In this document: one piece after another, positions 1 to 64,000 of the stretch | How positions within the stretch are numbered: position 1 is the first letter of the stretch | How the letters are laid out: each line of letters begins with the position of its first letter | Assembly: GCA_965212025.1 (NCBI GenBank) | Contig: OZ243039.1 | Coordinates: 879,216 to 943,215, forward strand | From: Candidatus Oxydemutatoraceae bacterium | GTDB lineage: Bacteria; Pseudomonadota; Gammaproteobacteria; Poriferisulfidales; Oxydemutatoraceae | Direction: 5' to 3' | Length of the DNA stretch: 64,000 nt | Position numbers and translations under genes: made by a program | Notes under the pieces: model-generated | Seen by the model: the letters and a program-made list of their open reading frames with translations, nothing else | What the model was told of the DNA's origin: nothing | Database searches by the model: none

Positions 1-51
1 GTACCATGGCTCACGCCATTACAAGGAGCCGACTCAGGCTCAGGAGAAAAC

Positions 52-573
52 ATGTTGATTCAGACAGTGGGAACGCAGAGCATAGGGGCAGACAGAAAGG
101 CGCACGGGAGGCGAGCGCGCCGGCATGGGCAACTGGGATTTTCTACACTGGAAGTCTTGGTGGCGACTGTGATGATTGCGACATTGGTCGCAGGGGGAAT
201 CTATTACGCGAATATTGGTGAAAAAATAAACGCTGTAAATTTGGTGTCTATCAAAACTTCGGCGGTCGTACGTTTTCCCGAAGCAATTACGACTTCGTAT
301 GCGCTGAGAAACACGCTCGCCAACGTGACCCGGACGCACCTATCCGATACGGGTTCTGTGAGAGAAGACAAACCGGTTCCGTGGGCCGTGGTGGCAGAGG
401 GAAATGATGACCCATACTCTGTCCAAATGCGGTTTACGTTGGATACACAGGGGCAGGCAGAAGCATTGAACGCTTATTTGAACGGCAATGCGCAAACGAC
501 TTTGATCAGTGACTCCAGAATGAAAAGCTGTAGCCCGAAATACTGCGTAGACGTTAAGTACGCCATTGACTGA
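52..573 (+). CDS. Type IV pilin / pseudopilin-like protein with a long basic leader peptide
   Basis: The N-terminus MLIQTVGTQSIGADRKAHGRRARRHGQLG|FSTLEVLVATVMIATLVAG contains a class-III (prepilin) signal, G|FSTLE, followed by a hydrophobic helix. The mature part is about 144 aa. A Cys pair near the C-terminus (SCSPKYC) resembles the pilin D-region disulfide. AGGAG lies upstream of the ATG. Confidence 0.5.
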   Translation: MLIQTVGTQSIGADRKAHGRRARRHGQLGFSTLEVLVATVMIATLVAGGIYYANIGEKINAVNLVSIKTSAVVRFPEAITTSYALRNTLANVTRTHLSDTGSVREDKPVPWAVVAEGNDDPYSVQMRFTLDTQGQAEALNAYLNGNAQTTLISDSRMKSCSPKYCVDVKYAID

Positions 574-1777
574 GACGGTTTCTCAAGCCATGTTTGATCG
601 CTTTTTTTCCGGACTGAGCTACTGGCAGCTGACTTACTGGGACAGGCATGCCCTCCAGGTTCAAAAGGTTTACGCCAGGAATCGTGCCCAGGCGCTGGAG
701 CAGGTCGGCATTCCGCGGGACCGGGTGGTGGAAATACGGCGGTCAGTACGGTTTTCCTGGCGGGATTTGGTGATTCGCAGAGCCAGCACCACGAATGCGC
801 AATTGCTTTTTCTGGTTCAATTCTCGGCCTTGCTTTCCAGTTACCGTAACCTTGGGATCAACTCCCTGATTCAGGCCAGCCCTGAGTTCAGGCGTATTGC
901 GGTAAAGAACCCCGAAGCGTTGCGTGAAGACTTGGGTTTTAGCGTGAAGTTGACGCATCTGGGGTTTCCGAGACCGGTCACCGCCATCGTCAGCGCTGGC
1001 GAAAAAACGGGTCGCGTCAAGGAATGCGTTGAGGAAGCAGTGAAGTATTTGAAAACGGAGCTGGATATTGAGCGTAAGTCTTCCAAACACCTGGTGTTAA
1101 GTTTTTTGCTGTTTGGTCTGAGCGTGTCGGTTTTTTTCGGATTGCCTTTGTTTATAGGCGAGCCGCTGGCAACCTTGCAGTCAATTGACGAGATTCACTT
1201 GTCAGCGACCTGGGCTACAGGTGTGCTTTTGGCTACCAGCGAATTGTTGCGTGATGACTGGCTGCTTTTGATTGTCGGCGTGCTCGCCTTCCTGGGTCTG
1301 TCCTGGTTCTTCAGGGAGCGGTTGCTTCGCGTGTACCCGTTCAGGATTTTCGAACGTTACGCCAATTGTTCCCGTTCCATACGCCTGTTGATGGTTTGGC
1401 GCCCGTATCGCTTGGCGGGAGTGCCGTTGGAGCAGGAAAGTGCGGTGTTAAGAGCGGTGCTGGGAGAAAAAACCGGAACACAATTGCTGGTCGCCATGAG
1501 GCGGGGGGTTTCCCTCTACAAAGGGCTTGACGGGAGGTATTTCAGCCCATCCCTGATTGCGGTGAGTGGCGAACTGGCAAACACCAATTCGGAGGACTTC
1601 GATCGTATAACCGGGGTGCTCCTGGACTCACTGAGCGAGGAAAAACAGCTGATTTCGGAAAAGCTCGCCGCGTCACTTTATCTGGCGAGTATGGCACTTG
1701 CTTTCGGGATGATCGCGTTTCTCGCGCTTGGCCTGATTTACCCCATTCTCGGTGCCACAACGGGGATTGCTTTGTGA
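566..1777 (+). CDS. GspF/PilC-family inner-membrane platform protein (type II secretion / type IV pilus)
   Basis: The product is 403 aa. Three predicted TM helices sit near residues 170, 220 and 380 (LVLSFLLFGLSVSVFFGLPLF, LLLIVGVLAFLGLSWFF, LASMALAFGMIAFLALGLIYPILG), which matches GspF topology. The start overlaps the upstream pilin gene by 8 nt, suggesting an operon. No motif-level match was verified. Confidence 0.4.
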   Translation: MTETVSQAMFDRFFSGLSYWQLTYWDRHALQVQKVYARNRAQALEQVGIPRDRVVEIRRSVRFSWRDLVIRRASTTNAQLLFLVQFSALLSSYRNLGINSLIQASPEFRRIAVKNPEALREDLGFSVKLTHLGFPRPVTAIVSAGEKTGRVKECVEEAVKYLKTELDIERKSSKHLVLSFLLFGLSVSVFFGLPLFIGEPLATLQSIDEIHLSATWATGVLLATSELLRDDWLLLIVGVLAFLGLSWFFRERLLRVYPFRIFERYANCSRSIRLLMVWRPYRLAGVPLEQESAVLRAVLGEKTGTQLLVAMRRGVSLYKGLDGRYFSPSLIAVSGELANTNSEDFDRITGVLLDSLSEEKQLISEKLAASLYLASMALAFGMIAFLALGLIYPILGATTGIAL

Positions 1778-2193
1778 ACTTTGGGCGTGGGCAGCCGAGC
1801 GATTCCTTGGTGGGGGGAAGGGGGTACACCATTCTGGAGCTGCTGTCGGTCATGGCGACTGTGAGCGGGGTGTTAATCATGATGTTTGTCAGTCTTGAGG
1901 GACGGATGCAGGCTCTTTCCTGGAGCAGTGCGGCCCTGCAAAGTCGCCATCTCGCCACCCGGAGCCAGTTTGTGGGTCTGCCTTCGGGTTTTACAACAAC
2001 TCTGAATGCCGGCAAGGTTGAAGTGACGGTGCTTCGCGACAGCAGCGGTGTGGGGGCAGTGCACTTTTCTGCGCCCACCGGGGTGTTGCCAGCCTGGGCT
2101 GTGCGAAGCGCGGGCGGTGGGCTCACGGTCTTTTCGCAGCCGGCAAACACGATCCGGGCGCAGATCGACAAGAAAATTCTTTATGAAGAATAA
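1774..2193 (+). CDS. Prepilin-type N-terminal domain protein (minor pilin/pseudopilin)
   Basis: MNFGRGQPSDSLVGGRG|YTILELLSVMATVSGVLIMMFV carries a prepilin cleavage/methylation-like motif and a hydrophobic helix. It overlaps the previous gene by 4 nt. Confidence 0.4.
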   Translation: MNFGRGQPSDSLVGGRGYTILELLSVMATVSGVLIMMFVSLEGRMQALSWSSAALQSRHLATRSQFVGLPSGFTTTLNAGKVEVTVLRDSSGVGAVHFSAPTGVLPAWAVRSAGGGLTVFSQPANTIRAQIDKKILYEE

Positions 2194-3124
2194 AAAACTT
2201 CTTGGCCAAGGTCGAACTTCCGGCTTTACGCTCCTGGAGGTCATGGCCGCCACGGTTTTACTCTCGTTGCTGGCGGTTTTCTTTTATGCGCCCCAAGTGG
2301 CATCAGACGCACTACGCTTGCGCCGTATGCAGGCGGAAGTGGCGGTTGAGGAAATGAACCGCGTCGCGTATCTGTCTCAGCAGTGGGTTCTGAACAGGGA
2401 TGGGCAATGGCCTGGACAAAGCGGTGGTTGTGTTCTGGCGATTGCTGAGTTGGCGAGCACGGGCTTATTTGAATTGTCCGCCGCACAATCGCCTTTTTTT
2501 CGCGCCGGGGTGAAACGTTTTCCACGAGGCGCGCCGCTTGCCAGAGGCGAATACGGTCGTTATTACACGAGTTGCGATGCGCGAGTGTTTTCTGTGTCGC
2601 TCATGCTGGATGCAGAAAATGCGAAATGGGGAGACTACATCGCCAATTTGCTGGTGGGTTCGCGAATCGGTCGACACGAAGGTGGGACAGTCGTTTCCGT
2701 CGTGGCAAACTGGCCTCTTCCGGGAGCGATTCCGGCACTGGCCGCGTATGTAAGAAGAGACGCCCCCGCTTTTACCGGAGCCATGGGTTCCAACGTTGAT
2801 CTTGGCAGGCATGCGATTCTCAGCGCCAGCGACGTGGTGCTGCACAACGGGCATTCTCTGGGCAAGACCCTTCATTACGGGGCACAGCTTACTCCCGGAG
2901 CGTCGGTTCCCGAGCCGAATTGTGCGCCCGGCCTGGAACCCCAGATACTGACATCTTTCAATCATCTTCTGCACCGTAGCGGCAAGCCGCTGCATCTTGC
3001 AGAAGCCACGGTGCAACGGCTTTCGGACGGATGGGTCGTTGGCAGCAGAACCGTGGACTCTGACGGCACACTTGACGTCAATAACAACAACGTCAGGATC
3101 AATGTGCTGATTTACTGTAGCTGA
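2183..3124 (+). CDS. Prepilin-type N-terminal domain protein, larger minor pseudopilin-like
   Basis: An internal start (MKNKKLLGQGRTSG|FTLLEVMAATVLLSLLAVFF) is chosen over the longer ORF from 2048. It has a GFTLLE class-III signal. The product is about 314 aa. Confidence 0.4.
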   Translation: MKNKKLLGQGRTSGFTLLEVMAATVLLSLLAVFFYAPQVASDALRLRRMQAEVAVEEMNRVAYLSQQWVLNRDGQWPGQSGGCVLAIAELASTGLFELSAAQSPFFRAGVKRFPRGAPLARGEYGRYYTSCDARVFSVSLMLDAENAKWGDYIANLLVGSRIGRHEGGTVVSVVANWPLPGAIPALAAYVRRDAPAFTGAMGSNVDLGRHAILSASDVVLHNGHSLGKTLHYGAQLTPGASVPEPNCAPGLEPQILTSFNHLLHRSGKPLHLAEATVQRLSDGWVVGSRTVDSDGTLDVNNNNVRINVLIYCS

Positions 3125-3141
3125 CCTTGATGGAGGAAATT

Positions 3142-3654
3142 ATGCAAAAACAACTGTTTATTTTTATCGTGCTCGCATTGCTTGCCGCCAAGGCCTTGGC
3201 CTTTAGCTACACGAGTTGTTTGGCCGAGTCACAAGCGGCTCCATACGACATGAGTGTGGTTGCTGCTGCGTCGGTCTGCGACGCAAAAACCCGGTCTGGG
3301 GGGAGAGGGAAAGTCGGCAACGTGCTGCACTCCCTTAGTCCGCCGGGAAGCACCCTCAGTGCTGCAGATTTTGCCAGGAATTTTGACGAATATCTCAATA
3401 AGGCGAATCTCCGCACTGCCATATGCTATGACGGTTGTACGTACAAAAAGGTCACAATGCAGACCAGAAGGTGCTCTGGGTACAGCCCCCGATGCAAGGA
3501 TTGGGTGACTCGGGAGGTCTCGACGTACGTGCCCCAGTGCCCCTCAGGTTATGAACTGTTGCCGAATACGCTCGGGAATCTGACCCGGGCACATACCAGC
3601 CAGTTGCATGGTCCTCATGATCCGATGCGAACGGCCTTGTGTCGAAAAATTTGA
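3142..3654 (+). CDS. Small secreted cysteine-rich hypothetical protein
   Basis: A Sec-type signal peptide, MQKQLFIFIVLALLAAKALA|FSY, is followed by about 9 Cys in a mature domain of roughly 150 aa. It is the last gene of the pilus-like operon. No recognisable family. Confidence 0.35.
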   Translation: MQKQLFIFIVLALLAAKALAFSYTSCLAESQAAPYDMSVVAAASVCDAKTRSGGRGKVGNVLHSLSPPGSTLSAADFARNFDEYLNKANLRTAICYDGCTYKKVTMQTRRCSGYSPRCKDWVTREVSTYVPQCPSGYELLPNTLGNLTRAHTSQLHGPHDPMRTALCRKI

Positions 3655-3804
3655 GGGTGGCTGTTGGGGAGGCAGCTTGGCGGTAAAAGCCGGAGAACCA
3701 TGAGATTTAGACTCAATAGACAGAGTTCCGGTTTTGCGTCTGACAGCTTGCTTCAGGAGGCAGTGGCAGTGCGTGACCTGAAAGAAATGTCGTTGCAGTG
3801 ATTT

Positions 3805-5628
3805 TCAGCGGTACTTTCCGTAAATTTGCGCAAGCGAAGCACGGTAGTGCTCAAAGATTTTGGCTCGCTTCAGTTTCATGGTGGGTGTCAACAGGTCATT
3901 TTCCACGGTCCAGGGTTCCTGATCCAGAATGATGCCTCTGATGGCGGCGTGTGAGGAGTATTGTTCTGACAGTTTGGTGAAACGCTTTTTGATTGCCTTG
4001 TGCAGTTTCGGGTTCTGCAACCGCTCCGGCGATTTTGGGTGGATTTCCAGATGTTCCAGTTCTTTGGCGAGCTGCGCTTCGGAGACGACGGCCAATGCGA
4101 CCAAAAACGCCTGTCCCTCGCCATACACCATGACTTGCGACACGAGGGGATCGGTGAGCAGTTTGCGTTCCACGTTTGTCGGGGGGATTTTTTCGCCATT
4201 GCTCATGACGATGATGTCCTTTAGCCTGCCGATAATCGATATTCTTCCGTCTCTGGAAATACTGGCCTGATCGCCAGTGTGTAGCCAGCCTTGCTGATCC
4301 AGTACTTGGGCAGTTGCCTCGGGCTTATTCCAGTACCCCAGCATGACGGAAGGGCCACTGACCAGTAACTCCTGATTTTTGCCGATCCGGACTTTGACTC
4401 CCGGAATGGCTTCCCCGATGCTGCCAGGCACTGTGTCCCCAGGGCGGTTCAGAGAGACGACCGGGCTGTTTTCAGTGAGCCCGTAGCCTTGGCAGACCAT
4501 GAATCCCAAGGCAAGCAGCTTTTTTTCGGTTTCCGGGAATAACGGCGCGCCACCGCTGATGGCGATTCGCAAGTGTCCTCCCAGTCCAGCGCGAACCCGT
4601 CTGGCAAACAGTCGGTCAAGCAGCGGCCACAAAGCCGCCACCACCCATTTTGAGACACCGGGTGCGCGTATCCGGTAACAGCAGTTCAACAGGCATTTCG
4701 CAAGCTTGCCTTTGTGGTTTGCCGTCGTTTCCACACGTGTCAGAAACTGTTCATAAATTCTCGGCACCGACACGAGCATGGTCGGTTTGAAACGTTGCAA
4801 GTCGGTGCCCAGCTCCGGGATGGAGCGGTTGAACGCCACTTGGGCTCCAACGTATAGCGCCAGATAGTAGCCGGCAGTTCTTTCAAAGGAGTGTGAAAGC
4901 GGCAAAAAAGACAGCAGCAGGTTGTTGTTGTCTATTTTGATCGCCGACGCCGTGGCGCAGACGTTGGCGAGGATGTTGCGATGTGAAAGCATCACCCCCT
5001 TTGGTGCGCCTGTCGTTCCGGAGGTGTAAATGATGGTTGCCAGTTGGTCTGGCTTGCTGCGTATGGGTTGGTGCAGCATGGACGTCGTTTCAGGCAACCA
5101 TGAATCCAGTTTGGCGACCCGTTTGTCCGGAACCCGAGCCCCGTTTTTTGGGACTCCTCGCAGATAGAGCACTTTCCTCAAAGTGGGCAGACTTTGAGGT
5201 GTGGGCAGCAGTTCCTGGGCGTGGCGCAGTTTGGGCAGCAGCAACAGGCTGGCACCAGAATCAGTGACAATGTGTGACCAGTTGGCAATGCTGTCATCGT
5301 GAAACAGCGGTACCGAGACCATGCCTGCGGCCAGAGCCGCCTGGTCAAAAGCAATCCATTCAACGCAGTTTCGTAAGGCGATGGCAACCCGGGTTCCGGG
5401 CAGGAGGCCTTGCCCGTCAAAAGCGTTTTTCCAGCGTGCTGCCCGTGCGGCCACTGTCCTCCATGTCCACTTCTTCCACTCTTGTTCTTCTTCCTGCCAT
5501 TGCCAGTAAGCAATGCGATCAGGTGTTTTCCCGACCCGGGCTGCAAATAAGGTGTGAAGCGTGTCCCGTTCCCAATTTATTTTTACTCGCCGACTGTCCG
5601 CTTCCATACCTGGCAATTCTATCCGCAT
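3805..5628 (-). CDS. Long-chain-fatty-acid--CoA ligase (AMP-dependent synthetase)
   Basis: AMP-binding signature YTSGTTGAPKGVMLSHRNI is present, together with a GYGLTE motif and an overall acyl-CoA synthetase layout. The ORF extends to 5790, so the start is ambiguous (5628 or 5607 are candidates). Confidence 0.8.
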   Translation of the reverse strand: MRIELPGMEADSRRVKINWERDTLHTLFAARVGKTPDRIAYWQWQEEEQEWKKWTWRTVAARAARWKNAFDGQGLLPGTRVAIALRNCVEWIAFDQAALAAGMVSVPLFHDDSIANWSHIVTDSGASLLLLPKLRHAQELLPTPQSLPTLRKVLYLRGVPKNGARVPDKRVAKLDSWLPETTSMLHQPIRSKPDQLATIIYTSGTTGAPKGVMLSHRNILANVCATASAIKIDNNNLLLSFLPLSHSFERTAGYYLALYVGAQVAFNRSIPELGTDLQRFKPTMLVSVPRIYEQFLTRVETTANHKGKLAKCLLNCCYRIRAPGVSKWVVAALWPLLDRLFARRVRAGLGGHLRIAISGGAPLFPETEKKLLALGFMVCQGYGLTENSPVVSLNRPGDTVPGSIGEAIPGVKVRIGKNQELLVSGPSVMLGYWNKPEATAQVLDQQGWLHTGDQASISRDGRISIIGRLKDIIVMSNGEKIPPTNVERKLLTDPLVSQVMVYGEGQAFLVALAVVSEAQLAKELEHLEIHPKSPERLQNPKLHKAIKKRFTKLSEQYSSHAAIRGIILDQEPWTVENDLLTPTMKLKRAKIFEHYRASLAQIYGKYR

Positions 5629-5886
5629 CCTGAGCCGTTTTTTCTGAACAAAGCCATAGTGCCAGCCATTTCCGGGGTCGCCGAGATGAGGGCTGCCGAA
5701 TCGTCCAGAGGACAGCTTGCCTTCCCGGAGATGGGGATATCGTGCAAAAGCGGGGTCACGCCACTGACTTTGTCTCCAAGCTGGCTTCAAACCAGGAAAC
5801 CACTCTTTCTTCAGGTCGAAGGAAATTTTTCCAGGCTGATATCGGCGTTGATGTACCAGGTTTTGCAGGGATTAAAGCGTTACTGA

Positions 5887-5915
5887 TTGACATTGAAATA
5901 GAAATTTTGTAAAAG
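5887..5915 (+). promoter_or_regulatory. Candidate sigma70 promoter upstream of mraZ (Pmra-like)
   Basis: TTGACA at 5887-5892, a 17-bp spacer, then TAAAAG at 5910-5915, about 24 nt upstream of the mraZ ATG. The -10 element is weak. Confidence 0.3.
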
Positions 5916-5938
5916 ATAGTGGCTTTATTGTATGGGAT

Positions 5939-6460
5939 ATGGATAAGAAAATAGAAAGGTCAAACAGTTTTCGATTGAAAGACGCCTTTCAAGGCATAAA
6001 TAAATATCGTGTTGATGCCCGCGGCAGGCTGACTGTTCCGACAAAATTTCGGGAAATTATCGATGGGAAATATGGTGGGAAGCTTTTTATCACCATGAAT
6101 GTTATGGGCATGTCAATCTGTGTCTACCCTTACAGCCTTGCCGAAGAGATGTATGAAAACAGCCCAAATGTTGCTGCTCACGGAGACACAGTAAGCACAG
6201 GATTTAATGAATTTGTCCTGCCGGGAGAGGAATGCGAACCCGATGCGCAGGGCAGGCTTCTGATTCCCCTTATGTTACGTGAGTCTGCCGGCATTGCTGT
6301 GAACCAGGATGCTGTAGTGGTAGGCAAGGGAACCAGATTTGACGTCTGGAATGCAGAAAAATGGCAACTGCAAAGAGAGTTGTGGAAGAAAGAAATATCT
6401 GTGGCCAAGCCTGAAGAGTTCAAATCGGTGCTGACGGCGCTGGGGATGTCGAATCTGTGA
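5939..6460 (+). CDS. mraZ: Transcriptional regulator MraZ
   Basis: Two MraZ-type repeats are present (DARGRLTVPTKFRE and DAQGRLLIPLMLRE). It is the first gene of the dcw cluster. Confidence 0.8.
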   Translation: MDKKIERSNSFRLKDAFQGINKYRVDARGRLTVPTKFREIIDGKYGGKLFITMNVMGMSICVYPYSLAEEMYENSPNVAAHGDTVSTGFNEFVLPGEECEPDAQGRLLIPLMLRESAGIAVNQDAVVVGKGTRFDVWNAEKWQLQRELWKKEISVAKPEEFKSVLTALGMSNL

Positions 6461-7483
6461 GTGTTTGCGGAAAGATGTTTTGTGCTGTCTTGGCAAATTT
6501 GCGCACTGTTTGCCGGAAGCAAGAGACTTTTTGTGTCCGATTCTGTTGATGATGCGGATTTTCATCGCCCGGTAATGGAGAAGGAATTGCTGGAGGCTCT
6601 GCAAATAAAACCGGATGGATGCTATCTGGATGCAACTTACGGGCGCGGTGGGCACAGTCAGGCAGTCCTTGAGCGACTGGAACCGAGCGGTCGTCTTTTG
6701 GTTTTTGACAAAGACCCGCAGGCATGCGAGCACGCCCACAGGCGCTTTGCCCGCGACCCGCGCTTTAAAGTTCGGCAGGCCTCTTTTGCCTGCCTGGCAG
6801 AACTGGTAGACGATGGTTCTCGCTTTGATGGTGTGTTTTTTGATTTGGGGGTGTCGACCCCGCAACTCAACGATGCGCAAAGAGGTTTCAGCTTTCAGAA
6901 GGATGGTCCTTTGGATATGCGTATGGATCACACCCGGGGTTATCCGGTTTCCGAATGGCTGGAAGAGGCTTCGTCAGCGGAGATTTGCCAAGTGTTGCGA
7001 AAATACGGAGAAGAACCACGGGCGATGCAAGTCGCCCGAGCCATCAAATCTGGCTCGCCTCCCAAAACGACTCTTGATTTGGTACAAATCGTCAAGGCAT
7101 CGGTAGCGACGGGATCGGCAATGAAAAAACACCCTGCAACGCGGGTTTTTTTGGCTCTACGCATGTTCCTGAACAGGGAACTTGAGGAGTTGCAGGAAGC
7201 CTTGGAAGCGGTTCTCTGTCTTTTGAAACCCGGCGGCAAGGTGGTGGTGATCACTTTTCATTCGCTGGAAGACCGTATTGTCAAACAGTTTATGCGCAGG
7301 CATGGCACACGCTTCAGTCCCGACCCTCACAAGGCGGGTGCGAAAAAAGAAAGCCGCTCCAATAAAACTTTGCAATGGAACGGAAAGTGCCTGTTTTCAA
7401 GCCACGAAGAAGTAGCGGCGAATCCCCGCGCACGCAGTGCACGTTTGCGCGTGGCGGAAAAAGTGTCACAGACCTGTGCCTGA
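6461..7483 (+). CDS. rsmH: 16S rRNA (cytosine1402-N4)-methyltransferase RsmH (MraW)
   Basis: YLDATYGRGGHSQAVLERL is a SAM-binding motif with the layout typical of RsmH. The true start is probably the in-frame GTG at 6533. Confidence 0.85.
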   Translation: MFAERCFVLSWQICALFAGSKRLFVSDSVDDADFHRPVMEKELLEALQIKPDGCYLDATYGRGGHSQAVLERLEPSGRLLVFDKDPQACEHAHRRFARDPRFKVRQASFACLAELVDDGSRFDGVFFDLGVSTPQLNDAQRGFSFQKDGPLDMRMDHTRGYPVSEWLEEASSAEICQVLRKYGEEPRAMQVARAIKSGSPPKTTLDLVQIVKASVATGSAMKKHPATRVFLALRMFLNRELEELQEALEAVLCLLKPGGKVVVITFHSLEDRIVKQFMRRHGTRFSPDPHKAGAKKESRSNKTLQWNGKCLFSSHEEVAANPRARSARLRVAEKVSQTCA

Positions 7484-7772
7484 CAGGCAGACGAAAACAC
7501 CGTTGGCGTACTTTTTCGGCTGGCAGGGAATGGTTTTGTTGCTTTTTTTGTCGCTCATGCTGACCCAGATTTTTGTAAAGCACCGCTATCAAAAGCTTCA
7601 AAGTGAATTGCAGGCGGCGATGCTCCAACAAAATCACCTGGAACACGAGCATCAACAGTATTTGCTGGAACGTGAGATTCACCTGGACAGTGACCGGATA
7701 AAGAGACGGGCAAGAGTGGAACTGGGCATGCAAACTCCGCAAAGGCTTACGGTGGGGAAGCTGTCGCTATAG
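7437..7772 (+). CDS. ftsL: Cell division protein FtsL
   Basis: A short cytoplasmic N-terminus is followed by a TM segment (MVLLLFLSLMLTQIFV) and a coiled-coil leucine/glutamine-rich C-terminus, and the gene sits between rsmH and ftsI. The start could instead be 7530, since the ORF as given overlaps rsmH by 47 nt. Confidence 0.65.
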   Translation: MHVCAWRKKCHRPVPDRQTKTPLAYFFGWQGMVLLLFLSLMLTQIFVKHRYQKLQSELQAAMLQQNHLEHEHQQYLLEREIHLDSDRIKRRARVELGMQTPQRLTVGKLSL

Positions 7773-7774
7773 CC

Positions 7775-9517
7775 ATGGTGCGCAAGCCAAAGCGGGGGAA
7801 GAAATCCGGAAGCATTTCTCGCCCTTGGCGATATATTTTTGTGCTGTGCCTGTTTGCGGTTGCCAACCTGGGCGTGCTGGCGCGGGTGCTGTATTTGCAG
7901 CAGTTTTCCGGCGACATGTTGTTGGCGGAGGGAAAGGCACTGTATCAACGCACGGAGACCATTCCTGCCAAACGCGGAAAGATTCTGGACCGGAACGGCA
8001 AGTTGCTCGCCATCAGTGCGCCGGTCGTGGATGTCTACGTGGACAGGGCGCGGTTTGATTTCTCGGACAAGAGTTACAAAACACTTGCCGGGGCGCTGAA
8101 GCTTTCGGTTCGCTCTTTGGAGAAGAAGGTGCAATCCTCCGCCAAGAAAGGTTCCGTATCCGTGAAATTGGGTCTGCCGCCAAGCCAGGGTCAAAGCCTG
8201 AAAGCCTTGAGAATCCCCGGTCTTTCCATCGTCGACCGGTACGAGCGTTATTACCCCTTTATGGAAGTCGCGGCGCACGTCACGGGCTATCTGGAAAGAT
8301 ATGGTGGTGGAATTGAGGGGATTGAGAAATCCTTTGACGGTGTTATGAAAGGGAGTGAAGGCAGGCGTGTGGTTTGGCAGGATATTCTTGGGTGGAGGGT
8401 TGATGAATCAGACACAGCAGGAAGCCATGACGCGAAACCAGGTCAGGACGTTGTCTTAAGCATTGATACCCGCATCCAGCACCTTGCCTACCGCGCACTG
8501 GATAGGGCTCTGAAGCAGCACGATGCCGAGTCAGGCTCTGTGGTGGTACTGGATTGCAAAACGGGTGAGGTGCTGGCGATGGTGAACCTGCCTGCCTACA
8601 ACCCCAACTACCGCGGTGACATGTTCCCCGGCAGGGTGCGCAACAGTGCGCTGATTGACGCTTACGAACCGGGCTCAACGATCAAGCCTTTTGTCATGGC
8701 GGCTTTGTTGGAGGGAGGACACGCCACGCCTGAAAGTGTTGTGGACACGTCTCCCGGACGCCGAAGAATTGGCAATTTCGTGATTGGTGATATACGCAAT
8801 TACGGGAAATTGAGCCTTGCCGCGGTGATCGTCAAGTCCAGCAATGTCGGGATCAGCCGCTTTGCGGAAAGAATGCCTGAGAAAACACTCAGGGAGGTTT
8901 TCAGCCGGATAGGCTTGGGACAAATGCCTGGCACCGGGTTCCCCGGGGAGAGCATGGGGAGGTTGCCTCACTTTGATAAAAATACAAAAGTGGAGTTTCT
9001 CGCGGCTTCCTACGGTTATGGCTTCTCCTCTTCTCTGTTACAGCTGGCTCACGCTTACACGGTATTCGCGAACGATGGCTGGCAACCGTACCTGAGCCTG
9101 TTGAAAAACGAGGTCGGTACCGGTCGGCGTGAAATTTTTGCCCCGAAGGTCGCGCATCAGGTCAGAGCGGTTTTGCGCGAAGTTGTGAGTGCCGGAGGCA
9201 CGGGGTCAAGAGCGCAACTCAGCGGCTATTCTGCGGCTGGAAAAACTGGAACCGTTCGTGTTTACGGCAAGGGGAAATATCAGGAAGGGGAATTCAATTC
9301 CACTTTCGCGGGATTTGCCCCGGCGGTTCAGGCAAGATTGTCGGTGGCGGTGATGATTCGCGAGCCAAGCAAAGAAGCGTATTTTGGCGGCGAAGTGGCG
9401 GCACCGGTTTTCTCTGAAATTGCGGAACAGGCTTTGCGGATTCTTGGGGTTCCGGAAGACATGCCGATCAATGACTGGGAAAAATGGTCACGCCTTGAGG
9501 TGGTGAATGCTCGCTGA
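7775..9517 (+). CDS. ftsI: Peptidoglycan D,D-transpeptidase FtsI (PBP3)
   Basis: An N-terminal TM segment is followed by the transpeptidase motifs STIKP, SSN and KTGT. Confidence 0.9.
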   Translation: MVRKPKRGKKSGSISRPWRYIFVLCLFAVANLGVLARVLYLQQFSGDMLLAEGKALYQRTETIPAKRGKILDRNGKLLAISAPVVDVYVDRARFDFSDKSYKTLAGALKLSVRSLEKKVQSSAKKGSVSVKLGLPPSQGQSLKALRIPGLSIVDRYERYYPFMEVAAHVTGYLERYGGGIEGIEKSFDGVMKGSEGRRVVWQDILGWRVDESDTAGSHDAKPGQDVVLSIDTRIQHLAYRALDRALKQHDAESGSVVVLDCKTGEVLAMVNLPAYNPNYRGDMFPGRVRNSALIDAYEPGSTIKPFVMAALLEGGHATPESVVDTSPGRRRIGNFVIGDIRNYGKLSLAAVIVKSSNVGISRFAERMPEKTLREVFSRIGLGQMPGTGFPGESMGRLPHFDKNTKVEFLAASYGYGFSSSLLQLAHAYTVFANDGWQPYLSLLKNEVGTGRREIFAPKVAHQVRAVLREVVSAGGTGSRAQLSGYSAAGKTGTVRVYGKGKYQEGEFNSTFAGFAPAVQARLSVAVMIREPSKEAYFGGEVAAPVFSEIAEQALRILGVPEDMPINDWEKWSRLEVVNAR

Positions 9518-11018
9518 GCGCACTTTGGATTCCCTGTTGGCTGGCATTGTCGACGTGGGCGAGCCTCATGCAAAAACTTTGGTACGGGGTCTTTCCTCCG
9601 ACTCTCGCAGATTACGCGCAGGCGATGTGTTTTTTGCCTGCAAGGGTGGGACTTTTCACGGCCTGGAATTTGCAGGGGAGGCGGTCGAAAAGGGTGCCAG
9701 CTGCGTGTTATGGGAACCTTCGGCGGAGGAACCTTACCGCTTGCCTGCAGGAGTTCCTGCCTTGGCGGTTCCGGGACTGCGGGCGCAAATTGGGGTGATT
9801 GCTGACCGGTTTTATGGCCGCCCTTCACGGGGTATCCCCGTCGTTGCGGTAACCGGAACCGACGGCAAGACTTCCGTTAGCCATTTCCTGGCAGAGTTCC
9901 TGGAGCATCTTGGCAAGAAGCACTGCGGCCTGATCGGCACGCTTGGCAGTGGCTTTATCGGGGCACTGGAGAGTACCGAAATGACCACTCCTGATACCAT
10001 TTTTCTGCACCGTCGTATCCGGGAACTGCGTGATTCCGGCGCCGTTTCTATCGTGATTGAGGCTTCATCCGAGGGCCTTTCGCAGCACCGGCTCGCCGGT
10101 TTGTCAGTCAATGTAGCGGTGTTGACCAATCTGGGACACGACCATCTGGATTATCACGGCTCGCATTCCTCGTACGCTGCCGCCAAGCGCAGCCTGTTTG
10201 AGCGTACTGATCTGGAAACAGCAGTGGTGAATGCTGATGACGCTTTTGGCAGGGAACTGGCAGAGCATTGCCAGCCGCGTTGCCGGGTGTTTCGCTATTC
10301 GGCGAAGGGTGCCGCCGACGCTGAGCTGTGCGCGGAAGAGATTGTCGCTGACAGCCATGGCCTTCGTTTTGACGTTCGTTACGGTGACCAAAGAGCCACG
10401 TTACGCAGCGTGTTGCTGGGGCAATTCAACGTATCGAACCTGCTTGCCGTTTTGAGCGTCCTGCTCACGACAGGCGAGGGGTCGCTTGCCAGGCTTGCGG
10501 CTTTGGCAAAAAAGATTCAGCCGCCCGCCGGTCGTATGCAGCGTTTTTCAGTGGCGAATACCCCTGTTGTCCTTCTCGATTATGCGCATACGCCGCAGGC
10601 CTTAAACGAAGCCCTGTTGAGTTGCCGAAAGATGACGGGCAAAAAGCTGCATTGTGTTTTTGGTTGTGGTGGTGAGCGGGATCGTGCCAAGCGACCGCTG
10701 ATGGGAGCCATTGCTTCGCGTTTGGCCGACTCGGTCATATTGACGGATGACAATCCACGCCGGGAGAATCCGGAAAAAATTTTGCAGGAAATTCTGGCGG
10801 GGGCGGCGGGAGCAGGGAAGTTCTCGCTTATTCACGATCGCCGTGCCGCGATCAGGCAACTTCTCAATTCTGCTTCAGTTGACGATTGCGTTCTGGTGGC
10901 TGGTAAGGGACACGAAACCTTTCAGGAAACCGCCGTGGGCAAGCAGCGATTTTCGGATGCCGAGGTGATTTCGGAATGCCTCTATGCCCGACGTAGGGAG
11001 CGGGAATGCACGGCTTGA
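9507..11018 (+). CDS. murE: UDP-N-acetylmuramoyl-L-alanyl-D-glutamate--2,6-diaminopimelate ligase
   Basis: The Mur ligase P-loop VTGTDGKTSV is present and the gene is in the MurE position of the cluster. Confidence 0.9.
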   Translation: MLAERTLDSLLAGIVDVGEPHAKTLVRGLSSDSRRLRAGDVFFACKGGTFHGLEFAGEAVEKGASCVLWEPSAEEPYRLPAGVPALAVPGLRAQIGVIADRFYGRPSRGIPVVAVTGTDGKTSVSHFLAEFLEHLGKKHCGLIGTLGSGFIGALESTEMTTPDTIFLHRRIRELRDSGAVSIVIEASSEGLSQHRLAGLSVNVAVLTNLGHDHLDYHGSHSSYAAAKRSLFERTDLETAVVNADDAFGRELAEHCQPRCRVFRYSAKGAADAELCAEEIVADSHGLRFDVRYGDQRATLRSVLLGQFNVSNLLAVLSVLLTTGEGSLARLAALAKKIQPPAGRMQRFSVANTPVVLLDYAHTPQALNEALLSCRKMTGKKLHCVFGCGGERDRAKRPLMGAIASRLADSVILTDDNPRRENPEKILQEILAGAAGAGKFSLIHDRRAAIRQLLNSASVDDCVLVAGKGHETFQETAVGKQRFSDAEVISECLYARRRERECTA

Positions 11019-12361
11019 GTCTGGAGGAAATCAGGATCATCTGTGGTGGGGTGATGTTAGGTGCCAATTGTTTTCCGGACAAGGTCAGCATTGACAGCAG
11101 AACCGTGCAGAAGGGGGAACTGTTTGTGGCTCTGAAGGGTTCGAATTTTGATGGCCACGACTACGTGGCCGATTGTGCCGCCAGAGGGTGCTGTGCTGCC
11201 ATGGTCAGTCGACCCTGCGCCGTTGCTTTGCCTATGGTTTTGGTGCCCGACACGCTAAGCGCTTTGGGGAAATTGGCCGCGGCATGGCGTGAGCGTTTTG
11301 CTTTGAAAGTTCTGGCTTTGACCGGCAGCAACGGGAAAACGACGACCAAAGAAATGCTTGCTTCCATACTGCGCGTTCTGGGCAATGTCTTGGCGAATCA
11401 CGGAAATTTTAACAACCATATCGGAGTGCCTTTGACCTTGTTGGGTCTGCGTGAAAAACACCGTTTTGCAGTGATTGAAATGGGAGCCAGCCGGCGTGGT
11501 GACATTCGTGAGCTGTGTGCTTTGGCAAAGCCTGAGGCGAGCTTGGTTACCAATGTAGCTCCGGCACACCTGCTTGAATTTGGCACTTTGGAAGGTGTGG
11601 CAGCGGGCAAGGGTGAGATTTTTGAAAGTTTGCCCGATAACGGAGTCGGAGCGATCAATCGTGACGACCGCTTCTATTCTTTTTGGCAACAGCTACTGGG
11701 CAAGCGCCGCCGGATTACTTTTTCGATAAAGCAGGAGGCAGAGCTCAGAGCAGACACGACAGCGTTCAGGGAAAGCGGAAATTTTTATTTGACAATTGGA
11801 AAAGAAAAACGCGCGGTTCGCCTGCAATTGAAAGGAGAGCACAACGTGCAAAACGCTTTGGCGGCATCCGCGCTTGGGCACGCGGCGGGTGCAGACATTG
11901 ACGCGATTGTCCAAGGGCTGGAAGCGACGGTTCCACTGCCGAGTCGTCTGTTTTTTCTTTCCGGGCCTCGGGGCATGAAGCTGATTGATGACAGCTACAA
12001 CGCCAACCCAGGTTCCCTGCTCGCGGGCTTGCAGGTTCTGGGCGAATGCGAAGGAGAACGCTGGCTGGCGTTGGCAGATATGGTGGAGCTTGGCGATGCC
12101 ACCGACTACTGGCATGAGCAGTGCGGTCACGAAGCGAAGCGATATCAGGTAAAGCGTCTGTTCGCCTGTGGCAGTCATGCGCAAAAAGCCGCTCACAGTT
12201 TTGGACAGGGAGGCGAGTGTTTCAGTTCCTTTGCGGACATGTCCAAAGCCATGAAAGCACTGGCACACCCGGGCGTGACTTTGCTGGTGAAGGGATCGCG
12301 CAGCTCCCATGCCGAGGAATTGATTGCCGAGCTGACGCGTGGAGGGACTGTAAGATGCTGA
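11006..12361 (+). CDS. murF: UDP-N-acetylmuramoyl-tripeptide--D-alanyl-D-alanine ligase
   Basis: The Mur ligase motif [13 protein letters not shown] is present and the gene is in the MurF position. Confidence 0.9.
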
Positions 12362-13437
12362 TAGTTCTGGCCGATTACCTCACGCAATTTCACGATGGAT
12401 TTCAAGTCTTCCAGTACATCACTTTGCGCGCCGTGCTAAGCGTCCTGACTGCCTTGTCGCTGAGCTTTGTTTTTGGCCCCAAATTGATCGCTTCCCTGAA
12501 TCGGCACAAAGCCGGACAAAACATCCGGACAGATGGACCGCCAAGCCATTACTACAAGCAGGGGGTTCCGACCATGGGCGGCGGGCTGATTATTTTTTCT
12601 GTGGTGGTCAGCACTTTCCTGTGGGCCGATCTGGGCAATCGCTACGTGTTGATCGTGCTTTTTTCCATGCTGGCCTTTGCCGTGATTGGCGGGGTGGACG
12701 ACATCACCAAATTGCGCTCCGGGCAAAGCCAGGGCTTGCGTGCCAGAGAAAAATTCGCGATGCAGGTGGTCGCCGGAGTCGTCGTGAGTCTGCTGATCTA
12801 CAGCACCACAGAGCTGCCAGTGGAAACCCAGCTGATTGTGCCTTTCTTCAAAGAACTTGTCCTCTCGATGGGTGCTTACTTCCTGGTGCTGACTTTTCTG
12901 GTTATTGTGGGATCCAGTAATGCGATGAATCTCAGTGACGGTCTGGATGGTCTTGCCGTCATGCCGACCGTGATGATTGCGGGTGGGCTGGCAGTCTTTG
13001 CTTATGCCAGTGGTCACATCACTTTCTCACAATATCTGGGAATTCCCAACTTGCCACTGGCTGGAGAGCTGGCGATTCTTTGTGGAGCCATCATTGGTTC
13101 CGGTCTGGGCTTTTTATGGTTTAACGCCTACCCGGCACAAATGTTCATGGGGGACTTGGGTTCTTTGGCGTTGGGGGCGGCGTTGGGAACGATTGCCGTG
13201 CTGGTTCGCCAGGAAATCGTTTTTTTGATCATGGGCGGTGTGCTGGTGGCGGAAACGCTGTCTGTCTTCGTGCAAGTCGGCTATTTCAAGCTGACCGGGC
13301 GGCGTGTTTTTCTGATGGCGCCCTTACACCATCACTTGGAATTGCTGGGTTGGCCCGAGCCACGCGTCATTGTGCGCTTTTGGATTATCACGCTGATTCT
13401 GGTGCTGATAGGGCTATCCACTTTGAAAATCCGGTAG
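12355..13437 (+). CDS. mraY: Phospho-N-acetylmuramoyl-pentapeptide-transferase
   Basis: The N-terminus [27 protein letters not shown] is MraY-like and the protein is a multi-TM membrane protein. The start overlaps the murF stop (ATGCTGA). The 5' extension of the tracked ORF was rejected. Confidence 0.9.
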
Positions 13438-13442
13438 CTGGG

Positions 13443-14810
13443 ATGGTACTGGACAACGGTTACTCGGTGGTTGTTGGGCTCGGCAAAACCGGCCTCTCGG
13501 TCGCGCACTACCTGTTGCGAAACGGGCGGAATTTCGTGGTCATGGACAGCCGTCCAAAGCCGCCTGAACGAGAGGCTTTGAAGCGGCATGCCCCGCAGTT
13601 AAAGGTTGGGCCTTTGGATGAGCAGCTTTTGCGCGGCTCCGATGAAATTATTTTAAGTCCCGGCATGCCACTGTCACACCCTGCGATCGCCGAGGCTTCG
13701 CGTTCCGGAGTGCCGATTATCGGAGACGTGGAACTTTTTGCCCGCGCGATTCATGCCGGACAAAAAGTCGCCGCGATTACCGGCACCAATGGCAAAAGTA
13801 CGGTTTCCCATTTGCTGAACAATATGGCAAGAAACTGTGGTCTGAAAGTTGCGCTCGGTGGCAATGTCGGAACCCCCGTTCTGGACTTGCTTGCCCAACC
13901 CGGTCCGGAACTGTACGTGTTGGAACTGTCGAGTTTTCAGTTGGAAAGTACGCATTCCCTGCGCGCCACAGTGGCGGCAATTTTGAATGTTGCTGAGGAT
14001 CACCTGGACCGTCACCGGAATCTGGATGCCTACGCAAATGCCAAAGCGCGCATTCTCGATGGCTGCGAGTCGGCGGTTATCGGGCGAAGTTGCGTAGAAA
14101 GATTCGCGTCCCGTACACCCGGGAAAACGGTGACTTTTGGTGAAGATGAGCCGGGTGAAGGGCATTTCGGCCTGCTAGAAACGGAGAATGGTCGGGAAAT
14201 CTTCCGTGGAAACACACGGCTGGTTGCGGGTTCTGAGCTTGCCGGATTGCCGGGAATGGACGGCTTGCAAAACGCGCAAGCGGCACTGGCACTCGGGGAG
14301 GCATTTGGCCTCCCCTATCCTGGCATGCTGGAGGCACTCGCCGCTTTCCGGGGTTTGCCACACCGCTTCCGCGAAATTGGAACTTTAGGTGGTGTGATCT
14401 GGATTGACGATTCCAAGGCCACCAATGTTGCTGCCGCCACTGCTTCTTTACGGCGTGTGAAGGGTCACTGTGTATGGATTGCCGGCGGTGATGGTAAAGG
14501 AGCTGATTTCAGCCCCCTGGCTGCGGCGGCAAAGCAATGGGCGCACAGTGCCCTGCTGCTAGGTCGTGACGCACGGCAAATCGCAAAAGTGATCGGCAAC
14601 GCGATTCCGGTTCATCTCTGTGACGATTTGGGTGAAGCCGTCAGATGCGCCGCAGGGCTTGCGCGGGAAGGAGGTTGCGTGTTGCTGGCGCCGGGGTGTG
14701 CCAGCCTGGATATGTTTGAAAACTATGCCGACCGTGGCCGATGTTTTGCCAAAGCTTTCGAGTCTCTTCGCCAGGAACATTTTGCCAAAAGTGAAAATGA
14801 TGCAGCTTAA
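13443..14810 (+). CDS. murD: UDP-N-acetylmuramoylalanine--D-glutamate ligase
   Basis: The N-terminus MVLDNGYSVVVGLGKTGLS is MurD-like and the Mur ligase motif ITGTNGKSTV is present. Confidence 0.9.
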   Translation: MVLDNGYSVVVGLGKTGLSVAHYLLRNGRNFVVMDSRPKPPEREALKRHAPQLKVGPLDEQLLRGSDEIILSPGMPLSHPAIAEASRSGVPIIGDVELFARAIHAGQKVAAITGTNGKSTVSHLLNNMARNCGLKVALGGNVGTPVLDLLAQPGPELYVLELSSFQLESTHSLRATVAAILNVAEDHLDRHRNLDAYANAKARILDGCESAVIGRSCVERFASRTPGKTVTFGEDEPGEGHFGLLETENGREIFRGNTRLVAGSELAGLPGMDGLQNAQAALALGEAFGLPYPGMLEALAAFRGLPHRFREIGTLGGVIWIDDSKATNVAAATASLRRVKGHCVWIAGGDGKGADFSPLAAAAKQWAHSALLLGRDARQIAKVIGNAIPVHLCDDLGEAVRCAAGLAREGGCVLLAPGCASLDMFENYADRGRCFAKAFESLRQEHFAKSENDAA

Positions 14811-15972
14811 AAGGCATTCGTTTGCATTGGATTTGCCACTGTTGTGGGTGACTGCGGTTTTGCTGGTTTTTGGGTTGCTCATGCTGCTTTCGACCTCAAT
14901 GTTTCCGTCGGAGACCAGTCTTGATTTCGGCAGCCCCTGGACTCTGTTTTTCCGGCAGCTGATGTTTTTGGGTCTTGCCTTGGTCTTGTCTGTTCTGTTG
15001 TTTTACGTGGCGGCAAGCCATAGGGCTTTTTCTCTGTTGCTGGGACACAGCTTCTTTTTGCTGGCCTTTTGCTGTGGGCTGTTGGCTATGACCTTGAGCG
15101 AACGTTTCGGGTACGAGGAAGTGAACGGGAGCACGCGTTGGCTGGATTTGGGTATTTTTCTCGTACAGCCGAGCGAGATTCTAAAATTGGTGCTGGTCAT
15201 TTACCTGACCTACTGCCTGACTGCCGGGAACCAGAATTATCGAAGCAGCGTACTTGCCACGCTGTGCTTGCTTGCCCCTCTCGTGGTTCTGGCGTCTTTT
15301 TTGGCGTTCCAGCCAGATTTCGGAAGCATCGTGGTGTTGTTTGCAGTGGCTTTGGGAATGTTGTTTGTTTCTGGCATCAAGTTGCGCGTGCTAGGTGTCA
15401 TCGCCGTGCTGGTCATAGTGCCTTTGGGAATTTTGCTGGTGACGTCTGAATATCGCCTCGAACGCGTTCTGACTTTTTTGGATCCCTGGCAGGATCGTTG
15501 GGACACTGGCTACCAGCTGGTTCAATCCATGATCGCTGTAGGCAGTGGCTCGTGGTTTGGGGTGGGCTTGGATGGGAGCATGATGAAATTGGGCTATCTT
15601 CCCCAGGCTCACACCGACTTCGTGTTCCCTGTCATTGCTGAGGAATTGGGCTTCTTTGGGGTGCTGACCGTTGTGGTGCTCTTTTTTCTGCTCGTGGTTC
15701 GCTGCCTTCAAATTGCCCGCCGGGCAGAAGAAACGGGATTTATGACAGGAGGGATCTTTTGCCATGGGGTCGGGATTTGGTTGGGGTTGCAGACCTTTAT
15801 CAATATGGCAATGACGGTAGGCATTCTGCCGACTAAAGGAATCACTTTGCCGCTGTTCAGTTTTGGGGGCAGCAGCATGGTGGTGACCTTGATGTCATTG
15901 GCGCTGGTGCATTGGGTACACCATGAAACGTGTCGGCGTGGCAAGGCGATGGCTCCCTACAGAGCGAGATGA
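14797..15972 (+). CDS. ftsW: Peptidoglycan glycosyltransferase FtsW (SEDS family)
   Basis: The protein is a multi-TM SEDS-family member in the FtsW position. The start MMQLKR overlaps the murD stop. Confidence 0.9.
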   Translation: MMQLKRHSFALDLPLLWVTAVLLVFGLLMLLSTSMFPSETSLDFGSPWTLFFRQLMFLGLALVLSVLLFYVAASHRAFSLLLGHSFFLLAFCCGLLAMTLSERFGYEEVNGSTRWLDLGIFLVQPSEILKLVLVIYLTYCLTAGNQNYRSSVLATLCLLAPLVVLASFLAFQPDFGSIVVLFAVALGMLFVSGIKLRVLGVIAVLVIVPLGILLVTSEYRLERVLTFLDPWQDRWDTGYQLVQSMIAVGSGSWFGVGLDGSMMKLGYLPQAHTDFVFPVIAEELGFFGVLTVVVLFFLLVVRCLQIARRAEETGFMTGGIFCHGVGIWLGLQTFINMAMTVGILPTKGITLPLFSFGGSSMVVTLMSLALVHWVHHETCRRGKAMAPYRAR

Positions 15973-15979
15973 GCTCCTG

Positions 15980-17068
15980 ATGACGAAAGCACGAAAGCCG
16001 GTGGTGGTGATGATGGGTGGAGGAACAGGCGGACACGTTTTCCCTGGGCTGGCCGTGGCCGAGGATTTACGTGAGCAACAGGTAGAAGTGATCTGGTGGG
16101 GAACGCGTAAAGGTTTGGAGTCGCAAATTGTTCCAGGGGCAGGTTTCAAACTTCAAATTTTGCCGGCTGCCGGTGTTCGGGGAAAAAAGCTGAAAATTGT
16201 CGTGAAAGCCTGTTTTTCTTTATTGCTGGCTTTTTTCAAGGCACTTCGCATGCTGCTCAAACAGCGCCCGGACGTTGTTGTCGGGATGGGTGGCTATGTC
16301 GCTGTGCCGGGTGCGCTTGCCGCTGTGCTGTGTCGGACCCCTTTGCTGATCCACGAACAAAACGTAGTGCCTGGTCTGGCCAGCCGTGTGCTTGCGCCGT
16401 TTTGCAAAACAGTTTTAACCGGTTTCCCAACGCGCTCGCTCGGTACAGATGCACGTTGGGTGGGAACCCCCGTCCGTAGAGACATTTTGCGCTCACCGGC
16501 TCGCCGCAAACCATCACAAAACACCGCTGCCCCGCTGCGCGTGCTCGTCATAGGCGGCAGTCAGGGAGCAGAAGTGTTCAACCGGCTTGTGCCGGAAACA
16601 GTCGCTTTTATTGCTGCCGAGCATCGGCCTCAGGTATTGGTACAGACCGGAGCTGTAGAGCAGGAAAAAGTCAGAAAGCGAGCCCATGAGCTGAATGTGC
16701 CTTTGAAGCCGGTTGCTTTCATAAAAGACATGGTTGCCGTATACGCTTGGGCGGACGTGTTGTTATGTCGGGCAGGGGCTTCCACCATTGCGGAAATTTG
16801 CGCGGTTGGGATTGCCTCAGTGCTGGTTCCTCACCCCCATGTTGTGGATGACCACCAGACGGAGAATGCGCGCTATTTGGCGTCCCGTGGTGCGGCGGTG
16901 CTGTTGCCTCAGGGACACTTGTCCGTCGCGGATTTGGCCGAAAGACTCATGCTTTTTCATTTCGACCGTGAGAGATTGGCGCGTATGGCGGCGCAAGCGC
17001 GCGCCTTGGCGTGCCCGCGTGCCGCTGTGGAGATTTCCGCGGCAGTGCGTAGGTTGATTCGCCCGTGA
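15980..17068 (+). CDS. murG: UDP-N-acetylglucosamine--N-acetylmuramyl-(pentapeptide) pyrophosphoryl-undecaprenol N-acetylglucosamine transferase
   Basis: MMGGGTGGHVFPGLAVAE is the MurG G-loop and the glycosyltransferase-28 layout follows. Confidence 0.9.
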   Translation: MTKARKPVVVMMGGGTGGHVFPGLAVAEDLREQQVEVIWWGTRKGLESQIVPGAGFKLQILPAAGVRGKKLKIVVKACFSLLLAFFKALRMLLKQRPDVVVGMGGYVAVPGALAAVLCRTPLLIHEQNVVPGLASRVLAPFCKTVLTGFPTRSLGTDARWVGTPVRRDILRSPARRKPSQNTAAPLRVLVIGGSQGAEVFNRLVPETVAFIAAEHRPQVLVQTGAVEQEKVRKRAHELNVPLKPVAFIKDMVAVYAWADVLLCRAGASTIAEICAVGIASVLVPHPHVVDDHQTENARYLASRGAAVLLPQGHLSVADLAERLMLFHFDRERLARMAAQARALACPRAAVEISAAVRRLIRP

Positions 17069-18486
17069 AGTTTGGCTTGCAGTCGCGGCTGGTTCGTGAA
17101 CTCGGATCCGTGCATTTTGTCGGCATCGGCGGCGTGGGAATGAGCGGTATTGCCGAAATTATGGTGAAGCTCGGCTGGCAGGTACAAGGTTCCGACCTGG
17201 TTGAAAGCGCCGCTACCCACCGCTTGCGCATGCTGCAAGTCAAAGTGTTTATCGGGCATCAGGCCGAAAACGTCATTGGTTGTGCGGTACTGGTGATTTC
17301 TTCTGCGATTCCCGACACGAATGTGGAAATACGGGAAGCACAAAAGCGGCGCGTGCCAGTCATCAAACGTGCGGAAATGCTGGCAGAGATTATGCGCTTG
17401 CGTTATGGCATCGCAGTTGCCGGAACGCACGGAAAAACGACTACGACCAGCTTGATATCAGCTGTTCTTTACGAGGCTGGTCTGGATCCCACATACGTGG
17501 CCGGGGGACGAATTGAGCATCTTGGCACCAACGCCAGTATTGGTGAGAGCGAGTATCTGGTAGTGGAAGCGGATGAAAGCGATGCGTCTTTTTTACATCT
17601 GCATCCGATGCTCTCCGTGGTCACCAACATAGACGATGATCATTTGGATCATTATGAGAACGACCCGGAGCGGCTGCGAAACGCGTTTGAGATTTTTCTG
17701 AATAACCTTCCTTTTTACGGGATGGCGGCAATTTTCGGCGATGACGAAGGCCTGATGGAGTTGAGAAACCGGGTTGCCCGGCGTTTTGTGACTTACGGGT
17801 TCAACGCCGGCAATGATTTGCGTGCCCGACAGATCGCTCCTTCCGGAATGCGCATGCAGTGCCTGATCGATTTGCCGTGGCGCGAGAATCCCCTGAAACT
17901 GTCACTGAACCTTGGCGGCTCCCACAATGTTCTAAATGCTTTGGCGACGTTTGCGACTTGCCATGAGCTTGGGGTTTCAGACGATGACATCGTAGGGGTG
18001 CTGGAAACTTTTCAGGGGATCTCCCGCCGCTTCCAGAGATACGGAAACTTTTTCTGCGCTGGTAAACAGGGCGAACTCGTCGATGACTACGCCCATCACC
18101 CGACCGAAATCGTCATGACATTGCAGGCGGCCAGAGGGATTTGGCCTGAACGGCGCATCATTCTGGTTTTTCAGCCGCACCGTTATACGCGAACCGCCTT
18201 GTTGCTCGATAAATTTGTGAAAGTGCTGGCAAAAGCTGATGTGCTGTTGCTGTTGCCAGTGTACCCGGCGGGAGAAGCGCCTTTGCCCGGGGCGGACAGC
18301 GCAGCCTTGCAAAGAGGCCTGCAGGAAACCGGGTTTTCACAGACACGACTCGTCGGTGGTCTTGATGAGGTCCCGGAAGTGTTGGGAGATGTGCTCCGGG
18401 ATGGTGACATAGTGCTGACCATGGGAGCGGGAACGGTTGCTTCGCTGCCACGCAGAATCATGGCTGGTGGCAGAGCAGGAGCATGA
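17065..18486 (+). CDS. murC: UDP-N-acetylmuramate--L-alanine ligase
   Basis: VAGTHGKTTTTSL is the Mur ligase motif. The start is GTG, overlapping the murG stop. Confidence 0.9.
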   Translation: MKFGLQSRLVRELGSVHFVGIGGVGMSGIAEIMVKLGWQVQGSDLVESAATHRLRMLQVKVFIGHQAENVIGCAVLVISSAIPDTNVEIREAQKRRVPVIKRAEMLAEIMRLRYGIAVAGTHGKTTTTSLISAVLYEAGLDPTYVAGGRIEHLGTNASIGESEYLVVEADESDASFLHLHPMLSVVTNIDDDHLDHYENDPERLRNAFEIFLNNLPFYGMAAIFGDDEGLMELRNRVARRFVTYGFNAGNDLRARQIAPSGMRMQCLIDLPWRENPLKLSLNLGGSHNVLNALATFATCHELGVSDDDIVGVLETFQGISRRFQRYGNFFCAGKQGELVDDYAHHPTEIVMTLQAARGIWPERRIILVFQPHRYTRTALLLDKFVKVLAKADVLLLLPVYPAGEAPLPGADSAALQRGLQETGFSQTRLVGGLDEVPEVLGDVLRDGDIVLTMGAGTVASLPRRIMAGGRAGA

Positions 18487-19373
18487 CCCGGATGCCTGTA
18501 GGTGATTGCCAGCTCTGGGGAAAGATGTATTACGACCGCGATTTGTCCGAGCTGAACACCTGGCGGGTTGGTGGTCCTGGTGAATATTTTTATTGTCCCC
18601 GAGACACTGCAGACCTGTCCTGTTTTTTGCGGCATTGCCGGTCGGTTATCCGGGTGTTTTTTCTCGGTCGCGGCAGTAATGTTTTGATCCCGGACGCTGG
18701 CATTCGTGGCTGCGTGGTCGGGCTCACCAAAACGCTGAACAAGCTTGAGCATGAAGGTGAAACCGTTCGGGCTGAAGCGGGGGTCAGCTGTAGAGGGCTG
18801 GTGCGCTACTGTGCAGCGAATGGGTTGGGAGGACTGGAGTTTCTGGTTGGCATACCGGGAAGCATAGGTGGGGCTTTGGCAATGAACGCAGGCGCGTTGG
18901 GCAATCAAATCTGGAGTTTGGTTCGCGGGGTGACCACCATCGACCGCCAAGGTCAGGTGCATGAGCGTTTGGCGACGGATTTTAGCTATGGCTACCGGAC
19001 TGTAAACGGACCGGAAGGGTGGTTTCTTGCCGCCGAGTTTGGGATGCAGCGTTGTGACCCCAAGGAATCGCGGGAGCAGGTGCGGGAAATACTCAGGGAA
19101 CGAAAAGCCACGCAGCCGGTGAACACCTTTTCCTGTGGCAGCGTTTTCAAAAACCCGAGCATGGGTTTTGCCGCCTCTTTGATCGAAGAATGCGGGCAGA
19201 AGGGACGTCGTGTGGGAGATGCCGAAGTTTCCCGTCAACACGCGAATTTTATTATCAACCATGGCCAGGCGACCGCCAGCGACATCCGCACGCTGATTCT
19301 GGAAGTACAGCATGCGGTGCAGGAGAAAATGGCTGTGTTGCTGGAACCGGAAGTCATCATTCTTGAAGCGTGA
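18483..19373 (+). CDS. murB: UDP-N-acetylenolpyruvoylglucosamine reductase
   Basis: The protein has an FAD-binding MurB layout and sits in the MurB position. Confidence 0.85.
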   Translation: MTRMPVGDCQLWGKMYYDRDLSELNTWRVGGPGEYFYCPRDTADLSCFLRHCRSVIRVFFLGRGSNVLIPDAGIRGCVVGLTKTLNKLEHEGETVRAEAGVSCRGLVRYCAANGLGGLEFLVGIPGSIGGALAMNAGALGNQIWSLVRGVTTIDRQGQVHERLATDFSYGYRTVNGPEGWFLAAEFGMQRCDPKESREQVREILRERKATQPVNTFSCGSVFKNPSMGFAASLIEECGQKGRRVGDAEVSRQHANFIINHGQATASDIRTLILEVQHAVQEKMAVLLEPEVIILEA

Positions 19374-19380
19374 GGCGGGC

Positions 19381-20301
19381 GTGAAGGATTTTGGCAAAGT
19401 GGCGGTGCTGATGGGGGGATGGTCGCCAGAGCGTGAGATTTCATTGATTGGAGGAACGGCAGTCCTGCGCGCCTTGCAGGATTCGGGCGTAGATGCGAGT
19501 GGTCTGGATTTGCAAAAACCCGGGCGCGATTTGTTGGCAGGTGCCACTTTCGAACGTGCTTTCATCATGTTGCACGGTCGTGGTGGGGAAGATGGCACTT
19601 TGCAGGGCATGATGGAAATGCAAGGTCTTCCGTATACCGGTAGCGGTGTGGCGGTTTCGGCGCTGTGCATGGACAAACTGTTTTGCAAGAAGGTGTGGCG
19701 TGGGGACGGCTTGCCAACTCCGGACTTTGTGGAAATTCAAGCGGGTGGGGCGGGGCTCGGGTCACTCATTGCCAGGCTTGGGTTCCCGCTTGCGCTCAAA
19801 CCGGTTTCTGATGGTTCCAGCCTGGGAGTGCATAAGGTGGATGATGAGGCGACCCTGACAGACACGCTGGCAGATATGGAAACGACCCGGCGTTCGATGT
19901 TCGCGGAACAGTGGATTGACGGTGAGGAATATACCGTTGGCTTTATTGGGGACACCTTGCTCCCCCCCGTTCGTATCCGAACGAAGCGCACTTTTTATGA
20001 TTTTACGGCCAAGTACGAGGACGACAGCACCAGCTTTGACTGTCCTGGGGGTCTGGGTGAAGGAGAAATCACCAACCTTCATGAATTGTGTGCCCATGCG
20101 TGCCGTGCCGTGCACGCTGAGCACTGGGGCAGGATTGATTTGATGCGGGACGGGCAGGATGGATGGTGGCTGATCGAAATAAATACGGTGCCGGGCATGA
20201 CGAGTCATAGCCTCGTGCCAATGGCTGCCAAAGTGGCCGGTAAAAGTTTTTCTGAACTGGTGCTGGACATTCTTGCGACCAGCGACCGGGACAAACACTG
20301 A
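19381..20301 (+). CDS. ddl: D-alanine--D-alanine ligase
   Basis: KVAVLMGGWSPEREISLIGG is a Ddl N-terminal motif and the ATP-grasp C-terminus follows. A GTG start at 19381 is chosen over the ATG at 19312, which lies inside murB. Confidence 0.85.
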   Translation: MKDFGKVAVLMGGWSPEREISLIGGTAVLRALQDSGVDASGLDLQKPGRDLLAGATFERAFIMLHGRGGEDGTLQGMMEMQGLPYTGSGVAVSALCMDKLFCKKVWRGDGLPTPDFVEIQAGGAGLGSLIARLGFPLALKPVSDGSSLGVHKVDDEATLTDTLADMETTRRSMFAEQWIDGEEYTVGFIGDTLLPPVRIRTKRTFYDFTAKYEDDSTSFDCPGGLGEGEITNLHELCAHACRAVHAEHWGRIDLMRDGQDGWWLIEINTVPGMTSHSLVPMAAKVAGKSFSELVLDILATSDRDKH

Positions 20302-21086
20302 TGGCGCGTTCCTGGAAACATTTTGGCAAAAAAATGTACAGCCTGACTGAGTGGCTGATGTTTCTATGCGCTTGCGGAGCACTGGGCTACGTGCTGGTAC
20401 AAACCGCGCCGCAATTGCGCAGCCTTTTATCGCCACCGGTGGCGAAAATTATTCTGGACGGAGAAATGGCGTACATCGATCCGGAAGAGGTGTATTCGAC
20501 GTTTGCCGGACTTGAGAAACTGGATTTCTTTCGCCTGGATTTGCGGCAAATAAAAGAACGTGTTGAAACTTTGCCTTGGGTGCATGCAGCGACGATTGAG
20601 AAGGTTTGGCCACAAACCCTACGGATAAAAGTCACTGAGCACGTGCCGGTATCCCGGTGGGGAGAAGGAAAATTGCTTGCCAGAAGTGGGGTCGTTTACG
20701 ACTCGGGCAGCTTTGACAGCGAAGAGCTGCCACTCTTGCTTGCCATAAATGGTCGCAAAGGATTTATTTTGTCTGTTTACGAAAGACTTTCCAGTCACTT
20801 GTCACAATACGGGATGCGCGTGCAGGGTCTGGAAGAAGATGAACATGGCTCGCTCAACTTATTGCTTGCCAATGGGGTTCTGGTGTCCTTTGGGCACCAT
20901 ACGCCCGAAAAAAACATACAACGTTTTCTGAGTGTTTGTGCGATTGCGCCAAAAGCATTGTTTGCTCACACAGCGCGGATGGACTTTCGGCATTCACACG
21001 GCTTTGCAGTGTCCTGGAAAGACGGACTCGACGCCGCCATGAAGGAGGTATTCAGGAGTGGAATCCAGACTCTGCACGGCACTTGA
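20301..21086 (+). CDS. ftsQ: Cell division protein FtsQ
   Basis: A single N-terminal TM segment (LMFLCACGALGYVLV) is followed by POTRA-like and beta domains, and the gene is in the FtsQ position. Confidence 0.8.
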   Translation: MARSWKHFGKKMYSLTEWLMFLCACGALGYVLVQTAPQLRSLLSPPVAKIILDGEMAYIDPEEVYSTFAGLEKLDFFRLDLRQIKERVETLPWVHAATIEKVWPQTLRIKVTEHVPVSRWGEGKLLARSGVVYDSGSFDSEELPLLLAINGRKGFILSVYERLSSHLSQYGMRVQGLEEDEHGSLNLLLANGVLVSFGHHTPEKNIQRFLSVCAIAPKALFAHTARMDFRHSHGFAVSWKDGLDAAMKEVFRSGIQTLHGT

Positions 21087-22299
21087 TATAGGCACGAGCA
21101 AGGTTGCCGTAGTGGTTGGGGATATCAACGAGCAGATCACCATCCAGGCTGTTGGTACGGCTCCCTGTTATGGGCTGAAAAACGGCGTGGTCACCGATAT
21201 TGAGGAAACAGCCAAGGCGATACGCCACGCGGTGGAAGAAGCGCAGACTGTGTCCGAATCCCGTATCCGTATTGACCAACTGTATGTAGGGGTTTCTGGT
21301 GAACATGTACGAAGCTACAACTCCCGTGGTACAGCGTCTATAAGGGGTTTGGAAGTCACCGAAAGCGATAAAGAACGGGCTATTGACGCGGCACGGGCGA
21401 TAGGTATCCCGGACAAACAGTTGGTTCTCAACGTCATGACCAGTGACTACGATATCGATGGCCAGGCCGGGATTAAAGAGCCCTTGCAAATGTCTGGCAA
21501 GCTCCTGAATGTCAATGTGCATCTTGTGACGGGTTCAAAGTATGCGGTACGTAATATTGACAAGTGTGTCAAGCAATGCGGCTTGGAAATGATGGAAACA
21601 GTTTTGGAGCAGATTGCGTCAAGTATGGCAGTCTTGACTGAAGGCGAGCGGGAATTGGGCGTGTGCCTGGTGGATATTGGCGGAGGGACTTCCGATATTG
21701 CCGTGTACAGAGGAGGCTGCATCATTCATTCAGAGGTGATACCGCTGGCTGGAGACCACGTCACTCGCGACATTGCGGTGACCTTGCATGCGCAAAAAAA
21801 AGTGGCCGAAGACATCAAACTGAAATACGGAAGCTGTGAACCGGAAAAAGTCATAGACGAGAGCATGATTTCTGTTCCCGGAGTTGCCTCCCGCCCGGCG
21901 CAAAAATTCAAGCGCAGCTTTCTGAATCAAATCATTGTGGGTCGCTACGAAGAACTATTTAGGCTGTTTCATGAGCGATTGGCAGTTGCCAACATGACCG
22001 AACTGGCTGTGTCCGGATTTGTGTTGACCGGCGGTAGTTCGAAGATGGAAGGCCTGGTTCATCTGGCAGAAGAAATATTTAACGCGCCGACTCGCCTGGG
22101 ACGTCCAAAAGAAGGGATTACAGGTTTGGTCGACTTGGTAGAAAGCCCAATTTATGCCACCGCCGTGGGTCTTTTGCATTACGCGAAAAAATACAGTGAC
22201 GGGAGCAGATTAAAGGTTGGGCGGTTGTCGTCGTACAGGCGATTTTTTCCGTGGCTGGATTCGCATCGGCCTAAATATTTTTGGTCTGACAACCAGTAG
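21058..22299 (+). CDS. ftsA: Cell division protein FtsA
   Basis: LDIGTSKVAVVVG and VDIGGGTSDIAVY are actin-like ATPase motifs. Confidence 0.9.
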   Translation: MESRLCTALDIGTSKVAVVVGDINEQITIQAVGTAPCYGLKNGVVTDIEETAKAIRHAVEEAQTVSESRIRIDQLYVGVSGEHVRSYNSRGTASIRGLEVTESDKERAIDAARAIGIPDKQLVLNVMTSDYDIDGQAGIKEPLQMSGKLLNVNVHLVTGSKYAVRNIDKCVKQCGLEMMETVLEQIASSMAVLTEGERELGVCLVDIGGGTSDIAVYRGGCIIHSEVIPLAGDHVTRDIAVTLHAQKKVAEDIKLKYGSCEPEKVIDESMISVPGVASRPAQKFKRSFLNQIIVGRYEELFRLFHERLAVANMTELAVSGFVLTGGSSKMEGLVHLAEEIFNAPTRLGRPKEGITGLVDLVESPIYATAVGLLHYAKKYSDGSRLKVGRLSSYRRFFPWLDSHRPKYFWSDNQ

Positions 22300-22318
22300 A
22301 AATAAAGGAGTAATTGTT

Positions 22319-23524
22319 ATGTTTCAGCTTTCAGAAAGAGGCGTGCAGCCAATTTCCATTAAAAAGGCTGGTGTGCAGCCAACAAACATCAAAGTGGTCG
22401 GTGTAGGTGGCTGCGGCTGTAACACCATCAACTTCATGTACGACGAGAAAATTGAAGGTGTTCAATATATCGTCGCAAATACTGACCTTCAGTGTTTGCA
22501 GGCAAGTCGGTGCGAAGACACGATACAACTTGGTGCCAGTAGTTCTGGTGGTCAAGGCGCTGGTGCCGACCCGGAAAAGGCACGCGAGTTTGCCGAAGAG
22601 GATCGAGAGGAGATTCGTGAACGGCTAGAGGGCAGCAATATGGTTTTTATCGCCGCCGGTATGGGTGGTGGTACGGGAACCGGAGCGTCACCGGTTTTTT
22701 CTGAAATCGCACGCAAATCTGATGCGCTCACAGTGGCTGTGGTTACCATGCCTTTCGATTTTGAGGGAGGTGCGCGCAAGAAAATTGCCGAGGAAGGACT
22801 GCGTGAGTTACGTAAAACAGTTGACTCGCTCATCGTGATTCCGAATGAACGAATGTTGAGCATATTGGATAAAGATGTGTCTTTTTCTGAAGCTTGCGCA
22901 TCTGCCAACAAAGTTCTTTATGACGCGGTAAAGGGTATTGCAGAATTGATTACACGGGTAGGTTTCATTAATTTGGACTTTGAAGATGTCAAGAGAGTGA
23001 TGACCAAAATGGGAGATGCCGTGATCGGTACGGGAACCGCAAGTGGAGAGCAACGTGCATACGACGCGGTGACAGCTGCCATTCAGAACCCCTTGTTGGA
23101 TGAAGTGGATCTCCAGGGTGTTCGAGGCGTCCTGGTCAACATCACTGCCAACGAAAAATTTGGGCTGAGAGAGGCTGAAGAAATTGGCAAGGTTATCAGG
23201 ACGATTGCTGACAAAGACGCCCTTATATCAATAGGTGTGGTAATAGAGGAAAGCATGGGCGATGATCTGCGTGTCACCTTGGTTGCCACAGGGTTGGTTG
23301 GCAACACCAAAAAGGAGGAACAGGACTCTCCCGCAAAAGACAGGGTCTTTGCTACACCAAAGCCAGTGTCGCTTACCCCAAGCCCGACCCTCAACTACGA
23401 TGCCTATGACTCACCTGCCTTTGAGCGCAAAAGCAAATATGGCGTTGAGGCGCCGAGTAGTCCTGGGTCTGAGGTTGGAGAACTTCTTGACGTGCCCGCT
23501 TTTCTGAATAAGCAGGCGGATTAA
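22319..23524 (+). CDS. ftsZ: Cell division protein FtsZ
   Basis: GVGGCGCN and AGMGGGTGTGASPV are tubulin/FtsZ motifs, and the C-terminal conserved peptide DVPAFLNKQAD is present. AAGGAG lies upstream of the ATG at 22319. Confidence 0.95.
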   Translation: MFQLSERGVQPISIKKAGVQPTNIKVVGVGGCGCNTINFMYDEKIEGVQYIVANTDLQCLQASRCEDTIQLGASSSGGQGAGADPEKAREFAEEDREEIRERLEGSNMVFIAAGMGGGTGTGASPVFSEIARKSDALTVAVVTMPFDFEGGARKKIAEEGLRELRKTVDSLIVIPNERMLSILDKDVSFSEACASANKVLYDAVKGIAELITRVGFINLDFEDVKRVMTKMGDAVIGTGTASGEQRAYDAVTAAIQNPLLDEVDLQGVRGVLVNITANEKFGLREAEEIGKVIRTIADKDALISIGVVIEESMGDDLRVTLVATGLVGNTKKEEQDSPAKDRVFATPKPVSLTPSPTLNYDAYDSPAFERKSKYGVEAPSSPGSEVGELLDVPAFLNKQAD

Positions 23525-24272
23525 CCAACTGGCATCGTGCCGCCAACAAAATATTTTTTTTGGATTGTCTTGCCTGCAGTACGCACTTGTCACGGTCTGT
23601 AAGACCGGTATGTATTGTCCGGGCGACTGCCCAGTGACACAGCCTGCAATTTCACAAGCTGGTGGAATGTTCGTTGTGTCGCTGGTGCAGTAAGGCGTCC
23701 ATCCTGTCAGGACGGGTGTCTGTCATTTTTCCCGTGCGGCGTTTCTGCCATGGCCTTACAAAGTCTGGCTTAATGGCCAAGCCCCCATCTTCTTATAAAC
23801 ACCAAATACGCCCCTGAGTCACGTGGCCTTCATTAGAAAACAAAGTCTTTGAGCGCAAAAGCAAATATGGCGTTGAGGCGCCGAGTAGTCCCGAGCCTGA
23901 GGTTGGAGAACTTCTTGACGTGCCTGCTTTTCTGAATAAGCAGGCGGATTGACCAACTGGCATCGCGCCGCCAACAAAATATTTTTTTTTGGATTGTCTT
24001 GCCTGCAGTACGCACTTGTCACGGTCTGTAAGACCGGTATGTATTGTCCGGGCGACTGCCCAGTGACACAGCCTGCAATTTCACAAGCTGGTGGAATGTC
24101 CGTTGTGTCGCTGGTGCAGTAAGGCGTCCATCCTGTCAGGACGGGTGTCTGTCATTTTTCCCGTGCGGCGTTTCTGCCATGGCCTTACAAAGTCTGGCTT
24201 AATGGCCAAGCCCCCATCTGCTTATAAACACCAAATACTGCCCCTGAATCACGTAGCCTTTATCAGGAAACA
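23418..24272. repeat. Direct duplication of about 428 bp (2 copies) covering the last ~105 nt of ftsZ and ~320 bp downstream
   Basis: The sequence from about 23418 (TTTGAGCGCAAAAGCAAATATGGCG...) recurs nearly identically from about 23846. Copy 2 carries an in-frame FtsZ tail fragment (...FERKSKYGVEAPSSPEPEVGELLDVPAFLNKQAD*) with no start codon. Confidence 0.85.
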
Positions 24273-25460
24273 AAACCTTTTCGCGTCTTGCGCGCTTAAA
24301 AAACAAGCTGACTTGTGTCCCAACCCCACCGATACACTGCCTCAAGAAAACCACGCCCCCCCACTTTATAAACATCAAATACTGCCCCTGGATCGCATGG
24401 CTCTTATTAGAAAACAAAACCTTTTCGTGTCTTTTACGCTTAAAAAACAAGCTGACTTGTGTCCCAACCCCACCGATACACTATCTCAAGAAAACCACGC
24501 CCCCCCACTTTATAAACATCAAATACTGCCCCTGAATCACGTAGCCTTTATCAGGAAACAAAACCTTTTCGCGTCTTTCGCGCTTAAAAAACAAGCTGAC
24601 TTGTGTCCCAACCCCACCGATACACTGTCTCAAGAGAACCACGCCCCAACACTTTATAAACATCAAATACACCCCTGAATCACGTAGCCTTTATCAGGAA
24701 ACAAAACCTTTTCGCGTCTTGCGCGCTTAAAAAACAAGCTGACTTGTGTCCCAACCCCACCGATACACTGCCTCAAGAAAACCACGCCCCCCCTCTTTAT
24801 AAACACCAAATACGCCCCTGAATCACGTAGCCTTTATCAGGAAACAAAACCTTTTCGCGTCTTGCGCGCTTAAAAAACAAGCTGACTTGTGTCCCAACCC
24901 CACCGATACACTGTCTCAAGAAAACCACGCCCCCCCACTTTATAAACATCAAATACTGCCCCTGAATCACGTAGCCTTTATCAGGAAACAAAACCTTTTC
25001 GCGTCTTGCGCGCTTAAAAAACAAGCTGACTTGTGTCCCAACCCCACCGATACACTGTCTCAAGAAAACCACGCCCCCCCACTTTATAAACATCAAATAC
25101 TGCCCCTGGATCGCATGGCTCTTATTAGAAAACAAAACCTTTTCGTGTCTTTTACGCTTAAAAAACAAGCTGACTTGTGTCCCAACCCCACCGATACACT
25201 GTCTCAAGAGAACCACGCCCCACCACTTTATAAACATCAAATACACCCCTGAATCACATGGCCTTTATCAGGAAACAAAACCTTTTCGCGTCTTGCGCGC
25301 TTAAAAAACAAGCTGACTTGTGTCCCAACCCCACCGATACACTGCCTCAAGAAAACCACGCCCCCCCACTTTATAAACATCAAATGCTGCCCCTGAATCA
25401 CATGGCCTTCATTAGAAAACAAAACCTTTTCGCGTCTTTTACGCTTAAAAAACAAACAGA
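24222..25460. repeat. Tandem array of about 8.6 copies of a 143/144-bp unit (minisatellite-like)
   Basis: Successive starts of TTATAAACA fall at 24222, 24366, 24510, 24654, 24797, 24940, 25084, 25228 and 25371, giving periods of 144,144,144,143,143,144,144,143. Units are over 90% identical. The first ~60 nt of the unit is homologous to the end of the 428-bp duplicated unit. Confidence 0.9.
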
Positions 25461-25498
25461 CTTGCGCGTTTTTCCGGTTATTAAGTTTGCGTATGTCT

Positions 25499-27094
25499 TC
25501 AGCGAACCATACCGCCCAAAAAGACTTTCAGGCGCAATATTGGCTCTGGCTCTTCCAGCACCTGGATCAGGGGAATCAGGCTGCCAGAGTGACTCACTCC
25601 TGGCGCTTCAGCCACGCTGTTCCGGGGGAACGCCCGGACTTCGTGTTCAGCACCACCCGGCACTCCCCAAAAATTCACCATGCCAGCTTCTGCCGATGTC
25701 GGCAAATCAATATGCTGCTCCATTATCAGATCTCCAACTGACAGTTGTATCCGGCACTTCAGGTCAAGCGGCACTTCATCAACTGCGGTTGCAAAGTCAG
25801 CATGGTGCGTGGCGCGTCCATAACCGTCATCTCCCAGATATTTCAGGTGTACCCGTACATGGCCATGTGCTTCGGATGTCAGTTGCATGGCCAATGTCCC
25901 TTCAAGAACGTCGAGCAAAGTAAATGCCGCCGTGCCCATCGCGCCTGCTCCGGCGCGGTTGACTGCCTGGAGCGAATAGCGTATCTGCCCCCCTCCTGCG
26001 TACGCCTCGCGTAGCTGCGCCAAGGCATGGCCTGACAGCACATAAGAAGTGCCGGTTCCCGCGATGGTATAGCGTTTTCTGTCCAGGGAAAGCCGGTAGC
26101 TGTCTATCGTCGCCCCGTTGCTGCTCGCCGCTTCCCAACCCAGGTTCACCCGATTTGTGGACTTCCATCTGGCCCGCAAACCTGAAGGTCTGCCAGGCAC
26201 CGCTATGGTGCTGAACGTGCCCCAGTTTTCGGATCCCCGGGCGAGCACCCCAACGCCCTTTCGGTTACTCGCGTAGACCTGTAAGCCATAGCTTCTGTAC
26301 GGCAGCAAGTGACCAATCTCAATCTCAGTGGCAAAGGTACCTGACGGGAAAAAAGTCTCGGTGCTGCGCCCTGCAGCACTCACAACCACCACGTAGCCAA
26401 AACCAGAGCCCGCAGCGCGATCAGGAGAAGCCGCAGGCGCATCGACCGCCAGGGAAGCGCAACCGTCACGTCTCATGGTCGCCAGCACCAGGCGAGCAGT
26501 GGTCTGCCCAGGCACAAGCTCCGTTATCGTCGTCGTGCCCGGAAGCCCCGGCAAATGGAAGTGACCGGTTGCGGGGTAGCCAACGACATCTCCGTGCACA
26601 GCGCGCAGCTGGTACGGGTGGGGGCAAGCCCCTTGGCTGTTTTCCCGAAACCCGGCCAGAAAATCTCCGTCAAAGTCAAAAGTCAGCGCTGTGACTTTCC
26701 GCATTGTTCCTGCCAGCTTGAGTTCGTAGTAATCGACCGCTGAACTTCCCGCCGCCCACGTGAAGCGCAGGTGATCCAGAGATTCCCAGCTCACCGCCAA
26801 ATCAACCGGTGTGGCAGGAATATCGGCAAGCGCACGCAGCAATGGCAGCGTGTGGGCATTGCCAAAATGCCAGGCTCCCGGTTCCCAGCCGGCATAAGTC
26901 GTGGCACCTTCGCATACCTGCCCCGCCACGGTCGGACAACGCAGCTGGGTCAGAGTACGGGGTGAAGCGCCACCCGTTGGGCCACTGCCCACCAAAGCTG
27001 CCCTCGCAGACACGGGGGCGTAACTGCGGTCAATCGCAGCGTCCGGACTCAGAATGGCCCACCAGACTGCCGATGCTGCCCGATTCCCCAACAA
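25499..27094 (-). pseudogene. C-terminal continuation of the giant GLUG-repeat protein, separated from the upstream ORF by a frameshift
   Basis: The N-terminal part (...AIDRSYAPVSARAALVGSGPTGGASPRTLTQLRCPTVAGQVCEGATTYAGWEPGAWHFGNAHTLPLLRAL) continues the module pattern of the 2909-aa ORF. The two frames overlap at 27030-27094. Fn3-like segments follow. Confidence 0.6.
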
Positions 27095-30000
27095 CAGGGT
27101 TCACCGCATAGCTGTCCTGAATTCGGTGGACATTGGTTCCGACCAGCCCCCCGGTGTAGGAACGGCCCTGTACCGTACCGAGCGCATAGCCCGCATGGAC
27201 AGAACCGGCGTTGAAGCCCACCAATCCACCAACACGCTCATCCCCGCTGACCGACACGTCGGCATAGCTGTATGCAATGGTGCTATTGCTGAAGCCAACC
27301 AGACCGCCGACGTGATCCCCTTCCTCAGCGGTGGCCGAACCTGTCGCATAACAGTGCAAAATCGTGCTTCCATGGCTGTAGCCAACCAGGCCGCCGGCGT
27401 AGTCCCGCCCTTCACCCGAGACGATCACCGCCGCGTCAGCACTGCTGTGCAAAATGGTGCCCCCCCGGATCCGACCGATCAAACCACCGGCAGACTCAAT
27501 CCCGCGTACCTGCGAAGCCCTCACCGTGCTGCCCACGACCCGACCTTTCCCTTTCACATAACCAACCAGGCCGCCGACGTATCTGCCTCCATCAACCACG
27601 GCACTGGCGCCACTGTTGACCAGCAACCCCCCGTTGCTACCTACCAACCCGCCAACACCGGTACCGACCGTGCTAAAAACCTGTGCAGACTTCACGACGC
27701 TGTTCATGACAGTCCCCCCGTTAAAGCCGACCAAGGCTCCGACTCTGTTTTTCCCCCTTACCCGTGCGTCAACGAGCACCACCCCCTTGACAGTCCCGTC
27801 TTCTGCAAGCCTGGAAAACAGGCCAACCTCGTCCGTTTGCGGGCGGTCAATGTACAAGGCAGAAATTTGCCGTCCTGCCCCGTCGAAGGTGCCTGAAAAA
27901 TTCTCTATCGGATGAAAGCCGGCACCGCCTTGCCACTCCCGACTCGGGCCGGCGTCTATGTCTGCCGCCAGTACGTAGTGGGCCTGCAGATCAGAGCGCA
28001 CGTCCTGTAACTGGCACAACGTGGCAATTTGCCACGGGTTGTCGCTGCTGCCGTCACCCGGCGCGCCTTTCAGACCTTTGCCGGCGCATTCCGGAAAGCG
28101 GGTCACCGTCCGGATCGTTGACGGCGACCCGGTGCCCACCGTGTTATGGGCGAAGGCTTCCAGCCGATATTCAAAGGCACCCACCAGTTCCGCAAACTCC
28201 ACTGTGACCGGGCTCAAAGGATCCACCGGCGCAACGTCGCGTTCCTGTACCAGCTCCCCGGACGCATACAGGCGTATCCGGTAAGCCAAACGCAAAGCCA
28301 CGCCTTCCGCAGGCGCTGCGTAACCGGCGTCACCCGGCCTGCGGCCATAACCATCATTGGAAGGGGGTGCAAAGCTGAGTCTCAGCGTGGAGATCCCCGG
28401 CACCACCCGCACATCAGCCGGAGAACCGGGAACGTCCAGCAGGCGCACGGAAACACGGGCGGCTTCGCCGACACCGTAAAGGTTGTAGCCACGAACCGTT
28501 AAAAGGGGCGTGCTCCCGCCTTCATGGTCAGCGCGCAGCTTCTGCAGCCAGTCCGGTTCCGCCATGAAGTAATCCGAGAGCGTCTCCCCGGAAAGCGCTC
28601 CACTTTCCACGCGGTGACCGATTCGTTCACGTCCGTCCAATGGGCGTTCCCAGCGCAGCAGCAAGACAGACGGGGATTTCCACTGTGCCTGCAGGCGCAA
28701 GGGTTTGCCGGGAGTCTCAAAGCCACGCAGAACCGGCAGCGCATTGTGATCGCCGAAGGACCAGACCTCGGCACTCCAGCCCAAGTACGTTGACCTTCCC
28801 GCACACGCCAGGCCAGGGGCGGTGGGGCAGCGCAGCTGCTGTAGTGTCCGCAGGGAGACTGATCCCTGCACGGTGTCATCTGCCACAAAAGGCACGATGC
28901 CAGCATTGACGCGGGTCAATCCTGCTGCATGGCTGTCGACGATGCTTCCCGGGCTGTTGCCGGCAAAGCTTCCGGGCTGTCCGACTCCGGACACCGACCC
29001 TGCCGCGTAGCTGCGGCTGACGGTGCCCTGGTTGTTCGCCACAAGACCCGCAACCAGACCTTTCCCAATCACAGAGGCTGTTGTGTAACTGTCAGTCACC
29101 GAGCCCTGGTTGTCTGCAACCAGACCACCCGCCAGGGCTGTTCCCGACACCAAGCCTCCGGCATGACTCGTGGCGATGCTCCCGCCTGTCAGGTTTTTTC
29201 CGACCAGGCCACCCGCGACCTGGGATCCCGGCTCCATCGTCAACCGGGCCGCGCTGCCTCTGATCACGCCTGCGTTAATGCCAACGAGTCCTCCTGCAAC
29301 CTGCCCGCCAAAAAGTGAACCTGTTGCTCCACTGTTCACGACCCTGCCTCCCACGTTCCTGCCCACCAGGGCTCCCACGTTGACGCTTCCCCAAAGCTGC
29401 GCGTTCACCAACACGACCTGCTGCAACAGACCGTCCTGAAGCTGCGCAAACATGCCGACATCTTCCAGTATCCCGGAGCGCACCCTTAAATGGAAAATCC
29501 GATAGCCGGCACCATCAAGGGAACCGGAAAAACCGGTGATCGGCGCAAAGCCTTCCCCGGCCCGCCAGTTCCGGGATGGACCTGCTTCAATATCGCCTGC
29601 CAGCCAGTAGTGGGCTGCAGGGGCGGAGCGAATATCCTGCAATTGGCACAGCGTGGCAATCTGCCAGGGATCGTCCTCGCTGCCCTCACTGTCCGGGCCG
29701 CTTGCCGATGCCAGGGCTTCCCCGTCGCACTGCCAGGGACGGGTAAATACCGGCAGGGAAAATGACGGTCCTTCCCCAATCCTGTTATAGGGCGTCGCCA
29801 CCACTTCATAGCGGCTGTCGCCTGCCAAACCCGAAAATTCCACGGCCGCAGATGTTTCTCCGTCTGTGTGCGTACGCTCCCGTTCCTGCACCGGTTCCCC
29901 CCCGGCGTACAGCCGTACCCGGTAGCCCAGACCTACGGAAACCCCGGCACCCGCATATCCGTATGCCGGGTCTTCCGGTGACTGGCCATAGCCGTCGTCA

Positions 30001-33000
30001 GCCGGAGCCATAAGCAACACACGCAGCGAGAACGCCTGCGCCGATGCCCGAACGGCTGCCAATTTACCTGGGGACTCCAGCAGCTCGATCGCAACCGCCG
30101 TTGCTTCACTCATGCCATGACGGTTATATCCACGTACGCTGACCTGCAGGGAGTTACCGCCCCCATATTTGGAACGGAGGCTTTGCAACACGTGCCCGCC
30201 GAGCGTAAAAAACGTGGACTCTGTTTCCAGGGAATACCCTGCCACCTCCACCCAATAGCCGGCGTTCAGGCTTCCTGTTTTCGCGGCTGTCCAACTCAAT
30301 TCCAGCTCATCTTCCAGGTTCCATTTCGCCTGCAGGCGGGAAGGGGAAGCTGGTGGCACCGGTTGCAGGGCGCGATGGACCGGAAGCGTCTGCCCGTCTC
30401 CGAAATACCAGACTTGGGTGCTCCAGCCGGAGTAACTGGCCGCTCCCTGGCACGTGTCTCCCGGCGAAAGGGGACACTGCAATTGCGCCAGCGTGCGGGA
30501 AAAACTGCTTCCTGCGGCGGCGGCGTCCCCGCTGCCCACGGGTTCCAGTGCGTTGCTGTCGGCACTCGGTTCCAGGGCGTAATTCGCAGCCATGCCGGTG
30601 CCAGTAGAGCGCCCCACCAGTGTGCCCACCTGATCATTCCCACTGACCAGGCCAGTCGCATAACTGTCCAAAATCCTGCTGTTATTGTTGGTGCCGAGTT
30701 CACTGTTTCCCACCAGTCCGCCTACCCGCTCATTTCCGCTGACCGGCCCGGTTGCGTAGCTTTCCCCGAGCCAGGACACATTGCGCCCCACCAGGCCACC
30801 CACAGCTCTTTCCCCGTTGACCGTTCCCGCCGAATAAGATCCGCCTATGAGACCAGAGCTATAACCTGCCAACCCGCCTACCTGCCCACTTCCGGTGACA
30901 GATCCGGTCGCGTGGCTACTGAGGATTGACCCAAAGCTTTCTCCTACCAGCCCTCCCACACCTCCTTTCCCGTTGACTGTTCCTGCCGAATAAGATCCGC
31001 TTATAAAGCCACGGTTAGAACCCGCCAGCCCGCCCACAGAATAATGCCCGTTTACTGCTGACTGCGCGTAACTGTGAAAGAGCGTAGCCCAATTGAGCCC
31101 CACCAGCCCACCAACATGTTCTACCCCGCTCACACTTCCTCTCGCGTGGGAACTGCGAATCCTCGCGCCCGTGAAGTTACTGCCCACCAATCCGCCTGTC
31201 ATAATGCTGCGACCCCAGGCACTAACGGTAGACTCCGAATAGCTGAGCTCAATCAACCCACGGTTCTCACCTGCCATTCCTCCCACACGATTCCGCCCGA
31301 CTGTCAACCCCGTCACCGTGCTGCCCTTGATGCTTCCATTCGCCTCAACGCGTCCTGCCAGAGCCCCTACTGCATCTCTGCCCCGCACCGTGACATCCAC
31401 CAGCGCCAGGTTTTGCAGGGAACCGCCGCTGAGCCTCCCGAACAGCCCGACATAGTCTACTGGCCCGGGATTGATCATGAGATTCAGAACGCTGTGGCCA
31501 CTCCCGTCCAGAGAGCCGGAAAAATATTCAATCGGAGGAAATCCCTTCCCGTCCCGCCAACCGTGGCTTTGCCTCGCGTCTATATCGTTTGCCAGCCGAT
31601 AATGCGCTGCCGTGTCATAACGTATTTCCTGCAGCTGGCAAAGTGTGCCGACCTGCCATGGATCATCCTCGCTGCCGGAGCCTGCTGCCGTTACCACCGC
31701 TGCCCATGGACATGCCTCAACGTAGGTGAAAAGCAGCACTTCCACCGTTGGGGTTGCGCCCGCTTTGTTTTTGGCAAATACCTTGACTTCGTACCTGGAA
31801 CTATCTTCCAGACCTGAAAATTCCACTACGGTCGAATTTGACCATCCCTGTTGTGTTACGCGCCGCTCTTCCTTCAACCGACCTTTTGAAAACAGCCGCA
31901 CGTGGTATGCCAGATCCAGGGCAATTCCGCCTGCCGGTTTCCCGTACATGCTGCTGCCCGGGGCACGTCCGTAGCCGTCACCGGCAGCCACGACAATGGT
32001 GACCCGTACCGTCGACAGCCCTGAAGCTGTCTGGATTTCCACCGCCCCCGGAACGTTCATTAAATGGAAACTCCCCGACGCTGCATCTCCCGCAACGCCT
32101 CCTCTGCTGCCGCGTATGGAATAATGGATTTCACTGCCGCCTGCGTAACGCCCACGCAATTCAGCCATCAATGCACTGCCAAACGTAAAACGGGATGCCC
32201 TGGCATCCCGAATGATTCCGTCCACCTCCACCTCAAAGAAATTAACGGCAGCTCCCCGATGCTCCCACCGCAGTGCCCATCTACCCTTCCAATTCCAGCC
32301 TGCCCGGACTGCAAGTGGTGCAGCGGGAACATCCGTAATTGCCCGGAGCACAGGCAGCGTGCGGGAGTGCCCGAAATGCCAAATTCGTGTATCCCAATCC
32401 AGATATACGCCAGCTGCCAGGCAAAGGTTGACGGGTTCTATCGAACACTTCATTTGCTCCACGGTGCGTAAGTCACTGTCCTGTACTGTGCTGTCATTCC
32501 TGCCCACGAGGCTATCCCCGTTGCCAAGCCTGCTGGCATAACTGCGGGCTATCGTGCCACTGTTGACTCCGACCAGCCGGCCTGTCAAAACAGCTCCGCC
32601 TACAGCACCGGTGCTATAGGCGCTTCTGACCGAACCGCTGTTTACCCCCGTCAGTCCGCCTGTCTGACTGTCTCCGGTGACTCTGCCTTGTGCATGGCTA
32701 TCACTGATGATTCCTTTGTTTTCACCGACCAGACCGCCGACTTGCTTCTTTCCACGTACTTCCCGGTATGCATAGCTATTCACGATGCTGGCGTTGCCTT
32801 CGCTCACACCCACCAAGCCCCCAATCCCGGAGGCTGTTCCGACAACCTCAGTATCCGAGTGGCTGCCACTGATGATGCCGCCAAGGTGCCAACCAACCAG
32901 GCCGCCGACTTGACTGTCTCCGGTCACTCTGCCTTGTTGTGCATGGCTACCACTGATGCTTCCTTTGTTTTCGCCAACCAGGCCGCCGACTTGACTGCCT

Positions 33001-35759
33001 CCGGTCACTCCGCCTTGTGCATGGCTGTCACTGATGGTTCCTTTGTTTTCGCCGACCAGACCGCCGACTTGACTGGGTCCGGTCACTCTGCCTTGTGCAT
33101 GGCTATTCACGATGCTGGCGTTGCCTTCGTTCACACCCACCAAACCCCCAACCCCGGTGGCTGTTCCGACAACCTGGTTATGCGCGTAGCTGCCACTGAT
33201 GGTGCCGTCAAGGTGCCGACCCACCAGACCGCCGACTTGACCGGATCCGGTCACTCTGCCTTGTGCATGGCTGTCACTGATGGTTCCTTTGTTTTCGCCG
33301 ACCAGACCGCCGACTTGACTGGGTCCGGTCACTCTGCCTTGTGCATGGCTATTCACGATGCTGGCGTTGCCTTCGCTCACACCCACCAAACCCCCAACCC
33401 CGGAGGCTGTTCCGACAACCTGGTTACGCGCGTAGCTATCACTGATGGTGCCGCCGCCAAGATGCCAACCCACCAGACCGCCTACGTAGCCTCCTGTGGC
33501 GTGAGTCCCGGTCACATCTCCAGTCGCGCGGCTGGAAGTGACCGAACCCATGTTTTTGCCCACCAGACCCCCAACTTGATTGCCTCCTGTTACTGTCCCC
33601 AACGCGCGACTGTCTTCAATCGTGCCACCGTCGTTCTGACCCACCAGCCCGCCGACAACGAATGCATCGCGGGAGTTCTCCCCAACATTTACCGTCGCCG
33701 TGCTGTTGCGAATGACACCGCCCTGATTCAGGCCAACCAGTCCACCGATGGTTCTGTACCCGTCAACCTTGCCATCAACTTCGCTGTCCTCAATCGTCCC
33801 CTGAACGTTCAGCCCAACCAGAGAACCGACATTCACCCCTTTTTTCGTCAAAAAATTCACCAGCTTCACGCGCCTTAGAAGGCCGTCCTGCAGCTTGCCA
33901 AACAGCCCGACATTCTCGAATTCTCCGCCCGCCACGCCAATCTTCAAATTGGAAATCTGGTAACCGTTGCCATCAAAAGTACCAGAAAAATCCTTGATTG
34001 GTGTAAAACCGTTTTCCCAGCCATGCGTCACAAACGCTTCTATATCTTTGATCTGGACATAGTGTGATTGGGGCGATGCCCCCATGTCTCGTAAATGGCA
34101 TAGGTTTTCTACCTGATAGGGATCACTTTCAGTCCCGGAACCTGCCATGGCTTGCGAATTCACAGGGCACGCGACCTCAGGATCCATATAGGGAAATTGG
34201 CTGCCATGAAAATAGGCATCCCCGTAGTTCAGTGCACTGAAGACCCTTGGATTTTTATAGATATTGCCCATCCCGGCAAAGAAGCCATTGCACTTGTTAA
34301 AAGAGACATAGACGCCCACCACGGATGACGTGTTCTCATAAAATGCCGGCGATCCGGAGCCTCCAAATTCAACACGGTAGCCCGTAAAAGGAGTCAAAAA
34401 CCGCCTTGCACAAACGACTCCTGAGCAAACAGCTGATTTCGGCGTATCCGGATCCAAAGTGAATGTAAACGCGTTTCTGAATGGGGAATATTGCTGCGCC
34501 AGCAAATACGAGTGGTGCAATGCGTAGCCATCGAAGACCTCTGGGCTATGCGCCTTCCAGTCCAGTAGCTCGTAATTCCCCCAGCCACTGAACTGTCCTA
34601 CGATGCGCACCAGCCCCCAGTCATTTGCAGCACTCCCTGCTATAAATCTTGAGCCACCCGCCCGTGCCCGTCCCGCTGCTTCGCTTTTAAGTACAACGCT
34701 GAAATCGCTATTGATATAAGGCTTGTTTTCAGCATTGGGGTCATCCACATCTGCCGCGAAAAGATGCCAGACAGACAGGGCGTAGAGCGCACCGTCCCCT
34801 GACTTGTTTTTCAGCAAACTCCCGGTACCGCACCCTGCCCCCTGTTCGCCATACGCGCAGATGAGCACAGTGCCCAGGGAAGCCCTGCGCACGTGCGCAG
34901 GCATGTCGCTGTTCACAAAATCGGCAGTGTTTTCCGTTTTGTCGTGATACTGGCATTCTCCAGACCGCGCCTGGAATTTTTGCAGTTGTGTGCCTGGCAA
35001 CTCGCCGTTCCTGTCTTTGAAAGTGTGATTGACTTTTTCTACGGCGAACGGAAATGCATCGGGTTCCAGGCGGGACGCTGTGGGAGTCCTGAACTCCACC
35101 ACTATGGCGTCTCCTGACATCGGATATGACCAGAATCCGTCTCTGTTTCCGTCTCTGTTTCCGGCTCGACCCTCGCCGGTATATTCCTCAACAGGGTCTT
35201 GTTCGTCAGTTAGGCTGTACAGCTTCACCGCCATGCCTGGATCCAGATGAAAATTCCTGAGGTACACCCCCAGACTGACGGCTGCAGGGGAATGAATATG
35301 CGCCTGCCAGACATCAAAACCATCTTCCTGTTTGACCAGCGCCCAGTTGGCGCGCCGCAAACGGACTTCCCGATAGATACCGGTGTAGTTGACTGTGCTC
35401 ACGTTGAGCAGCTCCAGGATTTTGTCTTCTTCCTGCGTGCTGAAAGCTCCCAGATCCAGTCGTTGCGCTCTGGTGGGGTACACGCTCCGGGCGGCCTCGC
35501 GCGCGTGACGCACTTCCGGCAGGGGGCTGGCCGAGAAGCTTTGATCTACCAGAGATTCCTGACCCTGGCCAAAAACGGGCACGTTTGACGTGATGATGAA
35601 TACACCCACGATCAACCACTTCCGCCAGCCATGGCTGGCGGAACTCTGCGTATCCAGAGATCTGAAACCTGCTTTTTTCATCGTGAATGGCTTATGGGCC
35701 ATGCGAACCGAGAAAGGAGAGTGTAACCCACCTACAACATAAAATTCCTGCCACAACAT
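27030..35759 (-). CDS. Giant secreted modular protein: N-terminal trypsin-like serine peptidase domain followed by four modules of GGLVG (GLUG-like) beta-repeats, a Cys-linker and an Fn3-like domain
   Basis: The ORF is 2909 aa, and with the downstream fragment totals about 3,400 aa. The N-terminus has a long basic region and a hydrophobic core (MKKAGFRSLDTQSSASHGWRKWLIVGVFIITSNVPVFG|QG). A GGSGSP motif (coding nt ~34350-34370) and a VWH segment resemble the PA-clan serine protease catalytic Ser and His contexts. A module entry motif recurs four times (DPYQVENLCHLRD..., DPWQVGTLCQLQEI..., DPWQIATLCQLQDI..., NPWQIATLCQLQDV...). Dozens of VGGLVGxN repeats follow, and each module has a conserved linker of the form TLxQLxCPxxxGxxCxGAxxYxGWxxxVWxFGxxxxLPVLRA. 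The likely true start is 35702 or 35681. Confidence 0.75.
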   Translation of the reverse strand: MLWQEFYVVGGLHSPFSVRMAHKPFTMKKAGFRSLDTQSSASHGWRKWLIVGVFIITSNVPVFGQGQESLVDQSFSASPLPEVRHAREAARSVYPTRAQRLDLGAFSTQEEDKILELLNVSTVNYTGIYREVRLRRANWALVKQEDGFDVWQAHIHSPAAVSLGVYLRNFHLDPGMAVKLYSLTDEQDPVEEYTGEGRAGNRDGNRDGFWSYPMSGDAIVVEFRTPTASRLEPDAFPFAVEKVNHTFKDRNGELPGTQLQKFQARSGECQYHDKTENTADFVNSDMPAHVRRASLGTVLICAYGEQGAGCGTGSLLKNKSGDGALYALSVWHLFAADVDDPNAENKPYINSDFSVVLKSEAAGRARAGGSRFIAGSAANDWGLVRIVGQFSGWGNYELLDWKAHSPEVFDGYALHHSYLLAQQYSPFRNAFTFTLDPDTPKSAVCSGVVCARRFLTPFTGYRVEFGGSGSPAFYENTSSVVGVYVSFNKCNGFFAGMGNIYKNPRVFSALNYGDAYFHGSQFPYMDPEVACPVNSQAMAGSGTESDPYQVENLCHLRDMGASPQSHYVQIKDIEAFVTHGWENGFTPIKDFSGTFDGNGYQISNLKIGVAGGEFENVGLFGKLQDGLLRRVKLVNFLTKKGVNVGSLVGLNVQGTIEDSEVDGKVDGYRTIGGLVGLNQGGVIRNSTATVNVGENSRDAFVVGGLVGQNDGGTIEDSRALGTVTGGNQVGGLVGKNMGSVTSSRATGDVTGTHATGGYVGGLVGWHLGGGTISDSYARNQVVGTASGVGGLVGVSEGNASIVNSHAQGRVTGPSQVGGLVGENKGTISDSHAQGRVTGSGQVGGLVGRHLDGTISGSYAHNQVVGTATGVGGLVGVNEGNASIVNSHAQGRVTGPSQVGGLVGENKGTISDSHAQGGVTGGSQVGGLVGENKGSISGSHAQQGRVTGDSQVGGLVGWHLGGIISGSHSDTEVVGTASGIGGLVGVSEGNASIVNSYAYREVRGKKQVGGLVGENKGIISDSHAQGRVTGDSQTGGLTGVNSGSVRSAYSTGAVGGAVLTGRLVGVNSGTIARSYASRLGNGDSLVGRNDSTVQDSDLRTVEQMKCSIEPVNLCLAAGVYLDWDTRIWHFGHSRTLPVLRAITDVPAAPLAVRAGWNWKGRWALRWEHRGAAVNFFEVEVDGIIRDARASRFTFGSALMAELRGRYAGGSEIHYSIRGSRGGVAGDAASGSFHLMNVPGAVEIQTASGLSTVRVTIVVAAGDGYGRAPGSSMYGKPAGGIALDLAYHVRLFSKGRLKEERRVTQQGWSNSTVVEFSGLEDSSRYEVKVFAKNKAGATPTVEVLLFTYVEACPWAAVVTAAGSGSEDDPWQVGTLCQLQEIRYDTAAHYRLANDIDARQSHGWRDGKGFPPIEYFSGSLDGSGHSVLNLMINPGPVDYVGLFGRLSGGSLQNLALVDVTVRGRDAVGALAGRVEANGSIKGSTVTGLTVGRNRVGGMAGENRGLIELSYSESTVSAWGRSIMTGGLVGSNFTGARIRSSHARGSVSGVEHVGGLVGLNWATLFHSYAQSAVNGHYSVGGLAGSNRGFISGSYSAGTVNGKGGVGGLVGESFGSILSSHATGSVTGSGQVGGLAGYSSGLIGGSYSAGTVNGERAVGGLVGRNVSWLGESYATGPVSGNERVGGLVGNSELGTNNNSRILDSYATGLVSGNDQVGTLVGRSTGTGMAANYALEPSADSNALEPVGSGDAAAAGSSFSRTLAQLQCPLSPGDTCQGAASYSGWSTQVWYFGDGQTLPVHRALQPVPPASPSRLQAKWNLEDELELSWTAAKTGSLNAGYWVEVAGYSLETESTFFTLGGHVLQSLRSKYGGGNSLQVSVRGYNRHGMSEATAVAIELLESPGKLAAVRASAQAFSLRVLLMAPADDGYGQSPEDPAYGYAGAGVSVGLGYRVRLYAGGEPVQERERTHTDGETSAAVEFSGLAGDSRYEVVATPYNRIGEGPSFSLPVFTRPWQCDGEALASASGPDSEGSEDDPWQIATLCQLQDIRSAPAAHYWLAGDIEAGPSRNWRAGEGFAPITGFSGSLDGAGYRIFHLRVRSGILEDVGMFAQLQDGLLQQVVLVNAQLWGSVNVGALVGRNVGGRVVNSGATGSLFGGQVAGGLVGINAGVIRGSAARLTMEPGSQVAGGLVGKNLTGGSIATSHAGGLVSGTALAGGLVADNQGSVTDSYTTASVIGKGLVAGLVANNQGTVSRSYAAGSVSGVGQPGSFAGNSPGSIVDSHAAGLTRVNAGIVPFVADDTVQGSVSLRTLQQLRCPTAPGLACAGRSTYLGWSAEVWSFGDHNALPVLRGFETPGKPLRLQAQWKSPSVLLLRWERPLDGRERIGHRVESGALSGETLSDYFMAEPDWLQKLRADHEGGSTPLLTVRGYNLYGVGEAARVSVRLLDVPGSPADVRVVPGISTLRLSFAPPSNDGYGRRPGDAGYAAPAEGVALRLAYRIRLYASGELVQERDVAPVDPLSPVTVEFAELVGAFEYRLEAFAHNTVGTGSPSTIRTVTRFPECAGKGLKGAPGDGSSDNPWQIATLCQLQDVRSDLQAHYVLAADIDAGPSREWQGGAGFHPIENFSGTFDGAGRQISALYIDRPQTDEVGLFSRLAEDGTVKGVVLVDARVRGKNRVGALVGFNGGTVMNSVVKSAQVFSTVGTGVGGLVGSNGGLLVNSGASAVVDGGRYVGGLVGYVKGKGRVVGSTVRASQVRGIESAGGLIGRIRGGTILHSSADAAVIVSGEGRDYAGGLVGYSHGSTILHCYATGSATAEEGDHVGGLVGFSNSTIAYSYADVSVSGDERVGGLVGFNAGSVHAGYALGTVQGRSYTGGLVGTNVHRIQDSYAVNPVVGESGSIGSLVGHSESGRCD
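32680..33480. repeat. Intragenic near-identical tandem DNA repeats (246 bp, 82 codons, about 3 copies) inside the giant gene
   Basis: The unit starting CCGGTCACTC(C/T)GCCTTGTGCATGGCTGTCACTGATGG recurs at 33001 and 33247 with over 95% identity, and a more diverged copy lies upstream. The units encode GGLVG repeat blocks. Confidence 0.8.
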
Positions 35760-36439
35760 TCGCTATCTGTTTTCCTGGCTGACGTTCTGAGCGACCCCCT
35801 GACTCTGACCTTCACCTACTTTGACCTTATGTCTCAGCATGGCTGAACGCGCCGGAGAATCACTTAGTGGGTCAGTTGTACAAAATAGCGCCCAACCTGG
35901 CTGCCATGAGAAGATGCCGACCTCATCCGACCGGGAAACCCCGGAAACAGTGTGCCAAAGCGTGCAGTCTTAGTTTGTGGGCTTTTTGGTCTCCAGGGAG
36001 GTGGGCTGGTGGCAATAGTCGGTACTGCGATTTCTTGTTTTTAAGCGGGAAGGCGCGAAAATCGCGGTTAAGAATAAAGGGCAGAGGTTCCCGGCTTACC
36101 ACCAAAGTGGAGAGGCACCGGAAAAGCAATTTGGCAATAAGGCTTCATCACCGTCTGGTGGCTTGCCACCAAACCCTTTGGGTGCGTTGCATTACTCTGA
36201 CCCAGCCCCCTCTCTGTTAAATTGAGAATTTTGCCATCACACCAAGAAACACATAAACGCTAGCCCCCATGCCATGTCTGACCCTCTTTTGAGTCGGTGA
36301 ATGTGGTGCCCAAAACAGGAAAGAGAATCCATTTTCTGACCACCTGATGACCCCACCTTTTCAGGATCAAGGGTTCTGATTGTTTTCGCCAGAAAACAGA
36401 TTTCTGTTTTACTTCCTTGGGTGTTAGAGTCATGTTTCA

Positions 36440-37888
36440 ATGTCGTCCTTGAATCCAAAAAATAAAGCCACCAACGAGGCTCTTGCGTCATTGTTGGCCG
36501 TGTCCCACCTGGACGGACGCTACGTCTCACAAACGCGGGAACTCAGGCAGTTTTTCAGTGAATACGGCTTGATTGCGCACCGGGTTCGGGTAGAAGTCGA
36601 ATGGCTTGTTCTCCTGTGTCGTGAAGGCATTTTCTCCTGCGCTACCGGCGTGCGCGAGGCTGAGGCATGGCTACGGGACTTGGCCGCCAACTTCGATGAG
36701 CAAGACGCTCTGGAAGTCAAGGCGATTGAATCCCGCACCAACCACGACGTTAAGGCGGTCGAGTATTTTTTGCTAAACAGGCTTACGGAGAAGGAGGGTC
36801 TGCTTGCGTTAAAGCCTGCGGTTCATTTTGGGTGTACGTCCTGGGATATCACCAACGTCGCTTACGCGCTGATTCTGAAAACGTTTCGTGAAGATCTTCT
36901 TTTGCCAAAGTTGGAGAAAATATCCGAGGCGCTCCTGTCCCTTGCCGAGCGTTACGCTGATCTGCCGATGCTGGCAAGAACCCATGCGCAGCCCGCCTCA
37001 CCAACTACTCTTGGTAAAGAGTTCGCCAATTTTGCCTACCGCCTGCACCATCGAAGCGAGCGCATTGCGCAGCATCGATTCACTGCAAAAATGAATGGTG
37101 CCGTTGGCAACTACAACGCGCATTTTGCGGCGTGCCCGGATGTGGGCTGGGAGCGACTGAGTGAAAAGTTTTTGCAATCCTTGGGGCTGGTTGTCAATCC
37201 TTATACAACCCAAGTTGAACCGTATGACAACTTCGCAGATTTTTTTGACGCCTGGGCGCGGCTGAATACCGTTTTAATTGACCTTGTCCGTGACATTTGG
37301 GGCTGGTTTGCGTTGAATTATTTTCGCCAGGAAGCAGCTTCTCTGGAAGAAGTTGGTTCGTCTACCATGCCTCATAAAGTGAACCCGATAGAATTTGAAA
37401 ACGCGGAAGGGAACCTTGGGAGTGCCAATGCCTTGGCGCAGCACTTTTCCAATAAGCTGCCGATTTCCCGCTGGCAAAGGGACTTGTCGGACTCCACTGT
37501 TTTGCGCCAGCTGGGGTTTGTGTCTGGCAATAGTTTGATTGCGTACAATTCCTTGCTGAAAGGTTTGGGAAAGCTGCGGGTGAATTCGCAACTCCTGGGC
37601 ACAGAGCTGTCTGAGCATCCGGAAGTGCTCGCCGAGGCAGTACAGTCCGTGCTGCGCTTTCACGGGGTGAGCGACGCTTATGAAAAACTGAAAGCCTTGA
37701 CCCGCGGCAAGAAGGTTTCTTTGCGGGACTTGCGCGGTTTTATTCGCGCAAGTTCACTGCCAGAGGATGAGAAAACCCGCCTGATCAATATGACCCCGGC
37801 TGACTACACGGGTATTGCGGTAAAGCTGGCGCGCAAAGTGAGGGCTACAATCACGCGCGAAAGCCAAGACTGCAGAAGGACTGAATAG
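36440..37888 (+). CDS. purB: Adenylosuccinate lyase
   Basis: SSTMPHKVNPIEFENAEGNLG is the fumarate-lyase signature. The N-terminus (LDGRYVSQTRELRQFFSEYG) matches PurB. Confidence 0.9.
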   Translation: MSSLNPKNKATNEALASLLAVSHLDGRYVSQTRELRQFFSEYGLIAHRVRVEVEWLVLLCREGIFSCATGVREAEAWLRDLAANFDEQDALEVKAIESRTNHDVKAVEYFLLNRLTEKEGLLALKPAVHFGCTSWDITNVAYALILKTFREDLLLPKLEKISEALLSLAERYADLPMLARTHAQPASPTTLGKEFANFAYRLHHRSERIAQHRFTAKMNGAVGNYNAHFAACPDVGWERLSEKFLQSLGLVVNPYTTQVEPYDNFADFFDAWARLNTVLIDLVRDIWGWFALNYFRQEAASLEEVGSSTMPHKVNPIEFENAEGNLGSANALAQHFSNKLPISRWQRDLSDSTVLRQLGFVSGNSLIAYNSLLKGLGKLRVNSQLLGTELSEHPEVLAEAVQSVLRFHGVSDAYEKLKALTRGKKVSLRDLRGFIRASSLPEDEKTRLINMTPADYTGIAVKLARKVRATITRESQDCRRTE

Positions 37889-37910
37889 GGGCGATGAACT
37901 TCTGTTTTTA

Positions 37911-38918
37911 TTATTCGACTAACATATAGTCCCCTTCTTTTTTTCTCAAGTCTGCATAAATTTTGTCTGTGACCCGGTAGAGCCAGGGTCGCAGTTTTTT
38001 GTCCCGGATTTTGGCTTCGAGTCGGTTTTCTGCGTCTGCCGTGGCGAGTGCGGTGGAACTGATGGCAAACCAAGGCTGCGAATTTTCCATGTAAGCGTCT
38101 ATTGTGACAACCTGCCCATTGAAGGTTTCGTACACCGCCCTGACAGTGTTACGGGGCAAATCCCTCACCGTACTTTCCCGGCTTTTCACATCCAGAAAAT
38201 TTAAGGGATCCACCAGATAGCTGATTTCATTCAGGGCATTTTCATTGACGGTGGTTTCCGATGGCAGGGAGACAATGCTTAGACTCCCAAGGGCTTGTTC
38301 GCGCTGAATGAACAGGGGACGCACATGGTTATCACCGGTAATTTTTATTTCTCTGATATCTCCGGCGAGCAGGCTTAGAACCAGATTATCGACCCAGTCC
38401 AGCGCTTTCTCCGGTACTTTCAGCGACCGGTTTATCAGCCAGACTACATCTTGCCCGTAAATCCTGACGAAACGCGCATCGTCCATTTTTCTGCTGGTCT
38501 TGCCTATGATCAACTGCCATTGATCCTCTCCGTACATGCTGAAGAGAGTATTTTTTGCACCCGGATCCTGCGGGTCTTTAACCCCCAGTTCTCCGTAAAA
38601 CCTGCTGTCATCTGTTTTTCGTTCAATGATTTTTGCTTCCAGAATCTCTTGCAGAAGTTTCCTGATTTTGTTGGTGTCCGCAGGATAGCCAGCCAGTTCC
38701 GAAACTTCCCATCCGCGTTCAAAAGAACGCTTGATTTCGGTCTTTTCACCTTCTCTCTGTATGACGATCTTCGTCAAACTGTTCAGACTTATGAGTGAGA
38801 AATTGGCAAAAAGCGGATCCTCGCCAGTGGCGTAGATCTCTTCTTTTTCTGCCCGGAAAAAGAAGATTGCCATAACGGTCAGGACGATGCCGAGTATCAG
38901 CAACAGAATGTTTCTCAT
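37911..38918 (-). CDS. DUF4340-like protein, last gene of the GldG-type ABC operon
   Basis: It has an N-terminal TM segment (MRNILLLILGIVLTVMAIFFF) and is a ~335-aa periplasmic-type protein. Its start overlaps the GldG-like gene stop by 4 nt. Confidence 0.45.
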   Translation of the reverse strand: MRNILLLILGIVLTVMAIFFFRAEKEEIYATGEDPLFANFSLISLNSLTKIVIQREGEKTEIKRSFERGWEVSELAGYPADTNKIRKLLQEILEAKIIERKTDDSRFYGELGVKDPQDPGAKNTLFSMYGEDQWQLIIGKTSRKMDDARFVRIYGQDVVWLINRSLKVPEKALDWVDNLVLSLLAGDIREIKITGDNHVRPLFIQREQALGSLSIVSLPSETTVNENALNEISYLVDPLNFLDVKSRESTVRDLPRNTVRAVYETFNGQVVTIDAYMENSQPWFAISSTALATADAENRLEAKIRDKKLRPWLYRVTDKIYADLRKKEGDYMLVE

Positions 38919-40792
38919 ATCAAAAGATTCCTCTTGCGTTTTCTGAACAGGGCGACGATAAGTGCCACGAGTACTACCAGTGCGGGGATCATGCCGATGT
39001 TGAAAATTTTGAGCCGAGTGCCCAATTCTTCTATGTCTTTATTCTGTTCATGGCGTACTTCGCGGAGTTTTTTGCGAACGAGCACGACATTTTCTCTGAA
39101 TTTGTTGATTTCTCTTTGCTGTTCTGCCGTCAGCAAAGGGGAGTTTGCGTCACTGCGTTTGGCTTGCAACTCGGCTAACTTGTCTTCGGTTGTCCCCAAC
39201 TCCGCTTGCAGCTTCTCTTCGGTATTCCGATAGCGTTTATTCGCGGCGTTTTCAATTTCTGAAACGCGCGTGAAGGGACGGAAAAATGCTTCGCGCCCGC
39301 GAATGCCCAACAAGTCTGAGCTACCGGACAAATTCTCAAGTACGTTGAGTACGAAGGTGCCGTTGCCAGCGAAAGCCTGCACAACGCGTTGGCCGAAAAA
39401 AGATTGCACGTTGACCCACATGCGGTCGCTCAGTATGTCCACGTCCGCAACCACTACCATATTTGCTGGCGACTGCGTGTTTTTCAGGTGCGTGGATGCC
39501 GTGTCTGGTGCCACAGGAGGGGTTTCAAAAGCGCTTTTCAGGTCAGCCGATATTCTGGCGATGAGGCTGAGATTCGGTTCCTTTTTCGCGCCTCGAAATA
39601 TGTTGTGCAGCATTTCCTGCGAAGACAGAAAGGGAGCCGAGGAGACGGACAGCAGTGCCGAGTCCTGCCCGGTATGAACCAAGGCTTTCAACTGAATTTT
39701 TGAGTCGTCCGGGTAGGGTTTCACGTATGAGCTCAGCGCGAAATTGAGTATCTGAAGGTGCTGCATGACGACGTCTTTTTTATCGAAATCCGCTTTGATC
39801 ATACCCAACATGGAGAAATGGTCGAAACGTTGCTGGCTTTGCGTACTGACCTGCAGTGAGCGTGGTGGATCTGCGACGATTCTCTCCGGAACCTCAAACC
39901 CCCATTTTCGAAACAACCCATTCAGCGAAGAGCCCCGCTTTTGCGGCGAGGCAGGATCCTGTGCTTGCAGGGGGGTGGGATCCACTTCGGCGAAAGGGTC
40001 AACGAAAAACAGCGCGCGGCCACCACGCATGACAAATTGATCAATTGCGTACAAGGTTTTGGGTTGCAAGTCTTTGGGGTGAACCACCATCAGCACTTTG
40101 GCTTCCGGGTCAATGGTCTCGACGGTCTGGTGGATCAGGCGAAGATCAAAGAGCTGGCGTATTTGTTCGGCAATGACCCATGGGTTGTTGCGTTGCCCGG
40201 TGGTCGTGTCAATGGCGGGAGGCAACATATCCAGCGATGTCATCAGGGCGACCACCGGCCGTTCTGTTTCCACGAGCCGGTAAATCATTTTGTCAATTTC
40301 GTATTCCAGAAGATCTTCTTTTTCCGGTCGCAAAAACGGAATGACTTCAACTCCGTCCAGGGAATTGCTTGCCGCCAAGCCAAAATACAGCACTTCGCCG
40401 TTGGGCAAGGCGACAGCCTGTATTCCCAAGCGGGTTGCACGGTCTTCAATTTCCGAGAAAGGCTTCGGGTCAGCAAAATGCAATTTTATGTAGCCATGGG
40501 AGTTAGCGGCGAACTCTTCGAGTATTTCACGGACCCGGAGCGCGTAATTTCTGATTTCCGGACGATCCTTCGAGGCTTCCTCCGAGAAAAAAAAGTAGAA
40601 ATTCAACGACGAGTCCAGCTTGTTCAGCAGCCGGTATGTCCCTTCGTTGAGCGTGAACAACCTGTCTTCGGTCAAATCCAGTTTGTAGCCTTGCAAAGTC
40701 AGGTTGCTCAGAGCGATCAGCGTGACGAACAACACGGCCAGTAATGGCAAGGTCAAGGCGTGATCTAAACCCTGCAACTTGAATCTGTTCAC
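38915..40792 (-). CDS. GldG-like ABC-transporter auxiliary component
   Basis: The product is 625 aa with N- and C-terminal TM segments, a large extracytoplasmic domain and a C-terminal coiled-coil/TM region (KLQAELGTTEDKLAELQ ... IGMIPALVVLVALIVALF). It is translationally coupled to the ABC permease. Confidence 0.55.
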   Translation of the reverse strand: MNRFKLQGLDHALTLPLLAVLFVTLIALSNLTLQGYKLDLTEDRLFTLNEGTYRLLNKLDSSLNFYFFFSEEASKDRPEIRNYALRVREILEEFAANSHGYIKLHFADPKPFSEIEDRATRLGIQAVALPNGEVLYFGLAASNSLDGVEVIPFLRPEKEDLLEYEIDKMIYRLVETERPVVALMTSLDMLPPAIDTTTGQRNNPWVIAEQIRQLFDLRLIHQTVETIDPEAKVLMVVHPKDLQPKTLYAIDQFVMRGGRALFFVDPFAEVDPTPLQAQDPASPQKRGSSLNGLFRKWGFEVPERIVADPPRSLQVSTQSQQRFDHFSMLGMIKADFDKKDVVMQHLQILNFALSSYVKPYPDDSKIQLKALVHTGQDSALLSVSSAPFLSSQEMLHNIFRGAKKEPNLSLIARISADLKSAFETPPVAPDTASTHLKNTQSPANMVVVADVDILSDRMWVNVQSFFGQRVVQAFAGNGTFVLNVLENLSGSSDLLGIRGREAFFRPFTRVSEIENAANKRYRNTEEKLQAELGTTEDKLAELQAKRSDANSPLLTAEQQREINKFRENVVLVRKKLREVRHEQNKDIEELGTRLKIFNIGMIPALVVLVALIVALFRKRKRNLLI

Positions 40793-41523
40793 GACGCCTT
40801 CCGCTGTTCAAGGACAATCACATTGGCCGTCAGCCAGAAAGCAATCATCAGCAGGAAAAAGACAAAGTCCTGCAAATTGATGACTCCTCTGCTGATGGCC
40901 GCAAAATGAGAATAGAAGCTCAAGGAAGAAATCGTGTCTACGACTACCTGAGGGAACCATAGCTGGAAAAAATCCAGAACCAGCGGCAGGCTGCTTAGCA
41001 GAAAAGTAAAGCAAATGACCAGGCTGACGATGAAAGCGATCACTTGGTTTTTTGTGCTCGCCGAAATGCAGGAGCCAATTGCCAGGTAGGATCCGGACAT
41101 CATAAAGCTGCCTAGGTAGGCAGCGAGTATCGCTCCGTTGTCAGGCGACCCAAGGTAGTTCACGGTGAGCCAGATCGGGAATGTGAGTGCCAGAGCCAAA
41201 GCCAGGAAGAGCCAGGCGGCAAGGAACTTTCCCAGCACCGCCTGCGTCATGGTGATTGGCAGTGTCATGAGCAATTCTATGGTGCCCGTTTTGCGTTCCT
41301 CTGCCCAAAGACGCATGGTGATGGCGGGTATCAGGAACAGGTACAGCCACAAATGGAAATTGAAGAAGGGAACCAAGTCTGCCTGGCGACGTTCGTAAAA
41401 GCCGCCCAGATAAAAAGTAAATGAAGCGCTCAGCACGAGGAAAATCACAATGAACAAATAAGCCAGCGGCGAAGTGAAATAGCTTGCCAGCTCACGACGC
41501 ATGATGGCCAGAATAGTACTCAT
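40789..41523 (-). CDS. ABC-2 family transporter permease (GldF-like)
   Basis: The 244-aa protein has about 6 TM segments. It is overlap-coupled to the ATPase upstream. Confidence 0.65.
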   Translation of the reverse strand: MSTILAIMRRELASYFTSPLAYLFIVIFLVLSASFTFYLGGFYERRQADLVPFFNFHLWLYLFLIPAITMRLWAEERKTGTIELLMTLPITMTQAVLGKFLAAWLFLALALALTFPIWLTVNYLGSPDNGAILAAYLGSFMMSGSYLAIGSCISASTKNQVIAFIVSLVICFTFLLSSLPLVLDFFQLWFPQVVVDTISSLSFYSHFAAISRGVINLQDFVFFLLMIAFWLTANVIVLEQRKAS

Positions 41524-42446
41524 GAGGTTTTCCCCGCCGTTAACTTTCTGAAAACGTCTTCGAGGCGTCCCGTTTCCGGACGCAGGTCATGAGTAGGCCA
41601 TGACTGGGCAAACGCATACTGCTTCAAGATCGGGTAAATGTCTTCGTTTTCATTTTTTGGGAACACGATGACGCGTCCATTGACTGGGTCAGATTCCAGT
41701 TTTCCGACTTCCTGTAGCCTGCCGAGTTCTTCAAGCAGCTTTTGATCCGTGCAAAACATGCTCGCAGCATTGCGGTAACCGGAACGGAGCAACATGGCGT
41801 CCGGTGTCTCGTCGATCAGCAGTCGGCCTTCGGAAATGATCAGGACGCGGTTACAGACCGCAGACACTTCTTCCAGAATATGCGTTGAAATGATTACAGT
41901 TTTTTCGCTCGTCAGCGTGCGAATCAAATTTCTGACTTGGTGCTTCTGATTGGGATCCAGACCATCCGTAGGCTCGTCAAGAATGAGTACTTTCGGGTCA
42001 TGCAGCAAGGTTTGGGCAAGGCCGACCCGGCGTTTGAAGCCCTTGGAGAGCGTGTCAATGGGCTTGTTGAAATTTGTTTCAAGCTGCAGAAGCTCCACAA
42101 CGTATGCGATGGCGTTTTTGGCAGCCGCCCCTCTCAACTTTCTGATGCGCGCGACGAATTGCAGAAATTCGCCGACAAACATTTCTCCGTACACGGGTGC
42201 CCCTTCTGGCAAATAGCCGATTTCCCGTTTCACGGATACGGGGTCAGTGGCGAGGTCGTGGCCGCAGACCTTGACGCTTCCGGAACTGGGCGGGAAAAAG
42301 CCGGTTATGATTTTCATGGTGGTTGACTTGCCCGCGCCATTGGGGCCGAGAAAGCCCAGCACTTGACCGGCTTCAGTCTTGAAACTCAAGTTGTCGATCG
42401 CAAGTACCGAGCCAAAGCGCTTGCTGAGATTGTTGACTTCAATCAT
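41520..42446 (-). CDS. ABC transporter ATP-binding protein (GldA-like)
   Basis: The Walker A motif GPNGAGKSTT, the signature LSKGFKRRVGLA and the Walker B motif LILDEPTDGLD are all present. The start is placed at MIEVNNLSKRFG; the ORF extends to 42503. Confidence 0.85.
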   Translation of the reverse strand: MIEVNNLSKRFGSVLAIDNLSFKTEAGQVLGFLGPNGAGKSTTMKIITGFFPPSSGSVKVCGHDLATDPVSVKREIGYLPEGAPVYGEMFVGEFLQFVARIRKLRGAAAKNAIAYVVELLQLETNFNKPIDTLSKGFKRRVGLAQTLLHDPKVLILDEPTDGLDPNQKHQVRNLIRTLTSEKTVIISTHILEEVSAVCNRVLIISEGRLLIDETPDAMLLRSGYRNAASMFCTDQKLLEELGRLQEVGKLESDPVNGRVIVFPKNENEDIYPILKQYAFAQSWPTHDLRPETGRLEDVFRKLTAGKTS

Positions 42447-42836
42447 GGTTTGACGCGACTGGTTTTGAACCCGTAAATTTTCTCCCAAATGCTTGCGTGC
42501 CACCGGATGCCCACTGGCTTTTCGGTTTCGCTGCTGCCGGTTTCGCTTGTCTCACGATCTTACGCAATTGAAACGTGAAACCGCTTCCCGGGTGCGCCCG
42601 CAGATTCTTGCCAACGGGTCACTGCCCCGGCTGTTTGGAAGGTTTTTCATAGCCATGCTCCGGATAACTCCAAAGTAATCCCGATCGTTTGTTCCCGTGC
42701 TTGTGCCAGCTTTCCCTAAGAGTTTCGAAAAGCCGTCTCAATTATAGTCAAAATTCACAGCTTTCAAGCGGGGGGAATCGCCCGAATGATTGATGAACGC
42801 CAATGTGGAGGTGGAAACCGTGCTGCCTTTCACCCG

Positions 42837-43916
42837 TTACACGGACTCAAGCATGCGTTCGGCCTGGCGTTTTTGTGACAGAGGCTCCAACAATAACTCA
42901 AGAGCACCGTTCATCAATTCAGGCAGGCGGTAGAGCGTCAAATCTATGCGGTGATCAGTCACGCGGCGCTGTGGAAAATTGTAGGTTCGAATTCTTTCCG
43001 AGCGATCGCCGCCGCCGATCAGGTTTTTTCTCTGTGCGTCCAGATTTGCTTTATTTTCCTGCTCAATTTTATCGAGGATGCGGGCTTTCAGTAATGACAT
43101 GGCTCGATCTTTATTGCGGTGCTGCGAGCTTTCGTCCTGACATTCCACTTTTATTCCGGTAGGCAGGTGGACGATGCGAATGGCAGAGTCGGTTTTGTTC
43201 ACGTGTTGTCCGCCAGCACCGGAAGCCCGAAAGGTGTCGATTCTCAGTTCAGATGGCAGCAGTTGGATTTCGTCTGTTTTTTCGTTTTCGGGCAAGACCG
43301 CAACCGTGGCGGCCGAGGTGTGGACGCGACCTTGCGACTCGGTTTCAGGGATCCTTTGGACACGATGCACTCCGGATTCTGACTGCAGCAGATTGTAGAC
43401 TCCATGACCCCGCATCCTGACGATGGCTTCGCGAAAGCCTCCGTGTTCTCCTTCGCTGAGGGTGATGGTTTCTGTTTCCCAGTTTTTACTTTCAGCGTAG
43501 CGGCAATACATACGAAACAGGTTGCCGGCAAAAATTGCGGCTTCAAGTCCCCCGGTTCCGGCACGGATTTCCAGGAAAAGGCTCTGAATCTGTTGCTTGT
43601 CACCCTGGCCAAGGCAGTCGTGTAATTTCTCCGTCGTCACCGCCAGCTTGTGACGCAAGACTTCTGCCTCCTCGGTGGCAAACGCGCGCATTTCCTCATC
43701 CGGATCGTCTTGTATTTTTTCCGCACTGCTCAGCTCGTTTTTTGTTTCGCGGTAGGCGTGAAAGTGCTTCAGAAACGGCTGGTTGTGCGAATACTCCTGG
43801 CTGAGCTTCTGGTAGTTTTTCCGGTCATTTTGCGTGTCTGGATCGGAGAGCTGTTCGATGATTTCTTTCTGTCTCAAATCCAGCGCTTGTAAACGGGAAA
43901 ACAAGGCGGGGTTCAT
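42837..43916 (-). CDS. prfA: Peptide chain release factor 1
   Basis: The RF1 PxT-type domain and the GGQ motif (RASGAGGQHVNKTDSAIR) are present. Confidence 0.95.
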   Translation of the reverse strand: MNPALFSRLQALDLRQKEIIEQLSDPDTQNDRKNYQKLSQEYSHNQPFLKHFHAYRETKNELSSAEKIQDDPDEEMRAFATEEAEVLRHKLAVTTEKLHDCLGQGDKQQIQSLFLEIRAGTGGLEAAIFAGNLFRMYCRYAESKNWETETITLSEGEHGGFREAIVRMRGHGVYNLLQSESGVHRVQRIPETESQGRVHTSAATVAVLPENEKTDEIQLLPSELRIDTFRASGAGGQHVNKTDSAIRIVHLPTGIKVECQDESSQHRNKDRAMSLLKARILDKIEQENKANLDAQRKNLIGGGDRSERIRTYNFPQRRVTDHRIDLTLYRLPELMNGALELLLEPLSQKRQAERMLESV

Positions 43917-45169
43917 TTTCGGGGTTCTGGCGAGAAGATTTTTTTCTCGGCTTCCGGGGGCAAAGGAATATTCAGTTCAGTCAGCGATTTCAGAAGCGTG
44001 ATGGTTTGGTGCGAAAGCGCGCCGCTGAGTGACGTGCAAAGATAATCCACGACTTTTTCCGGAGTTTTTCCTTCCTGGATCATCGCCATCGCCGTGCTTT
44101 TAAGCTCTTCGCGCTTAGTAGCGGTGCTGGTCTGGTACGTGGCAAGGAGTTCGCCCAGTTTCTGCGCCCGAATCCAGGCAAAATATTTTACGACTTCCTG
44201 GTCGATGATTTCCTGGGCTTTCAATCCTTCTTCTATCCGCACTGCCTGGTTTTTCCTGGCGACTTTCGCCAAATGCTCCAGATCGTATAAAAACACGTCA
44301 TCCAGATTTCCGACACGTGGGTCTATATCGTGCGGCACAGCCAGATCAGCCATGAGCACGACACGATGGCGGCGTTTTTTTATGGCTTTTTTTACGCTCT
44401 CCAGTTCCAGAAAACACGTCTCACTCGCGGTCGCACTGACGATGATGTCAAAGTTGTGCAGCACCTCGGGGAGATTCGCGACGGCCAAGGCTTCAACGCC
44501 GAATTGCGCCGCCACACGGGCGGTTCTTTCAGGAGAGTGCCCGGCAATGGCATAGCTTCCGAGTTGCTGTTTCTGCAAATGTTTCATGGCGGTTTGCGCG
44601 ACCTCTCCGGTTCCAATGAGCAACACACGCTTTTGGGAAAAGTCGGCAAAGAGGTGTTTGGCAAGCTTGACGACCAATGCCGGAAAAGAAATGGATCGCT
44701 TGCCGATTTCGGTTTCATGCCTCACCCGCTTGGCGGCAGCAAGTGCGTGTTCAAAAAGCCGTGACAGCTGGGTTCTCGTACACCCGCTTTCCCGAGCCTT
44801 GTACAGTGCTGTTTTGACCTGTCCCTGAATCTGGCTTTCTCCGATCAGCATGGAATTCAGACCGCATGCCACTTCGATCAAGTGCCGCAACGCCGCTTCC
44901 TCTTTGTGCAGGTAGGCGTATCTTTCAAATATTGCGGTTGGGATGCCCCGATACTCGCTGAACCAGCTTACTGCCCTTTCGACGGGAACTCCCGACACAT
45001 AAAGCTCACAGCGATTGCAGGTTGTCAAAACGAGTGCTTCAGCGCTTTTCGGGATTGCCTGGCGCAGGCTAAGAAGTCCCTCTTGCAGTTGGCGGGATGG
45101 AAGGCACGCCAACGCCAAAACTTTCATGCCAGCACTGTGGTGATTCAGTCCGGTGATTGCTATGGCCAT
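43913..45169 (-). CDS. hemA: Glutamyl-tRNA reductase
   Basis: The N-terminus AITGLNHHSAGMKVLE, a TCNRCELY-type segment and an NADPH-binding motif (LLIGTGEVA) are present. The gene lies upstream of prfA, as in the canonical hemA-prfA operon. Confidence 0.9.
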   Translation of the reverse strand: MAIAITGLNHHSAGMKVLALACLPSRQLQEGLLSLRQAIPKSAEALVLTTCNRCELYVSGVPVERAVSWFSEYRGIPTAIFERYAYLHKEEAALRHLIEVACGLNSMLIGESQIQGQVKTALYKARESGCTRTQLSRLFEHALAAAKRVRHETEIGKRSISFPALVVKLAKHLFADFSQKRVLLIGTGEVAQTAMKHLQKQQLGSYAIAGHSPERTARVAAQFGVEALAVANLPEVLHNFDIIVSATASETCFLELESVKKAIKKRRHRVVLMADLAVPHDIDPRVGNLDDVFLYDLEHLAKVARKNQAVRIEEGLKAQEIIDQEVVKYFAWIRAQKLGELLATYQTSTATKREELKSTAMAMIQEGKTPEKVVDYLCTSLSGALSHQTITLLKSLTELNIPLPPEAEKKIFSPEPRK

Positions 45170-45312
45170 TTGCTTGGAAATAACGCCATTTCGACCTGGG
45201 GGATAGTGCTACAATCCGCCTGTTATATGGGCAGGTTTCTTACTTGGCGTGGGCTAAATTGTACCAAAAGGCGGGCGCTTTTTGTAAGTTTGCGGCTTTG
45301 CGCGGGTTCTGA

Positions 45313-47076
45313 ATGACCTTTCCGGTGCGCATAAAACCCCCAATTCTGATTCTTGCGGGTGCGCTTTGTCTTTCTGCGTGCACGGCAAGCAATGAGCTTG
45401 GTTCTCCGGCGATGCTTGGTTTCATCCTTCCGACCGCGCAGCACCAGAAAGATTCTGACTTGCTGTACCACCTCATGACCGGGCAGCTTTATTACCGCAA
45501 AGGAGACGCCGGCGATTCCCTGGAACATTACGCGCTTGCTGCCGAAATCTCCGATGATGCAAAGGTCGTGGGGATCGCTTTCATGAGGGCAGCCGAGCAG
45601 GGGAACTTCGTCTTAAGTTATCGCTTGGCAAACAAGTACCTGCGTTTGGGTGGTAAGGAGCTTGCTTACAGAGAAATGCTCGCAGTGGTCTACACCGTGG
45701 CGGATGACATTGATGCGGTCGAGAGACAGGTTCGCAGTATTCCCGAAGTCGAACGAAAGAAGGGCTTCTTTTTTTCACGGCTTGCCGAGCTGTTGGTGAA
45801 AGTGAAATCAGCCAGGGAAGCCACGCAGACGCTGGCATCAGTGGTGTCCCGCTTTCCGGATGCAGTTGATGCACAGTCTGCGCTGGCCGTGTTGGCCTTG
45901 AAGTCGCAGGAATATGACGTAGCGCGCCAGGCGGCGGAAAACGTAATACAGCTGTCACCGGAAGATCATCAGCATTACTTCATCAAAGCCCGCAGCCTGA
46001 TCTTGCAGGGGAACCCGCAGGAAGGCCTCGCCATCGTCCGAGCTCACGCCCACGCACCAGAGTCGAGAAAGCACTATCTGACCAGGTTGAATTTCGTCAA
46101 GTTGCTTTTTGAGAACAATGAAGTGACTCAAGCGCAGGAAGAACTGGAGGATATGCTGACTATCTGGCCGCTCAATCCTGAAATCCTGGACAAATTGGCG
46201 ATATCCAATTACCGGTTCGAGGTGATTGGGGCTGCCGAAAAATATTTTTCCCGGTTGACGGAATATTTGGCTTTCGTCGACAAAGCGCACTACTACCTGG
46301 GACAGATTGCTTTGCAGCGAGGCAATTACCAGGCTGCCACTGACCATTTCAGGGAGGTGCACCCGGGTCAATACTTCCGCATCGCGCAATCAGCAGTGAT
46401 TGAAACGCTGAAAAAGCAGCAGAAGGCAGATTCGCTCCCGGAGTATTTTGAGGGCGAGCGAGCCCTGCAAAGCGATGCGTTTGCCAAGGCAACACTGTAC
46501 TTGTTGGAGACCAACGAGCTGCTCGTAGACGAGCGGAGGGAAGAAAGCTACCTTCTCCTGCAAAAAGCGACAAAAGAGATCCCCAATAGTGTTGATCTGC
46601 TGTATTTCCAAGGGATTGTTGCGGCAGAACTGGGGATGAAAGCGGCAGCCAAGAACGACTTCAGTCTGGTGGTCAAACTGGAACCGAACCACTACGATGC
46701 CCTGAATGCTCTGGGTTATATGTATGCCGATGACAACGAGCGCTTGCCGGAAGCCAAGAGTCTGGTCGAGCGCGCCTATCAGCTCAAAATGGACAGTTCA
46801 GAAATTCTGGACAGCATGGGCTGGGTTTTGTTCCGTTTGCAGAACTTTGAGCAGGCCGAACATTTTATGCGCCTGTCCCTGGCTCTGACACGCAACCCCA
46901 TTGTCGTCGGGCATCTCGTGGAAATCCTGTTGGCCATGGGGAGCGAAGACGAAGCGCGGGAGGAATTGTCTCATGGCCTGGCGGAATTCCCGGACGATGC
47001 CTATTTGCGAAGCCTTGTCACTCCATTGCCTCGCAGCACTTTAAAAGACGGAGAGGTTGAGACCTTATATTTTTAG
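45313..47076 (+). CDS. Tetratricopeptide-repeat lipoprotein
   Basis: A lipoprotein signal with lipobox (ILAGALCLSAC) is followed by multiple TPR-like helical repeats. It sits upstream of lolB, as in Pseudomonas. Confidence 0.7.
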   Translation: MTFPVRIKPPILILAGALCLSACTASNELGSPAMLGFILPTAQHQKDSDLLYHLMTGQLYYRKGDAGDSLEHYALAAEISDDAKVVGIAFMRAAEQGNFVLSYRLANKYLRLGGKELAYREMLAVVYTVADDIDAVERQVRSIPEVERKKGFFFSRLAELLVKVKSAREATQTLASVVSRFPDAVDAQSALAVLALKSQEYDVARQAAENVIQLSPEDHQHYFIKARSLILQGNPQEGLAIVRAHAHAPESRKHYLTRLNFVKLLFENNEVTQAQEELEDMLTIWPLNPEILDKLAISNYRFEVIGAAEKYFSRLTEYLAFVDKAHYYLGQIALQRGNYQAATDHFREVHPGQYFRIAQSAVIETLKKQQKADSLPEYFEGERALQSDAFAKATLYLLETNELLVDERREESYLLLQKATKEIPNSVDLLYFQGIVAAELGMKAAAKNDFSLVVKLEPNHYDALNALGYMYADDNERLPEAKSLVERAYQLKMDSSEILDSMGWVLFRLQNFEQAEHFMRLSLALTRNPIVVGHLVEILLAMGSEDEAREELSHGLAEFPDDAYLRSLVTPLPRSTLKDGEVETLYF

Positions 47077-47079
47077 CGT

Positions 47080-47835
47080 GTGGCTACCGATGAGAGTCTT
47101 CGATTTCTTCGTGGCATGGGTCAGCGCCTGCTGCCACGCTACCCCGGAGTGAGGCGCGAGCGGCCACTTCCTGAATTTCGCGCAGCTGCCAAAAGCAGGG
47201 CGGTGGTCGTTGCCGTTTTGCTTTCGGCTTTCCTGGGTGCCTGCTCATTGGATTTATTACGGCGTGATGCCATGCCTGAGCCCACTGGTGGAAGCTGGCA
47301 AGAGAAAGTTTCCCGGCTACAGAAGTTGACGGGTTGGCGCGCGCGCGGGAAGGTCAGTTTATGGCGGGACGGCGAAGGTTTCAGGGCACCATTTATTTGG
47401 GAATATCGTTCGGGGCATTCGCAAATATATTTTCTGGATGCGTTTGGTTGGCCACGTGGCAAGATTGAGTGGTCGGCAGATGGCACGGGTCATTTTAGCC
47501 AATCGGGGAAGCACCACCGCTTTGCTTCCTTACACGATTTTTCCCTTCGGCACTTTGGTGTTGATTTGCCATTGGCGGCAATCAGACATTGGGTGACCGG
47601 GGTGCCGCGCGTCCGGGATAAGATAGAAAACCTGCGCTTTTCTTCGGCGAAGGAAATAACGGACTTTGATCAGTCAGGTTGGCACGTGCAGTATTTGGCG
47701 CGCCATGATGTCGAAGGTTACTCGCTGCCAGCCAAGATGCGGGTGGAAAAACAAGATGCGGGAGTTTTGTTCTTGATCAGCCGCTGGCACAATTTGGTTT
47801 TTTCTGAGGAAGACCAGGAACATGCAGCTCAATGA
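47080..47835 (+). CDS. lolB: Outer-membrane lipoprotein LolB
   Basis: The lipobox is LGAC. IRHWVTGVP and MRVEKQDAGVLFLISRW align with the E. coli LolB segments LRQWILGLPG and MELTDGGQRIKLKMDNW. The start is uncertain. Confidence 0.7.
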   Translation: MATDESLRFLRGMGQRLLPRYPGVRRERPLPEFRAAAKSRAVVVAVLLSAFLGACSLDLLRRDAMPEPTGGSWQEKVSRLQKLTGWRARGKVSLWRDGEGFRAPFIWEYRSGHSQIYFLDAFGWPRGKIEWSADGTGHFSQSGKHHRFASLHDFSLRHFGVDLPLAAIRHWVTGVPRVRDKIENLRFSSAKEITDFDQSGWHVQYLARHDVEGYSLPAKMRVEKQDAGVLFLISRWHNLVFSEEDQEHAAQ

Positions 47836-48691
47836 GGGTCTGTGGCCCGCGCCCATGAAACTGAATCTGTTTCTGCGTATTGTTGGACGTACTCCACGAA
47901 ATTACCATGAAATTCAATCAATTTTTCGCGTGCTGGACTACTGCGACGATCTGGAAATTGCAGTGACCCAATCCGGAGCACTCGATTTTGGATGCAGCGA
48001 CCCGTCCATTCCGGATCACGATAACCTGGCCCTGCTGGCTGCGAAGCTGTTACAAAAGCGCTGCCATGTTCGTGCCGGGGCGAGAATTTTTGTGCACAAG
48101 AAAGTTCCGCCTGGCAGTGGTTTGGGAGCAGGGAGTTCCAACGCGGCAACCGTACTGCGAGTGTTGAATGTGTTGTGGCGTTGTGGCTGCACACCGGGCT
48201 TTCTGGAGAGTCTGGGTCACGAGCTTGGTGGGGACGTTCCTTTTTTTGTCCGCGGCGTGGATGCCTGGGTGGAGGGAGAAGGAGAGCGGCTGGTTCCAAT
48301 AAGCCTGCCGCCTGCGTACTATACGGTGTTCATTCCCAAGGTTTCGGTGTCCACAAAAGCCATGTATGAAGAACCTGATTTGACTCGGGATTGCTCGCCC
48401 ATTACAGAAAAGCTGTTTCGTGAAGGCAATACCCAAAATGTTTTCGAACCCTTGGTGAGAAAAAAATATCCAGTGATTCGGCGAATTCTGGATTGGTTGA
48501 AAGGCTTTTCGGAAGCGCATTTGAGCGGCACGGGCGCGGCGATTTTCGCCTCATTCCCGACTCGTGATGAAGCGCAGCGCGTTTGGAAGCTCCGACCCGT
48601 CGGCTTGCCAGGCTTTGTGGCGAAAGGATGTGGCAGATCACCTTTGCTGTCGTGTCTGGGGGTGGCATCGCCACCGCTTGCCGTTTGCTGA
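47822..48691 (+). CDS. ispE: 4-diphosphocytidyl-2-C-methyl-D-erythritol kinase
   Basis: KKVPPGSGLGAGSSNAATVL is the GHMP kinase motif. Confidence 0.9.
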   Translation: MQLNEGLWPAPMKLNLFLRIVGRTPRNYHEIQSIFRVLDYCDDLEIAVTQSGALDFGCSDPSIPDHDNLALLAAKLLQKRCHVRAGARIFVHKKVPPGSGLGAGSSNAATVLRVLNVLWRCGCTPGFLESLGHELGGDVPFFVRGVDAWVEGEGERLVPISLPPAYYTVFIPKVSVSTKAMYEEPDLTRDCSPITEKLFREGNTQNVFEPLVRKKYPVIRRILDWLKGFSEAHLSGTGAAIFASFPTRDEAQRVWKLRPVGLPGFVAKGCGRSPLLSCLGVASPPLAVC

Positions 48692-48758
48692 ATTGCCAGG
48701 TGCATTCAAGTATGGTTTCCGAAGTAGCGGGGTTCGATTTCGATGCAATGTGGTTTTA

Positions 48759-48833
48759 TGGGCCGTCGCCAAGTGGTAAGGCACCGGGTTTTGATCCCGG
48801 TATTCGCAGGTTCGAATCCTGCCGGCCCAGCCA
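48759..48833 (+). tRNA. tRNA-Gln (anticodon TTG)
   Basis: A 75-nt cloverleaf folds with acceptor TGGGCCG/CGGCCCA, anticodon stem CCGGG/CCCGG and loop TTTTGAT. It closely resembles E. coli tRNA-Gln, and the CCA end is encoded. Confidence 0.85.
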
Positions 48834-48850
48834 ATTTCCAAGGATGACAA

Positions 48851-49816
48851 GTGCTGACTGATACCCGAAAGCCCATCATTGTATCTGGCAACGCCAATCG
48901 TCCGTTGGCGACAAAGATCGCCCAGTACCTCAATCAACCCCTTGCCGCCGCCACTGTTGGCCGTTTCAGCGATGGAGAAATTCGGATTGAAATAGAAGAA
49001 AGCGTCCGCGGTGCAGACGTTTTTGTCATTCAACCAACTTGTGCGCCGGTTAATGATCACCTGATTGAATTGCTGCTTCTGATTGACGCACTGTACCGGG
49101 CATCAGCAGGCCGCATCACAGCTGTGATGCCTTATTTTGGCTATTGCCGTCAGGATCGCAAACCACGGTATATGCGTGTTCCGATTTCCGCCAAAGTGGC
49201 GGCAAATATGATTGGCAGCGTCTCGGCCAGCTGCATCCTGACAGTAGATTTGCATTCGGATCAAATCCAGGGGTTTTTTGACGTTCCGGTCGACAACGTG
49301 TACGCCTCACCGGTGTTCCTGAAGGACATCAAACTAACGCTTCGGGATGGTGCCCCCCTGGTGGTGGTTTCTCCCGATGTGGGAGGCGTGGTGCGTGCCC
49401 GTGCCGTTGCCAAGCGTTTGGGAGATGCCGATTTGGTTATCATCGACAAGCGACGCCCACGCCCCAACGAAGCAGAGGTGATGAATATTATCGGCAACGT
49501 AAAAGACAGGCGGTGCGTGATCGTCGACGATCTTGTGGATACCGCGGGAACGATATGCAGTGCCGCCGCCGCGTTAAAGAAGCAAGGAGCAGTGGAAGTT
49601 AAAGCTTATGCCACGCACTCGCTGCTGTCAGAGAATGCGGTGGACAAAATACAAAGTTCACAGCTCGATGAAGTCGTGGTGAGCGATACCATTCCCTTGC
49701 TTGCTTCGTCTGTAAACTGCCCGAAAATCAGGCAATTAAGCGTCGCAGAGCTGCTTGCCAAGGCCGTACATCGCGTCAATACATCCGAGTCTTTGAGTAG
49801 CCTGTTTGCGGGTTGA
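48851..49816 (+). CDS. prs: Ribose-phosphate pyrophosphokinase
   Basis: [25 protein letters not shown] and the PRPP-binding motif [10 protein letters not shown] are present. The start is GTG. Confidence 0.9.
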
Positions 49817-49909
49817 GCAGAGCGTGTGGAGGCTCACTCCATTGGTACTGCCTTTTTTTGGGAGCCTGCCACTGGTGTTGCGGGATCCGGTTTTTCAAGC
49901 CTTGATCTG

Positions 49910-50515
49910 ATGGAAGAGACAAAAATCGAAGCTGTCCGGCACAAAACCATTCGTCTGGTTGTCGGCTTGGGCAATCCCGGAGATCAATACCGGAACAACC
50001 GTCACAACGTCGGGTTTTGGTTTCTGGATATGCTGGCCGAAAAATATGGGCTGACTTTCCGAAGTTCCCCGTACGGGAAAAGCTGTGGTTTGATGGGTGA
50101 TGAAGGACATATCTGGTTCTTCCGGCCCGGTACTTATGTGAATCTGTCCGGCGGCGCAGTCTTGGGATTTATGAATTATTACGACCTGGACGCGTCCCGC
50201 CTGTTGCTCGTCCACGACGATATTGATTTGCCGGATGCAAAGATACGTTTGAAATATGGTGGTGGGCATGGAGGGCACAATGGGGTGCGAGACGTGATCA
50301 AACATTGTGGTGCCGATTTCTGGCGCTTGCGCGTGGGCATGAGCCACCCGGGAGACAAATTACTGGTGCACGACTATGTATTGAACGCACCATCACGCGC
50401 CGAAACAGAGCACATCAGAGAACGGTTAAGCCAGGTGATTTGCCATAGCGAAGAGCTTTTGGCAGGTCGCTTTGAGCGAGCACGGGAAGCGCTGCTTCAG
50501 GAGACAAAGAACTAA
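49910..50515 (+). CDS. pth: Peptidyl-tRNA hydrolase
   Basis: The Pth N-terminal motif IRLVVGLGNPGDQYRNNRHNVGFWFLD is present. An internal start (MEETK) was chosen because the ORF from 49826 would be too long for Pth. Confidence 0.85.
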   Translation: MEETKIEAVRHKTIRLVVGLGNPGDQYRNNRHNVGFWFLDMLAEKYGLTFRSSPYGKSCGLMGDEGHIWFFRPGTYVNLSGGAVLGFMNYYDLDASRLLLVHDDIDLPDAKIRLKYGGGHGGHNGVRDVIKHCGADFWRLRVGMSHPGDKLLVHDYVLNAPSRAETEHIRERLSQVICHSEELLAGRFERAREALLQETKN

Positions 50516-51603
50516 TGGGTCTTAAGTGTGGAATCGTAGGCTTACCCAATGTTGGCAAATCGACGCTGTTCAATTTGCTGACCGACTCCGAAGTGGATGC
50601 AGTGAATTACCCCTTTTGCACGATTGAAGCGAATGTAGGCATTGCCCCTCTGTACGATACGAAACTTCAGAAAATCGCCGAAATCGCCAGCGCGCGCAAA
50701 ACCGTACCCACCGTTCTGGAGTTTGTTGACATCGCGGGCTTGATACAGGGTGCTTCAAAGGGCGAAGGGCTTGGCAATCAGTTCCTGGAACACGTCCGTA
50801 ACGTGGACGCTTTGGTGCATGTCGTTCGGTGTTTTGACAGCGAGGAAATCGTTCACGTCTCCGGGTCGGTCGATCCGGTGCGCGATTTGCTGACCATTCG
50901 GGATGAATTTTTGTTGGCGGATCTGGCGGTGGCAGAAAGGAACCTCACCAAAAGTCAAAAAATCGCGAGAGGCGGTGACAGCGTTGCCCGGGAAAGGGCG
51001 GAGATATTGGCTCGCTTATGCGATACGCTGAGCGAAGGAGTGCGACCTGACACTCTGGCATTGAGCAAAGAAGGAAACAGCCTGGTCAGGGAATTAGGCT
51101 TGCTCAGTCTGAAGCCTGAGTTGCTGGTTGCCAATGTCCAGGAAAATCAGGCGCACAGTCAGCCATATCTGCAGGCCTTGACGGGTTATCTTGATGGACA
51201 TGACTCGGTGATGTTGCCGATCTCTGTGCAGCTTGAAAGCGAATTGCGAGCTTTGCCAAGGGCAGAAAAAATGGAGTTTTTCCGCGAATCAGGCTATACA
51301 GGCAGTGGACTTGAACGCATTGTGGATGCGGCCTACCGCCTGCTGGATTTGCTGACCTTTTATACGGCTGGAGAGAAGGAAGCCAGAGCCTGGACGATTC
51401 CGAAAGGTATGACCGCGCGATATGCGGCCGGTCGTGTGCACAGCGATTTTGAAAAATCTTTTATTCGCGCCGAAGTCGTGTCCTATCCCGATTTTGTTGG
51501 CTACGGTGGTACTGCGGATGCGCGTCGCGCTGGCAAAGCCAGGATGGAAGGCAAGCATTACGTGGTGCAGGAGGGAGATGTCGTTCACTTTCACTGTTCC
51601 TGA
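50515..51603 (+). CDS. ychF: Ribosome-binding ATPase YchF
   Basis: The P-loop GIVGLPNVGKSTLFN and the C-terminal TGS domain are present. Confidence 0.9.
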   Translation: MGLKCGIVGLPNVGKSTLFNLLTDSEVDAVNYPFCTIEANVGIAPLYDTKLQKIAEIASARKTVPTVLEFVDIAGLIQGASKGEGLGNQFLEHVRNVDALVHVVRCFDSEEIVHVSGSVDPVRDLLTIRDEFLLADLAVAERNLTKSQKIARGGDSVARERAEILARLCDTLSEGVRPDTLALSKEGNSLVRELGLLSLKPELLVANVQENQAHSQPYLQALTGYLDGHDSVMLPISVQLESELRALPRAEKMEFFRESGYTGSGLERIVDAAYRLLDLLTFYTAGEKEARAWTIPKGMTARYAAGRVHSDFEKSFIRAEVVSYPDFVGYGGTADARRAGKARMEGKHYVVQEGDVVHFHCS

Positions 51604-51700
51604 AACCGCCGTGATGCTGCACAGGGGTATCCCGCGTTGATTTGAAGGCTTTCGTGATGGACTGAAAAGCTCCTGCCTGCCGACGCGTTTTTTCAGTCTG

Positions 51701-51706
51701 TATAAT
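51701..51706 (+). promoter_or_regulatory. Candidate -10 element (TATAAT) for the downstream tRNA gene
   Basis: A perfect TATAAT lies 10 nt upstream of the tRNA 5' end. There is no good -35 element. Confidence 0.4.
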
Positions 51707-51715
51707 TTCGGGCTC

Positions 51716-51792
51716 GGCTATGTAGCTCAGCAGGTTAGAGCACGGCATTCATAATGCCGGGGTCGCTGGTTCAAGTCCAGCCATAGCCACCA
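51716..51792 (+). tRNA. tRNA with CAT anticodon (elongator tRNA-Met, or possibly tRNA-Ile2/lysidine)
   Basis: A 77-nt cloverleaf folds with acceptor GGCTATG/CATAGCC and anticodon loop TTCATAA. The acceptor stem resembles E. coli elongator tRNA-Met. The T-arm GGTCGCTGGTTCAAGTCCAGC is identical to E. coli tRNA-Ile(LAU). The CCA end is encoded. Confidence 0.8.
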
Positions 51793-51907
51793 CCTCTGTC
51801 CTGGTTTTAGTCTGGCTCGCGCCCTGTCAAAACATCCTTTCCCTGCCGTGCACTTTTCTGATGTCGGCAGTGGGTCGCCAAACGCGTATGTACGCAGACT
51901 TTATGTC

Positions 51908-52522
51908 TTACAACAGATCGGGCAGCGATGAGTACCAAGGCACTTTGAGGTGCTTGCCGCACCTGCGCAGTTGGTGCTTGTAGGCGTCAGCCAGACGTAC
52001 AACTTTGTCGGTCGCGACGATCAATTTGGGGTTGTTACGCCAGCCTCCCCTGCGATAGCCGGTCCAGCCATCGTGGTATGCCAGATACAGGCTACGTGTG
52101 TCATTGGGGGACAGCTTCAGGTATCTGACGCTTTTTGAGTTGTACCAGCCAATGAAATCAGTTGCATCGCCAAAATCACTGCGGGAAGCAAAAAGCCTGT
52201 CGTTTTGCTGTGCGTAGTCATCCCAGGTTTCGTCCTTGGCTTGCGCGTAGCCTTTGGCCGAAGACTTCCGAAACCAGGGGATAAACCCCAGCAGCTTTTG
52301 TATCGGGGGTTTGGCATTGTGCCTGAAAGAAGATTCCTGGTGCACAAAAGCCAGAATCACGTGTTCGGGGATTGACCAACGCTGCGTTGCCTTGCGAATG
52401 TCCGCGAACCAGCTTCCGTGCTCCCTGAAAATATCGCAGGCGTTATGGGGATTCGCGGGCGGCGGTTTCGCACACGATGCTGTTATCAAAGCGCAGAAAA
52501 CCAACAGCAACAGTTTTTTCAT
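51908..52522 (-). CDS. Putative lipoprotein, possibly SLT/transglycosylase-like
   Basis: The signal is MKKLLLLVFCALITASC. The HQESSF...AKGYAQ segment faintly resembles the catalytic region of lytic transglycosylases, but this is weak. Confidence 0.4.
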   Translation of the reverse strand: MKKLLLLVFCALITASCAKPPPANPHNACDIFREHGSWFADIRKATQRWSIPEHVILAFVHQESSFRHNAKPPIQKLLGFIPWFRKSSAKGYAQAKDETWDDYAQQNDRLFASRSDFGDATDFIGWYNSKSVRYLKLSPNDTRSLYLAYHDGWTGYRRGGWRNNPKLIVATDKVVRLADAYKHQLRRCGKHLKVPWYSSLPDLL

Positions 52523-52538
52523 AATCCTCTCAATCCTA

Positions 52539-53405
52539 TCAAATGGAAGCCAGCCGGTATAACAGATTATCCAGCATTCTGTCACTCAGGAAAGGTTTCA
52601 GCCACCACAGAACGTGGGAAGGCACCGTGACTCGATAGCGGCATTTGGGTCGTTTTGCAGACAGACAACGCAACAATACCCGGGTTACTGCGTCCGGAGG
52701 AAGCGTGAAAGGAACCGAGACGCCTTTTTCGTGGAATTTCCGCTCCATCGTCTGGTAGCGCAGGACATGCGGGCCGGACTTGGTGTCAATGGCGCGATTG
52801 AGAGCGAGCATGGCATTTTTGTTGAAATTGCTGTGTATGGGTCCTGGCTCAATCAATGTTACAAATATACCGGTGTTGCGCAGTTCCTGACGCAAGGTGT
52901 CGGCCCAGCCTTCCAGAGCGAACTTCGTCGCCACGTATGCTCCCCGCATCATAAACGCGGTATACCCCAAGACCGAGCTGTTCAACACGATGCGTCCGCT
53001 CTGTTGTGCCCGCATGGCCGGAATCATTCTGCGCGTCAGGTCATGCCAGCCAAAAAAGTTGGCTTCAAATTGGGCACGAAGGTCGCTCCTTTCCAAGTCT
53101 TCCAGTGCTCCTGGTTGCCCGTAAGCGGCATTGTTAAACAAGGCGTAAAGTTTTCCCTCGGCAAAATCAAGCGCCTGTCCGCAGCAGCTCTCGACGCTTT
53201 TTTCGCTGTGCAGTTCCAAGTGTAGTGCCTGTATCCCACTGTCTTTCAGAGCCTCCAGGTCTTCAGGCTTCCTGGCAGTTGCCAGAACCCGATAGCCCAT
53301 TTGCGACAGGTGCAAAGCCGCGTGACGACCGATGCCACTGGAGCAGCCGGTAATCAGAACCGTCTGCGTGCCACGCAGTGCCCGGTTATTTCTTGCTGCA
53401 AACAT
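52539..53405 (-). CDS. Short-chain dehydrogenase/reductase (SDR) family oxidoreductase
   Basis: The NAD(P)-binding motif VLITGCSSGIGRHAAL and an NNAG-type motif (FNNAAYG) are present. The start is uncertain; the ORF extends to 53513. Confidence 0.8.
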   Translation of the reverse strand: MFAARNNRALRGTQTVLITGCSSGIGRHAALHLSQMGYRVLATARKPEDLEALKDSGIQALHLELHSEKSVESCCGQALDFAEGKLYALFNNAAYGQPGALEDLERSDLRAQFEANFFGWHDLTRRMIPAMRAQQSGRIVLNSSVLGYTAFMMRGAYVATKFALEGWADTLRQELRNTGIFVTLIEPGPIHSNFNKNAMLALNRAIDTKSGPHVLRYQTMERKFHEKGVSVPFTLPPDAVTRVLLRCLSAKRPKCRYRVTVPSHVLWWLKPFLSDRMLDNLLYRLASI

Positions 53406-53712
53406 ACAACTGAAAGATCTGTGTGCCGCTGCCAAATCGTTCAGAGGGAACAACCGTGTCAGCACCGACGTGGGCGGCAAGATTTCGTGCTTCCTTCGCG
53501 ATTTCGTGTGCAAGCGCCTCCGGCTTGTTTAGTGCCAGGCGTGTCACTCCTGAGAGCAGGATTTTGGTGTTACCAAGGTGATGGCAGTTGGTGGTTTCGG
53601 AGGCGGTGGCAACGCGAACCACCTCGCCTGCCGGCGTAATGTCTTTTTTGTAGGTACAGCCTGATAAAGCCAGGATGCATAAAGCCACAGCCAGGTACGG
53701 CAACAATTTCAC
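53386..53712 (-). CDS. Small hypothetical lipoprotein
   Basis: The signal with lipobox is MKLLPYLAVALCILALSGC. The product is 108 aa. Its start overlaps the proS stop. Confidence 0.4.
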   Translation of the reverse strand: MKLLPYLAVALCILALSGCTYKKDITPAGEVVRVATASETTNCHHLGNTKILLSGVTRLALNKPEALAHEIAKEARNLAAHVGADTVVPSERFGSGTQIFQLYVCSKK

Positions 53713-55421
53713 GAAGTGATTTCCAGTTTGGGAACCAGATAATCGACGCAGTCATCCAAAGCGATTTCCTTTGTAAGGCCGGTGGCTCTTTCCGTGCATT
53801 CAACGATTTGTCGCTCCAGGTTTCTTGAGCCAACCGTCAGTCGCCAGGGGATGCCTATCAAATCGGCGTCGGCAAACATGACGCCTGGTCGCACATCACG
53901 GTTGTCAAGCAGCACTTCCACCTTGCGCTGCAGAAGTTCCTGGTAGAGCCTTTCTGCGGTCTCCAGTGTTTGCGGTGTGTGCCGGAAGCCCAGTGGGCAG
54001 ATTGTCACAGCGAATGGTGCAATGGCGCGCGGCCAGATAATTCCCTGCGCATCATGGTTCTGCTCTATGCAGGCTGCAACGATTCTGCTGATACCGATTC
54101 CGTAGCAGCCCATGATCAAAGTCAGTTCTTCGCCCTGTTCGTTGTCTACTGTGGCTCCCATACATTCGCTGTATTTCTTTCCCAGCTTGAAAATGTGTCC
54201 GACTTCAATTCCATGCCTGATGGTCAGGCTTCCTGTGCCACTCGGGCTTGGGTCGCCAGCCACCGCGCATCGCAAGTCGTGTACCTCGTAGTCGCTGACG
54301 TCTCGATCCCAGTTCACTCCAAGATAGTGTTTGCCATCCTGGTTTGCCCCGCAGGCAAAATCTGACAGACATGCTGCCGACTGATCCAACAGGATAGGCA
54401 CCTTGAGGTTCACCGGGCCGAGTGAGCCAGGAGACGCTCCTGCAACTGCCCTGATTTCTTCCGGGGTGCTGAAGCAAACCGGCTCTGCAATCAGCGGGTG
54501 CTTTTTGGCTTTTTCGGGGTTCATTTCGTGGTCACCACGCACAAAAACAGCGACCAGGGGGGTTGCTTTGCCCTTTAGAAACAAGGCTTTCAGACACCTG
54601 GAAGGCGGAATTTTCAACAACTCGCTGAGTTCCGCGATCGTGCTGACCCCCGGCGTGTCCACGAGCCGCATGGTTTCAGCAGGAGAGGCACGCTTGCCTG
54701 CATAAATAACGGGAGCCAACTCCACATTGGCCGCGTAATCATCCCCTGTGGAAAAGGCGATGGCATCCTCACCGCAATCTGCCAGTGCGTGAAACTCGTG
54801 CGAGCCAACACCACCTATATTTCCCATCTCTGCCTGCACATAACGGTAATCAAGCCCGATGCGGTCGAATATGCGGCAGTACGCTTTGCGCATGTCCTCG
54901 TATGTCTCATCCAGAGATTGCGTGTCGTAATGAAAGGAATAGGCGTCTTTCATGAGAAATTCACGCGCGCGCATCACCCCGAATCGGGGGCGAATTTCAT
55001 CGCGGAACTTTGTCTGGATCTGGTAAAAATTTACCGGCAGTTGCCGATAGGTAGTGAGCCCGGAACGTACCAGTTCAGTTATCACTTCCTCGTGGGTCGG
55101 TCCCAAAACCATATCCCGCTTGTGGCGATCCTGGAATTTAAGCAGTTCCTCTCCGTACTCGTACCAGCGCCCGGATTTTTTCCACAGATCCGCCGGCTGC
55201 ACTGTCGGCATCAGCACCTCCAGCGCCCCGGCACGATCCATTTCCTCGCGGACTATGGCTTCAATTTTTCGCAGCACCCGCACTCCCAAGGGCAGCCAGC
55301 TATATAGCCCGCTTGCCACCTTGTCAATCAAAGCGGCGCGTAACATGAGCCTGTGGCTTGTGGTTTCCGCGTCCGCGGGAGCTTCGCGAAGTGTGCTGAG
55401 AGGGTATCGGGAGGTGCGCAT
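53709..55421 (-). CDS. proS: Proline--tRNA ligase
   Basis: The 570-aa product has class II aaRS motifs, the N-terminus MRTSRYPLSTLREAPADAE and an editing-domain insertion. Confidence 0.95.
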   Translation of the reverse strand: MRTSRYPLSTLREAPADAETTSHRLMLRAALIDKVASGLYSWLPLGVRVLRKIEAIVREEMDRAGALEVLMPTVQPADLWKKSGRWYEYGEELLKFQDRHKRDMVLGPTHEEVITELVRSGLTTYRQLPVNFYQIQTKFRDEIRPRFGVMRAREFLMKDAYSFHYDTQSLDETYEDMRKAYCRIFDRIGLDYRYVQAEMGNIGGVGSHEFHALADCGEDAIAFSTGDDYAANVELAPVIYAGKRASPAETMRLVDTPGVSTIAELSELLKIPPSRCLKALFLKGKATPLVAVFVRGDHEMNPEKAKKHPLIAEPVCFSTPEEIRAVAGASPGSLGPVNLKVPILLDQSAACLSDFACGANQDGKHYLGVNWDRDVSDYEVHDLRCAVAGDPSPSGTGSLTIRHGIEVGHIFKLGKKYSECMGATVDNEQGEELTLIMGCYGIGISRIVAACIEQNHDAQGIIWPRAIAPFAVTICPLGFRHTPQTLETAERLYQELLQRKVEVLLDNRDVRPGVMFADADLIGIPWRLTVGSRNLERQIVECTERATGLTKEIALDDCVDYLVPKLEITS

Positions 55422-55442
55422 CAGTCAGGCAAATCCCGTTGG

Positions 55443-55928
55443 CTAAAGCTGGGTCGGGTTGGGTTGCCCGCCATACACTGTTTCCGGGTCAATCAATTTT
55501 TCGCGTATCGTGCGTTGCAACTGTATGGTCTCACTGGTTTTTCCAACCGGGATTTTCCGATAGAAGCAAGAGCGGTAACCGACGTGGCAACTGACAGTCC
55601 CGGCAACGATCACGCGTAGCCATAAAGCGTCCTGATCATCGTCAACCAGCATCTCCCGGACTTCCTGAACAAAACCGCTGACTTCGCCTTTGCGCCAGAG
55701 TGCCTTTCGGCTTCTGCTCCAGTAATGAGCCTGTCCGGTTTCGACGGTTTTCAAAAGTGCAGTGGCGTTCATATAAGCGTGCATCAGCACCTCGCCGCTG
55801 TGAAAGTCAGTCGTCACAACCGGGATCAGACCGTCTTTGTCAAACTTTGGGGCGAAGTCCGTACCTTCTTCCACTTGGGCGACTTCGAGACGTGGAGCGA
55901 AAGGCCCTGCTTTTATTTCAGCCATCAA
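55443..55928 (-). CDS. hisI: Phosphoribosyl-AMP cyclohydrolase
   Basis: [41 protein letters not shown] is the HisI signature. It is a stand-alone gene, not fused to hisE. Confidence 0.85.
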
Positions 55929-55931
55929 TTT

Positions 55932-56183
55932 TTAGCTCTGCTGCTTTTCTTTGGAGCGTACAGGTACGGGGTCATGACCCCCTTCGTTCCAAGGGTGGCA
56001 ACGTGCGATTCTTTTCAACGTGAGCCACACACCACGCATGGTACCGTATTCACGCAGACATTCTATGGCGTACATTGAACAGGTGGGAGTGAACCGGCAA
56101 TGCATTCCAAGCCAGGGGCTGACCAGATAGCGATAGGCTTTGATCGTCTCGATCAGCAAGTTTTTCACTGCCATCGCCGCCAC
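55932..56183 (-). CDS. yidD: Membrane protein insertion efficiency factor YidD (copy 1)
   Basis: [74 protein letters not shown] is the YidD/DUF37 signature. Confidence 0.8.
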   Translation of the reverse strand: MAAMAVKNLLIETIKAYRYLVSPWLGMHCRFTPTCSMYAIECLREYGTMRGVWLTLKRIARCHPWNEGGHDPVPVRSKEKQQS

Positions 56184-56411
56184 ACGGTTTTGGTGTGCAA
56201 ATCTTCCAGCGTGACACCGGCTTCGTGCAGTTGCGCACGGATTTCGTCAGCGCGAGAAAAATCGCCCGCTTCGCGAGCCGCCTTTCGCTTGGTGATCCAT
56301 TCCTCCACTTCCTGGTCGGCAATCTTGAATGCATGTTCCGACTCCCAGCGAAACCAGGTCTGTTTCGGGACGTGGAGCGAAAGGCTCTGCTTTTATTTCA
56401 GCCATCAATTT

Positions 56412-56660
56412 TTAGCTCTGCTGCTTTTCTTTGGAGCGTACAGGTACGGGGTCATGGCCCCCTTCGTTCCAATGGCAACGTGCGATTCTTTTCAACGTGA
56501 GCCACACACCACGCATGGTACCGTATTCACGCAGACATTCTATGGCGTACATTGAACAGGTGGGAGTGAACCGGCAATGCATTCCAAGCCAGGGGCTGAC
56601 CAGATAGCGATAGGCTTTGATCGTCGCGATCAGCAAGTTTTTCACTGCCATCGCCGCCAC
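56412..56660 (-). CDS. yidD: YidD (copy 2, 82 aa, one residue shorter)
   Basis: It differs from copy 1 only by E12A and an in-frame 3-bp deletion ([10 protein letters not shown] becomes RCHWNEGGH). Confidence 0.7.
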
Positions 56661-56888
56661 ACGGTTTTGGTGTGCAAATCTTCCAGCGTGACACCGGCTT
56701 CGTGCAGTTGCGCACGGATTTCGTCAGCGCGAGAAAAATCGCCCGCTTCGCGAGCCGCCTTTCGCTTGGTGATCCATTCCTCTACTTCCTGGTCGGCAAT
56801 CTTGAACGCATGTTCCGACTCCCGGCGAAACCAGGTCTGTTTCGGGACGTGGAGCGAAAGGCCCTGCTTTTATTTCAGCCATCAATTT

Positions 56889-57140
56889 TTAGCTCTGCTG
56901 CTTTTCTTTGGAGCGTACAGGTACGGGGTCATGGCCCCCTTCGTTCCAAGGGTGGCAACGTGCGATTCTTTTCAACGTGAGCCACACACCACGCATGGTA
57001 CCGTATTCACGCAGACATTCTATGGCGTACATTGAACAGGTGGGAGTGAACCGGCAATGCATTCCAAGCCAGGGGCTGACCAGATAGCGATAGGCTTTGA
57101 TCGTCGCGATCAGCAAGTTTTTCACTGCCATCGCCGCCAC
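56889..57140 (-). CDS. yidD: YidD (copy 3, adjacent to full-length cysS)
   Basis: Its start overlaps the cysS stop (ATGGCAGTGA), which is the ancestral arrangement. Confidence 0.8.
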
Positions 57141-58495
57141 ACGGTTTTGGTGTGCAAATCTTCCAGCGTGACACCGGCTTCGTGCAGTTGCGCACGGATT
57201 TCGTCAGCGCGAGAAAAATCGCCCGCTTCGCGAGCCGCCTTTCGCTTGGTGATCCATTCCTCTACTTCCTGGTCGGCAATCTTGAACGCATGTTCCGACT
57301 CCCAGCGAAACCAGGTCTGTGGTGATTGTTGGAGCAAACCCAGGCAGGAGGCAGCTGACAACAAAGAAAATGCATCACCAGCATTCGCCAGGGCGTGCAG
57401 TCCGGTCAGCGCTTGCGGGGTATTCAAGTCTTCGCCAAGTGATTCCAGAACGATCGTGCCATCCTGTTTGTCGATGTTTCCCTGATTCTGAAAATCTGCG
57501 AAGTCCTGGTCGGAAAAAGCGCGATACAGCCGATCCAGCGCTGCCTTGGCGTGTACCAGTGTTTGCTTCGACCAGTCCAGTGGCTTGCGGTAATGGGTGT
57601 TCAGCAAGGCATAGCGAATGGTTTCACCGTGGTGCCTGCTCAGAACCTCGCGCAAAGTCACGAAGTTCCCGAGTGATTTGGCCATTTTTTCATTTTTAAC
57701 GGTGACATGGCCATTGTGCAGCCAGTAACGCGCAAAAACATCGGTGCCGTGTGCGCGGCAACTTTGCGCAATTTCATTTTCATGGTGCGGAAAAACCAAG
57801 TCATGGCCGCCACCGTGAATGTCTATGGTTTGTCCCAAATGGGTTGCTGCCATGGCTGAACATTCGATGTGCCAGCCGGGTCTGCCCCGTCCCCAGGGAC
57901 TGTCCCAGCCAGGATGCTCCGGGGTCGATGGTTTCCACAGCACGAAATCGGTGGGTGCCCGCTTGTAGGAAGCGACTTCCACCCGGGCTCCAGCACGCAG
58001 TTGCTCAGTCTGTCGTCCAGACAGGCACCCGTAGTGGCGCCAGGAGCTGATGTCGAACAGCACGTGCCCTTCGGCCTCGTAAGCGGAGCCATTGGCAAGC
58101 AGGCGTTCGATCATCGCGATCATGTAAGGCACGTGTTCGGTCGCCTTGGGCTCAGTTGTTGGGGGAAGCAGCCCCAGTTTCCCGGAGTCTTCCGAGAACG
58201 CACGTCCGTATTTTTCTGCGACATCGCTCGCTGTCACACCGGTGGCTTGCGAAGCAGCAATGATTTTGTCGTCTATATCGGTAACGTTTCGCAAATAGAG
58301 GACTTCTCTGTAGTATTTTTTCAGGAGGCGGTAAAGCGTGTCGAACACCACCAGAGGGCGGGCGTTGCCAATGTGAACGTAGTCATAGACAGTCGGACCA
58401 CACACATACATGGTGACCCGATCCTTGTCCAGCGGTCTGAAAACGTCCTGCTTGGCCGAAAGCGTGTTGTACAGCCTGATCTGCATGGCTTTCAA
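57122..58495 (-). CDS. cysS: Cysteine--tRNA ligase
   Basis: The HIGH motif ([15 protein letters not shown]), the KMSKS-type motif (KMAKSLGN) and a zinc-binding Cys are present. Confidence 0.95.
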
Positions 58496-58518
58496 CGATG
58501 TGTACCGACTAGTCGGAA

Positions 58519-61503
58519 TTATTCATTTTCGTCCGTTTCAACCTGTGTGTACTGTTTGGTCACCCGTGCAAAAGTGCTGCGTGGTTGCACGTCTTTTTCA
58601 GTGACAGCTTCTGTTTCCCGTGTGGCTTCCAGGTTGGCAGCGTAGGGTTCAGCGGAACCGGCCGCCGGTTCAGAAGTGCTGTGTGTTTGCGTGTCTTTTT
58701 CAGTGACAGGCTCTGTTTCCCGTGTGACTCCCAGGTTGGCAGCATGCAGTTCAGCGGGACTGGCCGCCGGTTCAAAGGTGCTGTGTGTTTGCGTGTCTTT
58801 TTCAGTGACAGGCTCTGTTTCCCGTGTGGCTTCCAGGCTGGCAACATGCAGTTCAGCGGGACTGGCTCGCCTGGGCCCGGTACCTGTCATCGTGCCAACT
58901 CTGCCCGCAGGGGCAAAGAATTTTGTTGTCCCATTATTTCGTTGCTGACCGGTTTTTCCAAAAGAAGACGCAGGTACAGGTGTGTTCCTGCTTTCTCCCG
59001 ATGTCGGGCGTGACATGTTTTCCGGCCTCGGCTCAAATTGCTCCGAGCCTGTCTCATTCCGCCTTCTCTGCCGCGCAGGCTGCTGACGTTTTCCCATGCT
59101 TGCGGATCGCTGCCACTCCATTCCTACCGGTTCATGTCTTGTTTCAGTCCTCACGGAGCTCCGTTGCGAGGCTCTCTCCGGGCGGTCATGTTGGCGCTGT
59201 GACCCATACTGTTGACCAGCTCTTATCGGTTCCTGTTGCCGTTGCGCAGGCTCATACTGTCTGCCCGCCCCCACCGGTTCACGTTGCCGGCGAGTAGATC
59301 CATACTGCCGGTTTGTCCTGAGCGGTTCCTGTTGCCGCCGTACAGGTTCGTACCGTCCATCCTCTCGCACCGGCTCTTGTTGTTCATGCACTGCCCGGTG
59401 TTGCACTTGCGCGCCTCTGGATTGCGACGCTTCCTCACCAGGGAAGAGATTTTCTTCATAAGGTCTATTGGTTCGTCTGTTCATTTTTCTTTTGACACCG
59501 GGGTAACGCTCTGAGGCGAATTGCCTTCTGGAGTCGCCATTCTGATTTGCCTGGAAGTCATCCTGACCCTGCGAAGAACGGCGGGATTGACTTTTTTCAG
59601 TTACCGGTGGTGAAGCAATTTCCGAACCGGAGTCATAGCGGGAGGAAAATCCCGCATTATGCCTGCCGTAAGACGAACGTGAACGACCTCCTCTGATCGG
59701 CCGCCCGGCTGAGTCCGAAATTTGTCGCCCTCTCTCCTTGTACGTAGCCCTACTGGTTTGGTGACTGGTCGACGAGGCTCGGCCAGGAACTTGAGCACGG
59801 TCTTCCGGGGAGCTTTTTTGCTCCTTGACCGGCTTGGGTGACGAGGAGAAAAACTTGCCAAACCAGCGACCCAAAAGGCCGCCAACTTGCTTTTCCCCGT
59901 GTGCGGAAGCTTTTATCGGGGTCACTCCCGTCTGTTCAGTCTCAGGAGCGGAAGGTTGCGTATATCTCAGTTGCGCCGGGTAGTTGCCATTCGCAGCAGG
60001 TTTTGTTTTGAAAGCCTCTGGGGATTGGTCGGTACGAAAGCCCTTGATTTCAAAGTTGGGGTTTTTCATGCCCGGAACCGGGATCATAAACAGAGTGACT
60101 TTGTGCTGTGACTCAAGCTTATCCACCTCATTGCGCTTTTCGTTCAGAAAATACGCAGCCATTTCCACAGGCAGCTTTGCCACCACCGACACGATCTGTT
60201 CTTGCTCGGCCTCGCGCACAATGGAACGGAACACCTCCAAAGTATTGGATTCAATGGTACGTACCCAGCCGCTTCCATCACAGTGCTGGCAAATCAGATG
60301 GCTCGACTCGCTAAGTGATGTGCGTAGTCGCTGACGTGACATTTCAAGCAGTCCAAAGCTGGAGATATTGCCAATCTGGTTCTGTGCCCGGTCGTATCTC
60401 ATGGAGCGACGCATGACGTCTTCCACGGTTTCACGGTCTTTATCCGAGACCATGTCAATAAAATCAACGACGATAAGGCCGCCGGCATCCCTCAGCCTGA
60501 GTTGCAAGGCAATTTCTTTTGCTGCTTCCACATTCGTGTTCAGAGCCGTGGTTCCAATGTCAGCCCCGCGGATCGACTTGGCAGAATTGACGTCTATGGA
60601 CAGTAGCGCCTCTGTTTGGTCGAAAACAATTTTTCCGCCTTGGGGGAGGTCAGTTATCCGCTCAAAAGCGGTTCCAATTTTTGCCTCAATTTTGTAGGTG
60701 GTGAACAGCGGGGAGTCACCGTCATGCATCATGATTTTGTCGATCTGTGTAGGCATGGAAGTTTCCATGTAACGTTTCGCCTCTTCGTAGACATCCGGGT
60801 TGTCAAAAATCACTTTTTCAACATCGGATCCCATGTGATCGCGTAGCGTATGGATGACCACGTTTCCCTCACGGTAGATGAGGGACGGCGGTTTCTCGGT
60901 TCTCGCCAGGTTGACAATGTCTTGCCACAGGTTCCTGAGGTTGTTCAGGTCCCACATCAATTCTTCTTCACCGCGTCCAATACTTGCTGTTCTTAAAATG
61001 ATGCCTTCGCTGGGCTGATACTTAGTATTCGAAAAAATATCCTGCATGTGGGCACGATGGCTTTCTTTGGCATGTTTGGTGATTCGCATGCCTGACCAAG
61101 GGCTGTTCGGCATCAAAACCAGGAAACGGCCGGGGATTCTTATGTAGGTAGAAAGCAGAGCCCCTTTATTGCCAATTTCGCCTCGATTCAGCTGTACAAG
61201 AAGCTCTTGTCCCTCTTTGACGAAGCCGCGGTTTGAGTCTTCCCCTTCAGAAGGCGACCCGATATTTTTGCTGAAGTCGCGGGCAATTCCCTTGAACGGC
61301 AGAAAGCCATGCTTTGCCTCGCCGTAGTCAACGAAGACAGCGTTCAGTCCCCTCTCTACGCGGGCGACTGTGGCCTTGTAGATGTTTCCTTTAAGCTGCT
61401 TCCGGTGAGAGCTTTCTATGTTGAGATCTTGTAATTCCGTCCCCTGGAGGATGGCTACGCGCACCTCTTCTTTGTGCGTAGCGTTGACAAGGATATTTTT
61501 CAT
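58519..61503 (-). CDS. rne: Ribonuclease E
   Basis: The N-terminal catalytic region (S1 domain, DNase I-like fold, Zn-link) aligns with E. coli RNase E (MKNILVNATHKEEVRVAILQG...). A long Arg/Pro/Glu-rich C-terminal scaffold gives 994 aa. Confidence 0.9.
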   Translation of the reverse strand: MKNILVNATHKEEVRVAILQGTELQDLNIESSHRKQLKGNIYKATVARVERGLNAVFVDYGEAKHGFLPFKGIARDFSKNIGSPSEGEDSNRGFVKEGQELLVQLNRGEIGNKGALLSTYIRIPGRFLVLMPNSPWSGMRITKHAKESHRAHMQDIFSNTKYQPSEGIILRTASIGRGEEELMWDLNNLRNLWQDIVNLARTEKPPSLIYREGNVVIHTLRDHMGSDVEKVIFDNPDVYEEAKRYMETSMPTQIDKIMMHDGDSPLFTTYKIEAKIGTAFERITDLPQGGKIVFDQTEALLSIDVNSAKSIRGADIGTTALNTNVEAAKEIALQLRLRDAGGLIVVDFIDMVSDKDRETVEDVMRRSMRYDRAQNQIGNISSFGLLEMSRQRLRTSLSESSHLICQHCDGSGWVRTIESNTLEVFRSIVREAEQEQIVSVVAKLPVEMAAYFLNEKRNEVDKLESQHKVTLFMIPVPGMKNPNFEIKGFRTDQSPEAFKTKPAANGNYPAQLRYTQPSAPETEQTGVTPIKASAHGEKQVGGLLGRWFGKFFSSSPKPVKEQKSSPEDRAQVPGRASSTSHQTSRATYKERGRQISDSAGRPIRGGRSRSSYGRHNAGFSSRYDSGSEIASPPVTEKSQSRRSSQGQDDFQANQNGDSRRQFASERYPGVKRKMNRRTNRPYEENLFPGEEASQSRGAQVQHRAVHEQQEPVREDGRYEPVRRQQEPLRTNRQYGSTRRQREPVGAGRQYEPAQRQQEPIRAGQQYGSQRQHDRPERASQRSSVRTETRHEPVGMEWQRSASMGKRQQPARQRRRNETGSEQFEPRPENMSRPTSGESRNTPVPASSFGKTGQQRNNGTTKFFAPAGRVGTMTGTGPRRASPAELHVASLEATRETEPVTEKDTQTHSTFEPAASPAELHAANLGVTRETEPVTEKDTQTHSTSEPAAGSAEPYAANLEATRETEAVTEKDVQPRSTFARVTKQYTQVETDENE
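58574..58880. repeat. 3 copies of a 102-bp (34-codon) tandem repeat in the rne C-terminal scaffold coding region
   Basis: The unit start GTGCT recurs at 58574, 58676 and 58778. It encodes repeats of the form ...RETEPVTEKDTQTHSTxEPAAxxAE.... Confidence 0.8.
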
Positions 61504-62056
61504 TTCTATTCAATTTCCATATTCTGTTTGCACTGTGTTCAGGAACCACTAAAACCTCGGATAAAGACTTCCGCACGAACCATAAGGAAAGCGCAGCCAG
61601 CGTCGTGTCGACTTTTGTGAGACTCCGCCAAAGTGGCGCAAAGAACGCCCGTGTAATAGTAGTCACAGTGCTAAAAAAACCATAAATTAAGCCGCCTTGA
61701 TACAAAAAAAGCAGGCGACAACACAAATCGGAGCGCACCTTCACGCAATATGGCACTTGGTAGCACATAAGCCGGGGCACCCACATAAATCGGCATCACA
61801 TCGCAGATTCCCGTTCATAGTACAGCGTGGTGCCAGAGTTGGCAAGGCAAAGGACGCACCACACGGCCTTTGTCGCTTGCCTGGCGTACGGCTTTTTTGG
61901 TAGGAACCTTGCCGTTGGAGCCGCGCACGGAGCAAAGATGAGCCAGAGTTGGGGCACCCATTTTTTGCGAGACTGTCCGAAACGCCACAACACGTTCCCA
62001 GACACGCCGAGGCGCAATCCAAAGGGTATAATGCGGCGCAAGGGCTAGTCATCAAA

Positions 62057-62398
62057 ATGGGCAACACAAACATTCTTGAGCAAATCGCGGAAGTTCTGGA
62101 AAATCGCAAGCGCGAGACACCCGACCGGTCTTATGTGGCATCGCTTTACGCACAGGGAAGCCAGGTGATTGAAGGGAAAATTCTGGAAGAAGCCCAGGAA
62201 GTCGTTGGCGCAAGCGGCGCGCAACAGGCTGAACTGGTGCACGAAATTTCCGATTTGTGGTTTCACTGCCAGGTTTTGCTCGCCTATCGCGGCATCGACG
62301 TTCAGGCAGTGTTCCGCGAATTGGAGAAACGTTTCGGCGTGTCCGGCCATGAGGAAAAAAATCGCCGCAAGGATAACAAGGAGGCAGTTTGCCAATGA
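62057..62398 (+). CDS. hisE: Phosphoribosyl-ATP pyrophosphatase
   Basis: [25 protein letters not shown] ... [22 protein letters not shown] is the HisE/MazG-like signature. The internal start MGNTNILEQ is chosen. Confidence 0.85.
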
Positions 62399-62595
62399 GT
62401 TGGGGACCTTTACAGATTGTGGTGGTTTTGTTGATCGTGATTTTGCTCTTCGGGACGAAGAAGCTGCGCAACATGGGGGCAGACCTGGGCAGTGCCATCA
62501 AAAACTTCAAGCGTTCTGTCAGTGATACAGAAAAGGGGAATGAAGATTCCGCTAAAACGGAAGACCCCGGAGAAGATGGCAAGGGATCCAAGTAG
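62395..62595 (+). CDS. tatA: Sec-independent translocase protein TatA
   Basis: [40 protein letters not shown] contains a TM segment and an amphipathic helix. AAGGAGG lies upstream. Confidence 0.85.
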
Positions 62596-62600
62596 CACCG

Positions 62601-62981
62601 ATGTTTGATATCGGGTTCTGGGAACTTACGGCTATTGTCCTGGTAGCGCTGCTGGTTCTGGGTCCGGAGCGGATGCCAGCGATGGCCGCCAGGATTGGCA
62701 GGTGGGTTGGGTACATAAAGCAGCTCAGTTACGGCTTCAGAGAGGAGATTGAAAACGAGTTGCGGGTGCAGGAAGTCAAGGACACTGTCGGTTCGGTCAA
62801 AAAGTCCATCATGAGTCTTGAGACCGATGGAAAAGAAATGCTGAACACGATCGGCCGACAAGACCGGGAACTGCCGGAGCAGAGCGAAACGATTGAGCAG
62901 CAGATTGCTTCAGGACGTTTTGAAGCCGAAGAGCCGGCCAGCGGCAGTGATGAGAGCAATGTGGGAACGCATCCGCGGTAG
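62601..62981 (+). CDS. tatB: Sec-independent translocase protein TatB
   Basis: MFDIGFWELTAIVLVALLVLGPERMP has a TatB-type N-terminus. Confidence 0.8.
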   Translation: MFDIGFWELTAIVLVALLVLGPERMPAMAARIGRWVGYIKQLSYGFREEIENELRVQEVKDTVGSVKKSIMSLETDGKEMLNTIGRQDRELPEQSETIEQQIASGRFEAEEPASGSDESNVGTHPR

Positions 62982-63765
62982 GAAAAAGAAACCTGATCCA
63001 GGCTCTGAAACAAGCCTGGTGTCACACCTGATAGAACTTCGTGACCGCCTGATCCGGGTCTTCATGGTTACCGGCGTGGTCTTTCTGTGCCTGTTCCCTT
63101 TTGCAAACGACCTGTACGAGTACCTGGCTGCGCCGATGCTGCAACAGCTGACGCAAAAAGACACGACCATGATTGCCATCGAAGTGGCATCGCCGTTTCT
63201 GATTCCTTTCAAAATGACGCTTTTGATGGCAGTCCTGATCACGGTTCCATATATCCTGTACCAAGTTTGGTCCTTCGTCGCACCGGGGATGTATAAAAAA
63301 GAGCAACGACTCGCTCTGCCATTGCTGGTTTCCAGCACACTGCTGTTCTATCTGGGCATGTGCTTTGCCTACTACGTGGCTTTTCCGCTGATGTTCGGAT
63401 TTTTCACCAGAATCTCTCCGGAAGGTGTTCGGGTCATGACGGATATAGGCATGTATTTTGACTTTGTCGCAAAGATTTTTGTGGCCTTCGGTGCGGTTTT
63501 CGAGGTTCCCGTCGCAACTTTCCTGCTGATCAGAATGGGGATGGTGAGCACCGCCAGCCTGTCACGCAAGCGTCCTTACGTGATAGTCGGGGCTTTCGTA
63601 CTCGGGATGGTTCTGACGCCGCCTGACGTGGTGTCGCAGATTCTGCTCGCAATCCCGACCTGGCTACTGTTCGAAGCAGGTTTGTTTTTGGCAAAAGTGC
63701 TTAAAGCAGATTCCGGCGCCAGTGAAAACAGACCGGAAGGCACGTCAGACCATATTTCCCACTGA
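62950..63765 (+). CDS. tatC: Sec-independent translocase protein TatC
   Basis: LVSHLIELRDRLIRV is followed by six TM segments, as in TatC. The start is uncertain (62893, 62950 or 62959). Confidence 0.8.
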   Translation: MRAMWERIRGRKKKPDPGSETSLVSHLIELRDRLIRVFMVTGVVFLCLFPFANDLYEYLAAPMLQQLTQKDTTMIAIEVASPFLIPFKMTLLMAVLITVPYILYQVWSFVAPGMYKKEQRLALPLLVSSTLLFYLGMCFAYYVAFPLMFGFFTRISPEGVRVMTDIGMYFDFVAKIFVAFGAVFEVPVATFLLIRMGMVSTASLSRKRPYVIVGAFVLGMVLTPPDVVSQILLAIPTWLLFEAGLFLAKVLKADSGASENRPEGTSDHISH

Positions 63766-63848
63766 ACCAGGAGCCAGCTGATGGTGACAAGGCTGGCCGA
63801 GAAGGATAAACCACCGCCACACTGACGCACTCAGGAGCAAGAGCACAC

Positions 63849-64000
63849 ATGAAAATTGATGGCACACGGGTCGTTTTGGTGGTTCTTGATGGCTACGGGA
63901 TCAGCCCCGAAGAAGAGAACAACGCCGTCTTCCTGGCAAATACGCCCAACCTGGATCGCCTGTTTTCGCGCTATCCGAACACTCAGCTTGAGGCTTCCGG
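63849..64000 (+). CDS. gpmI: 2,3-bisphosphoglycerate-independent phosphoglycerate mutase (5' partial; runs off the window end)
   Basis: MKIDGTRVVLVVLDGYGISPEEENNAVFLANTPNLDRLF matches the GpmI N-terminus. Confidence 0.7.
   Translation, partial: MKIDGTRVVLVVLDGYGISPEEENNAVFLANTPNLDRLFSRYPNTQLEAS

Follow-up and report, generated by a model that had tools for sequence, protein, structure and literature searches.

A type IV pilus-like machine of eleven genes ends within the window (the whole 64-kb stretch of DNA analysed): its final five genes occupy nucleotides 1–3,654. The best overall explanation, to which we assign a probability of roughly 0.65, is that they are the distal end of a self-contained eleven-gene type IV filament (T4F) operon that operates by the mechanism proposed below. 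The host is a sponge-symbiont gammaproteobacterium with a genome of about 1.9 Mb, and the operon copy is chromosomal. A preliminary description had recognized a pilus or secretion operon truncated by the window edge, and this is correct: the operon is of the type IV filament kind, and the window begins within the 3′ end of its ATPase gene. Five co-directional open reading frames follow.

1–58, + strand: 3′-terminal 19 codons of the gene for the extension ATPase, aligning with the ATPase 3′ ends of relatives L002 and L001.
52–573, + strand: major prepilin, 173 aa, G|FSTLE, C-terminal CSPKYC loop, conserved ATG and AGGAG.
590–1777, + strand: GspF/PilC-family platform (PF00482), 395 aa from the conserved ATG 590, or 403 aa from TTG 566, from which the frame is open.
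1774–2193, + strand: small minor prepilin, G|YTILE, 139 aa (GTG 1774) or 127 aa (GTG 1810).
2183–3124, + strand: large minor prepilin, G|FTLLE, 313 aa, above the N_methyl / TIGR02532 cut-off.
3142–3654, + strand: Cys-rich secreted protein, 170 aa, Sec-type signal peptide, 8 Cys.

The upstream half is known from MAGs of related sponge symbionts (Ca. Porisulfidus and Ca. Oxydemutatoraceae), in which the locus is syntenic. There, genes 1–6 encode a small periplasmic protein, a lipoprotein secretin, three accessory proteins (a bitopic 291-aa protein, a 140-aa protein and a 213-aa protein) and a GspE/PilB-family ATPase; genes 7–11 encode the major pilin, the platform, the small minor pilin, the large minor pilin and the Cys-rich protein. 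The expectation that pilus-assembly genes lie upstream was borne out for the ATPase and the secretin, which are present in every syntenic relative (L001, L002, L003 and L008), with matches of the L002 ATPase to PF00437 (E = 2.7e-86) and of the relatives' secretin to PF00263 (E = 1.5e-14). It failed for the prepilin peptidase, of which there is none in the cassette, the 64-kb window or the relatives' flanks. The ATPase stop codon (TGA, 56–58) overlaps the pilin start (ATG at 52), and the ATPase frame of the window is longer than that of L002 because of a 1-nt indel.

Several lines of evidence support these gene identities. First, each of the three class III motifs is present as previously read and is followed by about 20 hydrophobic residues; a regular-expression search of all six frames of the window returned only these three motifs and one false match inside MraY. 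The prepilin genes are not consecutive, as had been stated: that of the platform separates the first from the second. Their leaders, given earlier as about 29, 17 and 14 aa, are long, basic and conserved. The 29-aa leader of the major prepilin (nucleotides 52–138) is secure, its ATG and AGGAG being conserved in three genomes, and leaves a mature protein of 144 aa that starts with Phe; the corresponding leader is shorter in L001 (18 aa) and in the distant L008 (21 aa). The 14-aa leader of the large minor prepilin is likewise secure. The 17-aa leader hinges on GTG 1774, within a GTGA overlap with the platform stop; the internal GTG 1810, which is ATG in relatives, would cut it to 5 aa. In four genomes no stop codon interrupts the frame after GTGA, a 3-nt indel notwithstanding, and the internal site also has start codons. 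The distant homologues in L006 and L008, whose ATG overlaps the platform stop and whose leaders measure 11–13 aa, favour the long form.

Second, orthologues of the major pilin in L001, L002 and L008, together with plasmid homologues, align along its length, and the family profile matches the α1 helix of solved pilins (E = 8e-7 to 1e-3), with type IVa and type II secretion system (T2SS) helices as its best matches. The C-terminal Cys pair, once likened to a pilin D-region, encloses a 4-residue loop (CSPKYC) that is absent from L008 and the plasmid homologues and is therefore not a family-level D-region. The large minor prepilin, whose start overlaps the preceding gene by 11 nt, has 4 conserved Cys and combines an N-terminal pilin domain with a clade-specific C-terminal module (about residues 224–313) carrying the motifs ASDVVLHNGHSLGK and CAPGLxPQILxSF. 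Its alignment takes in a 42%-identical relative, and plasmid homologues match residues 1–223/253 only.

Third, the GspF/PilC-like identity proposed for the platform is confirmed by a score of 34.6 bits against PF00482 T2SSF (Pfam threshold 25.2), alongside weak NCBIfam matches to XpsF, ComGB, GspF, HofC and PilC and three predicted membrane helices; only three close relatives were found among 5.8 billion proteins. Translational coupling to the first pilin gene by overlap, also suggested earlier, is unsupported: the conserved ATG 590 follows the end of the pilin gene by 16 nt, and in L002 the TTG 566 is not in frame.

Fourth, all five window genes are under purifying selection (dN/dS 0.12–0.55), most strongly the large minor prepilin (0.12–0.26), then the major pilin (0.16–0.36), the small minor prepilin (0.35–0.48) and the Cys-rich gene (0.30–0.55, the highest of the five). 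Because of these ratios and a GC content equal to that of the surrounding genome, we regard the genes as functional.

The closest counterparts of this assembly are on plasmids. The order of the first ten genes, from the periplasmic protein through the lipoprotein secretin, three accessory proteins, ATPase, major pilin and platform to the small and large minor pilins, is shared with pQBR103/pQBR57, pBT2436-like multidrug-resistance megaplasmids and marine Methylophaga plasmids; it is identical on pQBR103 and NZ_CP143310, a Methylophaga plasmid, and recurs on about 130 Pseudomonas megaplasmids. In all, 157 plasmids carry the family secretin, 131 of them from Pseudomonas. Proteins c01–c08 (except c05) and c10 match plasmid proteins by BLASTP at 20–38% identity, and c05 and c09 (the small minor pilin) correspond to their plasmid counterparts by position and alignment only. 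The ATPases of the window clade and the plasmids are monophyletic in 95.5% of bootstraps, the plasmid clusters also lack a peptidase, and their major-pilin leaders are longish (12–17 aa). They differ from the chromosomal, sponge-symbiont copy in the C-terminal module of the large minor pilin and in having no counterpart of the eleventh gene, the Cys-rich protein. We place the first ten genes, as a chromosomal member, in a distinct, uncharacterized T4F family; published accounts of the plasmid cluster go no further than a putative type IV pilus of 10 genes (PMC4989453, PMC7070040).

The Cys-rich protein has 8 Cys, not 9 as first counted, each of them retained in three orthologues. Translation probably begins at ATG 3142, with GGAGG 6 nt before it, and the signal peptide is predicted to be cleaved at ALA|FSYTSC. 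An exhaustive HMMER search found 10 distant relatives, and in an alignment of 12 homologues (132–170 aa) A-1, F+1 and C+6 are invariant, as is a core of 6 Cys. We found no Pfam, PDB or plasmid relative, and sequence comparison places the protein in a new family. Its gene lies directly downstream of the large minor pilin gene in seven lineages (the window clade, L006, L007, L008, L009/L010 and L013), is tandemly duplicated in L007 and L009, and co-occurs with the C-terminal module of the large minor pilin, both being missing on plasmids. Because it directly follows the large minor pilin across lineages, the Cys-rich protein is a conserved operon member and not a chance neighbour.

The positional analogy that had been drawn to TcpF and CofJ, soluble factors of type IVb pili, thus stands as a matter of position and gains circumstantial support. 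Homology does not accompany it, as the family has no similarity to TcpF or CofJ, nor was structural support obtained: the AlphaFold models were poor (pLDDT 39.8 and 48.4), leaving the structure prediction suggested for the Cys-rich protein unusable, and in Foldseek the minor-pilin model matched TcpB best at a non-significant level (E = 0.04, TM 0.2). TcpB recognizes TcpF through its free N-terminal Phe1 and Tyr5, and CofB recognizes CofJ through its N terminus (PMC9565799). TcpF begins with the Phe1 that docks into TcpB, and Phe1 is invariant in the Cys-rich family. By this analogy, a TcpF/CofJ-like, pilus-dependent role of the Cys-rich protein is plausible.

In the mechanism that we infer, a prepilin peptidase encoded elsewhere would remove the long basic leaders, and the ATPase and platform would polymerize the 144-aa pilin under the two minor pilins, which would act as a priming or tip complex, the fibre leaving the cell through the lipoprotein secretin. 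The Cys-rich protein would be exported by Sec and fold with up to four disulfides, and the large minor pilin would capture its conserved mature N terminus (Phe1) by means of the clade-specific C-terminal module. The Cys-rich protein may then stay on the pilus tip or be set free during pilus extension, in the way that type IVb pili release TcpF and CofJ, and would probably serve attachment to, or interaction with, the animal host.

An alternative that keeps the pilus gives the Cys-rich protein a helper role for this clade's machine in the periplasm or outer membrane, perhaps as a chaperone for the C-terminal module, or treats it as a separate secreted protein encoded on the same transcript. Its link to the large minor pilin is purely genetic, and co-occurrence with the C-terminal module would fit a folding or stabilizing partner equally well; the lack of TcpF/CofJ homology and of a usable model fits too. 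Cys+6, near the N terminus, would probably tie that terminus to the protein core, unlike in TcpF and CofJ, where the N-terminal segment is long and flexible. Fast evolution is often seen in exposed proteins, however, and the highest dN/dS of the operon combined with tandem duplication in two lineages is a pattern commoner in exposed, host-facing proteins than in assembly helpers; the invariant mature N-terminal Phe would be unexpected in a generic periplasmic protein. We consider this alternative unlikely.

The machine could also be a bona fide but divergent type IVb pilus of the Tcp/Cof/Bfp/IncI-Pil clade, with the Cys-rich protein as the TcpF/CofJ counterpart. The type IVb resemblance noted at the outset holds for the long leaders (18–29 aa for the major pilin), the lipoprotein secretin, the few minor pilins, one of them large, and the compact cluster of 10–11 genes: type IVb systems are built as one compact cluster that lacks PilMNOP and an HIJK minor-pilin set (PMC10191384). 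As in the TCP (TcpB–TcpF) and CFA/III (CofB–CofJ) operons, a small periplasmic protein gene precedes the secretin, three accessory genes separate secretin from ATPase, and a Sec-exported non-pilin protein is encoded. The IncI (R64-type) thin pilus, PilL–PilV, shares the order of secretin lipoprotein (PilN), accessory proteins, ATPase, platform and pilin, followed by a large C-terminal adhesin-type minor pilin (PilV). The secretin gives a weak, near full-length match to the PilN type IVB model, and its family profile scores best, among type IVb references, against IncI PilN (73 bits).

Against membership, leader length and gene clustering do not discriminate between subtypes (PMC10191384), and the resemblance fails elsewhere. 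The ATPase is nearer to GspE (41% core identity, against 30–31% for CofH and IncI PilQ; only 28–30% identity to the R64-type ATPase; 210 bits against solved GspE, 136 against BfpD) and groups with type IVb ATPases in only 15% of bootstraps; the family's ATPases form their own clade, firmly joined to neither type IVb nor T2SS/type IVa motors. The accessory proteins c01, c03, c04 and c05 have no detectable similarity to CofC/E/F/G, PilM/O/P or Tcp proteins, and the Cys-rich protein (about 150 aa mature, 6–8 Cys) shows no sequence relationship to TcpF and CofJ. The position of the pilin relative to the platform differs from that in TCP and CFA/III, the family has no TcpJ/CofP-type peptidase and lacks the IncI shufflon, PilU peptidase and PilT transglycosylase, and the mature pilin is small, starts with Phe and best matches non-type-IVb helices. 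In build the operon is type IVb-like; membership is not demonstrated, and we think it improbable.

Less probable still is a dedicated type II-like secretion machine in which a short periplasmic pseudopilus would push the Cys-rich protein through the secretin without a surface pilus. The GspE-like ATPase, GspF-family platform, prepilin-type subunits and secretin are shared with T2SS (GspC–M), public annotation calls the plasmid pilins 'type II secretion system protein', one c05 homologue weakly matches T2SSB (GspB; E = 2.7e-4), and the operon encodes a Sec-exported, disulfide-rich candidate substrate. Yet no GspC, GspL or GspM family match was found, there are three pilins instead of the five pseudopilins G–K, and the short 512-aa lipoprotein secretin scores 26.6 bits against GspD, where the cut-off is 351. 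Plasmid members lack the Cys-rich gene, and the ten-gene core therefore did not evolve for a Cys-rich cargo.

That the cassette serves DNA uptake or cell-to-cell DNA transfer (mating-pair stabilization like that of the IncI thin pilus), and not host interaction, is very improbable: relatives do occur on large plasmids, among them pQBR103, typed MPF_I, the conjugation type in which IncI plasmids have a type IVb thin pilus, and megaplasmid papers list the cluster among transfer-related genes, but the plasmid cluster is itself putative in function, most cluster-bearing plasmids are typed non-mobilizable, the window copy is chromosomal and neighbours the dcw cell-division cluster, its GC is host-like and its surroundings contain no transfer genes, and distant chromosomal relatives occupy a conserved site adjoining rnpB.

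The T4F operon described here shares its family with clusters on Pseudomonas megaplasmids and has gained a small Cys-rich gene that is always found beside the large minor pilin gene.

Five open reading frames lie in the same direction between positions 52 and 3654 of the window; in the syntenic loci of close relatives (L001, L002/L003 and L004), where the full cassette is visible, they are the last five of eleven genes. Exact-sequence look-ups of the window's own proteins gave no match. Among 5.8 billion proteins, the platform protein has only three relatives (identity 100, 87 and 71%), and the operon context was taken from the 87% and 71% relatives. According to genome records, two of the platform relatives belong to an uncultured Ca. 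Porisulfidus sp. and a Ca. Oxydemutatoraceae bacterium (Gammaproteobacteria), both given as sponge symbionts in the literature.

The cassette, gene by gene (genes 1–6 as read in relatives, lying upstream of the window except for the 3′ end of gene 6; genes 7–11 are the five window genes; a slash marks the predicted cleavage site)
Gene 1 (c01), upstream: 157 aa, signal peptide
Gene 2 (c02), upstream: secretin, 508-512 aa, lipobox, PF00263 E=1.5e-14
Gene 3 (c03), upstream: 291 aa, single central membrane helix
Gene 4 (c04), upstream: 140 aa
Gene 5 (c05), upstream: 186-213 aa
Gene 6 (c06), upstream: ATPase, 535 aa, PF00437 E=2.7e-86
Gene 7 (c07), 52-573, +: major prepilin, 173 aa, N-terminus MLIQTVGTQSIGADRKAHGRRARRHGQLG/FSTLEVLVATVMIATLVAGG
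Gene 8 (c08), 566/590-1777, +: platform, 403/395 aa, T2SSF match
Gene 9 (c09), 1774-2193, +: small minor prepilin, 139 aa, motif G/YTILELLSVMATVSGVLIMMFV
Gene 10 (c10), 2183-3124, +: large minor prepilin, 313 aa, from ATG 2183 MKNKKLLGQGRTSG/FTLLEV
Gene 11, 3142-3654, +: Cys-rich protein, 170 aa, Sec-type signal peptide (..AKALA/FSYTSC), 8 Cys

The preliminary description of a pilus or secretion operon is largely correct, with small errors in the cysteine count (9, where we count 8), the succession of the prepilin genes, translational coupling and a pilin D-region; the interpretation given with it is supported in part. The ATPase and secretin that it expected upstream are seen in the relatives, and window positions 1-58 are the 3′ end of the ATPase gene, its last 19 codons. 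A 1-nt indel relative to L002 9413-9470 makes the ATPase frame 10 codons longer in the window and brings its TGA into overlap with the pilin start (ATGTTGA). A complete PilB/GspE-family ATPase gene, as required of a type IV filament (T4F) extension motor, is present in L001, L002 and L008, the last a more distant chromosomal copy with 63% GC and other flanks in which all eleven genes are present. In the public gene call at L008 6974-7459, the major pilin is cut short and the ATPase acquires a long C-terminal tail; the true start of the pilin gene, an ATG preceded by AGGAGG, overlaps that tail in another frame. The prepilin peptidase also expected upstream did not appear: we found no A24 peptidase in the cassette or flanks of the relatives, nor in related plasmid cassettes, and no GxGDxK motif within the 64 kb window. 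The enzyme may be encoded elsewhere in the genome, outside this window.

Class III signal peptides, defined by a leader ending in Gly, a Glu at +5 and around 20 hydrophobic residues, mark the ORF starts of three window genes as T4F subunits. A regular-expression search for the motif in all six frames of the 64 kb window returned these three prepilin genes and one false match inside MraY. Contrary to the first description, the three are not consecutive, since the platform gene (566/590-1777) stands between 52-573 and 1774-2193. The 313-aa large minor pilin scores above the cut-off for N_methyl / TIGR02532 and has a leader of 14-16 aa in all homologues compared. The major pilin keeps its ATG and AGGAG in three genomes, with leaders of 29, 29 and 18 aa, and has a 21-aa leader in the distant L008; its C-terminal Cys pair was rejected as a D-region, the CSPKYC loop being absent in L008 and in plasmid homologues. 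For the small minor pilin, the start may be GTG 1774, which overlaps the platform stop as GTGA and gives a 17-aa leader, or GTG 1810, which gives a 5-aa leader. The frame upstream of the internal start is uninterrupted in four genomes, a 3-nt indel notwithstanding, and all four also have a start codon at the internal position. Because the homologues in L006 (a further lineage with the Cys-rich gene) and L008 start at an ATG overlapping the platform stop, with leaders of 11-13 aa, we favour the long form from GTG 1774.

The GspF-like character of the platform stood up: its 403/395-aa product scores 34.6 bits against PF00482 (T2SSF; gathering cut-off 25.2), as expected of a T4F platform, weakly matches XpsF, ComGB, GspF, HofC and PilC models, and has three predicted membrane helices. 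Its coupling to the pilin gene fell with the start codon: the conserved start is ATG 590, and TTG 566 was rejected as out of frame in L002. GGAGG precedes ATG 3142 of the Cys-rich gene, and a promoter and terminator scan of window 1-4000 gave nothing above chance. Purifying selection acts on each of the five window genes (dN/dS 0.12-0.55), the large minor pilin giving the minimum and the Cys-rich gene the maximum.

The GC content of the cassette is that of the surrounding genome. In three distant lineages the Cys-rich gene is followed directly by a gene for RNase P RNA (RF00010, 143-323 bits; L007 1199-1533, L013 781-1139 and L008 10525-10681), which indicates that the cassette has a conserved chromosomal site beside this gene there. 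The window contains no RNase P RNA, and its cassette adjoins a convergent acyl-CoA synthetase gene and then the dcw cluster, starting mraZ-rsmH-ftsL-ftsI. Upstream of the cassette, at a distance of about 1.6-2.7 kb, L001 (930-2291) and L002 (1-1155) both have a tyrosinase-family gene.

Elsewhere in the window, a 2909-aa ORF (27030-35759, −) has numerous GLUG motifs together with fn3 domains and the N-terminal region of an M26 IgA1 protease. It resembles a giant protein of the surface or adhesin type and may have been acquired horizontally; it adjoins a 531-aa fn3 protein (25499-27094, −), and GC at the two ORFs is 0.59-0.63 versus about 0.54 elsewhere. GC skew changes sign at about 24000-26000, with the cumulative maximum near 24 kb, coincident with the strand switch between the dcw genes (+) and the giant gene (−); this may be a replication landmark or gene-strand bias only. 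No Pfam family matches the ORFs at 24091-24678 and 25258-25923. At 38915-42503 (−), an ABC-type transport cluster (ABC_tran, ABC2 membrane, ABC_transp_aux/DUF7088 and DUF4340) resembles a gliding-associated, Gld-type auxiliary system.

The cassette resembles the type IVb pili proposed for it earlier, a comparison that stands for its build and not for membership. The cluster is compact, the major-pilin leader long, the secretin a lipoprotein and the minor pilins few, with no PilMNOP or HIJK proteins in the cassette; as in tcp and cof, one gene precedes the secretin and three separate it from the ATPase. Its 11 genes in one cluster match the 10-12 components of type IVb systems; a long leader and a single cluster do not discriminate type IVb (PMC10191384). 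With GspE the ATPase core shares 41% identity, versus 30-31% with CofH and IncI PilQ, and it scores 210 bits against GspE versus 136 bits against BfpD among solved structures. In neighbour-joining bootstraps with limited taxon sampling, the ATPase family groups with type IVb in 15% and with GspE/PulE/HofB in 31%; by identity, bit scores and this small-sample tree, the motor does not appear to fall into the type IVb clade. Sequence profiles found no type IVb accessory proteins (TcpQ/R/D/S, CofC/E/F/G or PilM/O/P): the c01, c03, c04 and c05 family profiles matched neither Cof nor IncI Pil proteins and nothing in Pfam, bar a weak T2SSB match of one c05 homologue, and the PDB searches, named for c03 and c05, gave no match. 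The mature pilin has 144 aa, compared with about 206 aa for CofA and about 190-200 aa for type IVb pilins, and its profile matches solved pilins at E=8e-7, mostly through type IVa and T2SS alpha1 helices; the platform profile matches nothing in the PDB. We therefore describe the cassette as type IVb-like in architecture and not as a demonstrated type IVb member.

A type II secretion system, whose GspE is the closer ATPase, is not supported either: no GspC, GspL or GspM family was matched, the cassette has three pilins versus the five pseudopilins G-K, and the GspD model reaches 26.6 bits on the secretin versus a cut-off of 351. An MSHA pilus can be dismissed: MshL is the secretin's best NCBIfam match, at 86 bits versus a cut-off of 250 and over the C-terminal half only, and no other Msh families were matched.

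The nearest kin lie on plasmids. With the secretin as tblastn query, 157 plasmid records matched near full length, 131 of them from Pseudomonas, and the annotated regions of a Methylophaga thalassica plasmid (L011) and of pQBR103 (L012) hold the ten genes in identical order. BLASTP links c01-c04, c06-c08 and c10 gene by gene to plasmid proteins at 20-38% identity; c05 and c09 are matched to their counterparts by position and alignment only. The family ATPases are monophyletic with 95.5% bootstrap in a neighbour-joining tree of small sampling. From these sequence comparisons, we assign the window cassette to an unnamed T4F family of the pQBR/pBT2436-megaplasmid type, and this family tie between the symbiont cassette and the megaplasmid clusters is new here. 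The window cassette has no retraction ATPase. The Methylophaga plasmid cassette has extras (L011 17084-19383), namely another large minor pilin (350 aa, the second of its kind there), a PilT-like ATPase of 320 aa and a LysM protein, and radical-SAM genes follow the pQBR103 cassette (L012 17945-19530).

The eleventh gene sets the chromosomal cassettes apart. A word-indexed search with the Cys-rich protein found close orthologues only; when 1.84 billion representative proteins were searched exhaustively with HMMER, ten further relatives of 132-169 aa came up, and P0019, a 475-aa repeat protein (E=6e-4), was treated as spurious. In their alignment, Ala −1, Phe +1 and Cys +6 are invariant around the predicted signal-peptidase site, and the family shares six core Cys as well as three motifs (APYNMS, CPxGY and YHGRYxIRsglC); in the window clade, two extra Cys sit in an insertion. 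Profile searches found no Pfam, PDB or plasmid relative. Wherever the context is readable (window clade, L006, L007, L008, L009/L010 and L013), a large minor pilin homologue lies directly upstream. Two diverged paralogues of the Cys-rich gene stand in tandem in L007 (256-678 and 689-1126) and L009 (909-1337 and 1342-1851), both of them metagenome lineages whose scaffolds carry TARA labels.

For the large minor pilins of plasmids, the alignment to the window protein covers residues 1-223/253 and stops short of a C-terminal module with the strongly conserved blocks ASDVVLHNGHSLGK and CAPGLxPQILxSF. As the plasmids also lack a Cys-rich relative, the module and the Cys-rich gene occur together, and only together. 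This co-occurring pair in marine host-associated bacteria is also new here. The large minor pilin profile has no PDB match, and a metagenome contig scan with the minor-pilin alignment found no relative. AlphaFold models of the Cys-rich protein (2 sequences, pLDDT 39.8), for which a structure prediction had been suggested, and of the large minor pilin (4 sequences, pLDDT 48.4) were too poor to use and were set aside as evidence. TcpB, the top three Foldseek matches of the minor-pilin model, was rejected as non-significant (E=0.04-0.05, TM 0.2).

TcpF of V. cholerae and CofJ of ETEC, secreted proteins encoded in the pilus operons, are captured through their mature N-termini by the tip minor pilins TcpB and CofB, TcpF by the free amine of Phe1 and by Tyr5 in the motif FxxxYxSxS, and then leave through the secretin as the pilus grows (PMC9565799). 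The Cys-rich protein has a predicted signal peptide, is encoded in the operon and keeps Phe1 invariant across its family, with no sequence homology to TcpF or CofJ. It would, by analogy, be displayed on or released by the pilus. Four observations make this putative role the best available explanation: first, the invariant Phe1; second, the strict linkage to the minor-pilin module; third, the fast evolution of the gene; and fourth, its tandem duplications.

Taken further, the ten-gene core may be a seventh bacterial T4F lineage, common to antibiotic-resistance megaplasmids and marine invertebrate symbionts, in which the symbionts would have gained, as a matched pair, a novel C-terminal module of the tip minor pilin and a novel family of small disulfide-rich proteins that are recognized through their free N-terminal Phe. 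We hold this reading tentatively, at a probability of roughly 0.3.

An unstudied pilus cluster, conserved on clinically important Pseudomonas megaplasmid backbones, is now tied to the chromosomes of sponge-associated, and probably coral-associated, symbionts, so that work in a tractable Pseudomonas host of such plasmids could shed light on symbionts that cannot be cultivated, and vice versa. The strict linkage of the Cys-rich gene to the minor-pilin module predicts pilus-dependent export or display of a small protein outside enteric pathogens, comparable to the cholera and ETEC pili. That 11 genes are kept under purifying selection in reduced genomes of about 2 Mb suggests that the machine matters for symbiosis. 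If the seventh-lineage reading is true, the machine would deliver or display a host-interaction factor in a pilus-dependent manner, evolved independently of TcpB-TcpF and CofB-CofJ.

Follow-up and report, generated by a model that had tools for sequence, protein, structure and literature searches.

A 144-bp tandem repeat between convergent ftsZ and giant surface-protein genes of a sponge-associated gammaproteobacterium: a probable minisatellite grown in place

The spacer that separates ftsZ from a convergent giant surface-protein gene in a Candidatus Oxydemutatoraceae bacterium carries an array of 143- or 144-bp direct repeats. With a probability of roughly 0.6, this array is a non-coding minisatellite that has grown in situ between the two genes. 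The layout of the array, the derivation of the left two thirds of its unit from local sequence and the recurrent duplication of the site are seen directly in the 64,000-nucleotide stretch of DNA that was analysed (hereafter the window) and in a related genome.

Tandem Repeats Finder places the array at 24222-25464, with a period of 144, 8.7 copies, 92% matches and no indel columns at that period, between ftsZ on the + strand and a giant GLUG/fn3 surface-protein gene on the - strand. The locus comprises:

22319..23524, + strand: ftsZ, last gene of the dcw cluster (Pfam Tubulin, 1.9e-49; FtsZ_C, 4.4e-28)
23419..23847, + strand: first 429-bp copy, made of the last 106 nt of ftsZ, a conserved 3' region of about 270 nt and a 55-nt unit head (23793-23847)
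23525..23792, + strand: conserved ftsZ 3' region, inside the duplicated block and outside the 144-bp array
23848..24274, + strand: second 429-bp copy, made of a relic of the 35 C-terminal FtsZ codons and a second 3' region (23953-24221), and continuing into unit 1
24222..25370, unstranded: full units u1 to u8, of 144, 144, 144, 143, 143, 144, 144 and 143 bp
24293..24338, unstranded: u1 copy of a 46-nt invariant core, CGCTTAAAAAACAAGCTGACTTGTGTCCCAACCCCACCGATACACT, identical in all eight full units, with the u2 to u8 copies at 24437-24482, 24581-24626, 24724-24769, 24867-24912, 25011-25056, 25155-25200 and 25298-25343
25371..25464, unstranded: ninth, partial unit u9, in which the repeat can be followed for about 95 nt
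25499..27094, - strand: 531-aa ORF with fn3 (Pfam), the C-terminal part of the giant surface-protein gene, converging on the array
27030..35759, - strand: 2909-aa ORF, the "giant gene" (Pfam Glug, 1.5e-76; fn3, 3.1e-10), with GLUG repeats and an M26-N-like region

The anchor TTATAAACA marks unit starts at 24222, 24366, 24510, 24654, 24797, 24940, 25084, 25228 and 25371, i.e., at start-to-start distances of 144, 144, 144, 143, 143, 144, 144 and 143, and the 429-bp unit ends in an additional copy of the unit head (at 23793). As in a minisatellite, the units abut head to tail without intervening unique sequence, and all of them lie between genes (stops at 23524 and 25499); past u9, unique 3' UTR extends as far as the stop codon of the minus-strand ORF (25499-25501). 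A 28-nt core occurs exactly eight times, against 0.00 expected in shuffled sequence. The G+C content of the array, 0.45-0.47, is below that of both flanks, 0.50-0.53 towards ftsZ and 0.55-0.64 towards the giant gene. Five of the nine units contain the small palindrome CGCGTCTTGCGCG; in u3 it reads CGCGTCTTTCGCG, with one loop base altered and the stem intact, and the site is CGTGTCTTTTACG or CGCGTCTTTTACG in the remaining three. The original prediction of about 8.6 copies of a 143/144-bp unit between ftsZ and the giant gene, AT-richer than its surroundings, is thereby upheld by Tandem Repeats Finder, the anchors, Pfam on the flanking genes and base composition, while the short imperfect palindrome that it gave to each unit is exact in five of nine and varied elsewhere. 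It was also right that this is no CRISPR array: evenly spaced direct repeats with a small palindrome are common to both, but the unit measures 144 bp as against 21-48 bp, the units adjoin with no spacers, and no cas gene is present among the neighbours examined. By eye, partial resemblances can also be picked out, of TTATAAACA to a DnaA box (7/9), of CACGTG to the parS core and of ATCAA to an IHF site.

Homology links the left 95 nt or so of the unit to u9, the partial unit at the flank, and its first 55 nt to the head copy at 23793. At least this left part, the only one with a demonstrable local source, is local spacer sequence by alignment, and the segment shared by the array and the 429-bp copy is ancestral spacer, namely the 3' UTR of the minus-strand gene, which is also found in L001, a 'Candidatus Porisulfidus' MAG and the sole relative sharing the spacer. 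At the corresponding spot, L001 carries a separate tandem duplication of 239 bp (2.6 copies) with different junctions, whose units include 44-60 codons from the end of the giant gene, still in frame; this repeat attests to instability of the locus, not to polymorphism in copy number of the present array, which would be the hallmark of a VNTR. A search for the unit in the rest of the 64-kb window and in the relatives L001 and L073, as had been proposed at the outset, returned no further copies. Neither a 28-mer and a 22-mer from the core nor a conserved flanking 22-mer had any match in genome, metagenome and viral contig collections, and blastn against a plasmid collection left the repeat unmatched. 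The species itself is represented by one genome, and its clade by three.

The ftsZ side of the locus has undergone a duplication of its own. The gene likely starts at the ATG at 22319, and its product is 100% identical to P0001 and 78% identical to the L001 homologue. Its end is included in a 429-bp duplication at 23419-24274 (2.0 copies, 96%; Tandem Repeats Finder), whose junction, AAAGTCTTT/GAGCGC, sits at a 4-nt CTTT microhomology as read from the sequence. In the second copy, the frame of the FtsZ C-terminal relic is shut by a TGA at 23815-23817 and has no later start codon, and the relic is accordingly predicted not to be expressed. The two copies differ at 10 of 374 positions in their ftsZ-derived part and at 8 of 55 in their repeat-head part (Fisher p=7e-4); homogenisation of unit 1 with other units would be expected to leave such a fivefold higher divergence in the array portion. 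The original prediction had the array seeded from the end of the 428-bp unit: the shared head and the building of the array from local sequence stand, but the 429-bp duplication was probably copied into a pre-existing repeat head rather than having seeded the array. The conserved ftsZ 3' region has 86% nucleotide identity to L001 11210-11460, as compared with 84.5% for the ftsZ coding DNA. Its fold z-scores are -4.2 (+ strand) and -1.7 (- strand), and -1.45 for the + strand of the L001 counterpart; it has no Rfam match, is probably structured according to these folding models, and holds two terminator-like hairpins in a terminator scan, upstream of the array.

On the other side, the 531-aa ORF is split from the 2909-aa ORF by a frameshift, with a frame switch near 27040-27060, and aligns to the C-terminal end of the giant ORF, which in L001 is a single one; the giant gene has internal coding repeats of 78/246 bp. 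The array could in principle be a decayed or frameshifted protein-coding repeat, e.g., a former extension of this giant repeat protein, as the in-frame giant-gene codons in the L001 duplicated units and the open frame that each strand offers across a 144-bp unit (ORFs of 195, 121 and 149 aa) might suggest, but this is exceedingly improbable. The longest of these ORFs, of 195 aa, is terminated by a 143-bp unit; such units interrupt all frames, none of which is open through the whole array. Pfam finds no domain at cut-off in the array ORFs, a search of 5.8 billion protein clusters gave no homologue of the longest one, and the 12 substitutions between unit types translate into 7 amino-acid changes in the open + frame, i.e., they are mostly non-synonymous. 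A continuous conserved ORF was looked for and not found, in agreement with the earlier view of the array ORFs as by-products of periodicity. A by-eye resemblance (TGTCT..AACCA..CGCCC) had also hinted at the 3'-terminal codons of the minus-strand gene as the source of the right third of the unit; the local alignment score of 13 is at the shuffled level (mean 13.2) and this derivation was rejected.

Variation among the units is structured. Two types can be distinguished, type I (u1, u3, u4, u5, u6 and u8) and type II (u2 and u7), which differ at 13-18 positions, nearly all within unit columns 26-71; between u6 and u7, for instance, there are 12 transitions and 2 transversions. The closest pairs are u1 and u6, u2 and u7, and u4 and u8, a likeness that points to multi-unit duplications, as unequal crossover yields. 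The hairpin segments of u9 show states intermediate between both unit types and L001, and the type II units have kept in common with L001 some states no longer present in the flanking copy u9, which suggests that some unit lineages are old; the array may thus have been kept over a long time. An assembly artefact, whether through collapse or inflation of the repeat or through a chimeric long-read consensus, can be given next to no credence. The source is apparently a metagenome-assembled contig of 1.9 Mb, where such errors might be suspected; however, artefactual duplication does not make structured differences of this kind (two types, a 1-nt indel and higher-order blocks), the array, at 1.2 kb, is far below typical long-read size, and the independent assembly of a related species shows another tandem duplication at this locus.

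None of the 21 variable columns falls inside the 46 core columns (Fisher p=2e-4), whereas the 46 nt adjoining the core differ by 26% between the unit types. Such invariance beside variable neighbours is unlike uniform neutral decay and calls for conversion from flanking paralogues, mutation driven by the hairpins or selection acting on the core. Under the last of these, each unit might be a functional module, the core being a putative protein-binding site within a sopC- or iteron-like platform, or else the active part of a regulatory RNA present in repeated copies. Besides the identity of the core in eight of eight units, this proposal can draw on the + strand, where the core can form a hairpin, UGUGUC-CCAACCCCACC-GAUACA, where a C-rich-loop hairpin appears in the consensus fold of all units, and where z-scores lie slightly below zero (-1.0 to -1.9); this strand is also favoured by a compensatory change from C-G to U-A and by several transitions compatible with G-U pairing. 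C-rich seed loops occur in some small RNAs. Nonetheless, a modular function of the units is decidedly doubtful. Per unit, fold z-scores against shuffles range from -0.3 to -1.9 on the + strand and from -0.7 to +1.6 on the - strand, none being significant, and the two variable hairpins, in 12 copies including L001, have 86.7% of their cells paired as compared with 86.9% in shuffles. The base pairs of the core are invariant and hence uninformative either way. The core is absent from L001, L073 and all collections searched, and so is not conserved even in the closest relative. The adjacent genes encode FtsA, FtsZ and the fn3/GLUG ORFs, with no partition, initiator or DNA-binding gene among them. 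Lastly, recent amplification, together with conversion of the flanks from outside paralogues, can account for the uniform core.

Two apparent RNA structures were considered and dismissed. A minus-strand structure with an RNAalifold energy of -30.6 kcal/mol and many G-U-compatible changes is an effect of G+U composition, as shuffles fold equally well; the compensatory C-G to U-A change lies in the small CGCG hairpin, whose pairing and covariation equal those of shuffled controls over 12 copies, L001 included. Rfam 15 gives no match on the array at the gathering threshold and, with E up to 10, only two chance miRNA matches, both outside it. The structured RNA repeats that were originally envisaged are thus borne out neither by Rfam, nor by folding significance, nor by hairpin covariation. 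A consensus scan of 24222-25464, which for promoters covered the sigma-70 type, found no sigma-70-like promoter in any unit and no terminator-like site. In Listeria, each of the LhrC1-4 copies has its own promoter and terminator; the present units resemble them as intergenic tandem units of ~110-145 nt with C-rich motifs that a hairpin loop could present, but lack promoter and terminator sites in the scan as well as support from folding or covariation. Similarly, sopC of plasmid F consists of 12 x 43 bp, and the array shares with sopC and iteron arrays its spacerless direct repeats and a short inverted repeat per unit; in contrast, its units are three times as long, neither a partition gene nor a replication-initiator gene lies next to it, and its palindromes vary by unit while the invariant part is non-palindromic. 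It is very unlikely that the array is a selected multi-copy element, the core of which would be held identical by selection as a putative binding platform by ftsZ or as a C-rich-loop regulatory or sponge RNA. The recurrent duplication of the same location in two species could nevertheless reflect selection rather than a hotspot and, were the array such an element, the independent amplification of the 3' UTR in 'Ca. Porisulfidus' would mean selection for dosage.

The strand composition of the array raises another possibility. A Rho loading site requires at least about 80 nt of untranslated, C-rich, G-poor and weakly structured RNA downstream of a gene. The + strand of the array has 33% C and 13% G, with a median C/G of 2.43 in 78-nt windows, a value that only 0.9% of the windows in the remainder of the 64 kb reach when both strands are counted, and its units fold weakly (-16 to -19 kcal/mol per 144 nt); it resembles a site of Rho-dependent termination in composition only, being untranslated, C-rich, G-poor and weakly folded. 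So extreme a skew hints at some strand-specific property, which counts against the minisatellite reading. The array might then have been retained as an insulator of two convergent transcription units, which is conceivable though unlikely. On the + strand, read-through from ftsZ would produce a 1.2-kb RNA suited to Rho loading, and polymerases would halt short of transcribing the giant gene antisense; on the - strand, the weak hairpins of each unit, with U-runs behind them, may curb giant-gene read-through into ftsZ. This would agree with the C/G ratio, in the top 1% of the window, with the fact that the T-runs behind small hairpins are all on the - strand (ACAAG-TCAG-CTTGT-TTTTTT and CGCG..CGCG-AAAAGG-TTTTGTTT), with the position of the array exactly between the convergent genes, and with the amplification of the same 3' UTR segment in both species. 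However, the terminator scan came up empty within the array, whose hairpins contain just 2-4 G-C pairs. Moreover, two terminator-like hairpins already lie ahead of the array in the conserved 3' region that belongs to ftsZ, antisense strands are generally C-rich here, such that the skew may come from the minus-strand gene context, and one unit would suffice, nothing indicating a need for eight. A replication terminus was also considered for this position and discarded: the sign of the GC skew flips at the array but tracks gene orientation across the window.

The preferred reading, a minisatellite grown in place, can be laid out in four steps. First, part of the untranslated spacer 3' of the giant minus-strand gene, bearing two small quasi-palindromic hairpins, would have been duplicated in an illegitimate event at the level of microhomology. 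From two copies, replication slippage and unequal homologous recombination would then have led to about nine units, along with duplications of multi-unit blocks; we infer this slippage and unequal-crossover mechanism from the pattern of the units. Similarity between units would be maintained through concerted evolution. Later, the 429-bp duplication, running from the interior of ftsZ to the head of the first unit, would have created the dead copy of the ftsZ tail. The array would accordingly have no sequence-specific function, and its physiological effect is most likely passive, i.e., 1.2 kb of untranslated DNA holding two convergent transcription units apart.

Repeats of this kind have precedents in host-associated bacteria. 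The Wolbachia VNTR-141 and VNTR-105 are intergenic, with periods of 141 and 105 bp and 7.3 copies in wMel; their periods are 98-99% identical, their copy number varies across strains, and their origin was ascribed to hairpin-triggered slipped-strand mispairing and concerted evolution (PMC3287509). Like VNTR-141, the array is a large-period intergenic repeat of a host-associated bacterium, with a comparable copy number and small hairpins in each period, non-coding and without known function. Unlike the Wolbachia VNTRs, with which it has no sequence similarity, it consists of units that are 92% alike and of two types, is seen in a single genome, abuts gene ends and is tied to the duplication of the ftsZ 3' end. 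Tandem repeats account for 6.8% of the 64-kb window, which includes a 480-bp x3 yidD duplication and, overall, two further large-unit tandem duplications besides the array locus; over these 64 kb only, the load is close to that of Ehrlichia ruminantium (6.3%) and far above that of E. coli K12 (0.38%; PMC3287509, Table 4). The array is also like the E. ruminantium repeats in period, copy number and match level, in a lineage that is gammaproteobacterial and sponge-associated, unlike E. ruminantium, a member of the Rickettsiales. Those repeats, as Collins et al. are said to have described in 2005, have a mean period of 139 bp, 4.8 copies and 91.6% match, and are reportedly mostly intergenic, active in copy-number change and sometimes carriers of gene ends. 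Finally, MIRU-VNTRs form one family at about 40 dispersed loci, often with small ORFs that overlap neighbouring genes. They too are tandem repeats between genes, with a unit of tens to about 100 bp, but the present repeat is seen at one locus only.

The array is therefore best regarded as another large-period intergenic tandem repeat of a host-associated bacterium, and as an ordinary case of it. The tandem duplications of the window suggest that this genome may be as repeat-prone as that of E. ruminantium. For annotation, the array ORFs of up to 195 aa are to be treated as spurious and the tail of ftsZ as partly duplicated. The array is also a candidate strain-typing marker for this uncultured lineage of sponge symbionts. 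If its core, or its composition reminiscent of Rho loading sites, were functional, it would represent a repeat array recruited as an insulator of convergent transcription beside an essential division gene.

The array lies between two convergent genes, the plus-strand ftsZ, where the dcw cluster (FtsA and FtsZ by Pfam) ends, and the minus-strand gene for a giant GLUG/fn3 surface protein. Tandem Repeats Finder places it at 24222-25464 (period 144, 8.7 copies, 92% matches), with a 429-bp unit present twice immediately 5' (23419-24274, 96%). Anchoring on the motif TTATAAACA sets nine unit starts, spaced by 144, 144, 144, 143, 143, 144, 144 and 143 bp; the eight full units are referred to as u1-u8 and the ninth, partial one as u9. 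A 28-nt core is present in eight copies where none would be expected, and the G+C content of the array (0.45-0.47) is below that of both flanks. In all details that could be checked, the original prediction had described the array correctly.

Features of the ftsZ-giant gene locus
22319-23524 (most likely extent), plus strand: ftsZ (Pfam)
23525-23792, plus strand: conserved ftsZ 3' region (nucleotide identity, folding); second copy at 23953-24221, counterpart in the related genome L001 at 11210-11460
24222, 24366, 24510, 24654, 24797, 24940, 25084, 25228, 25371: unit starts of the array (anchor TTATAAACA)
25499-27094, minus strand: fn3 ORF of 531 aa, converging on the array from the right
27030-35759, minus strand: GLUG/fn3 ORF of 2909 aa, converging on the array from the right

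The lineage is very thinly sampled: among 5.8 billion protein clusters, FtsZ has only two relatives that exceed 52% identity. In the closest relative, L001, a MAG labelled 'uncultured candidatus Porisulfidus sp.' (FtsZ 78%), the 531-aa and 2909-aa ORFs form one giant ORF; Porisulfidus is a gammaproteobacterial sponge symbiont genus (PMC12988363). In the window, a shift of the frame by one base near GGCCATTCTGAGTCCGGAC, around 27040-27060, splits the gene into 2909 and 531 aa (27030-27094). This site is not a homopolymer, and the split could mark a pseudogene, stem from a sequencing error or be a genuine frameshift. A third genome of the clade, L073 (FtsZ 66% identity), has neither the giant gene nor the repeat 3' of ftsZ; between ftsZ and purB (11186-14362), small ORFs and an rve_3 transposase are found where the giant gene would stand. 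The giant-gene block was thus either inserted in the lineage of the window and L001 or lost in L073.

The array is probably (about 60%) a locally generated, non-coding minisatellite, seeded at microhomology, expanded by slippage and unequal recombination and partly homogenised. The left ~95 nt of the unit, from TTATAAACA through CCTGAATCAC..TCAGGAAACAAAACCTTTTCGCGTCTTGCGCGCTTAAAAAACAAGCTGACTTG, reappear in u9, which runs on into unique 3' UTR as far as the minus-strand ORF's stop codon, and the central segment of this left part is present as a single copy in the homologous spacer of L001. Together, these observations identify the left part as ancestral spacer, namely the giant gene's 3' UTR. 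The local seeding originally proposed is retained; the seed would have been a microhomology-level duplication of this UTR. No source could be detected for the right ~50 nt, which are C-rich (TGTCCCAACCCCACCGATACACTGTCTCAAGAAAACCACGCCCCCCCACT); when compared with the final codons of the minus-strand gene, which they resemble, they aligned no better than shuffled controls did.

The 429-bp unit includes the last 106 nt of ftsZ (dead in the duplicated copy, which lacks a start codon and is preceded by an in-frame stop), a ~270-nt conserved 3' region and the opening 55 nt of the repeat unit; an additional copy of these 55 nt, at 23793, closes the first 429-bp unit. The junction of this duplication falls at a CTTT microhomology. 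Its two copies differ at 10 of 374 positions in the ftsZ-derived part versus 8 of 55 in the array part (p=7e-4), as fits homogenisation of u1 with the rest of the array. The eight full units are of two types, I (u1, u3, u4, u5, u6, and u8) and II (u2 and u7), and the similarities between u1 and u6, u2 and u7, and u4 and u8 form the pattern expected from unequal crossover duplicating multi-unit blocks. Slippage and unequal recombination would thus have enlarged and reshuffled the array, while concerted evolution would have partly homogenised its units. The same explanation has been given for VNTR-141 of Wolbachia, an intergenic repeat (period 141 bp, 7.3 copies in wMel) whose internal hairpins are thought to trigger slippage (PMC3287509).

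The ~270 nt directly 3' of the ftsZ stop codon, duplicated entirely by the 429-bp repeat, are 86% identical between the window and L001 (84.5% for ftsZ coding DNA). Their plus strand in the window folds well below shuffled sequences (z=-4.2; -1.7 for the minus strand and -1.45 in L001). An Rfam search gave no match for this region, and its small ORFs are not conserved at the protein level between the window and L001. It is a candidate structured ftsZ 3' UTR or small RNA.

As had been claimed, the array appears non-coding and is not a CRISPR. One frame per strand is open over a 144-bp unit, giving ORFs of 195, 121, and 149 aa, which the 143-bp units terminate; none matches Pfam at cut-off, the longest has no homologue in a large protein search, and most of the substitutions that separate the unit types are non-synonymous. 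The suggestion of structured RNA repeats found no support. Fold z-scores are -0.3 to -1.9 (plus strand) and -0.7 to +1.6 (minus strand) for single units, and -0.2 and +1.75 for the whole array. A compensatory change was seen once in two small hairpins, whose pairing and covariation across 12 copies from both species equal those of shuffled controls. A minus-strand structure (consensus -30.6 kcal/mol) was rejected as a composition effect of this G+U-rich strand. Against Rfam, nothing matched at gathering thresholds, and relaxing E to as much as 10 still brought no match within the array. Genes for tRNA or tmRNA were likewise absent, and a scan of the array revealed no sigma-70-like promoter or terminator-like site. 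The repeat was not found in the rest of the window, in L001 or L073, or in genome, metagenome, viral and plasmid collections.

Two properties are left unexplained by the minisatellite reading. The first is a 46-nt core, identical in the eight full units, outside which all 21 variable columns fall (p=2e-4). The 46 nt beside it differ by 26% between types I and II, nearly all by transitions, and type II shares with L001 states that u9 lacks, indicating that this segment holds old variation. Gene conversion from flanking paralogues, which only the left part of the unit has, could account for the contrast; quasi-palindrome-type multi-base changes, or selection on the core, could also contribute. 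That the array consists of selected functional modules centred on this core is very improbable.

The second property is a C-rich, G-poor plus strand (C 33%, G 13%; C/G ranking among the highest 1% in the window) that folds weakly. Rho loads on RNA of this kind, and ftsZ read-through may accordingly be terminated in the array; in addition, T-runs following weak hairpins are all on the minus strand. Both features would suit an array insulating ftsZ from the convergent giant gene, a role that is plausible but that we regard as unlikely.

Tandem duplication extends beyond the array.

Further tandem repeats
L001 11584-12208: 239 bp x2.6
L001 12176-12339: 33 bp x5
Window 55884-57320: 480 bp x3.0, 98% identity
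Window 58569-58871: 102 bp x3, 89% match, inside a 994-aa ORF (58519-61503, minus strand)

The 239-bp repeat of L001 is an independent duplication at the same spot with different junctions, whose units comprise the giant gene's final 44-60 codons and the same 3' UTR segment. The frame, still open in the extra copies, ends in KKLRLKVFLGG[LM]VR*; these copies could serve as silent C-terminal cassettes or simply be debris left by duplication. The 33-bp repeat encodes EEPEPTPPQVA in frame at the giant-gene C-terminus. Besides the array locus, the window has two further large-unit duplications (480 and 102 bp). The former repeats an 82-83-aa YidD-like ORF three times in tandem, one copy having a one-codon deletion and each also carrying the first ~13 codons of a neighbouring hisI-like ORF. 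Counting repeats scoring at least 80, including those internal to the giant gene, tandem repeats occupy 4373 bp, or 6.8% of the 64-kb window, as high as in the bacterial genome with the greatest repeat share in PMC3287509 (Table 4: Ehrlichia ruminantium 6.3%, Wolbachia wMel 1.6%, E. coli K12 0.38%). That both species show duplications at this one spot is likewise left unexplained by the minisatellite reading, and may reflect a hotspot or selection; the array would have arisen in a genome, or at least at a locus, prone to tandem duplication.

Follow-up and report, generated by a model that had tools for sequence, protein, structure and literature searches.

The gene described here lies on the minus strand of a 64,000-nucleotide window (the whole stretch of DNA that was analysed), and probably encodes a single, exported modular protein of ~3,393 aa in which a protease head is carried on a long stalk, in a Candidatus Porisulfidus-like sponge symbiont. 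Its domains are all of known kinds, while their arrangement was previously uncharacterised: (i) a protease, (ii) four GLUG rods, each followed by a pair of Fn3 domains (two pairs after the last rod), (iii) a variable spacer, and (iv) an invariant tail of 12 residues. Read from its sequence, the product is probably a surface or secreted protease-adhesin. The features of the gene, with the basis on which each was assigned, are as follows.

25499–35681, minus strand: whole gene (M27 codon 35679–35681, stop codon 25499–25501; ~3,393 codons once one base near 27044 is removed)
35568–35681, minus strand: probable Sec signal peptide, 38 aa (read from sequence, conserved in paralogs)
34908–35567, minus strand: N-terminal conserved region, ~220 aa, frame residues 65–284 (accompanies the protease domain in distant relatives)
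34209–34907, minus strand: S1 serine protease domain with a predicted chymotrypsin fold, frame residues 285–517 (profile homology)
34764–34766, 34620–34622 and 34356–34358, minus strand: catalytic residues His332, Asp380 and Ser468 (the last in GGSGSP), respectively (alignment columns)
34125–34208, minus strand: conserved linker between head and module 1, HGSQFPYMDPEVACPVNSQAMAGSGTES (paralog comparison)
32331–34124, minus strand: module 1 GLUG beta-helix, with N-cap, ~16 rungs and two-Cys C-cap (Pfam, motif and module comparison)
31686–32330, minus strand: module 1 tandem Fn3 pair (Pfam fn3 at residues 1285–1337; homology to the modelled module 3 pair)
30360–31664, minus strand: module 2 GLUG beta-helix (cap matches Peptidase_M26_N and S. 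pneumoniae IgA1 protease)
29694–30359, minus strand: module 2 tandem Fn3 pair (homology among pairs)
28713–29672, minus strand: module 3 GLUG beta-helix, ~7–8 rungs (structure modelled for this module)
28062–28712, minus strand: module 3 tandem Fn3 pair, with DGYGR in a loop of the second domain (model, and Foldseek matches to tandem FnIII pairs, E = 7e-8)
26822–28040, minus strand: module 4 GLUG beta-helix, broken by the frameshift (motif and module comparison)
27040–27050, minus strand: frameshift site, one extra base in AGTCCGGACGC, outside any homopolymer run
25538–26821, minus strand: two tandem Fn3 pairs (four domains) and a variable Pro/Glu-rich spacer (Pfam fn3 in the 531-aa ORF; both halves homologous to the other pairs)
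25502–25537, minus strand: invariant C-terminal dodecapeptide, LRLKVFLGGMVR-COOH (paralog comparison, 13 copies)
24205–25489, minus strand: nine tandem repeats of 143/144 nt, immediately 3' of the stop codon (repeat comparison)

One gene with a single frameshift

In the window, the coding sequence is split between two minus-strand ORFs, at positions 27030–35759 (2909 aa) and 25499–27094 (531 aa), that overlap by 65 nt in different frames. Removal of one G from TCCGGAC, at approximately position 27044, yields a single frame of 3419 codons and allows the fourth beta-helix to read through as ...SLVGHSESDAAIDRSYA.... Residues 27–3419 of the repaired frame align as a single BLASTP HSP, at 68–70% identity, with two intact paralogs of 3335 aa (L002) and 3629 aa (L003) from the genome of a gammaproteobacterial sponge symbiont, Candidatus Porisulfidus. 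Judged by this collinearity, the two ORFs are one gene, as the first-pass annotation had proposed. Its size estimate of ~3,400 aa needs a small correction: the conserved start is M27 (MKKAGF...), homologous ORFs begin at an equivalent MKEAGF, and the protein that results is ~3,393 aa long.

The extra base near position 27044 may have arisen in assembly, or it may be a recent lesion that inactivates this copy. If the base is real, the gene is a pseudogene whose product, of at most 2,883 aa, is cut inside the fourth beta-helix and lacks the last four Fn3 domains and the tail, with other paralogs carrying the function. We consider this somewhat unlikely, although several observations point towards it: the frameshift lies outside a homopolymer, and interrupted paralogs also occur in related assemblies (L001, of 286 + 3064 aa; L005, with one of 226/117/900 aa and one of 2365/162/53/472 aa). 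Furthermore, the family is multi-copy, such that the loss of one copy would be tolerable; paralogs of ~10 kb are arranged in expanded tandem arrays in relatives, with at least eight in one sponge metagenome and at least four in a 3-Mb genome (the closest genome is a sponge-symbiont MAG; PMC12988363). On the other hand, the 531 downstream codons are still fully open and ~70% identical to intact homologs, with all motifs and the tail kept, meaning that any lesion must be very recent. The interrupted L001 copy also tells against inactivation; it is 99.5% identical to intact L002, apparently from the same sponge project (P0003 matches the L002 N-terminus), and the two differ by a pair of single-base insertions in a 15–19x assembly, a pattern resembling consensus error. 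For annotation purposes, the two ORFs should be merged as one gene, or flagged as a possible pseudogene.

A lysyl-endopeptidase-like protease head

The N-terminus carries a probable signal peptide with a long basic n-region and a hydrophobic core (WLIVGVFIITSNVPVF), ending at a G/QGQ boundary; as read from the sequence, it contains no lipobox Cys. The first-pass annotation described the following ~500 aa as a single protease domain. A head of this size is present, but it consists of two parts: a propeptide-like region (residues 65–284) and a protease domain of ~230 aa. The former is likely a propeptide of the kind found in lysyl-endopeptidase precursors; in a HMMER search, distant relatives match profile positions 80–180 of the region, and one relative (P0023) has a faint precomputed match to PF27052 (Lysyl_endopep_N), while the corresponding stretch of the window protein gives no direct Pfam match.

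The 544-aa head alone matches no Pfam family at E ≤ 10, including Trypsin and Trypsin_2, and sequence searches of NCBIfam and the PDB with the head also returned no match. Thus, the Trypsin_2 match predicted for the N-terminal ~550 aa is absent from the window protein, and homology is visible through profiles only. Profiles do reveal it. An exhaustive HMMER search of 1.8 billion sequences with a narrow family profile matched 572 relatives, among them Trypsin_2-bearing proteins at E = 1e-8 to 1e-11; in distant relatives, the Pfam Trypsin_2 or Trypsin domain coincides exactly with the region aligned to the head. Comparison of the narrow family with the Trypsin_2-bearing relatives by hhalign brought the motifs into register, at a probability of 98.3% and E = 1.9e-14. 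The broader affiliation comes from the profile of alignment A3, which reaches E = 3.5e-41 with lysyl endopeptidase and Achromobacter protease I (4NSY, 1ARB) and ~1e-5 with trypsins and factor Xa.

In the family alignment, 124 of 126 sequences have the catalytic His, 122 of 125 the Asp and 92 of 95 the Ser; in alignment A3, the columns of His332, Asp380 and Ser468 show no variation. The residues occur in the order His, Asp, Ser, with Ser in GxSGxP, as in family S1. By these alignments, the head is assigned to the lysyl-endopeptidase type of S1 serine protease, with an intact His-Asp-Ser triad. A PA-clan head with its Ser in GGSGSP and its His in VWH, as suggested by the first-pass annotation, is therefore supported via profile and transitive homology only. 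An AlphaFold2 model of the head, built from a seven-sequence alignment, has a mean pLDDT of 31.8, too low for the fold to be read from it.

The head shares with lysyl endopeptidase and Achromobacter protease I the same S1 branch and residue order, the motifs TGS...H, D(W/F)xLL and GxSGSP, a pro-like region ahead of the protease domain and an extension behind it. It differs in being very divergent (the narrow profile matches 1ARB at E = 0.2 at best), in having no Cys after the catalytic His, and in the length of its C-terminal extension, ~2,870 aa as compared with ~180 aa. In Achromobacter protease I, Asp225 is the S1-pocket residue that confers Lys specificity. The position aligned to it in the window protein is Asn (in a stretch where the profile alignment is weak), and so the substrate specificity of the head cannot be inferred.

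Lysyl-endopeptidase precursors shed N- and C-terminal extensions, and the head could similarly be released as a soluble enzyme, leaving the beta-helix/Fn3 part as a separate adhesin or matrix component, or to be degraded. The conserved, exposed linker after the protease domain would suit such a release, as would the quite dissimilar tails (PPC plus Calx-beta, cadherin-like, Big_9) on the head's close relatives, a variety expected of exchangeable extensions. We nonetheless judge release improbable: the ~2,870-aa extension is conserved in at least eight paralogs and is far above any known secretion aid in size, the invariant C-terminal tail implies a role of its own for the far end in the mature product, and no cleavage site was indicated in this analysis.

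The GLUG/Fn3 stalk and its C-terminal tail

The motifs named in the first-pass annotation are all present: four entry motifs (at residues 546, 1366, 2030 and 2574), four two-Cys linkers (at residues 1099, 1756, 2305 and 2935) and DGYGR. These delimit four modules, in agreement with the earlier count, although the modules are not a uniform ~700 aa but range from 544 to 849 aa. Pfam PF07581 (GLUG) matches with a score of 248 bits (cut-off 20.5; E = 1.5e-76), and 14 stretches are significant in their own right. With a strict regular expression, 33 GLUG cores are recognised, and extension brings the number to ~40 rungs; this repeat number is far above chance. The module 1 helix additionally holds a recent internal duplication of 246 nt (positions 32977–33482). 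An AlphaFold model of module 3 (mean pLDDT 82.7) is a right-handed parallel beta-helix with N- and C-caps, as in GLUG proteins, and phmmer matches IgA1 protease structures 6XJA and 7JGJ at E = 5e-6. Hence the proposal of parallel beta-helices akin to those of IgA1-protease-type proteins is upheld by domain profile, sequence search and module model alike; the four rods are GLUG right-handed beta-helices of the M26 IgA1-protease kind, capped at both ends. Our literature search on the GLUG motif and its structure found nothing relevant.

The resemblance to the M26 IgA1 metalloproteases of Streptococcus and Gemella (ZmpA/IgA1P; 6XJA, 7JGJ, 7UVK), which were compared for the GLUG helix together with BACOVA_03286 (3N6Z), does not extend to the enzyme. 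The sole M26-related Pfam match on either ORF is Peptidase_M26_N, at 27.3 bits against a cut-off of 27.7, and the zinc-metalloprotease catalytic domain (Peptidase_M26_C) has no Pfam match on either; the NCBIfam scores for ZmpA and ZmpB are 23 and 14 bits, respectively, against cut-offs of 3000. Unlike the M26 enzymes, the window protein has no LPXTG anchor, places a serine protease N-terminal to the helices, repeats the helix four times with Fn3 pairs between, and belongs to a Gram-negative host.

Fn3-like domains were correctly anticipated, as attested by Pfam PF00041 (fn3; E = 3e-10 and 2e-8) and by the Foldseek matches to tandem FnIII pairs. They are more numerous than the one per module originally described, with two in each module and four in the last. 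The five pair regions are mutually homologous, giving ten Fn3 domains in total. The DGYG(R/Q) motif occurs four times, and a degenerate form (RRDGCAS, at residue 3098) lies in the extra Fn3 pair of module 4.

With ~85% of its mass made up of beta-helix and Fn3, and with Gly, Ala, Val and Ser accounting for 44% of residues, the protein could be mainly structural: a surface layer, sheath or matrix fibre whose protease serves for self-processing only, or is inactive on other proteins. Enzyme domains are absent altogether from many GLUG proteins. However, every paralog and the 572 relatives retain the triad and the GxSGxP oxyanion motif; such conservation is rarely kept by self-processing alone and argues for a working enzyme, making a mainly structural role doubtful, and slightly more so than release of the head. 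Finally, an assembly artefact, in which shorter paralogous genes were collapsed or joined into a chimera, might be suggested by the internal repetition of the gene and the multi-copy nature of the family in relatives. It is very improbable given that the modules are only 34–46% identical at the protein level—too divergent for collapse—and that at least four homologs of 3,335–3,629 aa, each assembled independently and one of them from a chromosome-level MAG, match the full 3,393-aa domain order collinearly.

The stalk ends in a tail common to all paralogs, LRLKVFLGG(M/L)VR; 13 copies are identical save for M/L at one position. The underlying codons show at least eight synonymous variants versus one conservative replacement, and the dodecapeptide is under protein-level selection. 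A search for the tail with a 54-aa profile matched only mini-ORFs of the 3' repeat arrays, and no unrelated protein. Known types of C-terminal signal (PEP-CTERM, GlyGly-CTERM, OMP beta-signal, T9SS CTD) were considered and rejected on sequence; the protein ends three residues after the tail's GG, leaving no transmembrane helix, and there is no terminal aromatic residue. One may speculate that the tail acts as a ubiquitin-like LRL..GG tail, or that its product-like C-terminal Arg docks into the protease.

Beyond the stop codon, tandem repeats follow each copy of the family; a ~60-nt core of the 143/144-nt repeat unit recurs 3' of every paralog in relatives, and truncated 3' gene cassettes sit in the downstream repeats. 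The unit matches no Rfam family, shows no supported RNA fold or covariation, and has no excess of promoter-like or terminator-like sites.

Probable export and display, and a proposed role in symbiosis

As the first-pass annotation stated, the protein has no autotransporter, two-partner-secretion or RTX terminus. Pfam searches of either ORF gave (i) no beta-barrel translocator or TPS haemagglutination domain at E ≤ 0.1, the C-terminus being Fn3, (ii) no HemolysinCabind match as would mark type I RTX proteins, alongside a signal-like N-terminus, and (iii) no Por_Secre_tail or PEP-CTERM match. No secretion or anchoring machinery adjoins the window gene or the copies in relatives; in both cases, the neighbours are housekeeping genes. 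A GldA/F/G-like ABC transporter lies 2 kb off, beyond purB, and nothing connects it with the protease gene. The expected lpxC is indeed absent from its place after ftsZ, and none is seen in the window.

The signal-like N-terminus and 26 regularly paired Cys residues suggest an extracytoplasmic location. We propose that the protein is exported by Sec via its N-terminal signal peptide, that disulfides form between the paired cysteines outside the cytoplasm, and that the propeptide assists folding or inhibits the enzyme before being cut away. The protease would remain tethered to a rod tens of nanometres long that binds host or matrix ligands via its beta-helices and Fn3 domains. So tethered, the enzyme would work at a distance from the cell, comparable to the protease heads of SPATE autotransporters or to wall-anchored streptococcal Zmp proteases; the conserved C-terminal tail would be the most likely attachment or sorting element. 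There are differences from SPATE and S6 IgA1-protease autotransporters (Hbp, EspP, Hap, Neisseria/Haemophilus): the window protein has no C-terminal beta-barrel translocator, its protease is S1 and lysyl-endopeptidase-like, its helix is GLUG, and Fn3 domains are interleaved. A bolder and quite tentative extension combines two ideas. In it, the dodecapeptide is a new sorting/attachment signal displaying giant tethered serine proteases without an autotransporter barrel in a Gram-negative sponge symbiont, and the tandem paralog arrays, in which both the 5' and the 3' ends are conserved, form together with the truncated 3' cassettes a recombination system that varies this host-facing protein.

In its sponge-symbiont lineage and its ten Fn3 domains, the protein resembles the Fn3-rich 'eukaryotic-like' proteins and giant adhesins of sponge symbionts. 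Fn3 is repeatedly reported, in the parts of the literature consulted, among domain types enriched in these organisms (PMC3977351, PMC9531527). Those reports are domain-count statistics, and among them none was found with this architecture, a protease head or a conserved C-terminal tail.

Sponge symbionts must persist in the host matrix, escape being eaten and engage host proteins, and the molecules involved are known mostly as lists of enriched domains. The protease-stalk family provides a concrete candidate for such molecules, and one in which, to judge by paralog number, these bacteria are apparently heavily invested. It gives a place among the S1 proteases to a divergent, lysyl-endopeptidase-like branch that had not been catalogued, and indicates that the IgA1-protease-type GLUG helix can act as a repeated stalk module. 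An intact protease is here paired with a long adhesive stalk, and the head and the C-terminal tail are each directly testable.

A single gene and its interruption

The giant gene (window 25499–35681, minus strand) is read as two ORFs:

27030–35759, minus strand: first ORF, 2909 codons
25499–27094, minus strand: second ORF, 531 codons

The two ORFs overlap by 65 nt in different frames. The 2909-codon frame ends ...SIGSLVGHSESGRCD*, and the 531-codon frame carries on with ...DAAIDRSYAPV..., the remainder of the GLUG repeat cut by the frameshift. If one G is taken out of TCCGGAC (window ~27044), the two frames join into one of 3419 codons. Residues 27–3419 of this repaired frame align as a single BLASTP HSP with each of two intact proteins (3629 aa and 3335 aa; 68–70% identity) from the chromosome-level genome of an uncultured Candidatus Porisulfidus (OZ244118.1), bearing out the first-pass annotation's proposal of one gene with a single frameshift; two more Porisulfidus paralogs, lying upstream, match the window protein at 71%. 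Since all homolog ORFs start at the equivalent of window M27 (MKKAGF...), the giant protein comprises ~3,393 residues.

Several paralog copies are likewise fragmented in the 15–19x sponge metagenome assembly ERZ25071281 (loci L001, L004 and L005). One of these shows 99.5% identity to an intact copy of the curated chromosome; over 10 kb, it departs from that copy by two 1-nt insertions and 50 substitutions. Because a fragmented copy is thus nearly an intact copy plus two single-base insertions, consensus error is a realistic explanation for interrupted copies, the window's included; for the same reason, automated annotation of this family is unreliable. A real, recent lesion is also conceivable for the window copy, as the frameshift site is not a homopolymer.

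The closest relatives of the giant protein belong to Candidatus Porisulfidus, which a genome note on the sponge Lycopodina hypogea counts among known gammaproteobacterial sponge symbionts (PMC12988363); the window organism is a different member, at ~70–78% protein identity. The gene is convergent to ddl-ftsQ-ftsA-ftsZ and divergent from purB, and the remaining window genes are housekeeping; no secretion genes are present in the window. As had been remarked, it sits where lpxC would follow ftsZ, and lpxC is found nowhere in the window. The G+C content of the gene (58–63%, versus 49–55% in the flanks) fits the composition of the protein, 44% of which is Gly, Ala, Val and Ser.

Several features of the surrounding DNA were also recorded. 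An operon (37911–42503, minus strand) resembling gliding-motility ABC transporter genes GldA, GldF and GldG, with a DUF4340 protein, lies ~2 kb from the giant gene, past purB; all matches are under equivalog cut-offs, and nothing connects operon and gene. A 429-nt direct duplication (23419–24274; 96–98% identity) contains the last ~105 nt of ftsZ and its 3' flank; the second copy has stop codon TGA instead of TAA, and each copy terminates in a partial copy of a 144-nt unit. The ~350 nt 5' of the start (35700–36050) are 80–84% identical to the corresponding regions of paralogs of another species (L002 9573–9862; L001 9687–9976), equalling or exceeding much of the coding sequence; this points to a promoter or leader region common to the copies.

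Protease head and GLUG/Fn3 modules

The 544-aa N-terminus has no sequence match in Pfam, NCBIfam or PDB. A word-indexed search returned six close relatives and no more; an exhaustive HMMER run using a profile built on these relatives recovered 572 proteins at E <= 1e-3, 28 of them at E <= 1e-30 and spanning almost the whole head. In distant matches (E = 1e-8 to 1e-11), a Pfam Trypsin_2 or Trypsin domain coincides exactly with the aligned region. Among aligned relatives, the His of SVWH is kept in 124/126, the Asp of DWGLV in 122/125 and the first Ser of GGSGSP in 92/95; these columns fall at His332, Asp380 and Ser468 of the window frame, where the predicted catalytic triad is intact. A profile combining the window domain with family members finds lysyl endopeptidase and Achromobacter protease I (4NSY, 1ARB) at E = 3.5e-41, and trypsins and factor Xa at ~1e-5. 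The narrow family profile alone also ranks 1ARB first, yet at only E = 0.2; compared profile to profile with only those relatives bearing Trypsin_2, it scores 98.3% probability (E = 1.9e-14), and the three motifs line up. For the head, the AlphaFold model (pLDDT 31.8) is too low in confidence to show the fold. Assignment of the head to the S1 serine proteases is well supported by homology at the profile level; the protease proposed at first pass stands on this homology and the conserved His, Asp and Ser, and the direct Pfam match expected of it is absent.

The ~220 residues N-terminal to the protease domain co-travel with it in distant relatives, one of which has a faint Lysyl_endopep_N annotation; by analogy with lysyl-endopeptidase precursors, this region may be a propeptide. 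Within it, a 12-nt repeat (2.7 copies; 35136–35167) encodes GNRDGNRDG, and homologs are one unit short. Where Achromobacter protease I has its lysine-specificity Asp, the window protein has Asn, in a weak part of the alignment. Close head relatives bear other tails (PPC plus Calx-beta, cadherin-like, or GLUG plus Big_9) and are surrounded by housekeeping genes.

The GLUG and Fn3 assignments of the first-pass annotation were upheld by Pfam (GLUG, E = 1.5e-76; fn3, two matches). Peptidase_M26_N falls slightly below its threshold, and module 2 matches residues 124–326 of S. pneumoniae IgA1 protease (E = 5e-6). Alignment with 70 GLUG proteins identifies the earlier "entry motif" as an N-cap and the "two-Cys linker" as a C-cap, both generic to GLUG domains. 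The AlphaFold2 model of module 3 (mean pLDDT 82.7) predicts the expected beta-helix, with pLDDT >92 in the helix, and Foldseek matches the last 220 residues of the model to tandem FnIII pairs, e.g., titin A77–A78 (E = 7e-8). The four helices share 34–46% pairwise identity, and each of the five Fn3-pair regions is homologous to all others. A single closing Fn3 domain per module had been proposed; instead, modules 1–3 have two and the last has four. Each domain identified is of a known kind, and the order from N- to C-terminus is:

First part: signal peptide, propeptide-like region, S1 protease, linker
Second part: 3 x (beta-helix + 2 Fn3), 1 x (beta-helix + 4 Fn3), spacer, tail

Altogether, the protein has ~40 helix rungs and ten Fn3 domains. 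Its cysteines, 26 in number, occur in regular pairs (one per N-cap, one per C-cap), which would fit an oxidising, extracytoplasmic site. The module 1 beta-helix contains a recent 246-nt tandem duplication of three rungs (32896–33482; 93% identity), underlain by an older 78-nt periodicity; judging from these repeats, rung number evidently changes here via slippage or unequal exchange.

Paralog arrays, 3' repeats and the C-terminal tail

At least four paralogs, arranged as two tandem pairs, were counted in the Porisulfidus genome. ERZ25071281 has eight or more, spread over three contigs with two or three per array. Nine tandem 143/144-nt units (24205–25489, minus strand) directly follow the giant-gene stop codon. 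Each paralog in L001–L004 is also followed by a ~60-nt core (ACGAAAGGGTTTTGTTTYCTGAYRAATGC...GCGRTTCAGGGAAGTGAG), repeated several times in tandem and always on the gene strand (nhmmer E = 1e-18 to 1e-4). The 144-nt unit matches nothing in Rfam, has no supported RNA fold and is not enriched in terminators or promoters. The units of relatives also hold shortened copies of the gene's last ~50 codons, ending LRLKVFLGGMVR*, which gene callers label as mini-ORFs of 49–94 aa:

L003 20740–21300; L004 9460–9500 and 21038–21080; proteins P0247–P0253: truncated gene-end copies

These may have been left by unequal crossing-over or may serve as donor cassettes.

The C-terminus, LRLKVFLGG(M/L)VR, is present in 13/13 copies (all those collected, including truncated gene fragments in downstream repeats), preceded by a spacer of variable length. 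Its 12 codons vary synonymously in at least eight cases, against a single conservative replacement; this excess of synonymous change indicates that the peptide itself is under selection. Searched as a profile, the tail turned up on no unrelated protein, and it could be assigned to no known sorting signal. In line with the earlier reading that autotransporter, two-partner-secretion and RTX termini are missing, no autotransporter barrel, TPS domain, RTX repeat, T9SS domain or PEP-CTERM signal was detected in the giant-protein sequence.

Proposed display of a protease on a repeat stalk

In sponge symbionts, giant proteins rich in Fn3 are to be expected. In the literature searched, we found no prior description of (i) this domain combination, (ii) the divergent protease branch, missed by every curated model, (iii) the lineage-specific expansion in tandem arrays, or (iv) the invariant C-terminal peptide. 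A joint reading, with the tail as a new display signal and the arrays as a variation system, is improbable.

The logic resembles that of SPATE autotransporters and wall-anchored streptococcal Zmp proteases, but the giant protein has neither the barrel that defines the former nor the M26 catalytic domain that defines the latter, and so lies outside both families. The description that suits it best is a lysyl-endopeptidase-like S1 protease with a stalk of repeated GLUG/Fn3 modules fused to it. Such a protein would be exported through Sec and its propeptide removed; the protease would stay attached to a rod, tens of nanometres in length, which would also bind ligands, and the tail may act as an attachment or sorting element.

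Follow-up and report, generated by a model that had tools for sequence, protein, structure and literature searches.

Tandem duplication-amplification in bacteria is known from Salmonella and from antibiotic heteroresistance; such amplifications are normally unstable and lost without selection, and joins with microhomology and joins without any homology are both recognised (PMC11721125). The gene amplified at the locus described here, yidD, encodes a factor that aids YidC/Sec-dependent membrane protein insertion, a role known only from experiments in E. coli (Yu et al. 2011, cited in PMC8082313). At our locus yidD occurs three times in succession between cysS and hisI. We consider this arrangement to be probably a genuine lineage-specific 480-bp tandem triplication, its copy number being that of one assembly, and a passenger with next to no effect on fitness, in a lineage that both makes and keeps short tandem duplications, rather than an amplification selected for YidD dosage.

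All coordinates are positions in the window, the stretch of 64,000 nt that was analysed, and the genes of the array all lie on the minus strand (Table 1). Tandem Repeats Finder detects at 55884-57320 a repeat of period 480 with 3.0 copies, 98% matches and a score of 2804, consisting of head-to-tail units of 480, 477 and 480 bp, and the same three copies are found by a repeat search and by self-BLAST with start-to-start spacings of 477 and 480 bp. The origin of a repeat of such length and identity by chance is far beyond expectation. Each unit comprises the final 65 codons of cysS and the whole of yidD and ends at hisI codon 14, yidD being the sole complete gene within it. A preliminary description of this DNA had proposed a triplication between cysS and hisI in the order cysS, yidD, junction, yidD, junction, yidD, hisI. 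The three search methods confirm the triplication, and the gene order and the endpoint at hisI codon 14 were also correct. The unit length of about 477 bp given there applies to copy B only, copies A and C measuring 480 bp, and in place of about 68 cysS codons per unit we find 199 nt, corresponding to 65 sense codons, the stop codon and 1 nt. An origin mediated by a mobile element or IS was considered and rejected, as the search for inverted repeats in 55000-58500 gave none and the window is free of dispersed repeats.

Table 1. Coordinates of the array, its joins and the genes involved (positions in the window; a slash marks the point of joining)
Feature	Position	Strand	Description
cysS, full length	57122..58495	-	cysteine--tRNA ligase; PF01406 E 5.9e-121; TIGR00435 475 bits (cut-off 340)
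Unit U1 (copy C)	56841..57320	-	480 nt; functional cysS tail (199 nt), yidD-C, dead hisI head (14 codons)
yidD-C	56889..57140	-	83 aa; PF01809 103.3 bits; TIGR00278 85.8 bits
Novel join 1 (U1/U2)	56835..56846	-	in gene orientation ...CGTCCCGAA/ACAGACC...
Junction ORF 1	56724..56885	-	53 aa from TTG; hisI head (14 codons from ATG) and out-of-frame cysS tail
Unit U2 (copy B)	56364..56840	-	477 nt; dead cysS tail (56642-56840), yidD-B, dead hisI head
yidD-B	56412..56660	-	82 aa; PF01809 92.9 bits; TIGR00278 79.6 bits
Novel join 2 (U2/U3)	56358..56369	-	sequence identical to join 1
Junction ORF 2	56247..56408	-	53 aa; built like junction ORF 1, upstream of yidD-A
Unit U3 (copy A)	55884..56363	-	480 nt; dead cysS tail (56165-56363), yidD-A, functional first 14 hisI codons
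yidD-A	55932..56183	-	83 aa; PF01809 102.3 bits; TIGR00278 84.9 bits
hisI, full length	55443..55928	-	phosphoribosyl-AMP cyclohydrolase; PF01502; NF000768 152 bits (cut-off 126)

All three yidD frames are open, as had been claimed before, and their products exceed the curated YidD cut-offs of Pfam (PF01809, 27 bits) and NCBIfam (TIGR00278, an equivalog, 40 bits). The conserved cysteine and proline motifs CRFxPTCS ... RCHP ... GGxDP are found in copies A and C. yidD-C does not differ from the ancestral sequence inferred for the array. In yidD-B the proline of RCHPW is deleted, leaving RCHW in an open frame; this proline is kept in all nine YidD homologues compared, and the Pfam score of yidD-B lies 10 bits below that of yidD-C. 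yidD-A contains one synonymous change and the derived substitution Ala12Glu, which introduces a charged residue. A PDB sequence search with YidD found no relative. The neighbouring genes are assigned by scores above curated cut-offs (Table 1): the cysS ORF starts with TTG at 58495, the gene calls of relatives using the ATG at 58486, and its product is 91% identical to P0001 and 81% to P0002; hisI starts with ATG at 55925 or TTG at 55928.

The array was compared with five related contigs (L081-L085), the CysS proteins of which are 91-92% identical to the one encoded here in L081, L083, L084 and L085 and 81% in L082. Each of the five contains a single unit with one yidD, the stop of cysS and the start of hisI being exactly 240 bp apart, and the array is therefore specific to the lineage studied. 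The sequence CGTCCCGAA/ACAGACC across the joins is missing from all five, yidD running straight into hisI there. In a search of genome contigs with CysS the identity reached at most 53% among the matches listed, which carry mixed alpha- and gamma-proteobacterial labels.

How did the three copies come to differ? Altogether they show seven substituted positions and a 3-bp deletion. The earlier account had correctly noted the in-frame deletion in the second copy but had counted only about three substitutions. Pairwise, C differs from A by five substitutions, C from B by two substitutions and the deletion, and B from A in ten alignment columns. When polarised with the five outgroup contigs, these differences form a tree that places A outside a pair of B and C, with three private changes in A, three in B and none in C; two further changes are common to B and C. 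These common derived states are GTA in column 58, which is synonymous in the functional cysS tail and for which copy A retains the ancestral GTG, and the C at the junction in column 476. Copy B alone has TGG>CGG at 56824 in the tail, the loss of 3 nt at ~56472 in yidD, and GGG>GAG at 56383 in the hisI head, and private to copy A are GCG>GCA in the tail and, within yidD, Ala12Glu and GGC>GGT. The divergence between copies had already been put forward as an argument against a simple assembly stutter, reasonably so, and the argument becomes stronger because the differences form a tree when polarised with outgroups.

A subtler artefact would be one of copy number, the duplication being real and the third unit a product of the assembler, which could for example have threaded two two-unit strains in succession. 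The haplotypes flanking the two joins do differ, with GGG before and CGG after the one and GAG before and TGG/GCA after the other, as could be the case for two two-unit strains, and in the sister species four co-assembled strains from one sample differ at 0-5 of 480 sites, the same range as among the copies of the array. Moreover, an independent assembly of the species was not found: exact-protein look-ups with CysS (457, 454 and 429 aa) and YidD (83 and 80 aa) returned no match, and two scans of JGI metagenomes, with the 34-nt join and with a degenerate 37-nt yidD pattern, gave 0 hits each. However, even under this explanation the novel join must be present in real molecules, and near-identical tandem repeats are usually collapsed by assemblers and not expanded. 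An entry of the cysS cluster, P0124 (429 aa, 100% identical over its length), resides on a contig of 1,918,571 bp, and the names of related records (ctgNNN_67x_c and the like) suggest a long-read metagenome assembler, the reads of which would span the 1.4-kb array. In addition, a tree with A apart from B and C and with the ancestral state in A is what a two-step history predicts. We regard an assembler-made third unit as distinctly improbable.

The joins themselves are informative about the origin of the array. Both link hisI codon 14 to the third base of a proline codon of cysS with 0 nt of microhomology, and both contain the derived C, reading CCC as opposed to CTC in the real hisI. Identical joins without microhomology, together with the tree, fit one illegitimate duplication that was followed by homologous expansion. 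In a first step an illegitimate, homology-free event would have joined codon 14 of hisI to cysS at the position from which 65 codons remain, giving the duplication cysS, yidD, junction, yidD, hisI. The upstream unit would then have acquired the T>C change beside the join and the synonymous GTG>GTA change in cysS. In a second step, homologous unequal exchange or slippage between the 480-bp units would have added a C-type unit, the present copy B; a copy B wholly of C type would require that this exchange fell in the unit's first ~55 nt, or else gene conversion. Thereafter B and A would each have gained their three private changes. Copy C, which shows no change and would have kept its coupling to the end of cysS, is likely the working yidD, and B and A are likely redundant and drifting, B having lost the RCHP proline and A carrying Ala12Glu.

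What does the duplication do to the expression context of the copies? The preliminary description had pointed out an overlap between the start of yidD and the stop of cysS. It amounts to 19 nt when counted from GTG and to 10 nt from ATG, and the 19-nt overlap also exists in the relatives. Downstream, a gap of only 3-6 nt separates the yidD-A stop from the start of the real hisI. This gene geometry suggests translational coupling of cysS, yidD and hisI. In the array an overlap with the stop of a full-length translated cysS exists for yidD-C only. The cysS-frame remnants upstream of yidD-B and yidD-A contain no plausible start, and the nearest translated ORF stops 63 nt away, so that start/stop overlap or abutment with a translated upstream gene is found at yidD-C and at hisI after yidD-A and neither at yidD-B nor at yidD-A. 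In the junction ORFs the 14 codons of hisI lead into the cysS tail in the frame used by yidD. These ORFs end after 52-53 codons at a TGA located 63 nt ahead of the following yidD, for junction ORF 1 ahead of the GTG of yidD-B. Contrary to what the notation hisI-head+cysS-tail of the preliminary description might suggest, the two parts are not fused in frame, the cysS tail being read out of frame. Ribosomes leaving an upstream yidD would probably enter at the start of the hisI head and synthesise a nonsense peptide of 52-53 residues, and since this peptide would end 63 nt before the next yidD, the downstream copies would be deprived of their native termination-reinitiation context.

A promoter scan, which performed at chance level, revealed no promoter-like site within the unit. 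Terminator-like sites number 10 as compared to 4.8 +/- 2.3 in shuffled sequences, all of them within coding sequence, and one such site, a hairpin with a T run, is found in each cysS tail. Rfam, searched with 55400-57500 at E <= 1, yielded no RNA family; two tRNAs are found in the window as a whole. Long antisense ORFs on the plus strand (e.g. 56577-57035) have no Pfam match. The relatives have a similar antisense ORF as well, and such ORFs were treated as a by-product of composition.

The tight packing of cysS, yidD and hisI, with the overlap on one side and the short gap on the other, implies that the array necessarily alters the coupling context of hisI. Selection could accordingly have acted through the neighbours, if about 960 nt of poorly translated spacer uncoupled hisI and proS from cysS or lowered them relative to it, or if the junction peptides were functional, and the hairpin in each cysS tail would be in keeping with such an effect. 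Yet the junction ORFs match no Pfam family and differ from one another, and the terminator-like sites lie within coding sequence, their count being inflated because the repeat causes two unit-internal sites to be counted three times each. We consider a benefit through the neighbours highly improbable.

Another explanation would be an adaptive amplification, in which selection keeps the array for the higher level of the membrane-insertion factor that three yidD genes would give. yidD alone is intact in the unit, none of the three ORFs is interrupted and each far exceeds the family cut-offs, and the lone indel is in frame; with only three events in the extra copies, weak purifying selection on them is possible. 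Moreover, tandem repeats tend to be unstable when no selection acts (PMC11721125), and yet this array has lasted until its copies differed by about 1%. With efficient homologous recombination a 480-bp tandem repeat would not be expected to last so long, which could point to selection, and the three copies may be kept for dosage or may be starting to diverge in function. Against this stand several observations: 1) copy B is without the RCHP proline and copy A has the derived charged residue 12; 2) with 3 events in 504 nt, the extra yidD copies have accumulated changes at no lower a density than the dead flanking fragments, which show 4 in 456 nt; 3) the downstream copies have lost the overlap with a translated cysS; 4) an internal promoter is not predicted; 5) the lineage also keeps tandem duplications of the same or a greater age in which no gene is complete. 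In E. coli yidD is reportedly non-essential and its loss is said to have mild effects, which leaves no obvious reason for selection on dosage. The earlier suggestion of a classic amplification that may raise YidD dosage is, given the state of B and A, the lost coupling and a change density like that of dead fragments, unsupported, and we consider an adaptive amplification unlikely. The array is real but an ordinary tandem duplication, and nothing shows selection for more YidD.

The duplications without a complete gene deserve closer consideration. At 23420-24278 of the window a unit of 428/431 bp, comprising the last ~31 codons of ftsZ and non-coding DNA, occurs twice with 18 differences, and in L082 a 322-bp unit, in which the tail of an SDR gene is fused to the head of the next gene (SLT_4), occurs twice at 10716-11359 with 10 differences. 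Like the yidD array, both consist of units in the range of 322-480 bp with a copy identity of 96-99%; each unit begins in the 3' part of a gene and ends in a spacer or in the first codons of the next gene, and each duplication is found in one genome and is absent at the syntenic site of comparable others. They differ from the array in having two copies and no complete gene as compared to three copies and a complete gene, and the microhomology at the joins is 9 nt in L082, about 4-5 nt at ftsZ and 0 in the array. These cases indicate that persistence of a tandem duplication does not require a complete gene. Three independent cases, each 1-4% diverged, in less than 80 kb examined of an uncultured proteobacterial clade with genomes of ~1.9-3.0 Mb raise the tentative and rather doubtful idea that the array is an instance of a lineage trait, namely the making of several-hundred-bp tandem duplications that span gene boundaries and a failure to delete them. 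If true, homologous deletion or repair would be unusually weak in this lineage or selection very weak, and the arrays would constitute a standing source of gene fusions, such as the in-frame ORF of SLT_4 head and SDR tail in L082, as well as of spare genes like the additional yidD copies.

As a single locus the array carries little weight, tandem duplication being a textbook route of genome change and YidD a minor accessory factor. It offers a clean natural case, small and settled, with a readable history of homology-free join, homologous exchange and early decay of redundant copies. For annotation, one yidD should be taken as probably functional and the other two as doubtful, and both hisI-head ORFs as spurious. 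The recurrence of duplications in the lineage is of more interest and, if genome-wide, would be informative on recombination and repair or on population size.

How does the locus compare with what has been described? With the known YidD family it shares membership in PF01809 and TIGR00278, all three ORFs scoring above the cut-off. It differs in its position between cysS and hisI with a start that overlaps the cysS stop, a position common to the five related contigs, and in having three copies, one of them without the RCHP proline. With the tandem duplication-amplifications of Salmonella and of antibiotic heteroresistance (PMC11721125) it shares the head-to-tail repeats and the one novel join at every unit boundary, and like them it keeps an intact copy of each broken gene at its ends and fits two steps, an illegitimate join and then homologous expansion between units. 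In contrast, its unit is only 0.48 kb long, whereas the resistance amplifications cited are much larger, e.g. 7-13 kb for sdrM (PMC11721125), and as judged from the DNA neither a selective agent nor a benefit of dosage appears evident for it. The divergence of about 1% between its copies and the damaging in-frame deletion suggest that the array is old and settled rather than a fresh, unstable amplification.

Between cysS and hisI one segment occurs three times head-to-tail (480, 477 and 480 nt), as reported by Tandem Repeats Finder (period 480, 3.0 copies, 98% matches, score 2804) and recovered again by a repeat search and self-BLAST of the window, neither of which found a fourth copy elsewhere in the 64 kb. 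Every gene at the locus lies on the minus strand, with rne upstream of cysS and proS after hisI. Since the repeat calls agree and the gene identities exceed the curated thresholds of Pfam and equivalog models, the triplication with three yidD genes between cysS and hisI that the preliminary description had claimed is confirmed, all three genes matching PF01809 and TIGR00278. In gene order the units are called C, B and A.

Coordinates of the array, its genes and the other repeats (window positions unless a related contig is named)
Feature	Position	Strand	Remarks
yidD array	55884-57320		
cysS	57122-58495	-	PF01406, TIGR00435 equivalog
yidD-C	56889-57140	-	PF01809, TIGR00278 equivalog
53-codon ORF, first	56724-56885	-	
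yidD-B	56412-56660	-	PF01809, TIGR00278
53-codon ORF, second	56247-56408	-	
yidD-A	55932-56183	-	PF01809, TIGR00278
hisI	55443-55928	-	PF01502, NF000768 equivalog
rne	58519-61503	-	
Repeat within rne	58569-58871		102-bp unit, three copies
ftsZ duplication	23420-24278		428/431-nt unit, two copies
Non-coding array	24222-25464		144-bp unit, 8.7 copies
531-aa ORF	25499-27094		fibronectin type III match
2909-aa ORF	27030-35759	-	
Repeats within 2909-aa ORF	32652-33482		78 and 246 bp
L081 hisI	7605-8083		
L082 duplication	10716-11359		322-nt unit, two copies
L082 fusion ORF	11008-11313		101 aa

Read in gene orientation, each unit opens with the final 199 nt of cysS, made up of one base, 65 sense codons and the stop codon, continues through yidD and a spacer of 3-6 nt, and closes with hisI codons 1-14. 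The GTG start of yidD precedes the cysS end by 19 nt, an in-frame ATG by 10 nt. Both internal joins read CGT CCC GAA/ACA GAC C (slash, breakpoint), and as the real hisI continues GAA/GTC and the real cysS reads CC/ACAGACC the partners have no base in common at the breakpoint, that is, the join is without microhomology. The hisI head and cysS tail, previously written as one composite, do not form an in-frame fusion; the ORFs read the cysS tail in the yidD frame and end at a TGA 63 nt ahead of the next yidD start codon. In the cysS frame the two internal tails have no credible start codon of their own.

A search with the CysS protein led to a small clade of sequences from large contigs, and five contigs were compared. 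Four of them (L081, L083, L084 and L085) represent a sister species with CysS 91-92% identical to that of the window and come from a single ENA sample (ERZ25071281), the L083 contig being 2,997,607 bp long, labelled circular and covered 67x; the more distant L082 is a 2,000,500-bp circular contig with 81% CysS identity. All five share the gene order rne, cysS, yidD, hisI, proS, DUF4156, SDR, SLT_4, and in all five exactly 240 bp separate the cysS stop from the hisI start, with a single yidD and the 19-nt overlap kept. Because each of the five has a single unit, the triplication is, by sequence comparison, derived and specific to the lineage of the window. Between window and L083, 7.4% of all cysS positions are changed, rising to 13% when third codon positions are taken by themselves. 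Of the 480 sites of the unit, 36-41 separate it from the sister species, and 0-5 of 480 in this cysS-yidD-hisI region separate the four sister-species strains from one another; any two copies of the array are distinguished by 5-10 alignment columns. Set against these strain and species differences, the age of the array is roughly that of normal divergence between strains of one species, neither fresh nor ancient. As to annotation, the gene calls of the five contigs include yidD just once despite intact ORFs verified directly in L081-L083, so automatic annotation often misses this gene.

Alignment of the copies revealed seven substituted positions and one 3-nt deletion, more than the about three substitutions counted originally.

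Differences between the copies, polarised against the five related contigs (columns numbered along the unit in gene orientation)
Column	Change	Copy	Location
17	TGG>CGG	B	non-functional cysS tail
34	GCG>GCA	A	non-functional cysS tail
58	GTG>GTA	B and C; A retains ancestral G	cysS tail, synonymous in working cysS
215	Ala12Glu	A	yidD
369-371	3-nt deletion	B	yidD; Pro of RCHPW removed
387	GGC>GGT	A	yidD, synonymous
458	GGG>GAG	B	non-functional hisI head
476	T>C	B and C	adjacent to both joins; T in real hisI and four closest outgroups, A in L082

Copy C has no private change, and the changes common to B and C give the tree (A,(B,C)). A two-step origin predicts such a tree, and an assembler stutter would not yield it, which upholds the earlier argument from copy divergence. 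Another artefact would be that the assembler concatenated a pair of co-occurring strains, either of them carrying two units, and so created the third unit. The flanking variants do differ between the two joins, and the sister species is present as four strains in one sample, co-assembled at coverages of 5x (L081), 67x (L083), 17x (L084) and 17x (L085); on the other side, the contig of origin is 1.92 Mb long, the contig names of related records resemble those given by a long-read metagenome assembler, and assemblers tend to collapse near-identical repeats rather than expand them. Such a concatenation is therefore improbable. At least a duplication is real, since the join has to be present in genuine DNA, and the copy number is less certain than the duplication itself. 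In L081 hisI looks frameshifted near its 3' end (ORF of 143 aa, the last 18 residues matching in another frame), probably a consensus error at the low 5x coverage, and a warning that some contigs of the data set contain errors.

How could the array have arisen? The ancestor had a single copy, one homology-free join occurs twice in identical form, and unit B agrees with C wherever a site is informative. An illegitimate join may first have created a duplication, whose upstream unit would then have gained the T>C beside the join and the GTA in cysS, and the two 480-nt units could subsequently have given rise to the third by slippage or by homologous unequal exchange. A wholly C-type B would require the exchange to lie no further than ~55 nt into the unit, or else a later conversion that made B and C alike; this strains the two-step model mildly and does not contradict it. 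For bacterial amplifications homology-free joins have been described, and repeated homology drives expansion and contraction (PMC11721125).

Does the array raise YidD dosage, as was suggested? The sequence evidence leans against it. The proline lost from copy B is present in nine of nine YidD homologues (three relatives, six more distant genomes), and the Pfam score drops from 103 to 93 bits in this copy. At the position of the derived Glu of copy A, L081 and L083-L085 have Ala and L082 has Ser. The extra yidD copies carry three events in 504 nt and the non-functional fragments four in 456 nt, the fragments being the parts of two cysS tails that precede the yidD start and two hisI heads with their spacers. 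By these counts, far too small for a test, the extra genes look no more tightly constrained than the fragments. Inspection by eye showed no Shine-Dalgarno-like sequence ahead of yidD, and in all six genomes the gene starts before the cysS stop, which suggests that its translation is coupled to that of cysS; the native overlap with cysS is retained by copy C alone. A promoter scan detected no promoter-like site within the unit.

Similar duplications are found nearby. A second segmental duplication in the window (~96% identity, 18 differences) spans the last ~31 ftsZ codons, including the conserved C-terminal peptide LDVPAFLNKQAD, and ~330 nt of downstream non-coding DNA, with a join at ~4-5 nt of microhomology and a TGA in the second copy in place of the TAA of ftsZ. 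In L082 a unit that takes in the final ~88 SDR codons and ends at codon ~11 of the SLT_4 lipoprotein gene is repeated in tandem with 10 differences, its join lying at the 9-nt microhomology GCTTTGCTG and creating an in-frame ORF of SLT_4 head and SDR tail; the SDR/SLT_4 pair of the window has no such duplication. By self-BLAST all repeats of the window are tandem and none dispersed. Since the clade thus holds three independent 300-480 bp duplications across gene boundaries in less than 80 kb, these sequences suggest a general duplication tendency in the lineage, of which the yidD array would be one outcome, yidD being included because it is small enough to fit between two breakpoints. Going by the parallel cases, persistence of a duplication in this lineage would need no selected gene, a further point against the dosage reading.

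Other repeats were also observed. Directly downstream of the ftsZ duplication lies a non-coding array (~92% identity) with eight exact copies of a 34-mer and no Rfam family match, the first ~55 nt of its unit also forming the end of the ftsZ duplication unit; ORFs across it are probably spurious. The RNase E C-terminal region has tandem repeats of differing period in every genome examined (in-frame copies at 89% identity in the window; 114, 102 and 216 bp in L083; 96 and 54 bp in L082), whence this tail evolves by repeat turnover. The 2909-aa ORF with its internal repeats and the neighbouring 531-aa ORF may mark a candidate large repetitive surface protein.

Altogether, the original finding is real and right in outline and over-interpreted as to function; of its aspects, only the recurrence of tandem duplications in the lineage might justify a survey of the whole genome. 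As members of their family the yidD genes are unremarkable, and they lie in the context cysS-yidD-hisI, in contrast to E. coli, where the order is rnpA-yidD-yidC (PMC8082313). Unlike well-studied amplifications, the array has a very small unit, diverged copies, one of them with a damaging deletion, and no apparent selective agent. In kind, as judged by its direct repeats, one novel join at each boundary and single-copy ancestor, it would be a bacterial tandem duplication-amplification.
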